NCBI GenBank assembly: GCA_965225945.1
Contig: CBDDBZ010000037.1
Location: 384,001-448,000, forward strand
Length of the DNA: 64,000 nt
Reading direction: 5' to 3'
DNA from: Alphaproteobacteria bacterium
Lineage (GTDB): Bacteria > Pseudomonadota > Alphaproteobacteria > GCA-2731375
The translations under genes and the position numbers were made by a program. Under the pieces are notes generated by a model. The model had not been told where the DNA came from. It was given only the letters and a program-made list of their open reading frames with translations, and ran no database searches. How positions within the stretch are numbered: position 1 is the first letter of the stretch; each line of letters opens with the position of its first letter. Below, piece after piece: positions 1-64,000 of this stretch.

Positions 1-1163
1 CCGAACGCGCCGGCCAGATAGTTCGCGTAGATGTTGCTCTCCCGCCTGACCCCCCTGATATCCTTCAGGCCGTAGATCGATGTCGCCCCTTCCGACGACT
101 TTTCCGTGAAATAAATCTCCTCCTTTTCCAGGTACTGCAAAATACTCGGGTTGTGGCAGACCGCGATCAGCTGCGCCCGATGGGGATTGCGGTCCGGATC
201 GACGAACAGGTCGACGATTTCCGGAACCAGCAGCGAGTGAATTGCATTGTCCAGTTCGTCAATGACCGCAACGCCGCCTCTTTGCATGGCGTAGAAAAGC
301 GTCGGGAACAGGTTGTAGACCATGTTCGTTCCATGCGATTCAGCCGCACGGGAGATCGGTCTATGAACGCCCCGATGAAAGAAGAGCGGCTCCATGCCCC
401 TGTTGGTTATGGCGATCTCGACCTTTTCGATTCCAATGTCGAATCTCCGGGAAAACTCCAGAAATCCCTTCCTCAACTCCTCGCTATGAAAGTAGGAATC
501 GGCCGCGCTCGACGCTGCCGTTTCGCGATTGCCAAAAACATCCTCCACGTTCGTGTACAGGAACGACAGGTTCCGGCAAATTTCGACGCTGACGGAATGG
601 TTGAACTGCGCTAGTGTGGAGATGACGCTGCTGTTTTTCCTGATTTTCGGGATGGTGGGATCGTTTCCGCGAATGTGATAATCGCCGCCGAACCTGAACT
701 CCTGACCACGCCGCGAGAACAGCCGCTTCGGACGACCCAGCGGAAAATAGACCAGCTCCTCTTCCAGCACGCGTTCCTGGTCGTGGGAAACGACCAGCCT
801 GTGGCGAAAGACTTCACGCTTTCCGGAGTTACCGAACTTCCCGTCGAGCTCCACTTCGAACTCGGTCGGTTCCTCGTCCTGGCCCTCTCCGTAGAACTGT
901 GCCATCGGCAGACGTGCGTTCGCCGGCGCCGCCTGCGAGGACCGCATGAAGTTCGCGAGAAACGCGATGGCGCGCAGGATGTTCGTCTTGCCCGATGCGT
1001 TCGCGCCGAATATCACAGCGAAGGTCGGGAAGCGGTCCTTCGTCCCCGGGACGGGGTGCACGAAGCGCCCGGGGAGGTCCGGGGCGTTGGCCGCGACCGT
1101 CAGATCGAGGGTCTGCCATTCCCGGAACGAGAGGAAGTTTCTTACCCGGAATTGTCGAAGCAT
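1..1163 (-). CDS. AAA_21/AbiEii-RloA-like ATPase, 3' end runs off the window
   Basis: Manual translation from ATG at 1163: MLRQFRVRNFLSFREWQTLDL...FAVIFGANASGKTNILRAIAF (Walker A). Not in the ORF track, consistent with no stop before the window edge. Confidence 0.75.
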   Translation of the reverse strand, partial: MLRQFRVRNFLSFREWQTLDLTVAANAPDLPGRFVHPVPGTKDRFPTFAVIFGANASGKTNILRAIAFLANFMRSSQAAPANARLPMAQFYGEGQDEEPTEFEVELDGKFGNSGKREVFRHRLVVSHDQERVLEEELVYFPLGRPKRLFSRRGQEFRFGGDYHIRGNDPTIPKIRKNSSVISTLAQFNHSVSVEICRNLSFLYTNVEDVFGNRETAASSAADSYFHSEELRKGFLEFSRRFDIGIEKVEIAITNRGMEPLFFHRGVHRPISRAAESHGTNMVYNLFPTLFYAMQRGGVAVIDELDNAIHSLLVPEIVDLFVDPDRNPHRAQLIAVCHNPSILQYLEKEEIYFTEKSSEGATSIYGLKDIRGVRRESNIYANYLAGAF

Positions 1164-1592
1164 TTGAAGCCCACTTTCCAGCTTTTTCGTCAAAGTAGGT
1201 CCAATATGCTCCTTTCTCTACCCTGTTTCAACCTCGTGCGAGCGCCCACCGCAGCCAGCCCAAACAGCGCCGCCACCGGCCATGAACTGGCACCGCACGT
1301 GACCCGCGGACCGGCGCCGCGGTCTCCTCCCCTCTCCCGCGTTCGCGATCCGGTGCCACTTCATTCGACAGCCGGCCAGTCGTGCCCGACCAGATCCATG
1401 AGCGACGTCCCCTGGAACCGAAGGCATGGCTCACCGGGGAATCGTTCCCGGATCCCCTCGACCAGCTTACGGTCGTTATCGGTGAGGAAGAAGAAGCACG
1501 CCATCGCGGTACCCGTGACGTAGACCGAAACCCACGAGCAGCTTCCGAACGTCTTCGTCCACACCCGAACATCCGGCGCAAAGGGTCTCGCC

Positions 1593-1665
1593 TCGCCGAG
1601 ACGCTGGCATCCTGGCCGACGCTGCCCGCCAGCCGCCTCTACCAGATGGTGCGCGAACGCGGCTA
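1593..1665 (+). repeat. 73-bp internal fragment of the istA gene at 9161-10666
   Basis: Matches the reverse complement of 10404-10476 with one mismatch ([23 protein letters not shown]). Confidence 0.9.
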
Positions 1666-1683
1666 GCTGACAGGCGGTCTTGT

Positions 1684-1765
1684 CGGGTAGCCGCGAGGAG
1701 CGCATGGCGGTCTGGAGACGGCGGTTGTTGCGCAGCACGATCTGGGCATTCAGCAACTGCTCAAT
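1684..1765 (-). pseudogene. Short IS21 istB-like fragment
   Basis: IEQLLNAQIVLRNNRRLQTAMRSSRLP resembles the IstB N-terminal region. Confidence 0.5.
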
Positions 1766-2130
1766 TCCGAGCGCCCCCTTGCCTCGGGCGAGTAGGCCGG
1801 GATCAACTTGATGCCGAGCTGCGCCAGGGCGCGGCCGACCTGGGTCGGGGTGTCCTTGCCCACCTTGCCGCCGGCCTCGGGCGTGTTCCAGCAGTGGCTG
1901 GCGCGGTCGGCGTAGAGCGAGCAGAACAGGCCCTTGGCCCGGATCGCCTCGGACACCCCCTGGAAGCTCGACGTGGTGCCCTCTTCGGCGACGAAGAAGA
2001 CCGAGTAGATATCGCTGGTCGCATCGTCCATGGTGACGATCAGGTCCCACCATCGACCGGGGACCCACTCGTGGATCGAGCCGTCCTGATGCAGCATCAT
2101 GCCGGGCAGGGCACGGCGCGGCCGCTTGCG
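1766..2130 (-). pseudogene. ISNCY/IS481-like transposase internal fragment
   Basis: RKRPRRALPGMMLHQDGSIHEW...MDDATS...LYADRASH...AYSPEARGRSE is an integrase core; it is cut by the IS21 end at 2131. Confidence 0.75.
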
Positions 2131-2150
2131 TGTCAAACGGCTTTCAATAT

Positions 2151-3175
2151 GGCTCAATTCGTGAATTGTATGCGTCACCTTGTTACGGCGGCGGCGAGGC
2201 AGGCTCGGTCATTGGCGCCGGGGGCGAGGCCGACGAGGTGGAACCAGCTCAGGTAGTTGTCCAGATAGCGGGTGGCGATGCCGCGGCGGGGACGCAGGAA
2301 GTCCTTCAACCGGCTGTGGCGGCTGTTCACCGTCTGCACATGCAGATCGCCCCGAACCCGTTCCCCCATCGAGCGGTTGAGTGCTTCGTGGCTCACCCCG
2401 AGCGCGGCGGCGCACGGTGGGTAGCTCGCGCCGCCGTCGGAGACCAGCAGGGCGTCCTTCGCGACCACCGGGTCGAGGGCAGCCGTGAGCGCCGCCGCAT
2501 CGACCCTGGGCAGCACCGCGCTGACCGTCGTTCCGCTCCGGTCCGCCGCCATGAGAACCGGTACCTGCTCGCGCGAGAGGCCGCGCTTCTTCGCCTTGCC
2601 GCCCCGCCGCCGTGCCTTGCGCCCCAGCCCGCGCGCGCCCTTCCGGCTCTCCAGGACGTAGGTCTCGTCCGCTTCCACGATCCCCTTGAGCACCTCCGAA
2701 TCGCTCCGCGCCGCCGCCAGAAACCGGTGACGCCAGCGGAACGCCGTGCTCACCGCCACGTCGCAGCGCGCCGCCGAGGCCTTCACCGTCTCCCCCTTCG
2801 CCAGCGACGCCCCGAACGACAGCCAGCGTTCCTTGTGGTGCAAGCCCGACAGCGGCGTACCGCTCAGCGCGTTGAAGGTCCTGCCGCAGCCCTTGCACTG
2901 GTAGCGCCGCAGACCCCGCGCCATACCGCGCGAAACCGCCCCTTCGCTCGCGCAGTGCGGACAGCGCCGGGCCTCGTCCACACCAAGCTCGATCGCGGCC
3001 TTCGATGCCTCGCCCTCGCTCCGGCCCGACAGCACCGCGAGCGCCTCGCGCCGCTGCGCGCGCGTCAGCCCGCGCGCCGCCGAAAGCCACACCTGGAAAC
3101 CCTTGCCGTCCATAACCCAACCTCCTGACGTTCCAGGCACTCTATCACTAATGCATACAATTCGCGAATTGAGCC
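2151..3175 (-). mobile_element. IS1595-family element
   Basis: IRs GGCTCAATTCG(T/C)GAATTGTATGC; 8-bp TSD TTCAATAT at 2143-2150 and 3176-3183. Confidence 0.95.
2175..3113 (-). CDS. IS1595-family transposase
   Basis: Zn ribbon CPHC...CKGC, HTH, VEADETY, SDG, QTVNSRH, YLDNYL. Confidence 0.92.
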   Translation of the reverse strand: MDGKGFQVWLSAARGLTRAQRREALAVLSGRSEGEASKAAIELGVDEARRCPHCASEGAVSRGMARGLRRYQCKGCGRTFNALSGTPLSGLHHKERWLSFGASLAKGETVKASAARCDVAVSTAFRWRHRFLAAARSDSEVLKGIVEADETYVLESRKGARGLGRKARRRGGKAKKRGLSREQVPVLMAADRSGTTVSAVLPRVDAAALTAALDPVVAKDALLVSDGGASYPPCAAALGVSHEALNRSMGERVRGDLHVQTVNSRHSRLKDFLRPRRGIATRYLDNYLSWFHLVGLAPGANDRACLAAAVTR

Positions 3176-3365
3176 TTCAATATTGACCCCCGATCGGCGT
3201 GCAAAATTGACCCCCCTGAGCGGCACGGCGGAGGTTGTCCCGGTAGTCAATAGGGGGGACCCGCGCGGCTTCGTGTAGCGCCCTGCGCTACGCGGAGCGA
3301 AGCCGCGCGGGGGGTACCTGTTGACCCACCGGGGCAACCGGGCCGCGGGCACGGCCGGCGGCGGC

Positions 3366-4094
3366 TCAGGAGCGGTTCTTGAAGCGCCAGCTCTCGTTGC
3401 CGGTCTCGATGATCTCGCAATGATGGGTGAGACGGTCGAGCAGCGCGGTGGTCATCTTGGGGTCGCCGAAGACGGATGGCCATTCGCCGAAGGCGAGCTT
3501 GGTGGTGATGACGATAGAGGTGCGCTCGTAGAGCCGGCTCATGAGGTGGAAGAGCAGCTGCCCGCCGGCCTGGGCGAAGGGCAGGTAGCCGAGTTCGTCG
3601 AGGATGACGAAGTCGCGGCGTACGAGCTGGTCCGCGGTGCGGCCCTGGCGTCCGGCGCGGAGCTCGGCCTCGAGGTGGTTGACCAGGTCGACGACGTTGT
3701 AGCAGCGGCCCCGGGCGCCCTTGCGGATGCAGGAGCGCGCGATGGCGACGGCGAGATGGGTCTTGCCGGTGCCGGTGCCGCCGACCAGCACGATGTTGCG
3801 CTTGCCCTCCAGGAAGCCGCCGCCGGCGAGCTCCTGGATCAGGGGCTCGTTGACTGGCGAGGCGGCGAAGTCGAAGTCGGCCAGCTCCTTGGCCGTTGGC
3901 AACCTGGCGGACGCCATCTGGTACTTGATCGAGCGCGCCGTCTTGTCGGCGATCTCGACCTGCAGCAGCGTACCGATGATCTGCTGCACCGGATGACGAC
4001 GCTTGAGCCCGTCGGCAAGGATGTCGTCGTAGGCGGCGCGCATGCCCGCGAGCTTCAACGCCGTCATCATCGCCAGCACCTCATGACGCTCCAT
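3366..4094 (-). CDS. istB: IS21 helper ATPase IstB
   Basis: Walker A GGTGTGKT, Walker [16 protein letters not shown]. Confidence 0.95.
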
Positions 4095-5595
4095 GACCGG
4101 CCTCCCTCAGGCGATCGTAGCGCTGACAGTCGGCCACCGGCCGGTGGCGAAGCTGCAGGCCCTCGGGCGTCGGGATGGTCGCCGGCGGTGCCGGCTGGCA
4201 CTGCCGGGCGAGGATGTTGAGCACGACGTCGGCGCTGCAGGCGCCGCAGTCGAGCGCCTCGGCACAGGCCGCCTCGACCGCCTCCAGCCCGTCCTCCTGA
4301 ACCGCCGCGAGGATCCTCACGAACTGCCTGTCACCGTCGTCGCAACCCGTCAGCCGGGCCCGTATGCGGCCGAGCGCGCCGGGCAGTTGCCAGCCCTTGA
4401 AGGGCGCGCCGTTCCTCAGCGCACCAGGCTTCCGCGTCAGGATCGGCACGTAGTGCCACGGATCGTAGGCGATCTCGCCGCGCCCGAAGCTCCGGGGATG
4501 CTCGGCGACGGTCTCGCCGTCCTGGCGGATGACGATCCGATCGGCGTAGGCCCGCACGTCGACCGGCCGCCCGACGGCACGGGCGGCGACGCTGTAGTGG
4601 TTGTTGTCGAAGCGCACCAGACAGGTCTTGGACACCGCCACCTCGGTGGCGTGGAAGCCGTCGAAGGGGCCGCGATAGGCCATCAAGAAGGGCCGCTCCT
4701 CCTCGAACACCTGCCACACCGTCTTGCTCTCGATCGTCGGATGCGGCCGCTTCTTGGCGTCCTCGATACACCGATCCATCAGCCACTCGTTGATCTCGAC
4801 GTAGGAGCGGCCCCGCGGGATGGGCACGAACAGGCGGCCGCGGATGTCACCCACCTGCCTCTCGACCTGCCCCTTCTCCCAGCCCGCACCCGGAGTGCAC
4901 GCCACCGGCTCCACCAGATGGTGGGAGCACAGCTCCAGAAAGCGCCGGTTGTAGGCGCGCTCCTTGCCGACGAAGACCATGCTCACCGCCGTCTTCATGT
5001 TGTCGTAGATGCCCCGTCGGCAGACCCCGCCGAAGAAGTGGAAGGCCCGTTCGTGCGCCTCGAACACCATCTCCTGGCTCTCGCGCGGGAAGATCTGAAC
5101 CAGCTGCATGCGGCTGTAGCAGAGCCGCATGTGCGCCGCCTTCACCTTGGTCGTCACACCCGACAGGCGCGCGTACTCGTGGCTCCAGTCGAACTGGTAG
5201 GCCTCGCCGGGATCGAAGCTCAGCGGCACAAAACCCTGCGACGGCGACAACAGCCGCCACCGCCGACGCCAGGTCCTGGCGTAGCGGCGCACCGCGTCGT
5301 AGCCGCCGCCATAGCCCAGAGCCGCAAGGTCTTCATGAATCCGCAGCAGAGACAGCCGATCCCGGCGCGGCTTCTTCTCGTTGGCCTCCAGCTGGCGCTC
5401 GAGCTCATCCACCCACGGTCCAAGCTTCGGCATCGGCTGGATCTTGCGCGCGTAGCTGTACGAGGTCTCATCGCCCCGCACCACCTTGCGCACCGTGTTC
5501 TTCGAAACCCTCAAATCCCGGGCGATCTTCTTGATCGGAACGCCCCTCACCAGATGATCCCGACGGATCCGTGCGATCGTTTCCACTACCAGCAT
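4081..5595 (-). CDS. istA: IS21 transposase IstA
   Basis: N-terminal HTH, QFDW, YDNMKT, EKGQVE; overlaps istB. Confidence 0.95.
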
Positions 5596-5711
5596 CTCCC
5601 CCACCTCGTCTGTCCAAACAACGAGGTGTGTTAAAAATCACAAAACCAGGGGGGTCAATTTTGGACGCCGATTACCCCACCAAGGGGGTCAATATTCCAC
5701 GCCGATCAACA

Positions 5712-6028
5712 CACCGGGCGACCAGACGGCCGTAGCGGTCGACATCGCGTTTGAGGCACCGCACCGGCCGGCGGCCGACAAGCGCTGCAAGCGCACGCGT
5801 GGAGGCCTGCCCGCAGCGCCGGTCCTCTCCTTGGGCGGACCGGCACAACTGCCGTCGTTCGGGGGCATCGATCCCGTGGATGCGGATACGGAGCTTGCCG
5901 ATCCGGATGCTGTCCCCGTCGGTAATCGACGGGATGCCCGAGACTTCGTCCGGCGCGGCCACGGCGGCGCCGGCGGCAAGGACGGCCAGGACCGCGGAGA
6001 AAATCGAGACCAGGCACATCTTCTTCAT
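5712..6028 (-). pseudogene. Secreted thermonuclease (SNase-like), 3'-truncated by IS21
   Basis: Signal peptide, then ITDGDSIRIG..RIRIHGIDAPE..DRYGRLVARC; the frame then enters the IS21 end. Confidence 0.8.
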
Positions 6029-6150
6029 CGGGGCGTTCCATCGTGGGCGGTGTGGGGCGGTGTCCGAAGGCTTCATCGGCGGCGATCCCGATTCGGCGCC
6101 GTTTGCAGTGTGTTGGGCGAATCATCGATGCCGGGCAACGGACCCGATTG

Positions 6151-7369
6151 TCAGCCAATGGAGCTTCCGAACAATACCTTGCGGTCGTGTTGCCGGGTGA
6201 GCCTGGCCTCGTAGGCTTCGTGCGTCTCGAAGCGTCCGAAATCTTCGATGGCCGAGGACAGGCTGGCACATTCCTGCAGGTGGCGGGCCACCTGCTCGTC
6301 GTGGATCGTCTGTCTCTGTCCGATCGCAAAGTCGATCATGGCTCTCAGGGCCAGGGTCGCGGCGAGCGGGTGTCTGGCCGCCAGGGCGTCGGCGGCCGGG
6401 ATCAGGATGTGGTCGAAGATGCCTTCGAGGTTTGACGCCTGTTCGATTACCAGCGCGGCGGCCCTGTCCAGGGCCGGCCAATCTATCAGGAAGGACAAGG
6501 CGCCGATCGGGCTCCGGGACTGCTGGACGTAGTCGAGGGCTTTTTCCTCGGCTTCCATGTCGTCGAAATCGGGAAGTTTCCTCAGATACGCCCGGAGATG
6601 GGGCGCCGACAGGGAACGCTCGAAACAGTTCCACCGGAACGCCTGGGCCTCATCGGACTGCCCGAGCGCTTCCAGTGCATCGATCCGGGCGTCCTCGCAC
6701 GCGAATCGGTGCCGGGTCGAATATCCGTCGTCATCGTGTTCGGCCGCATCCACAGCCTTCAGGGCCTCCTCGGCCCGTCCCGCCGCCAGGAGCCTGCGGG
6801 CAATCGCGGCGGCGACCGCGGGCTCCTTCCGGCCGCCTTCGTCAACCTGGTCGATGAAGGCATCGACATCGCCCTGGGCGTCGGCAATATCCTGCAGGGC
6901 CGAGCGGGCGGTCTGGGGCCGCAAGCGCTCCGCCGTCTCGGCTTCGACGTCTGTGCCCCGGTGGCGCCAGTGTATTTTCCGCCGGTGCGCTTCTGGCAGC
7001 TGTACGGTCGGCGTGTTCGAATATTCGGTCATCAGCTGCTTCAGACGCTCCAACCCTTCCTGTCCCAGGGCCGGCGTCAGCGCAGCGACGAGACCGTCGT
7101 ACTGGCTGTGGGCGTTCTGGGTCAGCGCCTCGAAGGCCCGCTCCGCCAGCTTGTGCGGATCGGGGCTGGCTGCGGAGGCAATGGCGCCCGGATCGGAGGC
7201 GCTGAAGGCGCCGGCGATTGTTTCGTCGGTATAGTGGAGGCGGTTCTGGATCGGGTTCGCCAGCCCCATGTACTGCCACATCAGGTCGAGCGCCTGGGCA
7301 GCATCCTCGATGGCGATCCGGTCGACGATGGTCCTGCGGCAGAGTTCCAGGTCGTCCACGAGATCCCGG
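6151..7369 (-). pseudogene. DUF6880-like helical protein, 3' portion (split by the element at 7370-11504)
   Basis: Removing the element and one CCCGG copy restores the frame: ...IDSRRRRDLVDDLELCRR... Confidence 0.8.
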
Positions 7370-7482
7370 TGTTAGCGGTGGTTCCAGGGTGCGCTTATAT
7401 GGTGCTCTTTTTGAGCGGTCGGTGGCGGTTGGCTGACGGGATGCTTTTGGGCTTGGCTGATTTTGTTTCGCGCTGTGGCTAT

Positions 7483-8373
7483 TCAGTCGAGGGGCCGGTC
7501 ATCGATCTGGAGCGGTTCGCCGGCGCGGTCGCGCATGAGCATGTCGTTCCAGTCCAGGCCGTCGAGGGCAGGGCGCAGGCGGACGACCCTGCTGTCGTTT
7601 CGGATGAGCCGTGCCGCGGCGTCATCGCCCTGGCGGGTGGCGTCGTAGGCGCAGAAGATCCGGCCGGGGTTCCAGGCCTCGATCCATTCGGGGAGGCTTG
7701 CGGTGGCGCCGCCGGTTGAGACCACGGCGCATCCCTTGCGCCCGGCCGGGACGAGGTGGAGGGAGCGGACCGACAGGGCGTCGATTGCGTTCTTGGCGAG
7801 GATGACGGAGTTCGGCCAGTCGGGTTCCCACGACATCCAGAAGCCGCCGCGCGCGGCGGCGCCGGTCGGCGCGAGGCGGCGTGGCGCCGCGGCAGGGACG
7901 ATCTCGGCGCCGAGAGCCTCGCCGGCCGCGTTTCGGCGGACGAACACGGCGTTGCCGTGGCGGTCGGCGTAGAGCAAGCCGAGGTCGCGGCACAGGGCGA
8001 CGAGCACATCCGCGAGGCCGCGCTGCTCGACGAGGTAGCTCTGGATGGCGGGCCAGTGGCGGTCCGGGCACGGCGGCTTCGGGTGGCGATCGGCCGGGAA
8101 CCGGTCACGGCACGGCAGTTCCGAGAAGAAGCCGAGGGCCTCGGGCACGGTGCACCGGCAGGCATGGATTACCAGGTCGATCGCTCCGCCCCCGCCGCGC
8201 AGATGTTCGTAGAACATAAAGCCGTTGATGCTGACGACGGATCCGGGACGCCTCCAGCGCGCGGCATCGGTGGGATCGCGGCGGTAGCCGAGGCGGCGGA
8301 CGACGTCTTCGAGGGGATAGCCTCGCAGGGCCTCGGCCCGCACCCGCCGGTCCCAGAGGCGGGGACCATCCAT
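7483..8373 (-). CDS. DUF3991/TOPRIM-like (primase-related) passenger protein
   Basis: GGGAIDLVIH, YLVEQRGL, YADRHGNAVF, NAIDALS, CAYD, DWND. Starts 2 nt after the istB stop. Confidence 0.7.
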   Translation of the reverse strand: MDGPRLWDRRVRAEALRGYPLEDVVRRLGYRRDPTDAARWRRPGSVVSINGFMFYEHLRGGGGAIDLVIHACRCTVPEALGFFSELPCRDRFPADRHPKPPCPDRHWPAIQSYLVEQRGLADVLVALCRDLGLLYADRHGNAVFVRRNAAGEALGAEIVPAAAPRRLAPTGAAARGGFWMSWEPDWPNSVILAKNAIDALSVRSLHLVPAGRKGCAVVSTGGATASLPEWIEAWNPGRIFCAYDATRQGDDAAARLIRNDSRVVRLRPALDGLDWNDMLMRDRAGEPLQIDDRPLD

Positions 8374-8375
8374 GG

Positions 8376-9164
8376 CTACGCCGGCGGCGGTTCCCCGCGG
8401 TCCTGCGCGCCGGCCTTGCCGGCTCGCCGCCGGCGGCGCTCGGCGCTGCGCTGCTTCTGGCGTTCCTCGGCCTCCTTGCGGCGCCAGGACTCGGCGTCGA
8501 TGGCGATGATCTCGGCGTTGTGGACGAGGCGGTCGACCAGGGCGACGAGGCAGGCGGCGTTGGGGAAGGCCTCACCCCACTCGGCGAAGGGCCGGTTGGT
8601 GGTGATTATGGTGGAGTTCTGCTGGCTGCGGCTGGAGACGATGTTGAACAGCAGATCGGCATGGCGGTTGCTGTAGGACAGGTATCCGACCTCGTCGATC
8701 ACCAGCAGGTGCTGGCGGGCGTAGAAGCGCAGCCTGCGCTGAAGCAGGGTGTCGCTGTCGAGGGCGGCGAGCTCGCCGAGCATGCTGGCCGCGGTGGCGA
8801 AGCGCACGGTGTGGCCCTCGAGGACGGCGCGGTGGGCGATATTGGCGGCGATGGTCGACTTGCCGACGCCGTTTGGGCCGACCAGGACGACGTTGGCGGC
8901 CTCGTTGAGGAACTCGAGGCTCATGAGATCCTCGACGGCCATGCGGTCGCAGCGGCGCGGCCATGCCCAGTCGAAGTCGGCGAGCGGCTTGAACTGTCCG
9001 AGGCGGGCGTCGCCGAGGCGGCGCTTGAGGCTGCGGCTTCGCCGTTCCTCCTCTTCCCAGGCGACCAGCGCAGCGGGCCAGTCATGCCCGGCGACCTCGC
9101 CCCAGTGGGCGGCGAGGCCGTGCAGGCCGAGCGCCCGGGCACGGCCCATGAGGGTATCGTTCAT
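8376..9164 (-). CDS. istB: IS21 helper ATPase IstB
   Basis: Probable start MNDTLMGR overlaps the istA stop (ATGA); [21 protein letters not shown]. Confidence 0.93.
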
Positions 9165-10666
9165 TGCTCGCTGTCCTCCTCGGGTTCGCCGGCCAGCCCG
9201 TCGTATCCGACGAGGTCGTGATCGCGGACAGTGATGTCGCGCACTCTCGGATCGCCGGGCAGTTCGACGGGGATGGGCGGGGGTTGGTGCCGCAGCTCGC
9301 GCCGCCGGGTCAGGCTCAGGCGCACGGCGTTGGGATGGGGAACGTCCCGCTTCAGGGCCTCGTCGATGGCCGCCTCGAGCTCGGCGGCGCCGTAGGCGTC
9401 GAGGAGGCGCAACAGGGCGGCGACGGTGGCGCCTATATAGCCGCCGCGCTGGGCGGCCTCGGCGAGCAGGCGCTCGCTGTTGGGCGCGGCCTGGACCAGC
9501 CGGTCCTGGCCGCGAAGGCGGCGGGCATGGCTCTTGCGCCTGACCAGCTCGGCGATGTGCTCGGGGTTCTCGATGCGGGCCGCCTTGTCGAAGCTGCGCG
9601 GATGGCTGGCGATGACGTCCACACCGTCGAGGATGCGCACCTCGTCGAGCGTCGCGACCACGACGAGGGTGCGCCGCACATGGGTGTGCGGCACGCTGTA
9701 ATCGTTGAGATCGAAGCGGGCGTAGGGGGTCTTGCCGATGGCGACCTCGACCCGGTCGTGGTCGGGGAAGGGATCGCCGGGCAGCGCGATGAGAGAGCCG
9801 CGTTCCCGCTCGAAGGCCTCGCGCACGGTGATCGAGCGGTCTTCGGGCCAGGGGCGGTCGGCGGCGATGCCGTGGCACCAGGCCAGGGCCTGGGCGTTGA
9901 GATCGTCGATATCGCGCCACCGGCGGGCGGCGAAGAAGCTGGTCCGGACATAGCGAATCGCCCGCTCCACGCGCCCCTTCTCGTTGCCGCGCGCGACCGC
10001 GACGGGCTTGGGCAGGAAGTGGTAGTGGCCGGCGAGGTCGAGGATCCGGGGATTGAACCGGATGGCGGCGCCGCGGCGCTCCAGCACGACGCTCTTCAGG
10101 TTGTCGTACCAGAGCTCGCGGGGCACGCCCTGCCACGCCTCGAAGGCTTCGACATGGCCGCGCAGGAAGTTGCTCATCCCGGCGTCGAGGTAGAAGCGCA
10201 GGAAGATCCGCCGCGAGTAGCTGAGAACCATCACGAAGCCCATCAGGCGGCGCTCCGCGCGGCCGATCGTCACCTTGCCGAAGTGTCCCCAGTCGACCTG
10301 GGCCTGCTCGCCGGGAAGGGTCTTGAGGCGCAGATAGGCCTCGGCCACGGGCCTGGGCCTGAAGTGGCTGAGCAGATGACGGAAGTGGTCGCCGCCGCCC
10401 GGATAGCCGCGTTCGCGCACCATCTGGTAGAGCCGGCTGGCGGGCAGCGTCGGCCAGGATGCCAGCGTCTCGGCGATGAACGGCACGTATGGATCGATCA
10501 TCGACGGCCTGGGCGACCTCGCGTCCCGGGGCTCGCCGGCCGCGGTGAGGAGGCGCTCGACGGTGTAGCGATGCACGCCGAGCTGGCGTGTGATCGTGCC
10601 GACCGTCCACTTCTCGACGTGATACAGGCGCAGGATCTCCGCGCGGGTCTCCTTGTCGATGGTCAT
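9161..10666 (-). CDS. istA: IS21 transposase IstA
   Basis: HTH, QAQVDWG, YDNLKS, EKGRVER. Confidence 0.95.
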
Positions 10667-11103
10667 CTCACCCCCTTTCCCGTCGGGCGCAGCCCCGGAT
10701 AGACCGCCTGCCCGCAGAACCGGCCGCAGCGATCGCAGCGGAAGACCCTGGCGGGCCGCTCGTGCCCGAAGGGCCGTGTTCCGGGACGCCCTGCCGGCGT
10801 CCGCACCACAACAGGACGCCGCCGCGCGGCGGTCAAAGGGTGATGCGTCACTTCCTGCCCGCGGCGCCGATTCACCGGCGTCCGGCGCCGCCGGCGTTCG
10901 CGATAGCGCCGCTGGCGCTCAGCATGCTTGTGACGGCCCCGCCGGCTGTTCTGGTAGCGCTGCCCGGCATGGCGCTGCGATCGCCGGCGCACCCGATCGC
11001 TGCAGCTCCGTGAACAGTAGATGTTGCCGTGGTCGCAGTGCCGGCAGAGAACCACCTGTTGATGGCACGAGGCGCAGTTGAACAGGCGGGCGGTGTTCTT
11101 CAT
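10663..11103 (-). CDS. Cys-rich basic protein (putative Zn-binding), coupled to istA
   Basis: [34 protein letters not shown]...CDRCG; stop overlaps the istA ATG. Confidence 0.65.
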
Positions 11104-11504
11104 CGCGCAGCCGATGAGAACGGGGTGGACCCACGCCCAAACCCGCACGATACTGCGCATATGGGTCGTGCCTTGCATGGCTCGGGGGGTGCGGTGCCGG
11201 TCGTTGCCAGCAAGCAAACGGGGCCGGCGCCGCATCGTTCTCAGCGGCCCGAGTGTACTCCCGCGGCTCCCCTTGTCAGGTCCGCGGAACCGCCGCCGCC
11301 AGCCAGCCAAAACAGGAATCGAGACGCCCGCCCGCGGTGGATAAGCAGCCCGCCGCCGCCAGACTCTTGGCGGTCGCCGCGGCGGGCTACTTACCCACCG
11401 CTGCGCCGAGCCAACTCCCGCCTGCAAACCACGCAGCTACAGCGCCACGATGCCCGATGTCGCTGAAATCACCATCTAAGCGCGGTTTTTCATCGCCACC
11501 GACA

Positions 11505-11730
11505 CCCGGCGCCTTCGCGAATCGATGACCGCGCGAGACCGGCGGATAGTCGCCATCCGATGCCGCACCTCTCTGGCGAGCTTGGCCGTGCCCTGCGCAC
11601 CGGCAAGCTCGAGTCGAAGCATCCGCCGAGCCGCGGGTCTTCCCTTGCTGACTTCGATCAGCAGGTCGGCGAGGCGCTCTGCCCCGAGAGCCTTCAGGTT
11701 CCTGGCGTTGAGAGTTTTCTTCGATGTCAT
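11505..11730 (-). pseudogene. DUF6880-like protein, 5' portion
   Basis: MTSKKTLNARNLKALGAERLADLLIEV...; joins 6151-7369 in frame. Confidence 0.8.
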
Positions 11731-12332
11731 ATCGCAGCCGGGTCGCATTGCAGTCTGGGTGCGCAGGACCTTGATCCGTCGCTCCATATCGCGCAATAGC
11801 TGGGATGGGGGCGGGCTGGCCCGGAGACGCTCGGGCCAGCTGACCCCACTAAGGGACGCAGCCGCAATCCCGGGGCCGGCCAGGAAGCCGGGATAAACGG
11901 GGACGGAAGGATACAAGGGGGTTAAACAAGAGCGATTTCGATTCGATGACGGATGCCCTAGGCTCTGGCGCTCGACAGTCCGGAAAATTGAGCCACACCA
12001 AGGACTTGATATCTGGGCGGATACATGGCGCGACACGAGATTGCAAATGCGGCAAGGAGGTGATGTACCGCAACATCTTGATGTGGTTGATCAGGTAGGC
12101 GGCCTGAGATTCTGTTTGAGCATGTGATCTTGGTCCGGTGTGTTGCGTGAGTTTCCCGCTGCGGCACCCCCGAAGCAACGATTGATGCCACGTTGGGCTG
12201 TCCGAGCGCGCCAAAATCACTCGTTGAACGCATTCTCAAACGGTCTCTGAGAAACAGACGGAATACACCTTAAGTCAGCCGCCAAGCAGCTCGAATAGGC
12301 GAGGTCAACTCAGCACAGGAGCGCGTCACCAA

Positions 12333-14375
12333 ATGAAACTCTTCCTCCAGCAGCTCGAAGCGCATCTGTGGGGCGCCGCGAACATCCTGCGCGGCAAGAC
12401 AGCGGGACAGGACTACAAGAACTACATATTGTCGCTGATGTTCTACAAGCGGCTCTGCGATCAGTGGGAGTGGGAGGCGGACGACGCCATCACCGAGCAG
12501 GAACGGCAGCAGGGCCGACCATTCACCGAGACGCAGAAGGCGATCTTCCGCAAGCGCGGCGAGCATCGATTTGCCATCCCGGACGGCTCGCGGTGGGGAG
12601 ATGTCAAGGCAGTCTCGGTGAACATCGGCGAGGCCCTGACACGCGCGATGCGGGCCGTGGCCGACGCCAACAACGAGCTGCGGGGTGTGTTCACGGTTGA
12701 CTGGAACCAGCCGGCACCCGACGGGTCGGGCAAGCCGCTGATCGCCAATGAAGTCGTCCATGCGCTGGTCCAGCACTTTGATGAGCACGATCTGTCGAAC
12801 CGTAGCGTGCCGGCCGATGTGCTGGGCCGGGCCTACGAGTACCTCATCAAGAAGTTTGCCGACGACGCCGGCGCGAAGGCGGGCGAGTTCTTTACGCCCC
12901 CAGAGGTCGTGGACACCCTGGTGCGCATCCTGGAGCCGGGTCCCGGCGATAGCATCTACGACCCGACCGCGGGCTCCGGCGGGATGCTCGTGCACGCCGC
13001 CGACTACCTCCGCGAACACGGGCATCACGCGACCCATGCGCGCTACTTTGCGCAGGAAATGAACTGGGGCAACGCCGCCATCGGCAAGATCAACTCCGTG
13101 CTCCACGGCCTCGAAGCCGACATCCGGGCCGGCAATAGCACCATCACCGACCCGCTGTTTCTCGAAGGTGGCGAGGTGCGCAGGTTCTCTCTGGTGCTCG
13201 CCAATTTTCCGTTCTCGGACGACTACTGGTGGCTGAAGCCGGAGCAGCATACCGACGACAAGACCAGGAAGGCCCGGCTCAAGAAGGAGATTTTCGGCAA
13301 TGAGGGCTACAAGGACCCGTTCGGTCGTTTCGGCCGCGGCACCGGCTTCCAGGCGCCGCCGGCCGGCTACGGGGACTACGCGTTCATACTCCACATCCTC
13401 GCTTCGCTCTCCGACGACGGGCGGGCCGGCATCGTCTGCCCGCAGGGCGTGCTCTTCCGCGGCCAGCCGGAAGTCGAGGAAGAGACAGGCGACTTCGACG
13501 CCAGGGGGAAGCCCAAGGTGAGGCGGCGCAAGGCCGACGACGAGCATCTCATCCGCCGGGCGCTGCTCGAGTCCCGGCTGATCGACGCCGTCATCTCGCT
13601 GCCGCTCAACGTCTTCTACGGCGCAGGCGTGCCCGCGTGCCTGTTGATCCTGCGCAAGCAGCGCCCCGTGGAGCGCCGGGACCGGGTTCTGCTGATCTAT
13701 GCCGCCCGGCACTACCGCGAGCTCTCCGCCCAGAACGAGCTGCGCCCCCAGGACGTGATGCGGATGCTCGTGCACTACCACTCCTACGGTGATGCGTCGA
13801 AGGCGCCCGGCCTCGTGGAAGAGCACAGCGAGAGGGTTCACTGCGAGATCGACCGACGGGAGGCGGACGAGGTCGGCCGGCTCGAGGCCGAATATCAGCC
13901 TCAAGCCGACAGGCTGGCCGCGCTCAACAACGCGCTTCAGGAGGCCCGCGAAAAGCAGCGCGCATCCGCGACGAAGCGCGACAAGGCGAAAGCGGCGCCA
14001 GCGTTGACAAAGCTCCAGAAGCAACGCGACAAGATCGCGGCGAAGGTCGCGGAGCGCGACGAGCGCATCGCCGAGGCGCGTCGCAACGCCGAGGACGACC
14101 GTGCGGACATCAGCGCGGTGGGCGAGGAGCTGGTCGCCCTCTATGCCGATCCCGACGAGCTGATCAAGCACGCCCGCGTCGTCGACATGGATGAGGTCGA
14201 GGAGAACGAGTTCAACCTCAACGTGCCTCGGTACGTGGATACCTTCGAGCCGGAGCCGCGGATGGATGTCGATGAAGTGCTCAGGGCACTCGTTAATGCT
14301 GAGAAGAAGGCGGAGGACGCCGAAGCGACTCTCCTGAATCTCTTGCGGGATGTCGGTTATGCCGTCGGTAAGTAG
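12333..14375 (+). CDS. hsdM: Type I R-M N6-adenine methyltransferase
   Basis: LWGAANILRG, GEFFTP, motif I DPTAGSGG, motif IV variant NFPF, FNLNVPRY. Confidence 0.95.
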   Translation: MKLFLQQLEAHLWGAANILRGKTAGQDYKNYILSLMFYKRLCDQWEWEADDAITEQERQQGRPFTETQKAIFRKRGEHRFAIPDGSRWGDVKAVSVNIGEALTRAMRAVADANNELRGVFTVDWNQPAPDGSGKPLIANEVVHALVQHFDEHDLSNRSVPADVLGRAYEYLIKKFADDAGAKAGEFFTPPEVVDTLVRILEPGPGDSIYDPTAGSGGMLVHAADYLREHGHHATHARYFAQEMNWGNAAIGKINSVLHGLEADIRAGNSTITDPLFLEGGEVRRFSLVLANFPFSDDYWWLKPEQHTDDKTRKARLKKEIFGNEGYKDPFGRFGRGTGFQAPPAGYGDYAFILHILASLSDDGRAGIVCPQGVLFRGQPEVEEETGDFDARGKPKVRRRKADDEHLIRRALLESRLIDAVISLPLNVFYGAGVPACLLILRKQRPVERRDRVLLIYAARHYRELSAQNELRPQDVMRMLVHYHSYGDASKAPGLVEEHSERVHCEIDRREADEVGRLEAEYQPQADRLAALNNALQEAREKQRASATKRDKAKAAPALTKLQKQRDKIAAKVAERDERIAEARRNAEDDRADISAVGEELVALYADPDELIKHARVVDMDEVEENEFNLNVPRYVDTFEPEPRMDVDEVLRALVNAEKKAEDAEATLLNLLRDVGYAVGK

Positions 14376-15621
14376 GGTCCTCTCGGGGTGTCAGATCTTC
14401 GACAGCCGCACCGCGCCCGACGGTTGGGCGTGTGTCCCGTTGGGAGAGCGCATCGAATTGGCATATGGACGTGGTTTGCGTGAAGAGGACCGGGAACCGG
14501 GCGACATCGATGTCTACGGATCGAACGGCGTTGTCGGAAGCCATACTCGTGCCCTCGTGAGCGGACCGGGGATTCTCGTCGGCCGCAAGGGCACGGTGGG
14601 CGCTATTCACTATGCAAGTGATCCGTTCTGGCCAATCGACACGGTCTACTACGTCGTGCCGCGGCGTGGGGACAATCTGCGATTCCTCCATCATCTCCTG
14701 AATTACTTGCCTCTGAAGTTTATGAACGCCGCTACCGGCGTACCGGGTTTATCTCGTCGCGACGCCTATTCACTTCTTGGCGTATTCCCCCGAGTCGAAG
14801 AGCAAGCCGCCATCGCCCGCATTCTCGACGCCGTGGACACGTCGCTGAAACGAACTCGTGAAGCTGTAGAACAGACGCAGCAGCTAAAAAAAGCTTTACT
14901 TGACCAGTTTCTCTACGAAGCGCTCGGCGAGACTATGTACGCGGACCGACCGCGGCGCGAGTTGCCCGACCGTTGGACGCTTGTATCCACAGAGCACCTA
15001 TTGGCTAGTGATCCGAAGAATGGAATGTCACCACCGACATCTTCCAGACCCCCAGGAGTCCCCACCTTTAGCATCGGAGCTATCCGGCATGGTCGAGTGA
15101 ATCTCAATGACAAGGACCACCTGAAATACGCCAAACTATCGGATACCGACACGTCGAGTCGTTTCCGCGTCAGAAGGGGAGATATCCTGATCGTTCGAGG
15201 CAATGCAAACCCCGATCTTGTGGGAAGGGCTGGAGTGATTAATGAATTCCCACGCGACTGCTTCTATCCTGACATTGCAAAGCGTGTCACATTCGGGACT
15301 AATTGTTCACCAAGAATTCTGCCAACATTCGCCGTTCTCGTTTGGAACCATTCGACTGTGCACAACCAAGTCCTGCGCCGGGCAAAGACTTCGAATGGGA
15401 CGCTCAAGATAAACAACCGCGACGTTAAGCAGATAGTCCTGCCGGTTCCGCCGGAGAACGACCAGGTCCGGATCGCTGCGATCACCGTGGCAATCGAAGA
15501 AAAGTGCGATGCGCTGATGGTTGTCAACGCCTCACTTGAACAACTCAAGAAATCCCTCATGCACGACCTATTCACCGGCAAGGTCCGAGTCGGCGATATG
15601 ACGGAGGCCCTCGCGCCATGA
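14359..15621 (+). CDS. hsdS: Type I R-M specificity subunit
   Basis: Two TRDs with conserved spacers (EQAAIARILD, LKKSLMHDLFTG); lies between hsdM and hsdR. Start 14350 or 14359. Confidence 0.93.
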   Translation: MPSVSRVLSGCQIFDSRTAPDGWACVPLGERIELAYGRGLREEDREPGDIDVYGSNGVVGSHTRALVSGPGILVGRKGTVGAIHYASDPFWPIDTVYYVVPRRGDNLRFLHHLLNYLPLKFMNAATGVPGLSRRDAYSLLGVFPRVEEQAAIARILDAVDTSLKRTREAVEQTQQLKKALLDQFLYEALGETMYADRPRRELPDRWTLVSTEHLLASDPKNGMSPPTSSRPPGVPTFSIGAIRHGRVNLNDKDHLKYAKLSDTDTSSRFRVRRGDILIVRGNANPDLVGRAGVINEFPRDCFYPDIAKRVTFGTNCSPRILPTFAVLVWNHSTVHNQVLRRAKTSNGTLKINNRDVKQIVLPVPPENDQVRIAAITVAIEEKCDALMVVNASLEQLKKSLMHDLFTGKVRVGDMTEALAP

Positions 15622-18600
15622 GTGAGTACGGCTACGTCGAACGGCCGATCCTGAACTGGCTCTGCGGAGAGCCCGGAGCCACCTACCCGGTAGGTGGGCT
15701 CGGGTGGACGTACCGCGACGAGGCGGCCATGGCGGAGTTCGGTCGGCCCTTGGAAGACCCGCTCGTTGAGCAGTTGCTGAAGGAGGCCATCGTTCGCCTC
15801 AACCCGCACGTGGAGACCGAGACGCAGGCATGGCGGGCAGTGGAGGCGCTGCGCAAGGCGATGGGGCAGCCGGACCGGCTTGCCGCCAACCGCGCGACGC
15901 TCGACCTGCTGCGCGACGGGGCCAGGGTCGCGCTCCGTCCCGGCGAGGACGCCCGGACCGTGCAGTTCATCGCATTCGAGGCGGAGCGTCAGCATCTGAA
16001 CGACTTCACCGCGACCAATCAGTATCGCGTGCAAGGTGTCAAGCAGTGCCGCGATGACACGGTGCTGCTGGTCAACGGCATCCCCATCGTGGTCGCCGAG
16101 TACAAGAGCTACCTGACCAGCGGCGACGACTGGTGCCAAGCGGTGCACCAGCTCCACCGCTACCAGCGCCAAGCGCCCTTGATGCTGGCCCCCAACGTCT
16201 TCTGCGTGGCTGCCGACGAGGACGAATTCCGTTACGGGACGGTGCTGTTTCACGACGCGAGCAAGGAGGACGTCGACCGCCACCTCGACCAATGGGGCCG
16301 CTGGCTCAGCCTCTATCCGGACCATCACGGCTGGTGGAACGAGCCCGCGGCCGCGGACCCCGCCGACCCGCTGGAGACGCCCGTCAAGGGTCTCCTGCGG
16401 CTGAAGCCGGCGCACTTGCTAGACTTCTTGCAACACTTCGTCGTCTTCGAGACCAAGAGAGGCGCGACCGCGAAGAAGATCGCCCGCTATCAACAGTTCG
16501 AGGCGGTGAACGAGCTGGTAGACCGCACGGTGGCGCAGGTGGGTAATCCGGTCAGCGCCCAGGATCGGACCGGCCTCATCTGGCATACGCAGGGCTCCGG
16601 CAAGTCGCTCACCATGGTGTTCGCCGGCCAGAAGCTGCGCCGACATCCGGCGCTCGACAATCCGACGGTGCTTATCGTCGTCGACCGGCGCGACCTCAAG
16701 ACACAACTCTCGGACGACTTCGACGCCTGCGACTATCCCAACGTCGAAAAGGCGCTGGGGGTCCAGGATCTCAAGCGGAGGCTACGGACTGACTGGCGCG
16801 GCACACTGGTGACGACCCTGCAATCGTTCCAGAAGATGGATGACCTTGATCCGCTGAGCCGCGACAACATCGTGAGCCTGGTGGATGAGTGCCATCGCTC
16901 GCAGACCGGAACGAGCAAGGGCAGTCGCGAGAGCCACGCGCTCACCATGCGCGTCAAGCTTGAAAACGGGTTCCGGTTCGGCTTCACCGGGACGCCCATC
17001 GACCGCACCCTGCAGAACACCCATCGCGATTTCGGCCCGCTGAAGGACGGAGTGCAGGAGCGCTACCTGAGCTACTACGGCATCCGCCGCTCTATCAAGG
17101 ACGGGGCGACGCTGGAGGTCCACTACGTCCGCGACACAGTGCCCATCGAAGTGGACGAGGAGCCCTTGAGCGTAGGGTTCGAGAAGCTCTGCGAGGAAAT
17201 GGAACTCGAGGACGAAGAAGCAAAGGACTTCGTCCAACGCCAGCGGTCCCAATGGAAGGAGCTTGTTCGGCATTCGGACCGGGTGGACATCGTGCTCGAC
17301 AAGATGCTTGCCCACTTTCTGGCATATCCCGACCCGAGCGGCTTCAAGGCTCAGCTCGTTGCCGTCGATCGCAAGGCGTGTGCGGTCTACAAGGATGCCC
17401 TCGACCGTCGGTTGCGCGACCGGGGACTCCCGCCGGAAACTTCGGACGTGATCATCTCCAAGGCGCAGAACAGCGAGCCCGATGTCCAGCGATTCGAGTA
17501 TGCCAAAGCGAAACAGGACGAGCTGATCGACTACTTCAAGCTGACCCCGGCGCAGTGGGAGGACTGGAACCGGGAGTGCCACGGGGACGACCGGAGCCGG
17601 TGGCGACCACCGCTCAAGATTCTCATCGTCTGCGACCGCCTTCTCACCGGGTTCGACGCGCCGGTGGAGCAGGTGATGTATCTGGACAAGCCGCTGCGCG
17701 ACCACAACCTGCTTCAGGCCATCGCCCGAACCAACCGGCCGCTGCCGTCGATGAAGAAGCGGACGGGGATCGTCGTCGACTTCTTCGGAGTCTTTGCCGA
17801 CCTCGAGAAGGCGCTTAACTTCGATGAGAGCGTTTGCGAAGAGTCCCTGATCGACTGGGACAGGCTGCGGGAGGCGGTGTCCGGCGAAAGCTCCCGGTGC
17901 ATGGAAACCTTCGAGGGCATCGCCATCGAGGATACGCGCGAGTGTCTCCTGTCCGCCCTGCGGCGGCTCCGCGATTCCGAGACCGCGAAGAACTTCGAGC
18001 AGAACTTCAGGAGCCTCGAACGGCTCTGGGAAGCCGTGTCGCCCGACCCGTGCCTGTACCCGTACCGTCTCCAGTACAACTGGCTGTGCGGCATCTACGT
18101 CGCGCACCGGCGGCGGCAGCGCGGGAGCAGGGATACCTATGGGAAACTGTCCGCTAAGACGAAGGAACTGATAGAAGAGAACACGACTTTTGTCGAGATG
18201 GCGCAGTCGCTGCCGGTCCTCAAGATCGACCGGGACTACGCAGGGAAGCTGGACGAACTTCCGACGCCAGCCGACAAGGCGGCCGCCCTCGAAGCGATGC
18301 TGACCGCCGAGCTGGCGGAGGACGATCCGGGCTTCCTGTATCGACTACTGGGGGAGAGGCTCCAGAAGATCAAGGAACGGCAGGAAACTGATGAGGAAGC
18401 CACCGCGAAGCGCCTGCGGGAATTGGAAGCCATCGCAGGCGAGGCGGCCGACGCGAGGGTGGAGCCGGAACGGCTGGGCCTCACGCAATCCGGGGAGTAC
18501 GGACTGTTCACGATTCTGCGGGTCCACACCTCCGTCACCGACGAGACCTACATCGCGGAGTGTGCACGCAACATGGTCGGCCACCTGCGGCAGCACAGAC

Positions 18601-18782
18601 TCCTGGTGACGGGGTGGAGCAACTCGGTCAGTGGGCGCATGGGCGTGGAGCAGTCGCTGTTAGCGGAGTCGTGGAATCCGCGTTACGAACGGCTGGGGTT
18701 CGATACGACCGCCCCAGCCCCTCCGTTCCTGAAGCCGGCAGTGGAGGAACTGGCCAAGTCGGACGGGGTATCTGACGGGTGA
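15618..18782 (+). CDS. hsdR: Type I R-M restriction/motor subunit
   Basis: D..LLVNGIP..AEYK nuclease motif, HTQGSGKS, DECH, FTGTP, LLTGFDAP, QAIARTNR; ATGA overlap with hsdS. Confidence 0.96.
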   Translation: MSEYGYVERPILNWLCGEPGATYPVGGLGWTYRDEAAMAEFGRPLEDPLVEQLLKEAIVRLNPHVETETQAWRAVEALRKAMGQPDRLAANRATLDLLRDGARVALRPGEDARTVQFIAFEAERQHLNDFTATNQYRVQGVKQCRDDTVLLVNGIPIVVAEYKSYLTSGDDWCQAVHQLHRYQRQAPLMLAPNVFCVAADEDEFRYGTVLFHDASKEDVDRHLDQWGRWLSLYPDHHGWWNEPAAADPADPLETPVKGLLRLKPAHLLDFLQHFVVFETKRGATAKKIARYQQFEAVNELVDRTVAQVGNPVSAQDRTGLIWHTQGSGKSLTMVFAGQKLRRHPALDNPTVLIVVDRRDLKTQLSDDFDACDYPNVEKALGVQDLKRRLRTDWRGTLVTTLQSFQKMDDLDPLSRDNIVSLVDECHRSQTGTSKGSRESHALTMRVKLENGFRFGFTGTPIDRTLQNTHRDFGPLKDGVQERYLSYYGIRRSIKDGATLEVHYVRDTVPIEVDEEPLSVGFEKLCEEMELEDEEAKDFVQRQRSQWKELVRHSDRVDIVLDKMLAHFLAYPDPSGFKAQLVAVDRKACAVYKDALDRRLRDRGLPPETSDVIISKAQNSEPDVQRFEYAKAKQDELIDYFKLTPAQWEDWNRECHGDDRSRWRPPLKILIVCDRLLTGFDAPVEQVMYLDKPLRDHNLLQAIARTNRPLPSMKKRTGIVVDFFGVFADLEKALNFDESVCEESLIDWDRLREAVSGESSRCMETFEGIAIEDTRECLLSALRRLRDSETAKNFEQNFRSLERLWEAVSPDPCLYPYRLQYNWLCGIYVAHRRRQRGSRDTYGKLSAKTKELIEENTTFVEMAQSLPVLKIDRDYAGKLDELPTPADKAAALEAMLTAELAEDDPGFLYRLLGERLQKIKERQETDEEATAKRLRELEAIAGEAADARVEPERLGLTQSGEYGLFTILRVHTSVTDETYIAECARNMVGHLRQHRLLVTGWSNSVSGRMGVEQSLLAESWNPRYERLGFDTTAPAPPFLKPAVEELAKSDGVSDG

Positions 18783-19522
18783 AGGCCGTAACGCAACATC
18801 GGATCGAGCTGCGCGGCAGTCGCGTGGACTACGACGTGGTCGTCTCCAGGGCCGCCCGGCAGACCCGCATTCGGGTCGGTCCAGGCGGTGTCGAGGTCGT
18901 GCAGCCGGCGGGCGCGAGCGACGGGGACGTGTCGGCGTTCTTGCGTCGGAACGAGAGCTGGGTGCTCGCCCAGCTCGACCGAGTGGCGAGTCTTCGTGCA
19001 CTAAGGCGGCCGGTGCGGCGGCAGTCTGGGGAAATCCTGTATCGCGGCGAACTGACCCCAGTGCGCGTCGAGTTCGTCGACACGAAGGCTCGCGGAAACC
19101 GCGTCGCGTGGAGCGACGGGGAGATCGTCGTTCGCCGCGGGCCGGAGACGCAAACGCCAGCAGTGCGCGGTCTCGAGAACTGGCTGAGAGGACAGGCGCG
19201 CTCGGCCATTGCGGACTACTTGCTTGTGGTGACCGCGCGCATTGGGCGGGAGCCCGCGCGGGTCTACGTGATGGGTCAGCGCACGAAGTGGGGCAACTGC
19301 TCGTCCCGCAGGAATCTGTCCTTCAACTGGCGGCTCATTCTTGCGCCGGATTTCGTACTCCGTTACCTCGTTGCGCACGAGGTCGTGCATCTGGTCGTCC
19401 CGGATCATTCGGCGAAGTTTTGGTTGACCGTGCAGAGCCTTTGTCCCGACATGGAGCGAGCCAAGCAATGGCTAAGCCGTCATCACGCAGAGCTCACCGT
19501 GAGCCTTGCAAGCGTCATGTAG
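18779..19522 (+). CDS. M48/YgjP (DUF45) metallopeptidase
   Basis: KWGNCS, HEVVH; a common companion of type I R-M operons. Confidence 0.9.
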   Translation: MKAVTQHRIELRGSRVDYDVVVSRAARQTRIRVGPGGVEVVQPAGASDGDVSAFLRRNESWVLAQLDRVASLRALRRPVRRQSGEILYRGELTPVRVEFVDTKARGNRVAWSDGEIVVRRGPETQTPAVRGLENWLRGQARSAIADYLLVVTARIGREPARVYVMGQRTKWGNCSSRRNLSFNWRLILAPDFVLRYLVAHEVVHLVVPDHSAKFWLTVQSLCPDMERAKQWLSRHHAELTVSLASVM

Positions 19523-19592
19523 ATACAGGTGAAGGCAAAAAGAAACTCAACCGGCTGTCTGAGGACTACGGGATGGAGCAATAGGTGAAAAC

Positions 19593-20496
19593 ATGAACCT
19601 GAGTAAACGTTCCAAGCTGTCCCTCTGCCAGTTCCTGTCGTTGTTCGGACGCGAAGACCTGATCCTCCTTCTCAGCAAGTACGGGTTCTCGACAGACGAG
19701 CTCGAAAACCAATGGGCTGGTGTCAGCATTGCTGCTGCGTTGAGAGAAGTCGTCATTCCGGCGTCGGCTCAGCTTGAAAGTCTCGTTCAAGAGCTCGCCA
19801 GGACCCGAGACTCCATGCGTACCGGTGTTTCTCCGCGCTATCACTTTGACGAGCGATGGACTGACTTGCGCTTCACAGCTTGAAAGTCTCGTTCAAGAGC
19901 TCGCCAGGACCCGAGACTCCATGCGTACCGGTGTTTCTCCGCGCTATCACTTTGACGAGCGATGGACTGACTTGCGATTGTGTCTGGAACTCGATGGATA
20001 TGCCAAGGAGCGGGATGAATACGAAGTGGAGCAGGATCGTTTCGTTCCGATTGAACCGATCATTGAAGGCGCCGAGGCCGCCGAAGACGACCTGACAAAG
20101 GAACTCCGACGGTCTGGCCTTCCCGACATCGAAGGGATAATTCAGGTCTTGGACGGTTCAGCGAGCGCATTTCGGAACAGTGATTTTAATGGCTGTCTCA
20201 ACAACGCACGCGTGGCCCTGCAAACATTGGCGACTTCGATCGCGCGTGAACGGCTCCCGAACGATCCTGGCGGCTTCGATGAAACAAAATGGGGCCAGGT
20301 GATCGCCCAGCTAAGAACCACGGGCTTCATTACCCGGCAGCAAGAGCATGGTCTTGCAGGAGTGTTTGGTTTGATAAGCCCCGGCTCGCACACTCCAATC
20401 GGTTTCGACGAGGAGGAATTCGCGAGACTGGGCCGAGGTCTTGCCGTCTCTATCTCCTACTTCCTTGCAAAACGAGTCAACGCGAATGAAGTCTGA
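19593..20496 (+). pseudogene. Hypothetical protein (possible Abi-C/HEPN-like C-terminus), frameshifted by an internal duplication
   Basis: ORFs 19593-19883 and 19774-20496 share the duplicated peptide QLESLVQELARTRDSMRTGVSPRYHFDERWTDLR. Confidence 0.65.
19770..19976 (+). repeat. Tandem duplication, 2 x 101 bp with a 5-bp spacer
   Basis: 19770-19870 equals 19876-19976. Confidence 0.95.
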
Positions 20497-20927
20497 GCGA
20501 TTTTGCACAATGCGGAGCCATTTCATGCCTCTAACCTTGTCGCCGGGCAGGGTTGTCAAGTGCTGTAGCACCTCCTCTGCAACCCGAGCAACGACGCTCG
20601 CGCATCGGTTGCATAGGAGTGAACCGATCATGGTGGTCGGCGGTTCGGATGGGTGACGGTTGTTCACGGAAGTACCGAACTTTTGGATCCGGACATCGGG
20701 CAGCTCGACGCGCGTCCAGATGCGCTGCCAGGGATGCTGGAGGCCCGTGAGATACTAACCGGGCACCTTGCGCGCGATCACCCGGGGGTTGTACTAATCG
20801 CAGGGTAGAGAGGGCAGGAGTCGAACTGCCGATGGCGCTAGGGGAACCGCGCGCCCGCAAGCCTTTGCGGGAAGGGCATGTGGTCCGAGCCCGGAAACCG
20901 AGTGTAACGTCACAAGCGAGGGTTTTC

Positions 20928-21374
20928 TCAGCAACCCAAGCGCATCCGAGTGGTTAGGTCCCGAATGCCATTAATAGATTGCAAAAAACGGTTTCTTGTT
21001 ACTTGAGTAACACTGCCCTTAGAAAGGCTCTGTTGAACGAGGTAGACCTCTTCAACAAATGCTCCGGGTGCGGCGTGAGCGATGCTTATACATTTTTCAA
21101 TCTCTTTCTGCGTTTCAGGATGTTGAGAGGCGTACCCGCGGGTCTCCAGTATCGTTATCCAGCGATTCCATACTTGCTTCCGGGCAACGTCGAGTTCAGG
21201 TAGCTTTTCTTGCCGGATGAGTCCCGTTGGCGAGGTGGCGGCAAGAACATCTGACATAAGATCCGCCAACTTATCTAGTTCATCAGCTAACGTCTTAGTT
21301 GCTTCCCTCCTATCTACAATCTTCTCTCTTTTCATAATACGGAGCCATTGAAGAACTGCAATTATCATACTCAT
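20928..21374 (-). CDS. Hypothetical protein, low GC
   Basis: GGAGG SD before MSMIIAVLQWL; no recognised motif. Confidence 0.55.
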   Translation of the reverse strand: MSMIIAVLQWLRIMKREKIVDRREATKTLADELDKLADLMSDVLAATSPTGLIRQEKLPELDVARKQVWNRWITILETRGYASQHPETQKEIEKCISIAHAAPGAFVEEVYLVQQSLSKGSVTQVTRNRFLQSINGIRDLTTRMRLGC

Positions 21375-21514
21375 AATTCCTCCGCTTTTTACCGGTCGTG
21401 ACAATGGCGCTGTGACCGGGTGTCCGTTAACAAGATGATTTGGACACTGGCGGCGGTTGTCAAACGGAGTGACGATCCCTCGAATCTGAAGTTTTCCGAA
21501 GCTATACCTCGGAG

Positions 21515-22406
21515 GGCTCTGTTGCAAACCTGACGTAGGGGTGAGTCAGATCAGGACGACAACCGTGCTTTCGTCATGTTTCTGCGTTGGCCAGACGGTC
21601 CTGTAGCAACGCCACCGCCTCGGTCAGAGCGCACGGTCCGAGATCGAAGGCACGCTCGACGATCCGGGCCTCGCCGACGATGCCGCCCTGGAGGGCGAAC
21701 GTCCCGGCCTGGCCCTTGCGCAGCGCGCGCATCACCTCGAAGCCCTTGATCGTGGCGTAGGCCGTCTTCAGCGTCTTGAACCCGCGCACGGGCCGGATCA
21801 GCAGCTTGAGCTTGCCGTGGTCGGCCTCGATGACGTTGTTGAGGTATTTCACCTGCCTGTGCCTCGTGTCCTTCGGGCACTTGCCCTCGGCCTTCAGCTC
21901 CGCGATGGCAGCGGCATAGGCCGGCGCCTTGTCGGTGTTGAGCACCTCGGGCTGCTCCCACTCTTTCAATCCTCTCAGCGCCTTGCCGAGAAATCGCTTC
22001 GCTGCCTTGGTGTTGCGGGTCGCCGAGAGGTAGAAATCGATCGTGTTCCCGGGCTTGTCCACCGCCCGGTACAGATACGCCCACTTGCCGCGGACCTTGA
22101 TGTAGGTCTCGTCGACGCGCCAACTCCGCGACTGCGGCCGGCGCCACTGCCGGCGCAGACGTTTCTCCATCTCCGGCGCGAAACGCTGCACCCAACGATA
22201 GATCGTGGAGTGGTCGACCGCGACGCCGCGCTCGGTCATCATCGCTTCGAGGTCGCGGTAGCTGATCGGATACTGGCAGTACCAGCGTACGGCCCAGAGC
22301 ACGATCTCCCCCCGGAAGTGACGTCCCTTGAAGTCGCTCATGCCTCAACCCCTCTCGGCAGATCACACAGACACGTCACCAAATAGCCGGATTTTGCAAC
22401 AGAGCC
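21515..22406 (-). mobile_element. IS6-family element (IS6100-like)
   Basis: Perfect IR GGCTCTGTTGCAAA at both ends; no TSD. Confidence 0.95.
21574..22341 (-). CDS. IS6-family transposase
   Basis: FKGRHF..WRVDETYIKVRGKW..TDK..YLNNVIEADH. Confidence 0.95.
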   Translation of the reverse strand: MSDFKGRHFRGEIVLWAVRWYCQYPISYRDLEAMMTERGVAVDHSTIYRWVQRFAPEMEKRLRRQWRRPQSRSWRVDETYIKVRGKWAYLYRAVDKPGNTIDFYLSATRNTKAAKRFLGKALRGLKEWEQPEVLNTDKAPAYAAAIAELKAEGKCPKDTRHRQVKYLNNVIEADHGKLKLLIRPVRGFKTLKTAYATIKGFEVMRALRKGQAGTFALQGGIVGEARIVERAFDLGPCALTEAVALLQDRLANAET

Positions 22407-23299
22407 CGATAAAGTATCAGATGATTAGTTTACTCAACGGTGTAACTATAGATCAACCACTGATATTACAAGAAGGATTGGGGATGTATCAATTGCCCCA
22501 ATCGTCAAACGAGATCGCCGCGTACTTGCCCGCGATGAGCTTGGATATGCATGGGCTCCACGCTCTGTTGGGGCGTGTGGGGCTTTCAATCGAATGTGAA
22601 GCCGGTCCTGCGCTGTTCTCGCCATCAAAGGGAGAGCCATTTTCAAATAGTATGAAGCACACATGGGCGGGAGGAGAAATCGAAAATCTATCTGTTGACG
22701 GTTTTTGCGAAGCAATGTTTTTAGCGTGCGGCGGATGCGTCCGGTGGGAATTCAGCTGGAGGGACTTTGGGGACGTTCGAGAATTCCTTAGTGTGTACGG
22801 CGGAACATCATTTACTAATGTGCCAATTTGGACCAATGCATCTGGCTTTACTCAAGAGAATTTAGAGCATGCACGAGAAATACATAATCTGCGAAATGCG
22901 AGGAGGGAAAGCAAACCAGGTTTGGACACTGCGGTTAGGAGGTGGATCAAGTCTAAATCGTCAGAATCATCATTCTCGGATCAACTTATAGATCTACGTA
23001 TCGCTTTAGAAGCTTTGTATTTGGATAACACAGAAGGAGAGCTTCGATTTGGTCTGGCAAGCCACGGAGCGTGGCACATAAGCCAAAGCACGGACGAAAG
23101 GAAACAGAATTTTCAAACATTATTGCAGACGTACAAGCTGGCATCCAGTGCAGTTCATGGAGGCGATGTCAAGACGAACGACAAAAACAAGACACTGTTG
23201 GAGAATGCACAGACTCTATGCCAAAAAGGAATTATGAAACGATTAAAAGAGAAAGTAGATCCGAAGTGGAACGAATTGATAATGGGGGACATTATCTAG
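22407..23299 (+). pseudogene. Apea-like HEPN domain protein, probably 5'-truncated by IS6
   Basis: DQLIDLRIALEALY..GELRF..YKLASSAVHG; low GC; the frame is open back into the IS6 end. Confidence 0.65.
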
Positions 23300-23326
23300 A
23301 GAAGACTGTCAGGTTGTGTAGAGATG

Positions 23327-23459
23327 CCCGCGCGGTGCGGATGGTTCTGGATCACGAGGGCGAACACGCCTCGCATTGGGCGGCTGTTTCCTCGATAGCC
23401 GGGAAGATTGGCTGCACTTTCTCAAGAGTTGGAGCCTCCGCCAAACCCGGTGCGGTTCA
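23327..23459. mobile_element. IS3-family remnant (orfA piece plus an inverted terminal sequence)
   Basis: RAVRMVLDHEGEHASHWAAVSSIAGKIGCT, followed by GGAGCCTCCGCCAAACCCGGTGCGGTTCA. Confidence 0.7.
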
Positions 23460-23493
23460 AGTTGCCAGATGCGAAATCCCTTACACTATTTAA

Positions 23494-24954
23494 CAGCCCG
23501 TTGATTAAGTGGCTTTTTCCGGCTCTCACTCCCAGATGAGGAATGCGGCGGCGAAAACCGTCTGGCCGCTTTGCGAGACCCCCAGTGCGACCAGCATGGC
23601 CCCGGTGGGCGTGAGCAGCACGAAAATACCGCCATATCCGCCCGCCACGGCCTCGCGCGGGGTGCCGGCGCCGATGAGTTGGCGCATCAGCAACGATAGG
23701 TTGTGGCCGGCGACGTGGAGCAGGTATCGCTTGTGCACGTTCTCGCGGCCCCGAAGCCAGGTCCGGCGCATGCCGCCGCGATCGAGGTTGTGGGCGAAGG
23801 AGCGCTCGACGATCTCGGCGCGCAGCTTGAAGGCTTCCTTGGCCACCCCCGATAACAGCCGGGTCCGGTTGTTGGTGACCGCGCGCCGCGCCGCCTCGTC
23901 GCCGCGCCAGCGCGCGAAGCCCTTCTGCTTGGGCTCGGCGATCCGGGTCTTCCACGGGCCGTTGTCCAAGGCCTTCAAGACCGCCCGTGAGTGATAGCCT
24001 TTGTCGGTCACACATTCGGCCGGGTCCTCTGCCGTCGGCGCCGCGTCAACGCTCGCAAGGTTCTCCTTGGCCGTCTCCAACGTTTTGGGAAGCGTCGTCG
24101 TGTCGCCCTCGTCGGCCGGGTGCAGCTCGGCGGCCACCACCGCGCCGGTGTCCAGATCCACCGCGTGCTCGGGCTTGTAGGCCAGATGCGTCGTGCCGTC
24201 CTTCATCTTGGCGATCTTGGCCTCGGGATCGCTCTTCGAAACCCAGTCCTCGTTGGAAAGCTTCTTGCCCTTGCGCTTGCGGTCCAGACGCGCCAAGTCC
24301 TCGGCCGTGGGCGTCTCGATGCCGCTCTCCCGGGCCAGGTGCTCCAGCATCTCCCGGTAGCCTTCACCCGTGTCGCGCCGCACGATGTTGCGCAGCGCCG
24401 CGTTGGCCTCCATGGTCGAGGCATCCACCCCGATGCGCTCGCCCTTCACCAGACCCGCCTCGCCGATCAAGGCCAGAACCCAGTCGAAGACCGCCGCGTG
24501 GACTTCATGGGGCAGGCGCGCGCGGGTCCGTGACAGCCAGGAATGGTCCGGCACCCGTTCCCGCATCTCCAACAGCAGGAACTCCCGTAGCGACAGGGAA
24601 TCCGAGCAGCGCCACTCCAGCCCACGCTCAGAGTCGATACCCTCGAAGTAGCCCACCAGGTGCATACGGAAGTAGCGCCCGGGTGGCACCGAAGGCGCCC
24701 CCATCCTGGCCGCGTAATAGGGCTGGCAGACCGCCTCGGCGAAGCCGTCGAAGCCGCCCTCGATCAGCACCGACTGCAGGCGGTCGTAAAACACATGACC
24801 CGGCGAGCGCGGCATCTCCGCCCAGCCCACCATCAAGTCCCCCTGAGGATCCTTCTGCTGTCCCATCGCCATCGGCGAATCCTCCGGTCAAATCAGAACA
24901 TCAAAGAATCAGACCAAGCCGCTTGCGTCCAGTGCCGACTTCGTCAACGGGCTG
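23494..24954 (-). mobile_element. IS1182/IS5-like element
   Basis: IR CAGCCCGTTGA; TTAA on both flanks (23490-23493, 24955-24958). Confidence 0.88.
23526..24872 (-). CDS. DUF772 + DDE transposase (IS1182-like)
   Basis: PDHSWLSRTR, GVDASTMEANA, TDKGYHS, VERSFA. Confidence 0.88.
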   Translation of the reverse strand: MAMGQQKDPQGDLMVGWAEMPRSPGHVFYDRLQSVLIEGGFDGFAEAVCQPYYAARMGAPSVPPGRYFRMHLVGYFEGIDSERGLEWRCSDSLSLREFLLLEMRERVPDHSWLSRTRARLPHEVHAAVFDWVLALIGEAGLVKGERIGVDASTMEANAALRNIVRRDTGEGYREMLEHLARESGIETPTAEDLARLDRKRKGKKLSNEDWVSKSDPEAKIAKMKDGTTHLAYKPEHAVDLDTGAVVAAELHPADEGDTTTLPKTLETAKENLASVDAAPTAEDPAECVTDKGYHSRAVLKALDNGPWKTRIAEPKQKGFARWRGDEAARRAVTNNRTRLLSGVAKEAFKLRAEIVERSFAHNLDRGGMRRTWLRGRENVHKRYLLHVAGHNLSLLMRQLIGAGTPREAVAGGYGGIFVLLTPTGAMLVALGVSQSGQTVFAAAFLIWE

Positions 24955-25277
24955 TTAAACAGCTCGTCCGAGGTCATCGGCCTCGCGGTGATGAGAGCTT
25001 GATGCCAATCATGCTCACCGAGTGATTGCGGAAACGCATCAGGACGCTTGCCTTGGCCAACCCGGTGAACGCCTGGTCATCTTCTTCCCCAATGGGTGCG
25101 CGCTCCATTCTCTTCCTTGATCTTGTGGTCCTCCGGCACACAAGAAACTCGTAGCCTCCACACGGGCGCACTGCCCCCCGCAGTACTTCCCGGCGGTTCC
25201 CGCCCGAGCTACGCTACTCCGAGATTCAGGATGGACTGCCTGTCCATCCCAACGATGTACGACCTGCGGTGCCGTTC

Positions 25278-25769
25278 ATGCGAAAGAAAGCGCCCCGGCG
25301 CGCCTCTCTCGACGAAGTGAAGATCACCCGCGAGGGCGAAATGGCGGTTATCGAGCATGCCGACCCCAACGTGTCGGTGGCCCGCGTGAACGTCGGCTCT
25401 CAGCTCCAAACCATGTCCGACGGCGCTGTGCTCGACCTGTTCAACGCGATGATGGACGCACAAGAGAACTTCGCTGCCGAGTTCGACAGCACCGCGGTCG
25501 AGATACCTCCCGGCAGACCTCAGGTCAGGTTCGTCGAAGACAGCGCCCAATGGGTGCCTCGCGGCCGAGTGCTCCGCTGCCATATCGAGGACGACGAGAA
25601 TGGTGAGACTGTGATCTATATCGACGACCGAGCATTCGACCTCGCCGAGTTCGACGGCCTGCTGCGATTTTTTGCCGGGTGGGGCATGCGCATCACCTTC
25701 GTGCCCGAAGACCAGGTCACGGAGCAGCCCAAGATCGAGGTGCGCGAGCCGGAGGACGAAGAGGGCTAG
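25278..25769 (+). CDS. Hypothetical protein
   Basis: Coherent acidic ORF with host-like codon use (IYIDDRAFDLAEFDGLLRFFAGWGMRITF). Confidence 0.65.
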   Translation: MRKKAPRRASLDEVKITREGEMAVIEHADPNVSVARVNVGSQLQTMSDGAVLDLFNAMMDAQENFAAEFDSTAVEIPPGRPQVRFVEDSAQWVPRGRVLRCHIEDDENGETVIYIDDRAFDLAEFDGLLRFFAGWGMRITFVPEDQVTEQPKIEVREPEDEEG

Positions 25770-25787
25770 GAACGCGGCGAGGGCGTC

Positions 25788-27168
25788 GAGCTATTGTCAA
25801 AAGTTGGTGACGCAGGTTTCAGGCGGCGCGTTCGGTTAGCTTTTCTCGGTCCTTGAATTTGACGCCTTGAATGATGTCGGCGATCTGGTGCGAGCCGTCC
25901 AGGCGGCGCCACTTCTTGCTGGCCGACTGGCACAGCTTGAAGACCATGGTGAGCGCCGTCATGCGGCTGAGGCAGCCCTTGGTCTTGGTGGTCCTGAGGC
26001 GCGCGGTCGCAAAGGTGCTTTCGATGGGATTGGTGGTGCGAATGTGCTTCCAGTGCTCGGCCGGGAAGTCGTAGAAGGCGAGCAACACGTCGCGGTCCTT
26101 GGCCAGGCAGGCCACCGCTTTGTCGTACTTGGGGCCATGGGCCTCGAGGAAGAAGTCGAAGGCCTTCTCGGCCACCGCGCGGGTCTCGGCCATCCAGATG
26201 TCCTGTAGGTGCTGCTTGGCGCGTGGCTGGACGGACTTCGGGAGCTTGTTGAGCACGTTGGCGGTCTTGTGCACCCAACAACGCTGCTCGCGCGTCGTCC
26301 CGTAGACCTCGCGCAAGGCTTTCCAGAAACCGAGCGCCCCGTCGCCGGTGGCCAGCTCGGGCGCAATCGCCAGGCCGCGGCGCTTGAGATCGAGCAGCAC
26401 TTCGCGCCAGGACTGGGCGCTCTCCCGGTAGCCGTCGGCGATCGCCAGCCGCTCCTTGCGGCCCAGCTCGTCGGCACCGATGATCACGCACATGCATTGC
26501 TTGTCATGGTCGAGCCGTGGTGAGAAGTAGACGCCGTCGGCCCAGAAGTAGACATGACGCTTGGCCGAGAGATCGCGCCGTTGCCAATGCTCCAGCTCGC
26601 CTTGCCAGACCTCCTTGAGGCGGGCAATGGTCGAGGCCGAGAGCCCCGGCGCCTCGGGCCCCAAGAGCGCCGCAAGCGCCTCGCAGAAATCGCCCGTGGA
26701 GATGCCCTTCAGATAAAGCCAGGGCAGGAGTTCCTCGATCGACTTGGCGCGCCTGAGATAGGGAGGCAAGATCCGTGAGGTGAAGCGAACCCGCGGCCCC
26801 GTCTCGCCGGCGCCTCGGTCGCGCACCCTGGGACAGCGCACCGCAACCGGACCAATGCCGGTCTGGATCTCACGCTCCGGCAAATGCCCGTGGCGTACGA
26901 TCCGACGGCGGCCGGCCGAGTCCGTCATATGCGCATACGCCTCGACAAAACCGGCAACTTCCGCCCCCACCGCTTGCCCAAGTAAACGCCGCGCACCAAG
27001 ACGCAAAACCTCCGTCAGCGGATCGTCCTCAAATGATCCTGGTTGGCGAAGCTGGACGACTGTATCCTCTCTCATGGCGTATCCCTCCTTCGTGGAAAAT
27101 GGCGACTCTAACATCGCCAGGATACGCCGCCCTCATCTCATCCCATCACCAACTTTCGGGTATAGCTC
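25788..27168 (-). mobile_element. IS256-family element
   Basis: Imperfect IRs GAGCTAT..AAAGTTGGTGA; 9-bp TSD GAGGGCGTC at 25779-25787 and 27169-27177. Confidence 0.95.
25819..27075 (-). CDS. IS256-family transposase
   Basis: WADGVY, GDGALGF, QRCWVHK, RTTNPIES. Confidence 0.95.
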   Translation of the reverse strand: MREDTVVQLRQPGSFEDDPLTEVLRLGARRLLGQAVGAEVAGFVEAYAHMTDSAGRRRIVRHGHLPEREIQTGIGPVAVRCPRVRDRGAGETGPRVRFTSRILPPYLRRAKSIEELLPWLYLKGISTGDFCEALAALLGPEAPGLSASTIARLKEVWQGELEHWQRRDLSAKRHVYFWADGVYFSPRLDHDKQCMCVIIGADELGRKERLAIADGYRESAQSWREVLLDLKRRGLAIAPELATGDGALGFWKALREVYGTTREQRCWVHKTANVLNKLPKSVQPRAKQHLQDIWMAETRAVAEKAFDFFLEAHGPKYDKAVACLAKDRDVLLAFYDFPAEHWKHIRTTNPIESTFATARLRTTKTKGCLSRMTALTMVFKLCQSASKKWRRLDGSHQIADIIQGVKFKDREKLTERAA

Positions 27169-27766
27169 GAGGGCGTCTTCGACAAGTCTCTAACTGGAAC
27201 CTGTCCTCACCAAGAATTTGATCTGCGGGTTTGGGCCTTGATCCCGCGACGCATCGTGAGCCGATCCGGCGGCGATGCTTGCACTTCTGAACGCCATTTT
27301 CTGGAGTTTGTTTACGCGCTCGTTGCGCCCCTCGCGGCCTTCTGAGTGCCCGCCATGCGTGCGCTAATGCTCGCCCAAGCTTAAGGTATCTCGTGCACGC
27401 TTTATCCGCCGCCCGCCGGAAACGCGCCCCACTCGGACCAACCTCGTGATCGTGTCTCGATTCGAGACCGTTGATGAGATTCTCTGCCACACAAGGTCCG
27501 GGATGCCCGGCAGTCGTAACGAAGCCGCTTCCACGTTGATTGCGGCATCGTTGAAGCGGCTCCTACCCGCCGCCACGAAAGCCACTGAGTTCGGCATCAA
27601 GACAACGGATTGCGTGAATGACGGAGACAATCACGGTCCAGAGACCCACGTACGTGTCCGAAATGTATCCCGTGCCCGTGTGGTGTATCATCGTGTCCAG
27701 ACTCGGCAGCGCGCATCGCTCCGTTGGCGAGTGGCCTCCGCGGCACAAGGGCGACGGCAAGACGAT

Positions 27767-28229
27767 ATGAACCAAGCGGTGCAGCCTCGGATGTTCGTGG
27801 ACGGCAACTAATGTGATGGGGTCACGGCCAGACGGCTGGTGGCGCGACCGTGCCGGAGCCGCGCGAAGAATCGCCGCCGAGATCGCCCTGCTTGCGCGCA
27901 ACCGTAAGGGGGTATGGACGATTGTGTTCGATGGGCCGGGGCCGCGTGGCACGGAACCGTCGCCGGAGCACCTTACGGTGATTCACGCTGGGCATGGCGG
28001 CCGCGATAGCGCGGACGATCGCATCGTGGAGTTGGTGGGTGCACTCCCAGATCGGGCGATGGCACTGGTCTACACCTCCGACGCGGCTTTGCGCGCACGT
28101 TTGCATGTGATGGGCGCGCAGGTCGTTGGCGCCCGGGCACTGCTGAAGGATATCGCGGCTGTGCGCGGCACAGTGGAGCCTGCCACCAGTGGCGGTGCAT
28201 TTGCCCCCCGGCGCCGACGCCAGGCATGA
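27767..28229 (+). pseudogene. NYN/YacP-like PIN RNase, +1 frameshift near 27809
   Basis: Deleting one T gives FVDGNNVMGSRPDGWWRDR..VFDG..SADDRI..YTSD. Confidence 0.7.
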
Positions 28230-28255
28230 CCTTGGGTGTTATTCGGTGCTGAACT

Positions 28256-28480
28256 TTGACCCCGATCCCCCGACGCATGTGCTGCGGTCGAGGGCGCGCC
28301 GGCTGCTGGCCGAAGCGCTCGAGTCGGAGGTCGAAGCTTTTGTTGCCGCGCATGCCGATCTTACGGACGAGAATGGATGCCGCTGGGTGGTGCGCCATGG
28401 TTATCAGCCCGCGCGCGAGGTGCAGACGGGGGATCGGCGCGGTTGCAGTGCGCCGGCCGCGGGTTCGTGACCGTCACCCC
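28256..28480 (+). pseudogene. IS256 transposase 5' remnant
   Basis: ARRLLAEALESEV..VVRHGYQPAREVQTG..RPRVRDR is homologous to the N-terminus of 25819-27075. Confidence 0.75.
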
Positions 28481-28617
28481 GATGCCACCGAACGGCGAGC
28501 GAACCTATATCGTCACCTAAGCCATCTCCGATACTCGGCGATGGCGTCGTGTCTTCAAGACCATGAACGGTTTCGAAGAATGGCTCCAGCTCTCGGACTT
28601 TCAATGCCGGCTGTCTC

Positions 28618-28779
28618 GCTGGGGCGTATGACGAACGCAGTGATACCTTCCTGATCATGGACGTGAACCCCAACCGGGCACCCTGGGTGTGGGTCAGGTC
28701 CGATGACCTGACTGCGGCTATGCGGACCTTCGATACGGTCGAAAACCGCGGCTACCTACTGGTTTCGGAAGTGGAATAG
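28618..28779 (+). pseudogene. Phytochelatin-synthase-family C-terminal fragment
   Basis: Manual translation: AGAYDERSDTFLIMDVNPNRAPWVWVRSDDLTAAMRTFDTVENRGYLLVSEVE*. Confidence 0.6.
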
Positions 28780-28946
28780 AAGAACGACAGACATGTTCGG
28801 CGGGAGGCATCGATCGGCGATCGAACGATGCGAAGATGTTACAGCGGACTCGGAGCGCGGCTAAAGGGTACGTTGAGACGCCGCTCCCAGGTGCACCCTT
28901 CGGCGAATCTCTCCCCGATCGGCCCTGCCGTAGTTGCGCCGGTTAG

Positions 28947-29582
28947 TCAGAAGCCGGCCGCTGCCGCTTGCCGCTCGGCCTTCTCCCGCTCCCACTCGGC
29001 GAATTCCTCGGCCGTCAGACCCCAGCTCGGCGGCTCCTTGAGGTATTCCGCCTCCTCCGGCGTGCTGTCGCGCCCGAGCACCGCGTTGCGGTGCGGGAAG
29101 CGGCCGAAACGGAGAATCGCGTCGCGGTGCCCGATCGCGGCCGCCAGCGAGCGCTCCTCTCCCAGCCCCTTATAGAGCTCCAGTGCGCGGTCTTGGTCCG
29201 CGACGTTCTCGCTGTGCTCGAAGGGGAGGTAGAGGAACACCCTGAACGCCGGGCAGATGCCCTCGTCGTAGCCCCGGTTCAGCGCGATGCGGGCGATCTC
29301 GCGCGCCTTGGCGTCGGATGCGAAGGCGCGCGGCGTGCCGCGGAAGATGTTACGGGGAAACTGGTCGAGCGCCAGCACCAGCGCAAGGCACTCCTCGCGC
29401 GTCTCGACGAAGCCATCGAAAGCCCCGCCCGCCGTCCGCTCGTGGCTTACGGTGTAACGCTCACGCAGCGTGGCGTCGAACTCGGGCGTGGAACGGAACC
29501 ACACCTGCCGCCGCTCCATCACGGTGGAGAGGTCGGTGGTGCCGAACCAGAATGTAAGAATGTCTTCCGCGATCAGGTGCAT
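28947..29582 (-). CDS. DUF924 family protein
   Basis: LDQFPRNIFRG, FLYLPFEHSE, RFGRFPHRN. Confidence 0.92.
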   Translation of the reverse strand: MHLIAEDILTFWFGTTDLSTVMERRQVWFRSTPEFDATLRERYTVSHERTAGGAFDGFVETREECLALVLALDQFPRNIFRGTPRAFASDAKAREIARIALNRGYDEGICPAFRVFLYLPFEHSENVADQDRALELYKGLGEERSLAAAIGHRDAILRFGRFPHRNAVLGRDSTPEEAEYLKEPPSWGLTAEEFAEWEREKAERQAAAAGF

Positions 29583-29614
29583 GGGATTGGGGAGGAACCG
29601 CTGGCATTGTCAGA

Positions 29615-29690
29615 CTAAAATGAGCGCCACGGCCCGCGCCGGTGAATGACCTCGGCTTTGTAAAGACCATTGATGGTCTCGTCCAGAGCA
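29615..29690 (-). pseudogene. IS3-family integrase-core remnant
   Basis: ETINGLYKAEVIHRRGPWRS. Confidence 0.7.
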
Positions 29691-29718
29691 GTCATAGAAG
29701 CCGCCGACTGATGCTGCG

Positions 29719-30891
29719 CTATTCCGCGGCATCGAGGTCTCGGTCGATGCTGTCTCCGATGCGGGCGGCGGATGCCTTGACGGTGTCGCGGGCGAGATGG
29801 GCGTATCGGGCGGTCGTCTGGACCTGCGTGTGTCCCAGCAATTTTCCTATCATGGGCAAGCCCTCGCCGAGCGCCAACGCGCGGGAAGCGAACGAATGGC
29901 GGAGGTCGTGAATTCTCACCCCGTCGAGTCCGGAGCGGGCTCGGATACGCCGCCAGGGGTGCTGCAGGTCGGTGAGGTGCCAGCCCGGCTTGCGGCCCGC
30001 GATCACCCACGGATTGTCCTCATCGCGGGGCAGGGAGGTCAGCAACCGTACGGCGGAGGGCGCAAGCGGGACCGCCCGCCCGCCGGTTTTGGTGTCGGGC
30101 AACCTCAGCTCGCCCGCATCGAGATCGACATGCTCCCAGCGCAGTTTCTGGATTTCCGACAGCCGGCAGCCGGTCAGCATCAGGAGACGGATTGCGGCTA
30201 CCGCCGAGCGGGTCTCCGATCCGTCCCCCAGAATCTCGTCGAGAACCTGGCCAAGCCGGGTGAACTCCTCCGCGCTCAGGAATCGTTCGCGCTTCTCCTC
30301 CTTGTAGCGCTTGACGTGCAGGCAGGGGTTTGAGCCGTCCGGACGCAGACCCCACAACTCGGCCAAGTTGAACATTTTTGAAAGCACCCCGAGGGTCCGG
30401 TTGGCCTGATAGGGAGTCTCCCGCATGCCATGGTGCAGTTCGGCGATGTCGCTCCGCTGGATCTCCGTCACCTTGCGGGTTCCGATCCTGGGGTCGATGA
30501 AGAACTTCACCGAACGGCGGTACTCGTAGGCCGTGCTCGGCTTGCAATGGACCGGGACGTACTCTTCCAAAAACCGCTTACCCAGAACCTTCATCGTTGC
30601 CGCCTTGCGGCCCTTGTCTCGAAGGGCGGCCGGATCCTTACCGCCCTTGGCCTCCGAGATCAGCGCCATGGCACGCCGCCGTGCGGTCTCCGGCGTCACC
30701 GCCCCATGGCGGCCCAGGGTCATGCGGCGCAGCCGGCCGTTGGCTCGGAACTGGACGACGTAATACTTGCGTCCCGAGGCGCGGACGCGAAGGCCGAAAC
30801 CGGGAAGATCGTCGTCCCAGTAGAACCTGTCCGACCCGTCGCCGGTGATCCTGTCGACGGTTCGCTTGGTGATCTTGATCTGAGCGGCCAT
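29719..30891 (-). CDS. Tyrosine integrase with arm-binding N-terminal domain
   Basis: WDDDLPGFGLRV; TGCRLSE, KTG, HDLRH, LGH, RYAH. Confidence 0.95.
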   Translation of the reverse strand: MAAQIKITKRTVDRITGDGSDRFYWDDDLPGFGLRVRASGRKYYVVQFRANGRLRRMTLGRHGAVTPETARRRAMALISEAKGGKDPAALRDKGRKAATMKVLGKRFLEEYVPVHCKPSTAYEYRRSVKFFIDPRIGTRKVTEIQRSDIAELHHGMRETPYQANRTLGVLSKMFNLAELWGLRPDGSNPCLHVKRYKEEKRERFLSAEEFTRLGQVLDEILGDGSETRSAVAAIRLLMLTGCRLSEIQKLRWEHVDLDAGELRLPDTKTGGRAVPLAPSAVRLLTSLPRDEDNPWVIAGRKPGWHLTDLQHPWRRIRARSGLDGVRIHDLRHSFASRALALGEGLPMIGKLLGHTQVQTTARYAHLARDTVKASAARIGDSIDRDLDAAE

Positions 30892-30916
30892 GGCGGGTTC
30901 CCGGTGTGTCCAGCAA

Positions 30917-30956
30917 TGGGAAGCACCATATCATATTGGGAATCACATGGGAATCA
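30917..30956. promoter_or_regulatory. Putative integrase arm-type binding repeats
   Basis: TGGGAA(G/T)CA at 30917, 30937 and 30948, between the integrase start and the att core. Confidence 0.55.
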
Positions 30957-31110
30957 TCAGAATTACAAACTCTGCGCATCCGTACGCACGATTGTCATGG
31001 TGACTGTCTCTTGCATGGTCACCGAACACCCGGTAAAATCGCCAATTATCATACTTTAGCGTACCTCTGCGCACCCATGGCTGTGACTGTCGTTCCGGTT
31101 ACTTGACAAA

Positions 31111-31155
31111 CTCATAACCTGAAGGTCGTTGGTTCAAATCCAACCCCCGCAACCA
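31111..31155 (+). other. 3' 45 nt of tRNA-fMet(CAT); att-site duplication
   Basis: CTCATAACCTGAAGGTCGTTGGTTCAAATCCAACCCCCGCAACCA contains the anticodon loop, T-arm and CCA; the 5' half is missing. Confidence 0.9.
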
Positions 31156-31158
31156 AAT

Positions 31159-31198
31159 AATCCCCGCTATTCCAATAGGATGGCGGGGATTTTCTTTT
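31159..31198 (+). terminator. Rho-independent terminator after the tRNA fragment
   Basis: Stem AATCCCCGC/GCGGGGATT followed by a T-rich tract. Confidence 0.7.
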
Positions 31199-31364
31199 GT
31201 GGCAAAGAACCCTGTTTTGCCCAGGTACCGTATAGGCACCGTTTTGTTTCCAAGTTGTGCGCAGCACTGCGCAGGGTGAAAGGTAAAGGTTCGGTTGGAC
31301 CGGTATGGGGGTATGGGGGATGTAAGTGTTCGGCGAAGCCGTGGAATCGTCCGGCTGGCGCGCG

Positions 31365-32032
31365 AGGTCGGGGGCCACCGACGGCGGCGCCATCAGGGCA
31401 TCTTGATCGCGGACAAACCGTTCCTCGATGCTCTCGCGATGGCCGCGCAGGATATCCGTTCCTCGTCTACGGCAGTGCGCCGCCAGATCGGCGTTGAAGG
31501 CGTCCCAGCTCTCGACGCGCGGGATCGGCACCATGAAGTTGCGCCGTGCGAGGCCGACCATCCCTTCAACCTTGACTTTATCGTTGCCCTTGCCGGGCCG
31601 GCCGTAGCGGTCCTCGAACAGATAGTGGGATTGCAACTTGCTGAAGTCCTGCGTCCGTTGCCGCGTGCCGTCCTTCAGAATCCGCGCGACCAGGCGCTTG
31701 TCGTTGTCGTAGAGGATCGAGCGCGGCACGCCGCCGAAGAAGGCAAAGGCGCAAACATGGCCGTCCAACCAGGCTACCGTCGTCGCCGCCGGATAGGCCT
31801 TCACGAAGCACCTGTCGCTATGGGGAAGAGCCATCACGAAGAAATGGATCTTCCCCTCCACGCCGGCGATGTACGCCTTGGCTTCCCCAAAATCCGCTTG
31901 CGCATGGCCGGGAGGGTGCGCCAGTGGCACGAACATCTCCCGCCGACGACGGCGGTGTTCGCGAACGTAGTCCTTGACGATGGTCTCCCCGCCCTCGAAG
32001 CCATGCTCGTCACGAAGACGCTCACGGATCCG
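31365..32032 (-). pseudogene. istA: IS21 istA internal fragment (third IS21 type)
   Basis: LRDEHGFEGGETIVKDY..HAQADFGEA..LYDND..DKVKVEG; both ends missing. Confidence 0.85.
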
Positions 32033-33451
32033 TGTATCGCACCCGGTTCCTTGGACACAAGTTTGTCTCATGCGGCGGGCCTGAGTGACATCGCGGTGTG
32101 CCACGCCTGACGAGCTTGAGCGGGGCTCAGGTAGCCGTTCTTCTCCACGATCCACTGGGCATTGTACTGTTCGACGAACCCGCGGACGGCGTTCCGCAGC
32201 TCCGCGATGTTGCGGTAGATGCGGCCATGGATGATCTGTTCCTTGAGCGTGCGATTGAACCTCTCGGCGACGCCGTTGGTCTGGGGCTGTTCGACGAAGG
32301 CGTAGGACGGCTGGATGCCCCAGAACTTGATCTGGTTGGTGAAGTGGTCCGACAGATACTGGGAGCCGTGATCCATCCGCAAGGCCAGCCCCCGCGCCGC
32401 ACCGCGGAGGTCGAGGCATACAGCCTCGCAAGCCCCATGGAGATTGGCTGAAGGGCGGCGAAGCGGTCGCCTCGCTTGCACACATGCCAGCCGACGCACT
32501 CGGCGTTCCAATGGCTCGATGGCGGTGAATATCCAGCCCCAGCCGTCGTCCACCGTGAACACCCGAACGCCGTCCGTGCCCCACATGAGGTTGGGGGCAT
32601 GGGTGATGATCTCACCGACATGGGGATTTCCGCCACGGCGGCGGCAGCGATGGGGCGAGAGCAGGTTGTTCTCGCGCATCACCCGGAGCACCGCTTGCGG
32701 GAAACACGGATGCCACGACAGACCCGAAGCCGAGCCCAGACCTTGCGGTGTCCCTCGCCCTCCCAGGGGGATGCCTCCAGGTCGGCCTCGATGGCCACCA
32801 GCAGAGCCTCGTCCGAGATCGAGGGCTTCGGTCCCCGGCGCTTTGCTGGTGGGCGCTCAGCGGTGGCCTGCTGCCGGGATTTCATGGCGTAGAACGAGGA
32901 ACGGGCAAAACCCCAGGCCGCACAGACCCGCTGGAGGCCGTAGGCCAAACCCGTGCCGGGAGAGGTGGCGGCACTCATCGCCGCGACCTCCGCCGCCCCA
33001 AAGGGCCGGACGTCTCCGTCTTGGCCTCCAGCAGTTCCACCTGCATGATCAACTCCCCGATCCGCTTCATGGCGATGTCCAGTTCCGCCTTTACCGGATC
33101 GCCCTTGCGTTCCTTGAGCGAGGCATCGATCCCGGCGATCGCCTTCTCACGCCACTGCTCGAGCCGGAAAATCTCCACGCCCAACTGCCGCGACAAAAGT
33201 TCCACCGGCTCGCCACGCAAAAGCCGCAGGGCAACCTCACGCTTGCGCGTCACCGTCCACCGCTGCCAAGTCCCAGCGGGCCTGCCGGCGAAACCTGGCC
33301 CGGGGAAAACGTGGACGAGCCAAGCTCGCCCTCGTTTACCACAGGCCCATCAACAGCAACTTTGTTCTCAAAATTGTCGGTCATGTTCCGGGTCCTCCTT
33401 GGACACTTCGATTAAGCCAATTCTGTGTCCAAGGAAATCGGGTCCGACTCA
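32033..33451 (-). mobile_element. IS3-family element with multiple frameshifts
   Basis: Imperfect IRs TG..ACCCG..TTCCTTGGACACA; orfA HTH (32975-33380) and a fragmented orfB (WGTDG, DHGSQY, NGVAERFNRTLKE). Confidence 0.85.
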
Positions 33452-33526
33452 CGGCGTCCAAAATTGACCCCCCTGGTTTTGTGATTTTTAACACACCTCG
33501 TTGTTTGGACAGACGAGGTGGGGGAG

Positions 33527-35040
33527 ATGCTGGTAGTGGAAACGATCGCACGGATCCGTCGGGATCATCTGGTGAGGGGCGTTCCGATCAAGAAGATCGC
33601 CCGGGATTTGAGGGTTTCGAAGAACACGGTGCGCAAGGTGGTGCGGGCGATGAGACCTCGTACAGCTACGAGCGCAAGATCCAGCCGATGCCGAAGCTTG
33701 GACCGTGGGTGGATGAGCTCGAGCGCCAGCTGGAGGCCAACGAGAAGAAGCCGCGCCGGGATCGGCTGTCTCTGCCGCGGCTTCATGAAGACCTTGCGGC
33801 TCTGGGCTATGGCGGCGGCTACGACGCAGTGCGCCGCTACGCCAGGACCTGGCGTCGGCGGTGGCGGCTGTTGTCGCCGTCGCAGGGTTTTGTGCCGCTG
33901 AGCTTCGATCCCGGCGAGGCCTACCAGTTCGACTGGAGCCACGAGTACGCGCGCCTGTCGGGTGTGACGACCAAGGTGAAGGCGGCGCACATGCGGCTCT
34001 GCTACAGCCGCATGCAGCTGGTTCAGATCTTCCCGCGCGAGAGCCAGGAGATGGTGTTCGAGGCGCACGAACGGGCCTTCCACTTCTTCGGCGGGGTCTG
34101 CCGGCGGGGCATCTACGACAACATGAAGACGGCGGTGAGCATGGTCTTCGTCGGCAAGGAGCGCGCCTACAACCGGCGCTTTCTGGAGCTGTGCTCCCAC
34201 CATCTGGTGGAGCCGGTGGCGTGCACTCCGGGTGCGGGCTGGGAGAAGGGGCAGGTCGAGAGGCAGGTGGGTGACGTCCGCGGCCGCCTGTTCGTGCCCA
34301 TCCCGCGGGGCCGCTCCTACGCCGAGATCAACGCGTGGCTGATGGATCGGTGTATCGAGGACGCCAAGAAGCGGCCGCATCCGACGATCGAGGGCAAGAC
34401 GGTGTGGCAGGTGTTCGAGGAGGAGCGGCCCTTCCTGATGGCCTATCGCGGCCCCTTCGACGGCTTCCATGCCACCGAGGTGGCGGTGTCCAAGACCTGT
34501 CTGGTGCGCTTCGACAACAACCACTACAGCGTCGCCGCACGTGCCGTCGGGCGGCCGGTCGACGTGCGGGCCTATGCCGATCGGATCGTCATCCACCAGG
34601 ACGGCGAGACCGTCGCCGAGCATCCCCGGAGCTTCGGGCGCGGCGAGATCGCTTACGATCCGTGGCACTACGTGCCGATCCTGACGCGGAAGCCTGGTGC
34701 GCTGAGGAACGGCGCGCCCTTCAAGGGCTGGCAACTGCCCGGCGCGCTCGGCCGCATACGGGCCCGGCTGACGGGTTGCGACGACGGTGACAGGCAGTTC
34801 GTGAGGATCCTCGCGGCGGTTCAGGAGGACGGGCTGGAGGCGGTCGAGGCGGCCTGTGCCGAGGCGCTCGACTGCGGCGTCTGTAGCGCCGACGTCGTGC
34901 TCAACATCCTCGCCCGGCAGTGCCAGCCGGCACCGCCGGCGACCATCCCGACGCCCGAGGGCCTGCAGCTTCGCCACCGGCCGGTGGCCGACTGTCAGCG
35001 CTACGATCGCTTGAGGGAGGCCGGTCATGGAGCGTCATGA
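33527..35040 (+). pseudogene. istA: istA with a 1-bp deletion near 33645
   Basis: GTGCGGGCGAT here versus GTGCGGGGCGAT in copy A1. Confidence 0.88.
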
Positions 35041-35755
35041 GGTGCTGGCGATGATGACGGCGTTGAAGCTCGCGGGCATGCGCGCCGCCTACGACGACAT
35101 CCTCGCCGACGGGCTCAAGCGTCGTCATCCGGTGCAGCAGATCATCGGTACGCTGCTGCAGGTCGAGATCGCCGACAAGACGGCGCGCTCGATCAAGTAC
35201 CAGATGGCGTCCGCCAGGTTGCCAACGGCCAAGGAGCTGGCCGACTTCGACTTCGCCGCCTCGCCAGTCAACGAGCCCCTGATCCAGGAGCTCGCCGGCG
35301 GCGGCTTCCTGGAGGGCAAGCGCAACATCGTGCTGGTCGGCGGCACCGGCACCGGCAAGACCCATCTCGCCGTCGCCATCGCGCGCTCCTGCATCCGCAA
35401 GGGCGCCCGGGGCCGCTGCTACAACGTCGTCGACCTGGTCAACCACCTCGAGGCCGAGCTCCGCGCCGGACGCCAGGGCCGCACCGCGGACCAGCTCGTA
35501 CGCCGCGACTTCGTCATCCTCGACGAACTCGGCTACCTGCCCTTCGCCGAGGCCGGCGGGCAGCTGCTCTTCCACCTCATGAGCCGGCTCTACGAGCGCA
35601 CCTCTATCGTCATCACCACCAACCTCGCCTTCGGCGAATGGCCATCCGTCTTCGGCGACCCCAAGATGACCACCGCGCTGCTCGACCGTCTCACCCATCA
35701 TTGCGAGATCATCGAGACCGGCAACGAGAGCTGGCGCTTCAAGAACCGCTCCTGA
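35027..35755 (+). CDS. istB: IS21 helper ATPase IstB
   Basis: Differs from 3366-4094 at two residues. Confidence 0.95.
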
Positions 35756-35957
35756 GCCGCCGCCGGCCGTGCCTGCGGCCCGGTTGCCCCGGTGGGTCAA
35801 CAGGTACCCCCCGCGCGGCTTCGCTCCGCGTAGCGCAGGGCGCTACACGAAGCCGCGCGGGTCCCCCCTATTGACTACCGGGACAACCTCCGCCGTGCCG
35901 CTCAGGGGGGTCAATTTTGCACGCCGATCGGGGGTCAATATTGAAAGCCGTTTGACA

Positions 35958-36220
35958 GTCCGGACGGTGCAGCGGAACGTCAAGCGCTGGCGCAACGCCG
36001 AGATGGCGCTGCGTTGGACCGCCGCCGGCCTCTTGGAGGCGCAAAAGACCTTCCGCCGCCTCAAGGCCTACCGCCAGCTCCCCATCCTCGACGCCGCCCT
36101 GCGGGAGGCGGTGAGAAAGGCCGGAGCAAAGTCCGTCATTGAAGACATCGAGGTGGCCGCGTAGCCTCTCGATCAGACGATGCCTATCTCGCACTTTTCA
36201 ACATTGGGTGGGACATCACC
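35958..36220 (+). pseudogene. IS256-family transposase 3' remnant and end
   Basis: RNVKRWRNAEMALRWTAAGLLEAQKTFRRLKAY. Confidence 0.75.
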
Positions 36221-36410
36221 CCGCCAACGGCATCTTCGGTAACCGACCTAATGGCTACTTGTCTTTCCGGAAGGGAATTATCCCGACTACTTGACATGCT
36301 CGGCGGGGTCGCCATGATGGGCGGATGGACTTGGAAAGGGAATAACAAAGAAAGGTTGACGTCTACCAGTGGGGCGGGCAGAGTGCCACTCGGATTGGTG
36401 AGTGGATCAT

Positions 36411-36809
36411 ATGATGAAGTCCGGTGCGCAAAAAGTTCTCAAAGCCTTGTGGAGCCCACTAGCCTTGGTCGGGCTCCTAATTGCGTTCGGCAAGCCAATT
36501 TGGAAGCTTGTCGAAATGGTTAGCGACCCAGATTTCCTTATGACCCATGCAAATAGCATTGGGGATTTCTTGGACACTGGAATGGGAACCATTGTCCTCG
36601 TGATCATCGGGTTTGGGCTAGTCTTTCACGCCCTCTACAAAGCCAGAGGCACCGGGGATGTGGCAGAGGCAGTCGATACTGCAGAAAAACCCAGCCAAGA
36701 AAGCGGGCCCCTGATACGCTCGCAGGAACCGTATGCCCCCCCTCTTCTCATGCGCATTTGTGGCCAACTATTCAGCCAGTCGAAATCTTCGTGCCAGATA
36801 TCAAGTTGA
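36411..36809 (+). CDS. Hypothetical membrane protein, possibly frameshifted downstream
   Basis: Two hydrophobic segments, low GC, C-run near 36736. Confidence 0.4.
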   Translation: MMKSGAQKVLKALWSPLALVGLLIAFGKPIWKLVEMVSDPDFLMTHANSIGDFLDTGMGTIVLVIIGFGLVFHALYKARGTGDVAEAVDTAEKPSQESGPLIRSQEPYAPPLLMRICGQLFSQSKSSCQISS

Positions 36810-37373
36810 GTGTTCCATCGACAGATAGCTTTCAACAGCAATTTGAGCGATACGATTCCTTCACGGTTGATGAGGCCATGAGCCTACTCTGCGAAGAGAA
36901 CCCCCTGTTTACACCAATATTGGATACTTTTAGTTCTCTCAGCACGAAATAGTCCGTAGCGAAGTACCTCATCATCGCAGAATACAAGGCTGGCAATATA
37001 AGTCTAGACCACTTCAACAACCCGTCATACTACAGTGACGACTATAGGAAGTCACGAATCTCGAAGGATGATGTGTTGGCCGTTGCAGACAAGATGTATG
37101 ATCCCCCTGAGTACATGCTTTTTGAGGACGGAGGCAGCGATGGCTGAAGACGAAACAGATGCTGGCGCAGGCCGTTTAGCTCGGCGGTATGCTGATATCA
37201 AAAGGAAGTGCCTTTACGCCCCGGAACCCGACGAAAGCCCGTTGCTGGCGATCAGACACTCTGGATATGGGGAGTGATAGGGCGGATGTCAAGTAGTCGG
37301 GATAATTCCCTTCCGGAACTCCGGAACCCCCGCCTTCTTCGCCGCGTCATGCTGTTCCAACCGTTGTGTCGGG

Positions 37374-37530
37374 TACGCCCGCCAGCACCTGCTGGTGATC
37401 GACGAGGTCGGATACCTGTCCTACAGCAACCGCCATGCCGATCTGCTGTTCAACATCGTCTCCAGCCGCAGCCAGCAGAACTCCACCATAATCACCACCA
37501 ACCGGCCCTTCGCCGAGTGGGGTGAGGCCT
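37374..37530 (+). repeat. 157-bp internal fragment of istB (8567-8723)
   Basis: Matches the reverse complement of 8567-8723; no mismatch seen by eye. Confidence 0.92.
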
Positions 37531-37895
37531 CACGAGAAGGCCTGAACAGACTTTACACCGGGATGGTGACGGCGATCGTTGCGGGTTCTGTGCTCCTTCA
37601 CCGCGTGGCGCCGCATTCCGATGCCATGTGGGTGCTGCCTGTACTCGGAATTGCGGTATCCCTGTCCTGGATGATGTCGCTTCATTCGGTGACCGGGAGG
37701 CTGTCAGCCAAACATGCGGTGCTTATCGACCTGGAGTCGGAGTTGCCGTTCGACTTCCTCAAGCGCGAACAGGCCGAGTTCGAGAACCTGGGATTCGTCA
37801 GAAGGAAATGGAGCGGCATGCTGATGCCAGTGTCGTTTCTGGCCATTTCCAGCGGGTGGCTCGCAACACTGCTCGCCGAGCAGTTCTGCTCATAG
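37531..37895 (+). pseudogene. Small multi-TM protein (RipA/SLATT-like), 5' end replaced by the istB fragment
   Basis: REGLNRLY-TM-TM-W..S..L.AK..V...LE..LPF...E..TM pattern; lies directly upstream of the TIR gene. Confidence 0.55.
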
Positions 37896-38073
37896 CCGAG
37901 GTAGACAAGAGAACTGGAATGCACAAGGTGTTCATCAGCTACCACCATCATAAGGATCAGGAATACAAGGACCCTCTGGTGAAGTGCGGAACGGAAAACA
38001 AAATATTCGTCGACCAATCGGTGGACACCGGAGATATATCCGACGCGCTCAATGACGAAGCCATTCGAGAAAT

Positions 38074-39106
38074 ATCGCTTATGCACCAGCTTCCGGCCGG
38101 ACCAACATGTTGTAGGTGAAGGGCTTGGTGCACACGGCGATGCCGAACAGCGAGCGGAAGGCGGCGTGGCGTGTCCGGCGCCGGTTGAAGCGGAACACGA
38201 ACTCGTCGAGATAGCTTTGCAGGTGCTTGGCGCGCAGCCCGTGATAGACGCCGCGCGCCCAGCCCTTGAGATTGGAGAACACCTGATGGATCCAGGGCAG
38301 CACGAGGTGGGCGGCCATGGAACCGATGACGTGGGGATCGTGGGTCTCGACGGGGGCCGCGGCGTAGCCGGCCCAGCCGTCGGTCTTGGCGGTGCTGGCG
38401 GCGGCGATGTTGTGGCCGATGAAGCGGTTGAGGCTTTCGGCGCCGTAGGACGCGATCTCGGCCAGGCGCAGGCGGCCCGGCGCGTTGCCGTCGCCGACCT
38501 CGACGGCGCCGACGACGAGCAGCTTGCCGTCGTGGCTGCGCCCGGCGCCGCCGGCCACGGGATCATTCTTGGTGCGGAACGCCAGCGCGGTCTCGTCGAC
38601 CTCGATGAGGCCCGACAACGGGTCGCGCTCGGGATCGACCATGGCTTTGCGCAGCTTGGCGGCGAGCAGCCAGGCGCTGCGATAAGAACCGATCCCGAGC
38701 TGGTTCTGGAGCTGCAGCGCCGCGATCCCGTTCGAATGCGTCGCCATCAGGTAGGCGGCCCAGAACCAGACGGTGAGCGCGAGCTTGCTGCCGTGCAGGA
38801 TGGTCCCCGCCGTCACCGAGGTCTGGCGATGGCAGCGCGCGCACTCGAACGTGTGGGCCTTGCCGCGTAGCGCCCAGCCGTGATCATGACCGCAGCGCGG
38901 GCATTCGAAGCCCTCGGGCCAGCGCACCGAGGCGAGCCACGCCGCGCAGGCGTCGTCGTGCGGGAACATGCGTTGGAAGGCGATCAGACTGTCGGGGAAG
39001 CGATCCATGGGGCGGTTCCTGGTAATCGAACAAACCAGGAACAAACTATCCTACAACCACGCCCAACGCAACATCTCGTGCCGCCGGAACGTCGTGCATA
39101 AGCGAT
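38074..39106 (-). mobile_element. IS1595-family element (second type)
   Basis: IR ATCGCTTATGCAC; 8-bp TSD CGAGAAAT at 38066-38073 and 39107-39114. Confidence 0.95.
38079..39008 (-). CDS. IS1595-family transposase
   Basis: RWPEGFECPRC..C..C, EVDET, TDGW, YLDEFVFRFNRR. Confidence 0.93.
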   Translation of the reverse strand: MDRFPDSLIAFQRMFPHDDACAAWLASVRWPEGFECPRCGHDHGWALRGKAHTFECARCHRQTSVTAGTILHGSKLALTVWFWAAYLMATHSNGIAALQLQNQLGIGSYRSAWLLAAKLRKAMVDPERDPLSGLIEVDETALAFRTKNDPVAGGAGRSHDGKLLVVGAVEVGDGNAPGRLRLAEIASYGAESLNRFIGHNIAAASTAKTDGWAGYAAAPVETHDPHVIGSMAAHLVLPWIHQVFSNLKGWARGVYHGLRAKHLQSYLDEFVFRFNRRRTRHAAFRSLFGIAVCTKPFTYNMLVRPEAGA

Positions 39107-39557
39107 CGAGAAATAATCCGTGACGAATATCTCCGGGATTCGACGGTGACGATTGTTTTGGTCGGCACCGAGACCAAGACCAGAAGCACGTTGACTGGGA
39201 GATTTACTCGAGTATGTTCGACGGTCGTCTAAACAAAAAATCTGGTATCCTGGTCATCAACTTGCCGAGTATCGACAATGGCAAAGTGTGGGCAGCCCTT
39301 GGAGGGGAGGAGAAGTCGATCGTCTATCCGGACCTCAAGAGCTGGCAGCGCTGTTCGGGCAATGCGGAGTTCGAGGAGAAATTTCCGTACATGCCGCCAC
39401 GTATTATCGAGAATCTGGTGAGCGGCGCCAGGATCTCGGTCGTTGGATGGGAAAGGTTGACTGTCAGGCGGCTGAGTTATCTTCTCGATGCGACCTTTTC
39501 TCAGAGAAGCAGCTGCCAATACGACATGCGGACACCCCTGAGGCGACGGAACTCCTA

Positions 39558-40562
39558 GTGGATAAAATCTGACATTTGAATCCCGAGGGGGATTCCCGCC
39601 GGATTTTCTGTGTGCGAGTCTGGCTCATGCGCCCAGGAATCAGCATCATCTTGAGCCCTGCCGACCGTCGTCGTCTGGAGGCGCTCGTCGGGGACCGCAA
39701 CGTCGCCCAGAAGCATGTTTGGCGCGCACGGATCGTACTGCACAGCGCTGATGGCATCGGCACCAATGGGATCATGCGCCGGACCGGCAAGTCGAAGACC
39801 TGCGTCTGGCGCTGGCAGGAGCGCTTCGCCCAAGAGGGCTACGACGGTCTGCTGCGCGATAAGACACGGCCATCGCGCATCCCGCCGCTCGGCCCGGAGG
39901 TGGCCGAGCGGGTGGTCGCCCTGACGCTGAGCGACCCGCCCGCCGAGGCGACCCACTGGGTCGCCGCCATGATGGCCAAGGCGACCGGCATCAGCGTCAG
40001 CTCGGTGCAGCGCCTCTGGCGCGCACACGGGCTTCGGCCCCATCGGGTGCGGCAATTCAAGCTTTCGAACGATCCCGACTTCGTCGCCAAACTGCGCGAT
40101 GTGGTCGGGCTCTACGTCGACCCGCCGGCCCACGCCATCGTGCTCTCGGTCGACGAAAAGTCGCAGATCCAGGCGCTCGACCGCACCCAGCCCGGCCTGC
40201 CGATGAAAAAGAGCCGTCTTGGCACCATGACCCACGACTACAAGCGGCATGGCACGACCACCCTGTTCGCCGCCCACAAGCATGCCAAGGTGCGCGCCTG
40301 GCTCGGCCGCCACGAGCGCTTCACCTTCCACTTCGTGCCGACCTCCTGCTCCTGGCTCAATGCCGTCGAGGGCTTCTTCGCGAAGCTCTCGAAGCGGCGC
40401 CTGAAACGCGGCGTCTTCCGCTCCATTGTCGACCTCCAGGTCGCCATCAACCGCTTCCTCGACGAGACCGACGACAACCCAAAGCCCTTCACCTGGACCG
40501 CCGATCCAGACAAAATCATCGCCGCCGTCAAACGAGGGCATCAAGTGTTAGATTCGATCCAC
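39558..40562 (+). mobile_element. IS630-family element with an internal in-frame deletion (ORF 39627-40565)
   Basis: CTAG at both junctions; SVDEKSQIQALDR..HDYKRHGTTTLFAA|HKH..WLNAVE. The segment carrying the second catalytic Asp is missing. Confidence 0.88.
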
Positions 40563-40976
40563 TAGGGCGCTGTCGTCGCCGTCCGAACGCATGGCCCGCG
40601 TGATCAGGTGATCGGTGACGTCCTGGAAGTAGATCTCGAGCTCCGTGTGCAGCATGCTGAACTCCGGCCAGACCTCCCGGTCGAAGTCCCGTTCGCGGGC
40701 GCGCACCATGACCGTCGGCCGGTGTTGCCGCGCATACCGGAAGGGATGCACGCCGTGCTTGCGGCGGACCGCGATGAACAGCCTGACCGACCACATGTCG
40801 GGCAGCGAGAACTTCAGCTCGACCTCGGGTTCGCGATCCCCGTCCGAGGTGCCCAGGCGGCCTTGCAGCCGGTCCATCGCGGCCGCGGCGGCGGCCCGCT
40901 CCCCCGGACCGGCGGCCTCCCGGAACAGCGCTTCCACCTTGGCGAGTTTCGCCCTGAGCTCTTCGCCATTGATCAT
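40548..40976 (-). CDS. Hypothetical protein; last codons fall in the IS630 end
   Basis: LRAKLAKVEALF..GERAAA..FSLPDMWSVRLFIA..PFRYARQ. Confidence 0.65.
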   Translation of the reverse strand: MINGEELRAKLAKVEALFREAAGPGERAAAAAAMDRLQGRLGTSDGDREPEVELKFSLPDMWSVRLFIAVRRKHGVHPFRYARQHRPTVMVRARERDFDREVWPEFSMLHTELEIYFQDVTDHLITRAMRSDGDDSALVDRI

Positions 40977-41315
40977 CGCAAACCGCCAGACCGGACCTCC
41001 GACAATACCAGCGAACCCGAGCTTCGCTGTCCATGCTGGAACCGCGGCAAAGAGGACCGGAACCCCGTCCATGACACATTGCGGACCGGTTTCGAGACGC
41101 TTCCCGACAGGGTACACGGGTTCGACTACAGTGCGCCGTCGGGGACACGATGCGGGGTTGCGGCCGGTGCGGAGCCGAAGCAGATCGATCTCAATCTCGG
41201 GATGTGATCGTCCATCCGACGCCCAAACCGGGCGCAATTTGGCAACCTGACCCGTGGCTGTCCGGGGCGAGCCCGGCAAGCCGCTTTCCGAAGTCCGGAA
41301 TAATTGCGGCGCCGG

Positions 41316-41717
41316 CTATGCGAACGGCGCCACGCCTTCGGCCGCGGCCGCCTCGTTCAACTGGCGGTCCAGGCTCGCCAGCGGGCAGCCTTCCCGGATC
41401 GCGAGAGCCAAATAGCTGGCGTCGTAGGCTGTCAGACGGTGACCGCGCGCCAGGGCCATGACGCGATGGTCGTCCAACTCGCCCGGACTTTGGATGGGAA
41501 GGCGGCGGATCCGGGCCATGGAAGCGTCGGCATGGCGTTCGTCGATTCGCCCCCGGCGTTCGGCCGACAATAGCAGGTTGCGCAGCTCGTGCCAGAACAG
41601 GCTCGGAACCATCGCCGTCTCCTCGGCCAGCCGGTCGAGCGCCAGATCGGCCAGTGCCGCTTCCTCGTCCGGCAGCAGCCATGCGGCCGCGACCGAAGCG
41701 TCGGGCACGAAGGCCAT
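41316..41717 (-). CDS. vapC: VapC PIN-domain toxin
   Basis: FVPDASV, E.RN, LTAYDASY, LASLD. Confidence 0.92.
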   Translation of the reverse strand: MAFVPDASVAAAWLLPDEEAALADLALDRLAEETAMVPSLFWHELRNLLLSAERRGRIDERHADASMARIRRLPIQSPGELDDHRVMALARGHRLTAYDASYLALAIREGCPLASLDRQLNEAAAAEGVAPFA

Positions 41718-41959
41718 CAGCGTGTGTGCCCCTCATGGCGCCAGGACAGGATCTCGGACGTCGTCACGGCCTGCTGCCTGGACCGTTCCCGGCGCAGGGT
41801 CGCGCACAGCGCGGCATGGTCCTGTCCGCCATTGATCCCCGTGACGCGGGCGATCGGCGTCTGACCGCGGCAAATGACGAGATCCTCGCCGGCTTCCACT
41901 TCGGCCAGCAGCGCGGACAGGTGCGTCTTCGCCTCGCCGATCTTCACGTGACGCGTCAT
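41717..41959 (-). CDS. Phd/YefM-family antitoxin
   Basis: IGEAKTHLSALLAEVEAGEDLVICRGQTPIAR; TGATG coupling to vapC. Confidence 0.9.
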   Translation of the reverse strand: MTRHVKIGEAKTHLSALLAEVEAGEDLVICRGQTPIARVTGINGGQDHAALCATLRRERSRQQAVTTSEILSWRHEGHTR

Positions 41960-42339
41960 GTCTTGCGTACTCCTTAGTCCGGCCTCGTTCCGAAGGGGCA
42001 GGCCTGTATCGAGCCTGACCCCGGCTTCGGCCGGCATGCTAGGGTCGATACCCGGCTTGGTCAAGCGCTTGGTCTGTTTGAACGGCGGGCAGTTCGTGCC
42101 GCTCGGTCTCCAGCCGGTGCCGCGCGGCTTTTTCAGGTTTGCAACGCCACCAGACCAATTCGCGCAAACGGCATCGCTGCCGACCACCCATCCGCGCTTC
42201 GCGTCATATGAGCGCGGCGCGATGCGCCCTGAATGTTGGATCGGCGGAGCCGCCGGCCGCGGCGCGCCGACGGATCGGAAGTGCCGCGGGTCCCGGATGC
42301 GGGCCTCGTCCGCCCCGGCCATGCGCGTGTCCTGTATCA

Positions 42340-42586
42340 GTCGGCTGTGGGGCTCGCGAGCCGCCGGCTCGCGCCCCTCCGACGATGCCCCCGGGGAGTT
42401 GCCCGTCACATCAATGAAATTGTCCAGTGCCGACGCGCGATCACGGCGGACACTGCGCTGCGCATGGAGCGGGCGCTGGGCATGACGGCAGAGTCGTGGC
42501 TGGACCTGCAGCGGCTATACGATCTCGACCACGCACGAGCGGTGCTCGACGTCTCGGATATCGAACCGCTGGTTGCAACCGGCTAG
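42340..42586 (+). pseudogene. higA: HigA-family HTH antitoxin remnant
   Basis: INEIVQCRRAITADTALRMERALGMTAESWLDLQ..YDL; degraded 5' end, no higB. Confidence 0.7.
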
Positions 42587-43046
42587 ACCGAGGGCTAGCT
42601 GACCCGGTCCTCGCCCGTCAAAATTTGGAGCGGACCGATGAGGCTTGATGCTGGCGTCGGATTGCTACGAGAACGGACGACCGGTGTTCCGAAAACGCCG
42701 ACGCTGGCGGTTTCAGACGACAAACGTGCCCCCGAATGCGCTGGAGTTGGATTCAATCCGCTTTCGGCTTGCTTACGGCACGCTCTATCGGATCCTACTG
42801 TCGGCTCCAAAGGACCAGATTTTCTTTATCTAAATCAGTTCTGTAAGTGGATATCTTAGGAATGAGGATGAGCCCTCATACTCAGGCTCTCCTGTCGTAA
42901 GTTGAGCAGTGGCCTCGAGACGAGGCCTTCAACTAGGTTACAGCGTCAGCCGCAGATGTACAGCATCAAGCGGCACGCTGACAAACATATCGGACCTTCT
43001 CCGCCGTGTCGATACCGACAAGGGCTCCTCCTCGTAGGTCGCCTTG

Positions 43047-43082
43047 GCAACGAGCATCCTCGGAGCAACGAGCATCCTCGGA
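43047..43082 (+). repeat. 18-bp tandem duplication
   Basis: GCAACGAGCATCCTCGGA x2. Confidence 0.85.
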
Positions 43083-43477
43083 TACCAGTTGCCCCTGCGG
43101 TCCACATGGGCGGAAGACTGCCAAGTCGTCTACTCCCTACACGGCTTCTTGTCGCCTGCACCCATCCCCCGAAGGGTCGAGCAGGTTAACGTAACTACAA
43201 CTACAGAATCAATTCAAGCTCCAAATTCGATCGACAGGTCAATCAGTTGGGGTTGTGGCGGACCGGCACCGCGACCCGAAAATCCCAGCTTTCTCCGGCT
43301 ACACGGAAGCGAGTTCGGATGGACCGGTCGAATCCGCCGCATTGCCCGGCATGCGGCGATATGCCGGCAGGCGCAAGCCGGGCGAGGACCGATCCGGCGC
43401 GGCCGTTTTTAAATCACCGCTCGTACCCGAATCGGTGCTCAGGGGAGAACCGTTGCATCGATACCCTTGGCGGAGCT

Positions 43478-43665
43478 TTAAGGCAGTATGTCCGCGCCGA
43501 TGCTGGCGGCAACCCGGGCCGCCGATTCCTGCACCGAATCTCGCGCGAGATGGGCGTAGCGGGCCGTCGTCTGGATCTTGCTGTGACCAAGCAGCTTGCC
43601 GATCGTCGGCAGGCTCTCGCCCAGCGCCAGGGCACGTGAGGCGAAGCTGTGTCGTAGATCGTGGC
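43478..43665 (-). pseudogene. Tyrosine integrase C-terminal fragment
   Basis: HDLRHSFASRALALGESLPTIGKLLGH..RYAH. Confidence 0.85.
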
Positions 43666-43915
43666 ACTCTGAAAGGGTGATAGGTTCGGATGCTTCCGTG
43701 CTACAACGAGTGGTCAAAAACTATCATTCACAATAGGTTACCGCGTTTGAGAAAGCCTGCTTAGGGCTTGCATTTGCGTCACGGATGGACTCTCATACAC
43801 TGGCATTGCACACCGTTTGGTATCTGGGTGTTCACGGAATTTCCAGCGGCCGGACGGCGGCGGCGGAATCCGGGCGGCGGTCCGTTCGGTCACGGGGGGA
43901 ATGGGAGAGCGGCGC

Positions 43916-44788
43916 ATGCCTCGAAAGAGCACTCTCAAGCTGAGCAGGCGCGTGGTCGAGGCGCTCGCGGTCGAAAGCGGCGACCGGGTGTTCTACGACC
44001 GCGACCTCACCGGGTTCGGTGTGCGGGTCCATGCCAGCGGGCGCAAGGTCTATGTGGTCCACGCGCGGGCGCCGGGTGGGGCGCTGAAGCGCGCCGCGAT
44101 CGGCCGGAAGGTCGATATCACCGTCGAGGATGCGCGGCGTGTGGCCGCGGAGGTCATCGACCGGCTGAAGAAGGGCGAGGAGGCGTTTCCGGAGCCGGCC
44201 GCGCCCGAGCCGACCGTGGCCGACCTGGCGGAGCGCTATGTCGAGGCGCATCTGGAGGTGAACTGCCGGCCGGGGACGGTCGAGACCTTCGGGCGAATCC
44301 TCCGGCTCTACATTCTGCCCGAGTTCGGCCACATGCCGCTCTCGGCGGTCGAGCGGGGCCACGTCGCGGCGCTGCATCACAAGATGCGCGACAAGCCCTA
44401 CCAGGCGAACCAGACGCGGGACGTGCTGGCGAAGATGTTCAAGCTCGCGGCGGCGTGGGGGATGACGCCGCCCAGGCGCAATCCGGCGCTGTCGATTCGC
44501 AGATATAAAGAGTATCGCCGCGAGCGGTTCCTGTCTGCGGACGAGTACCGGCGGCTGGCGCGGGTGCTGAACGAGGCGGAAGCCGACGGGTCGGTGTTCC
44601 CGACGGCGATCCCGGCGATTCTCCTGCTGATCCTGACCGGCTGCCGCAAGAACGAGATCGTCACGCTCAGGTGGGACGACATCGACCGCACCGCGGGCGA
44701 GCTGCTGCTGCGCGACGGTAAGACAGGCGTTAATTTCCTTCCCCGATGCCAGTCGACGTCCATTCAGTGCCAAACGATGCCTAACTGA
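43916..44788 (+). pseudogene. Tyrosine integrase truncated after the KTG motif (about 44727)
   Basis: DRDLTGFGVRV..TGCRKNE..DGKTG, then unrelated sequence; lacks HxxR and the catalytic Tyr. Confidence 0.88.
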
Positions 44789-44948
44789 CCGTATCGTTTA
44801 GGTTTTTTGTCCCGCCGTCGTTCCCGACCCCTTGAATTGATGCCACACCTACCCTAAGCTACCCCCACGGATTGATGCCGCACGTTTGCGGCTTGATTAC
44901 ACGCTCCGGTCCCTCAGCTCGGGTCCGGGCTTCGCGTCGGGGATCGCC

Positions 44949-46133
44949 ATGCCGAAGAGAAGCACCCTCCGCCTCACCACCCGCAGCGTCGCCGCCCTGC
45001 CGGTCACCGGCAAGGACGCCGTCTACTGGGACCGCGATCTCGCCGGCTTCGGCGTCCGCGTCCAGCGCAACGGACGCAAGGTCTACGTCGTCCAGTCCCG
45101 CGGACCCGCCGGCCTCCACCGGGTGACGCTCGGACCCTGCGCGGGGGTGGCGATCGACAAGAGGCGCCGCGAGGCGGCCACCATCATCGACCGCATCAAG
45201 CGCGGCCTGGATCCGGTTCCGCCGGAGCCCGAGCCCGAACCCACCGTGGCCGATCTCGCCGCGCGGTGCATGCGCGCCTATGTGAAGGTCCATTGCAAGC
45301 CGAAGACCGAGAAGCTCTACCGCACCGCCATCGACCGGCACATCGTTCCGGCGCTCGGAACCATGGCGGTGAAGGACGTCCGCTCGAAGGATGTCATCGC
45401 GCTCCATGACCGCCTCCGCAACACCCCGTCGATGGCCAACCACGTCGTCGCGATGCTGTCGAAGATGTTCTCGCTGGCCGAGACCTGGGACGTGGTGCCC
45501 CGGGGCCGCAATCCCTGCAAGGCGGTGAGCCACTACCGCGAGCAGCCCCGGGAACGGTTCCTGACCCCCGAGGAGTACCGGAGCGTCGGCGCGGCGCTCA
45601 GGGAAGCGGAAGCCGGGGGCTGGATGTGGCGGCCGGCGATCGCGGCGATCCGGCTGCTCATGCTGACCGGCTGCCGCAAGTCCGAAATCCTCACCCTGCG
45701 CTGGGACGACGTGGACCGCACGGCGGGCGAGTTCCGGCTCCGCGACGGCAAGCGGGGCCCGCGCATGGTGCCGCTGACGACGCCGGCTCTGAAGGTGCTC
45801 GACGGCATCGAACGGGTCGAGGGCAATCCCTGGGTCATCCGGAGCAAGAAGCCCGGCGCCTGCCTGCCGGATCTCACCTACTACTGGAACCGCATCCAGG
45901 TGCATGCCGGACTGGACGGCGTGCGCGTCCATGATCTCCGACACTCCCACGCCTCCCGGGCGCTCGCGCTCGGCGAGAGCCTGACCATGATCGGCCGGAT
46001 TCTCGGGCACTCCAAGGTCGGCACCACCGCCCGCTACGCCCATCTCGTGCACGACGCCGAGAAGGCCGCCGCCGCACGCACCGGCGACAGCATCGGCGCC
46101 CACCTGGCGCCGCAAGACGCCGAGGCGGCGTAG
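44949..46133 (+). CDS. Tyrosine integrase
   Basis: WDRDLAGFGVRV, TGCRKSE, HDLRH, LGH, RYAH. Confidence 0.95.
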   Translation: MPKRSTLRLTTRSVAALPVTGKDAVYWDRDLAGFGVRVQRNGRKVYVVQSRGPAGLHRVTLGPCAGVAIDKRRREAATIIDRIKRGLDPVPPEPEPEPTVADLAARCMRAYVKVHCKPKTEKLYRTAIDRHIVPALGTMAVKDVRSKDVIALHDRLRNTPSMANHVVAMLSKMFSLAETWDVVPRGRNPCKAVSHYREQPRERFLTPEEYRSVGAALREAEAGGWMWRPAIAAIRLLMLTGCRKSEILTLRWDDVDRTAGEFRLRDGKRGPRMVPLTTPALKVLDGIERVEGNPWVIRSKKPGACLPDLTYYWNRIQVHAGLDGVRVHDLRHSHASRALALGESLTMIGRILGHSKVGTTARYAHLVHDAEKAAAARTGDSIGAHLAPQDAEAA

Positions 46134-46147
46134 GGGAGGCGCGGGCG

Positions 46148-47344
46148 ATGGCGGTACTGCAATACAAGACGCTCTCCAACCGCACGGTGGCGGCGCTGAG
46201 CGTCGAACGCGACACGGTGTTCTGGGATCGCGAGCTCACCGGCTTCGGGGTCAGGGTCTATCCCAGCGGCGGCAAAGTCTTCGTCGCCCAGACGCGCGGT
46301 CCGGACGGGCCGAACAAGCCGAACAAGCCAAGGCGGATAACGGTCGGCCGCCACCCGGTGCTCAGCGCCGAGCAGGCGCGCCAGCGGGCCGCGCTCATCA
46401 TCGCGCGGGTCAAGGCCGGGGAGGACCCGGTTCCCCTTCCGCTCCCGGCGAAGTACGCAGGCGGCCCGACGGTGACCGACCTGGCCAACCGCTATCTCCA
46501 AGAGCATGTCGCTGTCCGCTGCAAGCCGAAGACGCAGCGGACGGCCCGCAGCGTCGTCAACCGCCACATCGTGCCGGCGCTCGGCAAACTGCCGATCGCC
46601 GCGGTCGAACGCCGACACGTCATGGCGCTGCACGAGAGCCTGTGCGAGACCCCCGCAATGGCGAATATGGCGGTCGAGACCCTGCGCCACATGTACGCGC
46701 TCGCCAGGGGCTGGGACATGGCGCCGGAGGACTGCGACGATCCCTGCGAGTTCATCCCGATGAACCCCAAGCGGAAACGGGAGCGGTTCCTGACCGACAC
46801 GGAGTTCACCCGCCTCGGGCACGTGCTCGACGAAGTCTCGGGCAAGGGCAGCCGGATATCCGCCGGCGCGATCGCGACGATCCGCCTGCTGATGCTGACG
46901 GGCTGCCGCCGAAACGAAATCCTGACTCTGCGCTGGGAGCACGTCGATCTCGACAAGGCCGAGATGCGCATCGTCGACGGAAAGACGGGCGCCCGCACGG
47001 TCCACTTGTCGCCGTCGGCGGTCCGCGTCCTCAAGACCCTGCCGCGCAAGCCCGGCAGTCTCTGGGTCATTCCGGGAGCCAAGCCGGGCACGCACATGAC
47101 CGACATCGACGGGGCGTGGGCGTCGATCCGCGTGCGGGCCGGGCTCCACGACGTGCGCATCCATGACATCCGGCACAGCTTCGCCTCGCGGGCGCTCGCA
47201 CTCGGTGAGGGCCTGCCGATCATCGGCCGGCTGCTCGGTCACCGCCGGGTCGAGACGACCGCGCGCTATGCGCACCTTGCGCGCGACTCGATCAGGGAAT
47301 CCGCCGAGCGAATCGCCGTCAGCATCGTCGCCGACATCCTCTAG
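46148..47344 (+). CDS. Tyrosine integrase
   Basis: WDRELTGFGVRV, TGCRRNE, KTG, HDIRH, LGH, RYAH; starts 14 nt after the previous integrase. Confidence 0.95.
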   Translation: MAVLQYKTLSNRTVAALSVERDTVFWDRELTGFGVRVYPSGGKVFVAQTRGPDGPNKPNKPRRITVGRHPVLSAEQARQRAALIIARVKAGEDPVPLPLPAKYAGGPTVTDLANRYLQEHVAVRCKPKTQRTARSVVNRHIVPALGKLPIAAVERRHVMALHESLCETPAMANMAVETLRHMYALARGWDMAPEDCDDPCEFIPMNPKRKRERFLTDTEFTRLGHVLDEVSGKGSRISAGAIATIRLLMLTGCRRNEILTLRWEHVDLDKAEMRIVDGKTGARTVHLSPSAVRVLKTLPRKPGSLWVIPGAKPGTHMTDIDGAWASIRVRAGLHDVRIHDIRHSFASRALALGEGLPIIGRLLGHRRVETTARYAHLARDSIRESAERIAVSIVADIL

Positions 47345-47634
47345 CCGCTTCAATTCCGGTGACCCGAGCCACGTTCATGCTAGATTTGCCAGAATGGCCG
47401 AAACCGGATGCAGGTCACCGGATAACCGATTACTTTTGCGGTATTTCCCGATAGCGAGAGAATCGGATCCCGGCGCTCTCGTCTTCGTACCGCAAGCAGC
47501 CGGATTCAAACTCGCGTCCCTGCTTGACCTCGTTTGGCGCTACCATCCGCCAATCACGTGGTCGTCTCGTATTCTCTGCGCCTCGTTCAAGGCGATTTGG
47601 GCGAGCCACCTCAGAGAGAACCTTGACTTGGGGC

Positions 47635-47656
47635 TGGTTGCGGGGGCTCGCAACCA
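47635..47656. other. att-like palindrome containing the tRNA-fMet 3' terminus
   Basis: TGGTTGCG-GGGGCT-CGCAACCA; 47635-47646 is the reverse complement of CCCCCGCAACCA (31144-31155). Confidence 0.55.
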
Positions 47657-47949
47657 CCGATACCGACATTTGATCGAAGTCCCGGTCTGAACCATCTCAA
47701 CCTATTGATCTAACGCAAGGAATCGTATCGCCATCCCGCCGCAAGTGTCAATGGCAGCCGGCTGATGCGCAAGTGCGGGCCCGGATTAGGCCGGCAGCAC
47801 ACGGCACAACAATCGGACTAATTCGCAGACCACAGTGTCAGCAGCTGTCTTCTCCACGCCACAACGGATCCAGCCGCGATCGGCGAGTGAGGTCAAAGGC
47901 GGCGGCAAAGCGGTCGTAACAAGGTTCTGGATTTTCATCGCGTTCGACC

Positions 47950-48440
47950 TCACCGATCGAGACGGACACGGAGCCGCCTAGCACGCTCACGGAAGGCAGC
48001 CTCGCCACCCTCGAGGATATCGCAGACAGCCTTGCGAATTGCTGCGTTTTCCAACCCACCTGCCGCGTAGCTGATCGGCGGAAGGCCACCTGACGGATGC
48101 GGGCCTGCTTCGGCCACGATGATCTGATCCGCGTCGGTGTTGATGACGAGGTTCGCGTTGTGCGTCACCATTATCACCTGGCGCTTCGCCTTGGCCGCAA
48201 TGAAGAGCGCGACCAGCTCGTCGAAGACAGACTTCGGATCGAGGTTCTCTTCGGGCTGGTCGATGATCAACGGTCGATCGTCTGAATCGTCGAGCGCAAG
48301 GTAGAGCAGCAGCAGCACGATACCGCGCGTTCCGGGCGAGAGCTTGCGGATGTCAACGCCGTCATATGAAATCTCGTACCGCACGGTGATGTGGTCGGTG
48401 CCGAAAAGCCAGTGCGCGAACTGTTTCGACCAGGCTCGGA
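47950..48440 (-). pseudogene. TrlF/Ppl-like ABC-type ATPase, C-terminal fragment
   Basis: LSPGTRG, PLIIDQPEENLD, VTHNANLVINTDAD; the upstream part is replaced by IS21 sequence. Confidence 0.78.
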
Positions 48441-48444
48441 ATAC

Positions 48445-49762
48445 CGGCATCATCGACCAGATCCTGGAAGATGACAAAAGCGAGTAGAAGAAGCAGCGCC
48501 ATACCTGCAAACGCATTTTCGAATGGTTGCGCGACGAGCATGGTTATAGCGGTGGCATCACCATCGTGACGGACTATGTCCGGGCCCGGAAGCGCCTGGG
48601 CAAAGAGGTTTTTGTGCCGCTGGCCCATGACCCCGGCCATGCCCAGGTCGACTTCGGCGAAGCCTGGGCGACCATAGCCGGTGTTAGACGGAAGGTTCAC
48701 TATTTTGCCTTGGACCTGCCCCACAGCGATGCCTGTTTTGTCAAAGCCTATCCGGCGGAAACCACGGAGGCTTTCTGCGACGGCCATGTCGCCGCCTTTG
48801 GCTTCTTTAGCGGCATACCCCTCTCGATCCTCTATGACAACACGACACTGGCTGTCGCCAAGATCAAGAAAGACGGCAAGCGGGTCCGCACGAAGACCTT
48901 TACCAAGCTACAGTCACATTACTTGTTCCAGGACAAGTTTGCCCGCCCCGCCAAGGGCAATGAAAAAGGTAAGGTGGAAGGGCTGATCGGCTATGTGCGG
49001 CGCAATTACCTTGTCCCCATTCCTCGTTTTGATAGTTTTGATGCCCTGAATGCCTGGCTTGAGGAACAATGCTTGAAGCGCCAGGGCGATCAATTGCGCG
49101 GCCATGGGGAAACCATCGAAGCGCGTCTGATGCGGGATCTGGATACCCTGATGGCGCTGCCCGCCACGCCTTATGATGCCTGCGAACAGGTCAGCACATC
49201 GGCCAATTCCATCTCGATGGTGCGCTATCGCAACAATGACTACTCGGTGCCGGTGGCCTATGCCCATCATGAGGTTCGGGTGCGGGGCTATGTTCACCAG
49301 GTCGTCATCGGCTGTGGCGCGGAGATTATCGCCCGCCACCCCCGTTCTTATGAGAAAGGGGACATGGTCTTTGACCCGATGCACTTTCTGCCGCTGCTTG
49401 AGCAAAAGGTCGGTGCACTGGATCAGGCGGCGCCATTGAAAGGCTGGGACCTGGGTGTGGAATTTGCCACCCTGCACCGGCTTCTGGAAGCTCGCATGGG
49501 CAAGGCCGGCAAACGTGAATATGTCCAGGTTCTGCGCCTGATGGAAAACTTCGAGATGGGGGACGTGCATGGCGCCGTCAGGCAGGCACTGAACATGGGC
49601 GCCATTGGTTACGATGCGGTCAAGCATCTACTGCTCTGCCGCATTCAAAAGCGACCGCCAAGGCTGGACCTGGATATTTATCCCTACCTACCCAGGGCCA
49701 GTGTCGAGACAACAAAGCCAGCGGCCTACATGAACCTCCTGGCGGAGGAGGCAGCCCCATGA
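48445..49762 (+). pseudogene. istA: istA, 5'-truncated with an in-frame TAG near 48485
   Basis: GIIDQILEDDKSE*KKQRHT..AQVDFGEA..YDN..EKGKVEG. Confidence 0.85.
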
Positions 49763-50532
49763 GCGAGGCCCCCGAACTCCTCCTGCATCATCATCTGAAA
49801 AAGCTGCGCCTGCCGACCTTCCTCTCCGATTATGAAAAACTGGCGAAACAATGCGCCGCTCAAAACAGGGACCATGTGCAGTATCTGCTTCGTCTGTCGG
49901 AGCTGGAACTGATCGAACGGGAGCGGCGCATGATCGAACGGCGGATCAGGGCGGCCCGGTTCGGGGCGGTGAAAAGCCTGGACAGCTTCGACTTCAAAGC
50001 CATGGCTTCCCTCAACAAACCTTTAGTGATGGAACTGGCGCGTTGCCAATATATCGAGGCCAGGGAGAACGTCATCGCCCTTGGTCCCTCCGGCACCGGC
50101 AAAACCCATATTGCCCTTGGCCTCGGCTTGGCGGCCTGCCAAAAGGGCCTGAAGGTCCGCTTTATCACCGCCGCCGCCCTGGTTCACGAACTGATGGAAG
50201 CGGGTGATGAGCGGCGTCTTTTGCGCCTGCAAAAACAACTGGCCAGCCAGCATCTGTTGATCATCGATGAACTCGGCTTCGTGCCGCTGTCTAAAACCGG
50301 CGCCGAACTTCTGTTCGAAACCATCTCGCAGTGTTACGAACGCGGCTCGGTGATTATCACCTCCAATTTGCCGTTCGATGAATGGACGGAAATCTTCGGT
50401 TCCGAACGCCTGACCGGAGCGTTGCTGGATCGCCTGACCCACCATGTCCACATTCTGGAAATGAACGGCGAGAGCTATCGCCTCAAACAGAGCCAAAAAC
50501 GGCGGAATTCCCCAAAAACCGAGCCGTCCTGA
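49759..50532 (+). CDS. istB: IS21 helper ATPase IstB
   Basis: [23 protein letters not shown]. Confidence 0.95.
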   Translation: MSEAPELLLHHHLKKLRLPTFLSDYEKLAKQCAAQNRDHVQYLLRLSELELIERERRMIERRIRAARFGAVKSLDSFDFKAMASLNKPLVMELARCQYIEARENVIALGPSGTGKTHIALGLGLAACQKGLKVRFITAAALVHELMEAGDERRLLRLQKQLASQHLLIIDELGFVPLSKTGAELLFETISQCYERGSVIITSNLPFDEWTEIFGSERLTGALLDRLTHHVHILEMNGESYRLKQSQKRRNSPKTEPS

Positions 50533-50746
50533 ACGCCGAGACCGTGGTTGCCCCGGCGGGCCCACAGGGACCTCCCACGCTGCTTCGCTCCGCGTAACGC
50601 TAAAGCGCTACACGAAGCAGCGCGGGTCCCTCCTATGGATTGCCGGGACAACCGGCAACACCGTATCCGGCATCAACAAGTGGCCCCTTTTTACTCCGGC
50701 GCCATGGCCCGAATTTACTCCGGCGTTGACACCTATGCCTGCATTA

Positions 50747-51914
50747 ATACCACCGAGCGGAATGCCTGACTCACGTTGGGGATTCCCAAGCGGTCCGATC
50801 TCTGACTCAATGTGGTGAACCAATGAGGTTCGCCATGGCAGCGCCTATCGACTTACGGAACGATTTTGACAGCGTCTCACTGCGGCGCCTCGCGAAGAGG
50901 ACCAGGGACGCGACCCAGAGCCGTCGTCTGCTGGCGTTGGCCGAGGTCTACGATGGTGGCAGCAGGACGGATGCGTCGCGGATCGGCGGCGTCGGTCTGC
51001 AGATCATTCGCGACTGGGTGCTGCGCTTCAACGCCCGCGGACCGGACGGGCTGGTCGATGGGAAGTCACCGGGCGCACCCTCGAAGCTCAACGCCGATCA
51101 CCGCCGCGCACTGGCGGAGGTTGTTGAGGCCGGCCCGGTCCCGGCGGTCGACGGCGTCGTGCGCTGGCGGCGCAAGGACCTGGCGCGGTGGCTCTTGGAG
51201 ACGTTCGCCATCTCGCTCGACGAGACCACGGTCGGGCGCGAGTTGAAGGCGCTCGGCTTCGCCAAGATCTCGGCGCGGCCGCGCCACTACGCGCAAAACG
51301 AGCTGGCCGTCGAGGCTTTTAAAAAAAAACTTCCCCGCCGAACTGGCGAAGATCCGGGCGAGGCTCCCGAAAGGCGTCGAGATAGAGCTGTGGTGGCAAG
51401 ATGAAGCCCGCATCGGCCAGAAGAATAAGCTCACACGCCGATGGGCCAGACGTGGCACGCGCCCGCGGGCGCCCCGCGACCAGCGCACCGAATGGGCCTA
51501 TATCTTCGGCGCGATCTGTCCCGCGAAGGGGAAAGGCGCCGGGCTGGTCATGCCCTGGTGCGACACCGACGCCATGGCGGCGCACCTCATCGAGATCAGT
51601 GCCGCCGTCGATCCCGGCGCCCATGCGGTGCTGATCGTCGATCAGGCCGGTTGGCACTTGACGCCCAAGCTGGCGATCCCCGACAACATCACCGTCCTGG
51701 CGCTGCCGCCACGATCGCCCGAGTTGAACCCGGTGGAGAATGTCTGGCAATTCATGCGCGACAACTGGTTGTCGAACCGGATCTTCAAATCCTACGAAGA
51801 CATCGTCGCGCTGTGCTGCCAAGCCTGGAACAACCTCATCGACCAACCATGGAAGATCATGTCCCTCGGCATGCGCAAATGGGCGCATGGGTTCTGATCA
51901 ATGACCGTTGGTAT
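50747..51914 (+). mobile_element. IS630-family element, transposase split at an A9 tract
   Basis: HTH orfA 50823-51404; DDE part WQDEARIG..DQAGWH..ELNPVE ending 51897; ends ATACCA...TGGTAT. Confidence 0.88.
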
Positions 51915-51915
51915 A

Positions 51916-52151
51916 ACTCCAAGCGTTGTGATTTTGTCATCGTTGACGCAACCGGTTACCCCGTCTTGGCCATCGAATACCAGGGAACCGGGCATTTCAC
52001 CCCGGATGCTTTTGAAAGGGATTACGTCAAACAACAAGCGCTTGAGAGCGCCGGCGTTCGCCTTGTTGAAGTGTTCGACAACTTTCGCTGGGATGACGTG
52101 CAGACGCAGCTCGAGACGGCGGTGGGGACGCAAAAGAAAATGTTTGCTTAG
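51916..52151 (+). pseudogene. DUF2726-like protein, C-terminal fragment
   Basis: SKRCDFVIVD..PVLAIEYQGTGH..RDYVK..ALESAGV. Confidence 0.7.
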
Positions 52152-52155
52152 CTTA

Positions 52156-53124
52156 GAGTCCGTCCGGAGACTTTATGTAGGATTACAGAGTTTTCGGAGC
52201 ATGAGTCGAATGGACGCGAGCTTGATGAAGGCGAGCGCGTTGCGGTTGAGGTTCTCCCAGTCCTTGGCCAGTCGGCGGCAGCGGTTGAGCCAGGCGATGG
52301 TGCGTTCGACCACCCAACGCCTGGGCTGGACGACGAAGCCCTTCACCCGATCGGATCGCTTGACGATCTCGGTCTCGAGATCGGGCAGGATGCCGGCCAG
52401 GGCGCGGTGAAAGACCGGCCCCTGATAGGCGCTGTCGGCGAACAATTTCCCGAGAAAGGGAAACAGACCGAACAAGGTCGCCAGCAGCGCGAGACCGCCG
52501 TCGCGATCCTGAACGTCGGCGGCGGTGACGATGCCGTGCAGCAGCAAGCCTTGCGTATCGACCAGAACATGCCGCTTCTTGCCCTTGATCAGCTTGCCGG
52601 CATCGAAGCCGTGGCTGTCGATGCGAGCCCCCCTTTTTCAGCGCTTTTCACACTCTGACTGTCGATGATGCAGGCCGTGGGGCTGGCTTCGCGCGCGGCT
52701 TTCTCGCGGCACTTGAGGTAGAGCGCATGATGGATGCGATCCAGCGTGCCGTCCCAGTTCCACAGGCCGAGGTAATCATGCACGGTGCTTCTGGGCGGCA
52801 AATCCTTGGGCAGCGCGCGCCACTGGCAGCCGGTGCTCAGAATGTACATCACGCCGTTGATCACCTCGCGGATAGCGACGCGCCGTTTGCCGCCGCCGGG
52901 CTTGCCCGGCGGGATCAGCGGCTCGATATGCGCCCATTCCGCATCGGTCAGGTCGCTCGGATAACGCAGTTTGTCGCGGTTGTAGCGCGGGCGGTTGTCG
53001 GCAGTCCACATGGGGCACCTCAAGAGCAAATTCACCACCCCAGAGAATCACAGCTGATTCAGCTCTTCAAGAGGGGCCGCCGGATAACCGATTCATCCGA
53101 CTCATAAAGTCCCCGGACGGACAC
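52156..53124 (-). mobile_element. IS5-family element (IS1031-like), copy 1; two-frame transposase
   Basis: IR G(A/T)GTCCGTCCGG(A/G)GACTTTATG, TTA flanks; RYPSDLTDAEW, IIDSQS, A5G6 shift site, RWVVERT. Confidence 0.93.
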
Positions 53125-53189
53125 TTAACCTCGTGTCCACGAAACCGGCAGCTGGCCAAAATGGAATATTACTCATCAAGATGAGGGCG

Positions 53190-54371
53190 TTAGGCTGTTT
53201 CCCTCAGACCAGCAGACTCAATACGTAAAAGGGCATCAGAAACAAGCTCTACAGTACATGCAATCTCCTTATCGGTTGTGTACCAACCCACGCTGAGTCT
53301 GATCGAAGATTGCGCATCTTCATCGGACAGGCCAATTGCGCGTAGGACATGAGACGCCTCCGGAATGCCGGAAGTGCAGGCGGACCCAGTCGAAACAGCC
53401 AAATCAGGTTGGAGCACTCCCAATAATTCTTCGGCGCGGAATCCCGGAAATTGCATACTCAAATTGCCAGGATGCCTTGCTGATATGGACGGGCCGTTCA
53501 GCTTGGCTTCCGGACCCAAGGCGGATAGGCCATCCCAAAGCTTCAAGGATTTCGTGCGAAGAGATTCACGCTGTTGCGGCTGTTGCAGCAATAGTTCGCA
53601 GGCGGCTCCCATTCCCACGCATAGCGGAACGGGCAGAGTTCCCGATCGAAGCCCTTGTTGTTGACCACCTCCATGTATGAGGGGCGTAATTTCACTTTGC
53701 AGCCGCCGCGTCACATAGAGACACCCGATCCCTTTAGGGCCGTAGATCTTATGTCCCGACAGACTGATCATGTCTGCATAGCTGGAAGCGCGGGACATGT
53801 CGCAAGCCAACGGCATCTGAGCGGCGTCCAAATGCACAAGCACACCAAAGCGCGAAGCCAAGGCATAGATAGCCTCGATATCCTGAATCGTACCGATCTC
53901 GCTATTCACTGCACCGATAGACAACAGAAGCACCCGTTCAGAAAGTATTTCTTCAAGATGACCGAGGTCGATCCGGCCATCCTCGCCTACCTTGCATGCC
54001 GTTAATTCGGCCCCATACTCATCCGTCATCGCAGCGCAGGTCGCAAGCGCACTTTTATGCTCAATATTGGTCGTTATAATTCCATTTCGTTCATTTTTAC
54101 TCAATAAACGACGAAGACCAAGTATAGCGAGATTATTCGCCTCAGTTGCACCCGAGGTATATATGATCTCATCATCGTCGCAGACTATGAGCGCCGCTAT
54201 TCTTGCGGATGCTGAATTCACGGCGGCGGCTGCCGCCCATCCAGATGCGTGATCCGATGAGTGGGGATTGGCGAACGATTCGGTAAGAAACGGCAGCATT
54301 TCCTCGAAAACGGCCTCATCGAGCGGTGTCGATGCCTGATGATCGAGGTAGATTGTGTTTCCAGTTCGCAT
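53190..54371 (-). CDS. sspA: Cysteine desulfurase (IscS/DndA/SspA-like)
   Basis: YLDHQASTP, SGATEANN, SGHK (PLP Lys), RSGT, GSACTS (catalytic Cys); divergent from DUF4007. Confidence 0.9.
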   Translation of the reverse strand: MRTGNTIYLDHQASTPLDEAVFEEMLPFLTESFANPHSSDHASGWAAAAAVNSASARIAALIVCDDDEIIYTSGATEANNLAILGLRRLLSKNERNGIITTNIEHKSALATCAAMTDEYGAELTACKVGEDGRIDLGHLEEILSERVLLLSIGAVNSEIGTIQDIEAIYALASRFGVLVHLDAAQMPLACDMSRASSYADMISLSGHKIYGPKGIGCLYVTRRLQSEITPLIHGGGQQQGLRSGTLPVPLCVGMGAACELLLQQPQQRESLRTKSLKLWDGLSALGPEAKLNGPSISARHPGNLSMQFPGFRAEELLGVLQPDLAVSTGSACTSGIPEASHVLRAIGLSDEDAQSSIRLSVGWYTTDKEIACTVELVSDALLRIESAGLRETA

Positions 54372-54521
54372 TTAGTTTCAATATCTTATCGGTGAAAACG
54401 GTTGCTGAGCGCCACTTTCAAGGCATCGGTGCATCTTCTGGGGGATCGCCCCAGCTTTCCGTTTGACTATAGCATGTTCGAGGAGGTAAAGTCGAGCTGG
54501 AGGAACCATCCAGGAGAAACC

Positions 54522-55478
54522 ATGTCAAGAGGGCCGCTATTTCAAAAAAACTACAAACCGCTATTCTCTGGCCATGAGACATTTCCGTTGCGTTATGGCT
54601 GGCTGAAGAAAGTATATGATGCGGTGACCGAAAGCGGTGATGGGATCGCGAGCAAGTCTATCTTCTCAGATGACAACGCCATTGCCCGTTTTGGCGTTGG
54701 CAAGAATATGGTTGCCTCCATGCGATATTGGGGCGCAGCATGTGGCATTATTGGCAACGTTTCCCCTAACCGACTCTCTGTGAAGCCTCTTGGCCACAAA
54801 CTATTCGGACAAGATGGTCTTGACCCTTACATGGAATCACCTGCAACGCTTTGGATTTTGCATTGGTGGCTTTGCGGGCGAGAAGACAGAACGACCTGGT
54901 ATTGGGCTTTCAACCATTTTTCGCACCTAACATTCGAGCGGGAAACACTTGTAAAAGCTTTGTTATCGCTTGCAGAAGATCGTGAATGGCCACGCGTATC
55001 CCCGGCCACCGTAAAGAGGGATGTTGAGTGCTTTGTCCGCACCTATGCCGCCAGAATGGCGACCGGGCAAAGCTCTCATGAAGATGCACTTGAATCGCCC
55101 CTGACTGAACTCGGTCTGCTAAGGGCAACTGGAAAAAAGGATGGATTCCGTTTTGTTCGTGGCGCCAAATCCACACTAGGCGAAGGGGTCTTCGCTTACG
55201 CGCTCATTGATTTCTGGGAAAGTTACTCACATTCGAAGACGCTTTCATTCGAGGCGATCGCTCATGAGCCAGGTTCCCCCGGACGGGTTTTTTCGCTTGA
55301 TGAAAGCGACCTTGCCGAGCGCCTAGCTGACATCGGCGACGCCACTGACGGGCTTTTGCGATGGTCTGAAACGGCTGGCCTAAAACAAGTCATTCGATCC
55401 TCAGAGCTTAACGTCGAAGCCGCCCTTGATTTGGTCGATGCAGACTTTCGCGTTCGCGACCGCAGGAAGGTGGCCTGA
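54522..55478 (+). CDS. sspB: DUF4007 protein (SspB-like)
   Basis: FSGHETFPLRYGWLKK, FGVGKNMV, DPYMES, SPLTELGL; AGGAG SD at 54512. Confidence 0.88.
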   Translation: MSRGPLFQKNYKPLFSGHETFPLRYGWLKKVYDAVTESGDGIASKSIFSDDNAIARFGVGKNMVASMRYWGAACGIIGNVSPNRLSVKPLGHKLFGQDGLDPYMESPATLWILHWWLCGREDRTTWYWAFNHFSHLTFERETLVKALLSLAEDREWPRVSPATVKRDVECFVRTYAARMATGQSSHEDALESPLTELGLLRATGKKDGFRFVRGAKSTLGEGVFAYALIDFWESYSHSKTLSFEAIAHEPGSPGRVFSLDESDLAERLADIGDATDGLLRWSETAGLKQVIRSSELNVEAALDLVDADFRVRDRRKVA

Positions 55479-58400
55479 TGAGTCTGAGTGAAAAGGTATA
55501 CATAGCCCCAAGGTTTCAGCGCGCAATACGAATAGATACCGACCTGAAACAACCGGAATCGCTGGAAGGCTTCATGTGCCCCCAATCATCCGCCGAAGTC
55601 TTGCTCGCGATGGCAAACCACGTGTCGGACACGAAGCAAGGCGCCTTTACATGGACAGGACCCTACGGCAGCGGCAAATCCAGCTTAGTTGTTGCACTAA
55701 GCGCGCTGCTCGGAAACAACAAGACTCTGCGCACGCTTGCCGTTTCATCGATTGGTGAGCCCGTCGCAAGCGATATCCGGTCCAAGCTTCAATGCGGAAA
55801 GAAGGGTTGGCAGACAATCGCGGCTGTCGGGCGGCGCGAGAATGCTTGCCACGTCATTGGAGAAGCCCTGATTGATTCCGGCATAGTGCCGGGCCGCCGG
55901 AAGAAACAATGGGACGACAAAGCTATCATCGAGGCATTGGTGAACACCGCAGGAGCAAAGGATCACGGGGGCGTCATCCTCTTTATCGACGAGATGGGAA
56001 AGCTGCTTGAAGGTGCCGCGCAGGGCGAAGGCGATGTGTATCTTTTCCAACAGCTTGCCGAGGCGGCATCACGTAGTGACGGCCGCTTGATTATCGTCGG
56101 CGTCCTGCATCAGGCGTTCGAAGAATATGCCAACCGGCTTTCCAGAGATTTGCGCGACGAATGGTCGAAGGTTCAAGGCCGTTTTGTTGACTTGGTTGTT
56201 AATGCCGCCGGTGAAGAACAGATAGAACTAATCTCGCGCGCCCTATCCGGCGAAGCGCCGGGTAAAGGCCATGTGAAACTAGCCGGAAAGGTTGCCAAGG
56301 AAATCCAATCGCGCAAGGCCGGTATTTCAAGCTATCTCGATCAGGCCCTTGCTGATTGCTGGCCGCTCCACCCCGTTGTCGCGTCGCTTCTTGGGCCGAT
56401 TTCGAGGCGAAGATTCGGGCAGAACCAACGCAGCATATTCGGCTTCCTGAATTCAGCAGAGCCGCACGGTTTTCAAGATTTCCTGCGAACAGCCGAAGAG
56501 CGCGACCTCTACTCCCCGAACCTGCTTTGGGAGTATCTACAACTCAATCTCGAACCCTCGATTCTCGCTTCTCCCGACGGTCACCGATGGTCGATAGCCG
56601 TAGAGGCAATCGAGCGGTGCGAAGCAATGGGGGGGGATCAATCTCAAATCGAGCTTCTCAAAGTCATTTCACTGGTTGATCTATTCAAGGACCGGTCGGG
56701 CATGGTCGCGAGCGATGCGCTGTTGGCTGCTTCGTTCCCCTCGCTTTCCAAGGCCAAGTTGCGGTCGATGCTCGACCAGCTTACCGAATGGTCGCTGATA
56801 TCGTTCAGGAAGTTTCTTGGTGGCTACGCGGTTTACGCAGGAAGCGACTTCGACATAGAGGCTGCAACCGAACGAGCCCTCGGCCACATTGACGGAGTGG
56901 ATTTCGAGCAGCTGCGTGCCCTTGCAAGTCTTCAACCCGTCATGGCAAAGCGCCACTACCACGAAACAGGGGCGCTACGCTGGTTCGATGTCGAGATAGC
57001 GCCGCTTTCAGGCGCCTTGCAACATGCCGAGGAATTCGAACCGGGCGCGAGCACGATCGGCCTGTTTCTGCTCGAAATCCCGACACAAGGCGAATCCGAA
57101 GATGCAGCCAAGGACCTTTGCAAGCGAGCGGCACGATTATCCGGTCGTCACGATATAATCGTCGGGCTGTCTTCACGGTCCTGGTCAATCAATAACCTGT
57201 CCCGCGATTTGATTGCCCTGGAGCACGTGAGAAATGGCGACTCAGAACTGCGAGGGGACGCTGTAGCGAGGCGTGAGGTCAACGCCCGTATTGCCAGTTT
57301 GCAAGCGCAGCTAGAACAAGAGCTGCAACGCGCCTTCGACGGCGCACAATGGTTTCAAAAGCAGCATAGTCCCAAGCAGCTTATGCATGACGAGTTGAAT
57401 GGCCTTGCCTCAGATCTCGCCGACAAGCGGTATCCTTTGTCGCCGGTTCTGAATAACGAGCTGCTGAACCGGATAAAGCCGTCAAGTAATGCGATTGCCG
57501 GACAAAACGCACTGCTCAGAAAGATGGTGGACAATGAAGGCGAAGAGCGGCTCGGAATAGTCGGGTTCCCGGCCGAAGGCGGTATGTTCGAATCTGTTCT
57601 CGAAAGTTCAAACCTCTATGCGAACACCCCTGATGGATGGCGCTTCGTCGCTCCGGGTGAAGGATTGCCAGACAAGGCAGGTCTGCGCCCGCTTTGGGAT
57701 GCAACGGCGGAATATCTGCTCAAGCGGGAAGACCGATCAGTGACGCTTTCGGACGTTTATGATCTTTGGCGGTCGAAGCCATTCGGCATCAAGGACGGCA
57801 TGATGCCTGTCCTGGCGGTAGCGTTCATTCTGTCGAAGCGAAACGACGTTGCGCTTTACCGGCAAGGCGTGTTTCAGGCCCGCTTTACCGACCTTGATGT
57901 CGATTATCTGGCAAAAGACCCGAATGATATCCAGCTGCGGTGGATGAATTTGAGCGACCTCGCGCGAAGGCTTTTGTCCGGTCTTGCCAATATCGTTCGC
58001 GATCTGGATGAAACGAACAGCCTGCAAAATCTAGAGCCGATCGATGTGGGGCGCGGACTGATTTCGATTTACACGAGCCTTCCCCAATGGACGCAAAGAA
58101 CGATGAGATTATCCGCGAATGCCATCCGTATTCGCGACCTGTTCAAACGCGCCAGGGACCCGAACCAGTTCATCTTCAATGATCTTCCCCAGCTTGCCAG
58201 CAACAGCAGTGATTTGGAAAGCGAGGACGGTTTCCGCCGGATCGTGGGTAGCGTCCGGGACGCATTGGAAGAGATGGTCAAAGCTTATCCGCAAATGCTG
58301 CAACGCCTTGCAGAGCGCACGCTTGCAGAGCTTCAGGTTCCCAACAGCTCATCACAGGCCCTTAATGACCTAAGAGACCGCGCTAGTAATATTCGGGAGT

Positions 58401-58864
58401 TGGGGGGTGATTTCCGTCTCAATGCCTTTGTCAATCGCATATCGTCCTATCACGACGCAATTACAGAAATAGAAGGATTGGCGGGGCTTGCCGCCAATAA
58501 GCCGGCTAGGGACTGGATCGACGCCGATCTGGATACGGCCTCGATTGAACTCGCCGATCTCGCGCAACGGTTCAACAAGTCCGAAGCGTTTGCGCGCGTG
58601 AAGGGCCGTCCCGATAAGCGTCACGCAATGGCAGTGATTGTTGGCGTCGGAGGCATACCGGCCCCTATAGGCGATGAGTTTGATGTTAGCGATGCGGAAC
58701 TCGCAAATGTCGAAGCGCTAATCACCGATTTGCGAAAAGCGCTCCACAAGCAGCGAAACGCCAAGCGGTCGGTAGTACTAGCCGCACTGGCAGAAATTTC
58801 TGCCGAGGTCATGCGGAACGAAGATGCGGAGCAGGCCGACCGCAGCAAGGCGGTAGTACGATGA
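55478..58864 (+). CDS. sspC: Large P-loop ATPase (SspC-like)
   Basis: GPYGSGKS, FIDEMGK, EWSKVQGRF, WPLHP, QNQRSIFGFL, PFGIKDG; TGATG coupling to the upstream gene. Confidence 0.85.
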   Translation: MSLSEKVYIAPRFQRAIRIDTDLKQPESLEGFMCPQSSAEVLLAMANHVSDTKQGAFTWTGPYGSGKSSLVVALSALLGNNKTLRTLAVSSIGEPVASDIRSKLQCGKKGWQTIAAVGRRENACHVIGEALIDSGIVPGRRKKQWDDKAIIEALVNTAGAKDHGGVILFIDEMGKLLEGAAQGEGDVYLFQQLAEAASRSDGRLIIVGVLHQAFEEYANRLSRDLRDEWSKVQGRFVDLVVNAAGEEQIELISRALSGEAPGKGHVKLAGKVAKEIQSRKAGISSYLDQALADCWPLHPVVASLLGPISRRRFGQNQRSIFGFLNSAEPHGFQDFLRTAEERDLYSPNLLWEYLQLNLEPSILASPDGHRWSIAVEAIERCEAMGGDQSQIELLKVISLVDLFKDRSGMVASDALLAASFPSLSKAKLRSMLDQLTEWSLISFRKFLGGYAVYAGSDFDIEAATERALGHIDGVDFEQLRALASLQPVMAKRHYHETGALRWFDVEIAPLSGALQHAEEFEPGASTIGLFLLEIPTQGESEDAAKDLCKRAARLSGRHDIIVGLSSRSWSINNLSRDLIALEHVRNGDSELRGDAVARREVNARIASLQAQLEQELQRAFDGAQWFQKQHSPKQLMHDELNGLASDLADKRYPLSPVLNNELLNRIKPSSNAIAGQNALLRKMVDNEGEERLGIVGFPAEGGMFESVLESSNLYANTPDGWRFVAPGEGLPDKAGLRPLWDATAEYLLKREDRSVTLSDVYDLWRSKPFGIKDGMMPVLAVAFILSKRNDVALYRQGVFQARFTDLDVDYLAKDPNDIQLRWMNLSDLARRLLSGLANIVRDLDETNSLQNLEPIDVGRGLISIYTSLPQWTQRTMRLSANAIRIRDLFKRARDPNQFIFNDLPQLASNSSDLESEDGFRRIVGSVRDALEEMVKAYPQMLQRLAERTLAELQVPNSSSQALNDLRDRASNIRELGGDFRLNAFVNRISSYHDAITEIEGLAGLAANKPARDWIDADLDTASIELADLAQRFNKSEAFARVKGRPDKRHAMAVIVGVGGIPAPIGDEFDVSDAELANVEALITDLRKALHKQRNAKRSVVLAALAEISAEVMRNEDAEQADRSKAVVR

Positions 58865-59697
58865 CGACGCCTGAAAAACATGTGCTTGGTCTTTCCGGCG
58901 GACGGGATAGCGCTGCGCTCGCCGTATATATGCGTCACTACCATCCCGCACTCGATATAAATTACTTTTTCACGGACACAGGAAAGGAATTGCCCGAAGT
59001 CTACGAGTTCCTTGGCCGCCTCGAAGGTGTGCTTGGCAAGCCTATTCAAAGGCTAAATCCCGATCGTGACTTCGATTTCTGGCTGAAACAATACAATTCC
59101 TTTTTGCCGTCGGCACAAACACGTTGGTGCACCAGGCAGCTGAAACTTCGTCCTTTCGAGATCTGGATCAAGCCGATGCTTGCCGAAGGGACAAAGGTCT
59201 TTTCCTACGTTGCCATACGCAGTGACGAGGAATACCGCGAAGGCTATACGTCCAAGCATGAGAACCTCGTCGTGAGCCTGCCCTTTAAGGAAGCCGGAAT
59301 CGACAAAGCCGGGGTTCTCGAACTGCTGGAATCTTCGGGCCTTGGTCTTCCGAAATACTATAAATGGCGCACGCGAAGCGGGTGCACGTTTTGTTTTTTC
59401 CAACAAAAGATCGAGTGGGTCAGGCTGCGCGAGGAACACCCTGAATCCTTTGAAGAGGCGAAACGGTACGAAAAAACTGCAATGGACGGCGGGTCACCGT
59501 TCACCTGGAGCCAAGGAGAGTCGCTTGAGCAACTAGAGCAGCCGGAGCGAACCGAGCAAATCAAAGCGGATCACGCGGAACGGCTTCGAAGGACGAAATC
59601 AAAGGCCTGCACGAATCCACTCAGACCCGACGATGAACCGCTGGACATTGACGATCTGTATGGTCAGACAAAGGCATGTCTCGCCTGCCACAAATGA
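58861..59697 (+). CDS. sspD: PAPS-reductase-family protein (SspD-like)
   Basis: PP-loop SGGRDS, DTGKE, RWCT..LK..P, SGCTFCF, C-terminal CLACH; ATGA coupling. Confidence 0.88.
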   Translation: MTTPEKHVLGLSGGRDSAALAVYMRHYHPALDINYFFTDTGKELPEVYEFLGRLEGVLGKPIQRLNPDRDFDFWLKQYNSFLPSAQTRWCTRQLKLRPFEIWIKPMLAEGTKVFSYVAIRSDEEYREGYTSKHENLVVSLPFKEAGIDKAGVLELLESSGLGLPKYYKWRTRSGCTFCFFQQKIEWVRLREEHPESFEEAKRYEKTAMDGGSPFTWSQGESLEQLEQPERTEQIKADHAERLRRTKSKACTNPLRPDDEPLDIDDLYGQTKACLACHK

Positions 59698-59737
59698 TGA
59701 TCCGGCTTGCTTTGAAATTGTCCCATAGGAGATATTC

Positions 59738-60259
59738 TTGAATTTTGGGGAAGTAGAAGATTTTGCTCAAGGTGCTGCGGATGCAATAGCCAGATTCACC
59801 GTTCAATTCACGCTGTCAACAGACCAGTTGGATGACGATAATTACCGGCTCGACGGTCTGGAATGGCATTCAATCTGTTACGGCGAGGACGAAATCGAAA
59901 TCGTGCCGAACGACCGGCGCGGTATATATGCATTCGCAATATGTAAAGAAAGCGAAGTGCTGCCACCGCACTGCTACGTCCTTTACATCGGCATCGCCGG
60001 GAGAAAGTCGAACCGGTCACTTCGCGAACGCTACAGAGACTACCTCAATGAAAAAAAGGTTCTGAAACGTGATCGCATAGCCTTCATGATTGGAACCTGG
60101 CATCACGTGTTACGTTTTTACTACGCGCCGGTTGACCAGAATATTACGTCAGATCAACTTGAAGGACTTGAAAGGCAGCTGAACAGCACTCTTCTTCCGC
60201 CGTTCTCACAGGGGGATCTGGAAGCCGAAATCAAGAAACAACGGAGGGCGTTCAGATGA
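59738..60259 (+). CDS. GIY-YIG-like nuclease
   Basis: GIYAF..LYIG..SLRERY..LE; AGGAG SD 6 nt before a TTG start. Confidence 0.7.
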   Translation: MNFGEVEDFAQGAADAIARFTVQFTLSTDQLDDDNYRLDGLEWHSICYGEDEIEIVPNDRRGIYAFAICKESEVLPPHCYVLYIGIAGRKSNRSLRERYRDYLNEKKVLKRDRIAFMIGTWHHVLRFYYAPVDQNITSDQLEGLERQLNSTLLPPFSQGDLEAEIKKQRRAFR

Positions 60260-61515
60260 CAAAATCCAAGACCAAAGAAATCGTCCTCCCGGCTCTTCGA
60301 GGCGTCATGGGCACGTGGGTGTACTACACATGTCTCATGAATATGGAAGAGGTCGCGAGGCGCGTCAGTTACGCCGACGAGATACACAAGAACAAGAAGC
60401 TCTCAGATATGATTCAGCGCAGCCTAAAAGCGACGAGAAGCGCGCAGATCGCAGAATATATCGAGACACAGGACGAACGTTTCTTCAATTCGCTCGTGAT
60501 TGCGACATATGGCGGGCAGCCCAACTGGAGCGCCATCGACAGCCTGAAAAGCAATAGCAAAAACAATATCACCGAAAGACTCTCAGAAGAGACTTTAAAC
60601 TCCGTCGGCTTTTTATCGCTCAGTGGAAACGAAAAGCTCTTTGCGCTGGACGGTCAGCATCGGCTGTCAGGTATCAAGAAGGCAATAAAGGACGGGCTGG
60701 AACAAGATCCCCCCGACGATTTGTCTGTCATTTTTGTTGCCCACAAAACTTCGCTCAAAGGCTTGGAGCGCACGCGGCGGTTATTCACCACACTCAACAA
60801 GACGGCAAAACCCGTCTCCAAGGGCGACATAATTGCGCTTGATGAGGACGATGTAATGGCGATTTGCGTCAGGCGCCTGATTGAGGAGACCAAGCTTTTT
60901 GAGGGAGAGCGAGTGGCGTTCGTTGCGAACAACAATCTTCCGACATCAAACACAAAAAGCCTCACCACGATCGGCAACCTTTATGACGTGGTTACGACCT
61001 TGTTCACCCGCGTTGAGACGGATCTTAAAACAGGCAAAGCCGAACTGCAAAGAGCCCGGCCCGACGACAAGACCCTCGGGGCATACTTCGATTTGGCTAA
61101 GCGGTATTTTGAGCTAATGGCGGCGAATTTCGGTGCCCTTTCCGAATTTTTCGCGGCAGAGGAAACTACCGGAGTTGTTAAAAAGTATCGTGGAAATCAC
61201 GGGGGCAGCGCGCTGTTCCGGCCCATAGGGCTGGCCATATTCGCGGATATTGTGGCCCACTTAAGCAAAAAATATTCTTTGAAGAAATCAATCGAAATTG
61301 CTGGAAAATTGCCAACGACACTTACTGATCTGCCTTTTGAGGGGCTTATGTGGGATTCGGCAAGTCAGCGCATCGACAACACAAACAGGGTTACGTTGCG
61401 CGAAGTCCTTTTATACATGCTGGACAATTCAAAATGGACGGACGCGACTGTATTAAAGCGTTATCAGCGGAGTATAGGAGACGAAGAAGCGGAACTGCCG
61501 GACAAAGTCGTTTGA
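60256..61515 (+). CDS. DGQHR-domain protein (DndB-like)
   Basis: IQR, RFFNSLV, LDGQHRL, RRLFTTLNKTAKPV; ATGA coupling to the GIY-YIG gene. Confidence 0.9.
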   Translation: MTKSKTKEIVLPALRGVMGTWVYYTCLMNMEEVARRVSYADEIHKNKKLSDMIQRSLKATRSAQIAEYIETQDERFFNSLVIATYGGQPNWSAIDSLKSNSKNNITERLSEETLNSVGFLSLSGNEKLFALDGQHRLSGIKKAIKDGLEQDPPDDLSVIFVAHKTSLKGLERTRRLFTTLNKTAKPVSKGDIIALDEDDVMAICVRRLIEETKLFEGERVAFVANNNLPTSNTKSLTTIGNLYDVVTTLFTRVETDLKTGKAELQRARPDDKTLGAYFDLAKRYFELMAANFGALSEFFAAEETTGVVKKYRGNHGGSALFRPIGLAIFADIVAHLSKKYSLKKSIEIAGKLPTTLTDLPFEGLMWDSASQRIDNTNRVTLREVLLYMLDNSKWTDATVLKRYQRSIGDEEAELPDKVV

Positions 61516-61538
61516 TCGTTGACGCGAGAAAGCGCGCC

Positions 61539-64000
61539 CTAAATCATGTGTTCCAAGTCGTATTCCCTGAGTGTCGGAGCAAGCACTTCATAAGCTTCAG
61601 CTCTATTTTCCGAAAGAGATGAAAACTCGGCCACTCGGCCTAATTCGGACTTGATCAATCTCTTCGCGTAGTCAGAATCGGTTTCGTACCCCTGCGGCAA
61701 AACGACGACAAAGTCGTGTGTCGTCGCCATTTCTTTTCCGGGCGAGCGCCGTAGAATTCTTCCCCGGCGCTGAACGAATTGGCGCGGATCACGAGAGCTC
61801 GCGAGAATATACGCCGTGCTGCACGCGGGTACGTCAATACCTTCGTCAAGGCAACGGATCGCGACCATGGCATCAATGATGCTCAGCCTGAAATTCTCCA
61901 GAATTGTGTCCCGTTCCTTGCGTGTCTCCCGAGAGGTAAATCGAGAGACATCCCAGCTGCCCCGGTGGAGAAGTGAACTCACCGCCTCGACCTGTCGCTG
62001 TCCATGATCGGCATTTTCGGGCGCGGAATCCGGCCCGGCGTCCTCATCGGTCTCAACAGTGCCGTCGCCGCAATAGAACAATGTGTGCGGACACCGAGCG
62101 GCCCCTTCTAGAACCTCTTCGAGCGCACTCATCTTGTTGGCGGCAGAACCGATTAGCCGCGCGCGCCGCATCAGGAGTCCTGTTAGTTGGGGACTTGTGC
62201 CGGATGACGAAACACCCTTCCGCCTCGCCATGATCCTGCCGATCTGCTCTGACAAGGCGACAAACTCATCGGCTTCCGCCGCAGTCAACTCAACCAACTT
62301 CGGATAGTAAAAATAGGGAGTGAGGACCTTATCCTCTATCGCTTGTTTCAGCGTATATTTCGATACGATATCGCCGTAGAAACCGGCCAAGCGCTCATTG
62401 CGCTCCTCGTCCAGATAATGTTCGGGCGTTGCCGAAAGGCCGATCCTATAGCGCGCGTGTTCGGGCAAGAAACCCTCATAGGCTTTCGATGTGTGGTGGT
62501 GACATTCATCTCCAATCCATAACAGCCGATTGCCTTTTATCTGCTTGAGGCATTTCTGGAATTCGGGGCTTTTTAGCGTCCTGTTCACGACGACGATCGC
62601 CGCGAATTTCCGGCTTCCCATCACCAGCTCATGGACAACACTCCTGAGTTTTTCCAGCCAGTTTGCCCGTGAAACGTAGCACCGGACCGGATAGATGTTG
62701 AATGAGGAAAGGATATCGACCCATTGATCGGCGAGGTTCTGATACGGCACAGCAATGACGCAGGTCAGGCCGTCAATGCGTTCTGACAATTTTACGACGG
62801 CATGAATGGCAGTAATGGTTTTGCCGGCGCCGGTGGCTAGATCGAACGTTCCCTGAAAATCGCCCTTAGAGTCCGTCCGGAGACTTTATGTAGGATTACA
62901 GAGTTTTCGGAGCATGAGTCGAATGGACGCGAGCTTGATGAAGGCGAGCGCGTTGCGGTTGAGGTTCTCCCAGTCCTTGGCCAGTCGGCGGCAGCGGTTG
63001 AGCCAGGCGATGGTGCGTTCGACCACCCAACGCCTGGGCTGGACGACGAAGCCCTTCACCCGATCGGATCGCTTGACGATCTCGGTCTCGAGATCGGGCA
63101 GGATGCCGGCCAGGGCGCGGTGAAAGACCGGCCCCTGATAGGCGCTGTCGGCGAACAATTTCCCGAGAAAGGGAAACAGACCGAACAAGGTCGCCAGCAG
63201 CGCGAGACCGCCGTCGCGATCCTGAACGTCGGCGGCGGTGACGATGCCGTGCAGCAGCAAGCCTTGCGTATCGACCAGAACATGCCGCTTCTTGCCCTTG
63301 ATCAGCTTGCCGGCATCGAAGCCGTGGCTGTCGATGCGAGCCCCCCTTTTTCAGCGCTTTTCACACTCTGACTGTCGATGATGCAGGCCGTGGGGCTGGC
63401 TTCGCGCGCGGCTTTCTCGCGGCACTTGAGGTAGAGCGCATGATGGATGCGATCCAGCGTGCCGTCCCAGTTCCACAGGCCGAGGTAATCATGCACGGTG
63501 CTTCTGGGCGGCAAATCCTTGGGCAGCGCGCGCCACTGGCAGCCGGTGCTCAGAATGTACATCACGCCGTTGATCACCTCGCGGATAGCGACGCGCCGTT
63601 TGCCGCCGCCGGGCTTGCCCGGCGGGATCAGCGGCTCGATATGCGCCCATTCCGCATCGGTCAGGTCGCTCGGATAACGCAGTTTGTCGCGGTTGTAGCG
63701 CGGGCGGTTGTCGGCAGTCCACATGGGGCACCTCAAGAGCAAATTCACCACCCCAGAGAATCACAGCTGATTCAGCTCTTCAAGAGGGGCCGCCGGATAA
63801 CCGATTCATCCGACTCATAAAGTCCCCGGACGGACACTTAGCCTTCCACGCATCAAGTGCAGCGATTTGATGTTCCTGCATCTTGAATGGTCGGCTATTG
63901 ATGGTCTTTGGCTCTTTCGGCTTCGAGGATGTCGTGCTTGTCGTGCCGTAGATCTTGTCTCGCAACCTTGCAGCGATGGCCGCTTCAATCTCGGGATCAG
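61539..64000 (-). pseudogene. SF2 DExH helicase (PT-restriction-associated type), interrupted by IS5; 5' end off the window
   Basis: Removing the IS restores HQIAALDAWKAKGDFQGTFDLATGAGKT; also DECH, SATP, CLDEGIDVP, QRRGR. Confidence 0.88.
62869..63837 (-). mobile_element. IS5-family element, copy 2
   Basis: 969 bp, apparently identical to 52156-53124 and in the same orientation; TTA flanks. Confidence 0.95.

Follow-up and report, generated by a model that had tools for sequence, protein, structure and literature searches.

The DNA analysed here, called the window throughout, is a stretch of 64,000 nucleotides from an Alphaproteobacteria bacterium. It carries a set of Ssp writer genes, followed by a pair of genes for a GIY-YIG and a DGQHR protein, and by a convergent restriction module of the Pbe type:

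52152-53131, minus strand: IS5-family copy 1, a 980-bp repeat block with the element at about 52156-53123 and a 4-bp duplication, CTTA
53190-54371, minus strand: sspA, cysteine desulfurase of 393 aa, divergent from sspB (PADLOC SspA, 3.2e-124)
54402-55478 (likely 54522-55478), plus strand: sspB, DUF4007 protein (PADLOC SspB, 5.5e-111; Pfam DUF4007, 6.5e-93)
55478-58864, plus strand: sspC, ATPase of 1128 aa (PADLOC SspC PDLC02780, E = 0, 1320 bits)
58861-59697, plus strand: sspD, PAPS-reductase-like sulfur transferase (PADLOC SspD, 6.5e-136; Pfam PAPS_reduct, 1.2e-05)
59738-60259, plus strand: ORF5, putative divergent GIY-YIG nuclease of 173 aa, first gene of the pair, assigned by fold and relatives
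60256-61515, plus strand: ORF6, DGQHR (ParB/DndB-superfamily) protein of 419 aa, second gene of the pair (Pfam DndB, 8.1e-30)
61539-62868, minus strand: 3' part of pbeA, SF2 helicase (PADLOC PbeA PDLC02704, 3.1e-148, profile positions 303-681 of 682)
62869-63836, minus strand: IS5-family copy 2, 968 bp, within pbeA (repeat block 62865-63844), with CTTA duplications
63837-64000 and on to extended coordinate 64682, minus strand: 5' part of pbeA, PLD/HKD nuclease (PADLOC PbeA, 1.3e-82)

The ORFs named in the original prediction (sspA, sspB-sspC-sspD, the GIY-YIG ORF, the DGQHR gene and a convergent helicase ORF) were all found in place. The drop in GC that it had described was also evident, with values of 0.49-0.56 between 53 and 62.5 kb as compared to 0.64-0.68 for the 39 contigs of the genome; overall, the genome is 66% GC and the island DNA 50-56%.

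The four writer genes all matched PADLOC models, with E-values from 3.2e-124 (SspA) to 0 (SspC), and were all full length as compared to the homologues in the Devosia marina locus (L002), thereby bearing out the SspABCD assignment. The sspA product also matched PADLOC DndA (2.1e-120) and Pfam Aminotran_5 (8e-70), and showed 60% identity to its L002 homologue over a full-length alignment. The open frame of sspB extends back to a TTG at 54402. However, residues 41-358 aligned with residues 1-318 of the D. marina homologue at 80% identity, and on this alignment the true start is likely to be the ATG at 54522, giving a protein of 318 aa. SspC covered positions 1-1044 of the 1045 in PDLC02780 with 78% identity to its L002 counterpart over the full length, while SspD showed 90% identity. 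Overlaps of 1 nt between sspB and sspC and of 4 nt between sspC and sspD indicated translational coupling. SspABCD modules introduce phosphorothioate (PT) into one strand of genomic DNA at CCA motifs, and the intact operon found here should likewise mark DNA with single-strand PT.

The SF2 helicase ORF of the original prediction is present and convergent, its stop lying 23 nt from that of the DGQHR gene, but it proved to be only the 3' two-thirds of an IS-cut pbeA. The ORF (61539-62789, minus strand; Helicase_C, 1.9e-12; TIGR04095, 1.6e-126) is a fragment whose frame remains open as far as the IS boundary. The 3' part of pbeA aligned with residues 281-723 of the intact, 723-aa PbeA of L002, and the 5' part with residues 1 to about 282; this 5' half (L001:3780-4682, minus strand) covered profile positions 1-272 of 682 and matched Pfam PLDc_2 (3.4e-08). 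Reading past position 64000, we found the rest of the Pbe module, namely the PLD half of pbeA, a candidate pbeD, pbeC, which is also cut by an IS, and a small gene resembling pbeB. The two halves of pbeC matched PDLC02750 at 1e-245 (profile positions 1-559) and 1.2e-28 (569-629). PbeA, with its HKD/PLD and SF2 helicase domains, and PbeC are thus both recognisable though neither gene is intact, the IS junctions falling at PbeA residue ~281/282 and PbeC residue ~559 of the intact L002 genes. At the place of pbeD lies a 157-aa ORF with no match in PADLOC or Pfam and 83% identity to the L002 gene at the same place, and upstream of pbeC a 57-aa ORF that is conserved in L002; position and size make these candidates for pbeD and pbeB, respectively.

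When the IS was removed, the Pbe block was colinear with those of L002, L038 and L074, and synteny resumed beyond copy 2. Copy 1 lies 59 bp past the sspA stop and is 99.9% identical to 62865-63844, the copy whose minus strand carries ORFs matching DUF4096 (1.5e-26) and DDE_Tnp_1 (1.7e-17). The CTTA duplications of copy 2 lie at 62865-62868 and 63837-63840, and all three IS copies are flanked by a matching 4-bp duplication of their own (CTTA, CTTA and CTAA). In the convergent order pbeB-pbeC-pbeD-pbeA, the first gene would encode a small protein, the second an ABC ATPase of the CxC type, the third a DndE-like protein and the fourth an HKD nuclease fused to an SF2 helicase. A single IS5-family element, by two independent insertions, has split pbeA and pbeC while leaving the writer and the pair whole. 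With both genes split, the Pbe arm is therefore dead in this strain.

The absence of sspE noted originally was also upheld, as no PADLOC match to SspE, SspF, SspG or SspH was obtained among the seven ORFs of the window or the 12 ORFs beyond it. PADLOC holds models for SspE, SspG and SspH, as shown by their matches elsewhere, and other loci with the GIY-YIG/DGQHR pair did yield SspG and SspH matches. The sole DUF262 protein of the genome is encoded on another contig and is Orf5/HEC-06-like.

The first gene of the pair starts 40 nt after sspD, with a TTG start codon preceded at 7 nt by GGAG. Its 173-aa product had no match among Pfam, PADLOC or NCBIfam models. However, its AF2 model (pLDDT 80) resembled T4 EndoII (Z 9.4) and I-TevI (Z 7.8) by VIA-align, and the GIY-YIG domain of UvrC (Z 9.3, rmsd 2.0 Å, 86 of 89 residues). 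Residues Y64, Y83, G85, R98 and E145 were invariant across 110 diverse relatives, 12 of which matched Pfam GIY-YIG (PF01541); the family comprises 547 clusters at 50% identity. The GIY-YIG call thus stands on the fold and the relatives, although family models detect nothing in the protein itself, and the modelled fold together with the catalytic Tyr, Tyr-x-Gly, Arg and Glu places it in the GIY-YIG superfamily.

The second gene, ORF6, is translationally coupled to the first, which it overlaps by 4 nt (ATGA). Its product belongs to the Pfam DndB domain family (104.5 bits, cut-off 29.1) and matched TIGR03187 DGQHR (1.8e-34); the DGQHR motif occupies residues 132-136, and D132, G133, Q134, H135 and R136 were all invariant in 24 relatives. 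The ParB-like half was poorly modelled, pLDDT being below 50 over most of residues 1-195, and the model is unreliable there. The C-terminal helical domain, although confidently modelled, gave no structural match (best Z 4.4), and no solved structure matched ORF6 at the sequence level. The DndB-like label given earlier does not extend to orthology, since the DndB equivalog TIGR03233, whose cut-off is 328 bits, gave a score of 58.9 bits, and since in locus L072 the pair lies beside a canonical DndB (PADLOC, 1.2e-151). The pair is therefore not merely DndB.

A survey of 80 loci from other species revealed that the pair is real and is not a local oddity but is conserved widely. The GIY-YIG gene lay directly upstream of the DGQHR gene in 79 of the 80, and the two ORFs overlapped or abutted in all 11 loci listed. 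A fused GIY-YIG-DGQHR protein was looked for and none was found, a weak point against the pair acting as a nuclease. PT-writer genes were present within 10 kb of the pair in 69 loci: Ssp in 43 (39 complete and four partial), DndC in 13 and PDC-M33-type in 13. Co-occurrence with sspBCD, on which the original prediction had hung, is thus seen elsewhere in 39 of the 80 loci. In 35 loci the pair came immediately 3' of sspD in the same orientation, and in Ssp loci it occupied the interior of the island, with the writer on one side and the restriction module on the other, rather than an edge. While the core of writer plus pair was constant, the restriction partner differed between loci, the partners being PbeA-like in 13, a cassette of helicase, GHKL and a third gene in 12, SspFGH in seven and an 810-aa protein in six. 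Eleven of the 80 loci had no writer within 10 kb; of five of these tested, four had a DndC above the curated cut-off in another part of the genome, and one genome had no SspD or DndC match anywhere. On a tree of ORF6, writer class changed eight times as compared to 21-25 times in the ten shuffles listed.

These observations suggest an island of about 13 kb, probably gained horizontally, in three parts: an SspABCD writer, the GIY-YIG/DGQHR pair and a convergent Pbe module. An intact writer beside an IS-broken Pbe arm is very probably correct. For the explanation as a whole, in which the pair is a PT-linked nuclease, we consider the case evenly balanced. The activities and the sensing mechanism that we infer at the island would be as follows. 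Detection of PT-marked DNA would fall to the ParB-like DGQHR subunit, by way of an NTPase switch, and nicking of DNA to the GIY-YIG subunit, in the manner of the single-chain SspE and DndI, which are ParB-like NTPase-HNH nickases, and of the two-protein GmrS/GmrD. By analogy with SspE and DndI, we favour a two-subunit nuclease linked to PT as the role of the pair, with confidence that falls just short of even. A little more tentatively, it may be a portable reader-effector for PT DNA, a split, GIY-YIG-armed analogue of SspE/DndI; equally tentatively, such a reader-effector could plug into at least three unrelated writers, namely Ssp, Dnd and the PDC-M33-type PAPS-reductase.

As the main alternative, the pair might belong to the modification side and not itself restrict foreign DNA, the DGQHR protein acting either like DndB, to repress or limit the level of PT, or like DpdB, and the GIY-YIG protein assisting, for example with nicks. 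DpdB is an ATPase that helps its writer. DndB is an ATP-dependent negative regulator in the portion of PMC10853773 available, and ORF6 falls in the Pfam DndB family, not in DUF262. The position directly 3' of sspD agrees with such a role, and a constant pair next to a separate, usually present but varying restriction module is at least as easily explained by a modification-side accessory as by an effector; clustering of writer class on the ORF6 tree suggests co-adaptation with the writer. Even so, we judge this role rather unlikely, as a regulator has no obvious need of GIY-YIG catalytic residues invariant in 110 relatives, ORF6 scores far below the TIGR03233 cut-off, a canonical DndB accompanies the pair in L072, and the characterised Ssp writers are active without the pair in the available part of PMC8092258. 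That canonical Ssp systems work without the pair, according to the same part of that source, is also a point against the nuclease reading.

More improbable still is a back-up suicide effector or selfish, addiction-type module that travels at the edge of PT islands and fires upon system failure independently of PT sensing. The available text of PMC10853773 does offer precedents, in that URI (GIY-YIG) nucleases bounding Dnd systems are proposed as back-up effectors and DndB-like ParB proteins are suggested by Aravind and co-workers to deplete nucleotides, and the 11 writer-less loci, including the genome devoid of both SspD and DndC matches, are in keeping with it. However, a writer lies close by in 69 loci and DndC elsewhere in four of the five exceptions tested, and the pair does not sit at the edge of Ssp islands. 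That GIY-YIG, DGQHR and helicase genes form one new three-gene effector of hybrid Ssp/Dnd type, as originally proposed, is highly improbable in spite of their adjacency and the 23 nt between convergent stops. The helicase is half of pbeA and comes from a separate, already described, IS-broken four-gene module of PbeABCD type on the other strand; close PbeA (at least 78% identity) accompanies the pair in only three of the 80 loci, the others facing different modules or none; and the variation in restriction partners already contradicts such a unit.

Returning to the nuclease reading, a reader-effector pair would, if true, explain part of the sspBCD loci that lack both sspE and sspFGH. A conserved, unnamed pair of a putative nuclease and a ParB-like protein, found with three kinds of writer, is a concrete candidate for the role of missing reader, effector or regulator. 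We found no paper naming the GIY-YIG/DGQHR pair, and the pair is unnamed, while the Pbe restriction module is of an already known kind. Pbe modules were previously described with Dnd writers or methylases, and here an Ssp writer is seen coupled to a Pbe-type restriction module. Inactivation by IS was selective, the restriction arm being lost with the writer and the pair intact. Of 2,678 sspBCD loci, 2,211 had no known restriction partner in the available part of PMC8092258, and 5,518 of 5,530 Ssp loci of Acinetobacter baumannii lacked sspE (PMC12421847).

As regards known systems, sspE is treated as the DndB equivalent in the available part of PMC10853773. ORF6 resembles DndB, the regulator of dndCDE, in its Pfam DndB match and DGQHR motif. 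It differs in scoring below the equivalog cut-off, in its length of 419 aa and C-terminal helical domain without structural match, in the GIY-YIG partner of its homologues (79 of 80 loci) and in coexisting with true DndB in L072. The DndCDEA-PbeABCD system, in which all four Pbe genes are needed for defence (PMC6459918), has been reinterpreted as a CxC ABC ATPase-DndE-HKD/SF2 system (PMC10853773, in part). Our locus shares with it strong PADLOC matches for pbeA (PLD and SF2 helicase) and pbeC (ABC ATPase). Its candidate pbeD has 157 aa where pbeD of the type system has 152 aa, and its candidate pbeB 57 against 66 aa. Unlike that system, it has an Ssp rather than a Dnd writer, the order B-C-D-A, and non-functional, IS-split pbeA and pbeC.

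According to the available part of PMC11662687, SspE and DndI are DUF262 ParB-like NTPases fused to PT-sensing HNH nickases. GmrS and GmrD are found either as a fusion or as two separate proteins, and their DUF262 resembles the DGQHR domain (PMC4619093, in part). With DndI (IscS-DndBCDE-DndI) and GmrS/GmrD, as far as these sources describe them, the pair would share the plan of a ParB-like NTPase with a modification-reading nuclease. Where those have HNH (DUF1524) and DUF262, the present pair has GIY-YIG and the DGQHR/DndB family. The SspABCD-SspE system, reportedly from Xiong and colleagues in 2020 and described in the available parts of PMC8092258 and PMC11662687, has the same writer genes, ordered and coupled as they are here, and in both cases a ParB-superfamily protein and a nuclease, here a predicted one, follow sspD at the usual place of sspE. 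The difference is that no DUF262-DUF1524 protein is present here; instead, the ParB-like part is of the DGQHR/DndB family and the putative nuclease is GIY-YIG and not HNH, the two being made as separate polypeptides.

All the genes of the original prediction were recovered by ORF listing and family scans (Pfam, PADLOC and NCBIfam). The phosphorothioate (PT) writer genes sspABCD, whose four products all gave very strong PADLOC matches, and the two genes that follow them (ORF5 and ORF6, together the pair) lie as follows.

53190-54371, minus strand: sspA (PADLOC SspA, 3.2e-124)
ORF open from 54402, likely start ATG 54522: sspB (PADLOC SspB, 5.5e-111)
55478-58864: sspC (PADLOC SspC, E=0)
58861-59697: sspD (PADLOC SspD, 6.5e-136)
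59738-60259: ORF5, 173 aa, starting 40 nt past sspD
60256-61515: ORF6, DGQHR protein of 419 aa, overlapping ORF5 by ATGA

The sspB start is likely ATG 54522, because residues 41-358 align with 1-318 in the homologue from Devosia marina. The GC content across the block was 0.49-0.56, as against 0.64-0.68 in every one of the 39 contigs of the genome (6.27 Mb), in agreement with the low GC noticed earlier.

ORF5 had been called a GIY-YIG protein, and this was borne out by fold matches and invariant residues, not by family models. Scans of Pfam, PADLOC and NCBIfam gave no match to ORF5, and sequence and profile searches gave no relevant PDB match. Foldseek by itself reached only E 0.022, to UvrC, and the assignment therefore needed VIA-align. 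With this tool the AF2 model (pLDDT 80) matched T4 EndoII (Z 9.4; 104 residues at rmsd 2.8 A), the GIY-YIG domain of UvrC (Z 9.3; 86/89 residues at rmsd 2.0 A), I-TevI (Z 7.8) and R.Eco29kI (Z 6.7). Residues Y64, Y83, G85, R98 and E145, which we take to be the GIY-YIG catalytic set, were invariant in 110 diverse relatives, 12 of which matched Pfam GIY-YIG and ten GIY_YIG_2. A language-model atlas likewise placed ORF5 among "GIY-YIG domain-containing" clusters. ORF5 is a divergent GIY-YIG nuclease that is probably active. Relatives with E <= 0.001 formed 167 clusters at 90% identity, and among the 120 clusters listed nearly all were 164-195 aa long, with three fragments of 142-150 aa. An exhaustive search gave 547 clusters at 50% identity (307 of them at <= 1e-10). 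Longer, fused forms of ORF5 were searched for and none was found, which is weak evidence.

ORF6 matched Pfam DndB (8.1e-30) and TIGR03187 DGQHR (1.8e-34), and its D132-G-Q-H-R136 motif was invariant among 24 relatives. Only the C-terminal helical half of its AF2 model was confident; the ParB-like half was poor and allows no structure-based fold call. Neither Foldseek nor VIA-align turned up a meaningful structural match, the confident half included (best Z 4.4). PDB profile searches gave nothing relevant. In the literature searched on PT systems, DGQHR/DndB and GIY-YIG, no naming or testing of the pair was seen; a preprint with both sspBCD and GIY-YIG (bioRxiv 10.1101/2024.10.26.620412) lies outside this scope. 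An unnamed "DGQHR domain protein" has been tied to PT systems via phylogenetic profiling (PMC3226654).

The SF2 helicase predicted to face the pair exists as an ORF and is a helicase. It is, however, not a free-standing gene but one half of a pbeA split by an IS element. The rest lies past 64000 on the contig (locus L001; L001 coordinate plus 60000 gives the extended window coordinate).

61539-62789, minus strand: convergent helicase ORF, 416 aa (PADLOC PbeA, 3.1e-148, only profile positions 303-681 of 682)
62869-63836: IS element proper in pbeA, 968 bp
63780-64682 (extended), minus strand: PLD half of PbeA (PADLOC 1.3e-82, profile 1-272; PLDc_2)
64683-65156 (extended), minus strand: 157-aa ORF
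65153-65473 (extended), minus strand: C-terminal remnant of PbeC
66449-68155 (extended), minus strand: N-terminal 568 aa of PbeC (PADLOC 1e-245, profile 1-559)
68145-68318 (extended), minus strand: 57-aa ORF, kept upstream of pbeC in Devosia marina

The reading frame of the helicase ORF is uninterrupted as far as 62870. The same 13-kb block is present without any IS in three other genomes (L002 from Devosia marina, L038 and L074), and both flanks of each IS are colinear between the window and these loci. In Devosia marina the intact proteins are PbeA of 723 aa, PbeD of 157 aa and PbeC of 674 aa. Since the IS-free relatives are intact and colinear, the insertions into pbeA and pbeC are confirmed, and alignment to the intact relatives puts the break points at residues ~281/282 of PbeA and ~559 of PbeC. 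PbeABCD is described in PMC6459918 as a four-gene PT-dependent antiviral module, every one of whose genes is required, with PbeB of 66 aa and PbeD of 152 aa in the type system. The account in PMC10853773 recasts PbeA as a fusion of an HKD nuclease with an SF2 helicase, PbeB as a small fast-evolving protein, PbeC as a CxC-type ABC ATPase and PbeD as a DndE cognate. Judged from its gene content, the island holds a module of Pbe type with the gene order B-C-D-A, the 57-aa and 157-aa ORFs being the putative pbeB and pbeD. It is partnered with the Ssp writer and inactivated in this genome. The restriction arm was struck twice by one IS; sspABCD and the pair are unbroken.

The inserted sequence is a 980-bp block present in three direct-orientation copies (52152-53131, 62865-63844 and 65499-66477, the third beyond the window). 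Because the block codes for DUF4096 and DDE_Tnp_1 transposase parts, it is an IS5-family element. Copies 1, 2 and 3 are flanked by the 4-bp duplications CTTA, CTTA and CTAA, respectively; each copy has its own duplication, and the three are therefore separate insertions. An origin of the island as a composite transposon, with copies 1 and 2 carrying ssp, was rejected, since each copy has a matching target duplication of its own. A fourth copy, 99.3% identical, lies on another contig of the genome (C3:24116-25089), and the element appears to have been recently active in this strain. A DUF2726 ORF (51441-52151, plus strand) stops exactly at copy 1, by which it was possibly truncated.

ORF6 is the sole DGQHR protein of the genome, and it was absent from the genomes searched, 2 of the same genus and 16 of the same family. 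A genome-wide search found no DndC. These absences and the low GC argue that the island is a recent acquisition. Its upstream flank contains IS1595, IS630 and IS21 elements as well as three tyrosine integrase genes in tandem, a Mu-type transposase and a PIN toxin; on the downstream side there are a ThsB-like TIR gene and a transposase of IS630 type. No tRNA gene marking an integration site was found in 30-64 kb. The region 43817-47344 probably forms the integration end of a stack of islands. The following flanking features were also observed.

41316-41717, minus strand: PIN-domain toxin gene
43817-44788, 44886-46133 and 46148-47344, plus strand: tyrosine integrase genes, with partial direct repeats between them
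47950-48516, minus strand: AbiEii-type AAA_21 fragment
L001:10307-11260 (extended 70307-71260), plus strand: ThsB-like TIR protein (PADLOC ThsB, 2e-123)
L001:13966-14859, plus strand: IrrE-type Peptidase_M78 domain, then a UvrD-type helicase N-terminus cut by the contig end

The sole DUF262 (GmrSD_N) protein of the genome, of 708 aa, is encoded near the end of contig C36 (L083:4012-6138, minus strand). Its best PADLOC match was 'Orf5' (4.6e-145), it also matched HEC-06, and its SspE matches were weak and N-terminal. It is a solitary DndI/GmrSD-like enzyme and might read Ssp marks in trans.

We surveyed the pair with the ORF6 profile, which gave 80 loci, one in each of 80 species genomes spread over many phyla. 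In 79/80 loci an ORF5 homologue immediately precedes ORF6 in the same orientation, the single locus without it (L061) being on a short contig, and the two genes overlap or abut in all 11 loci with ORFs listed. Within 10-kb flanks of the pair, complete sspBCD was found in 39/80 loci (sspD directly upstream in 35), so that the pair accompanies sspBCD elsewhere. Partial, contig-limited ssp was found in 4 loci. Another 13 had DndC, a further 13 a PDC-M33A/B/C set that includes a PAPS-reductase fusion, and 11 had no writer. A genome-wide check of five writer-less loci found DndC above the curated cut-off elsewhere in four, and neither SspD nor DndC in one. The L072 pair lies just ahead of a canonical dndB-C-D-E-A operon. 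The PDC-M33 candidates adjoin the pair at, for example, L029:5014-9348, L041:4921-9292 and L047:11683-16973, with the PAPS-reductase (SspD-like) domain fused to M33C; the set is a possible third type of PT writer. On an ORF6 tree of the window and 78 of the 80 loci (two omitted for short or interrupted matches), writer class changed 8 times, as against 21-25 in the ten shuffles listed; related sequences share labels, and the test therefore shows only clustering with several switches.

The genes that face the pair vary, with a cassette of helicase, MzaB-like ATPase and a third gene in 12 loci, SspFGH in 7, PbeA-like in 13 (three of them close) and an unassigned ~810-aa protein in 6. PADLOC on a 17-locus subset confirmed this variation (SspG and/or SspH in 5/17, the helicase cassette in 7/17). 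On the RefSeq plasmid pROLI83 of Roseobacter litoralis, sspABCD is followed by genes annotated "hypothetical protein" and "DGQHR domain-containing protein", beyond which comes a helicase / ATP-binding / PLD set in convergent orientation. The ~810-aa protein, which has no PADLOC match and directly follows the pair in six Ssp loci (L007:11282-13735, L016:11662-14094, L031:11436-13871, L020, L024 and L060), is a candidate further partner module. What stays constant is the writer together with the pair; the restriction arm is the interchangeable part.

The pair is compatible with two mechanisms, namely a two-subunit PT-linked nuclease and an accessory or regulator on the modification side. We tentatively prefer the former, in which ORF5 and ORF6 would be the two subunits of one enzyme, because the pair sits at the sspE position, the nuclease active site is conserved and a true DndB coexists with the pair. 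An accessory or regulatory role would be consistent with the constant place of the pair beside the writer, the varying restriction partner, the match of ORF6 to the DndB family and its clustering by writer type; weighed against the conserved active site and the coexisting DndB, we consider it less likely. A back-up suicide module, as proposed in PMC10853773 for boundary URI nucleases, seems quite improbable here.

A two-subunit PT-linked nuclease would have parallels among known systems. The pair occupies the position of SspE in the locus. SspE and DndI, however, are single chains in which a ParB-like NTPase that responds to PT is fused to an HNH nickase (PMC11662687), whereas the pair consists of two separate proteins with a predicted GIY-YIG nuclease. 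GmrS and GmrD, like the pair, can be separate proteins as well as fused, and DUF262 is described as resembling DGQHR (PMC4619093). ORF6 belongs to the Pfam DndB family but scored just 58.9 bits against the DndB equivalog TIGR03233, far under the cut-off of 328.
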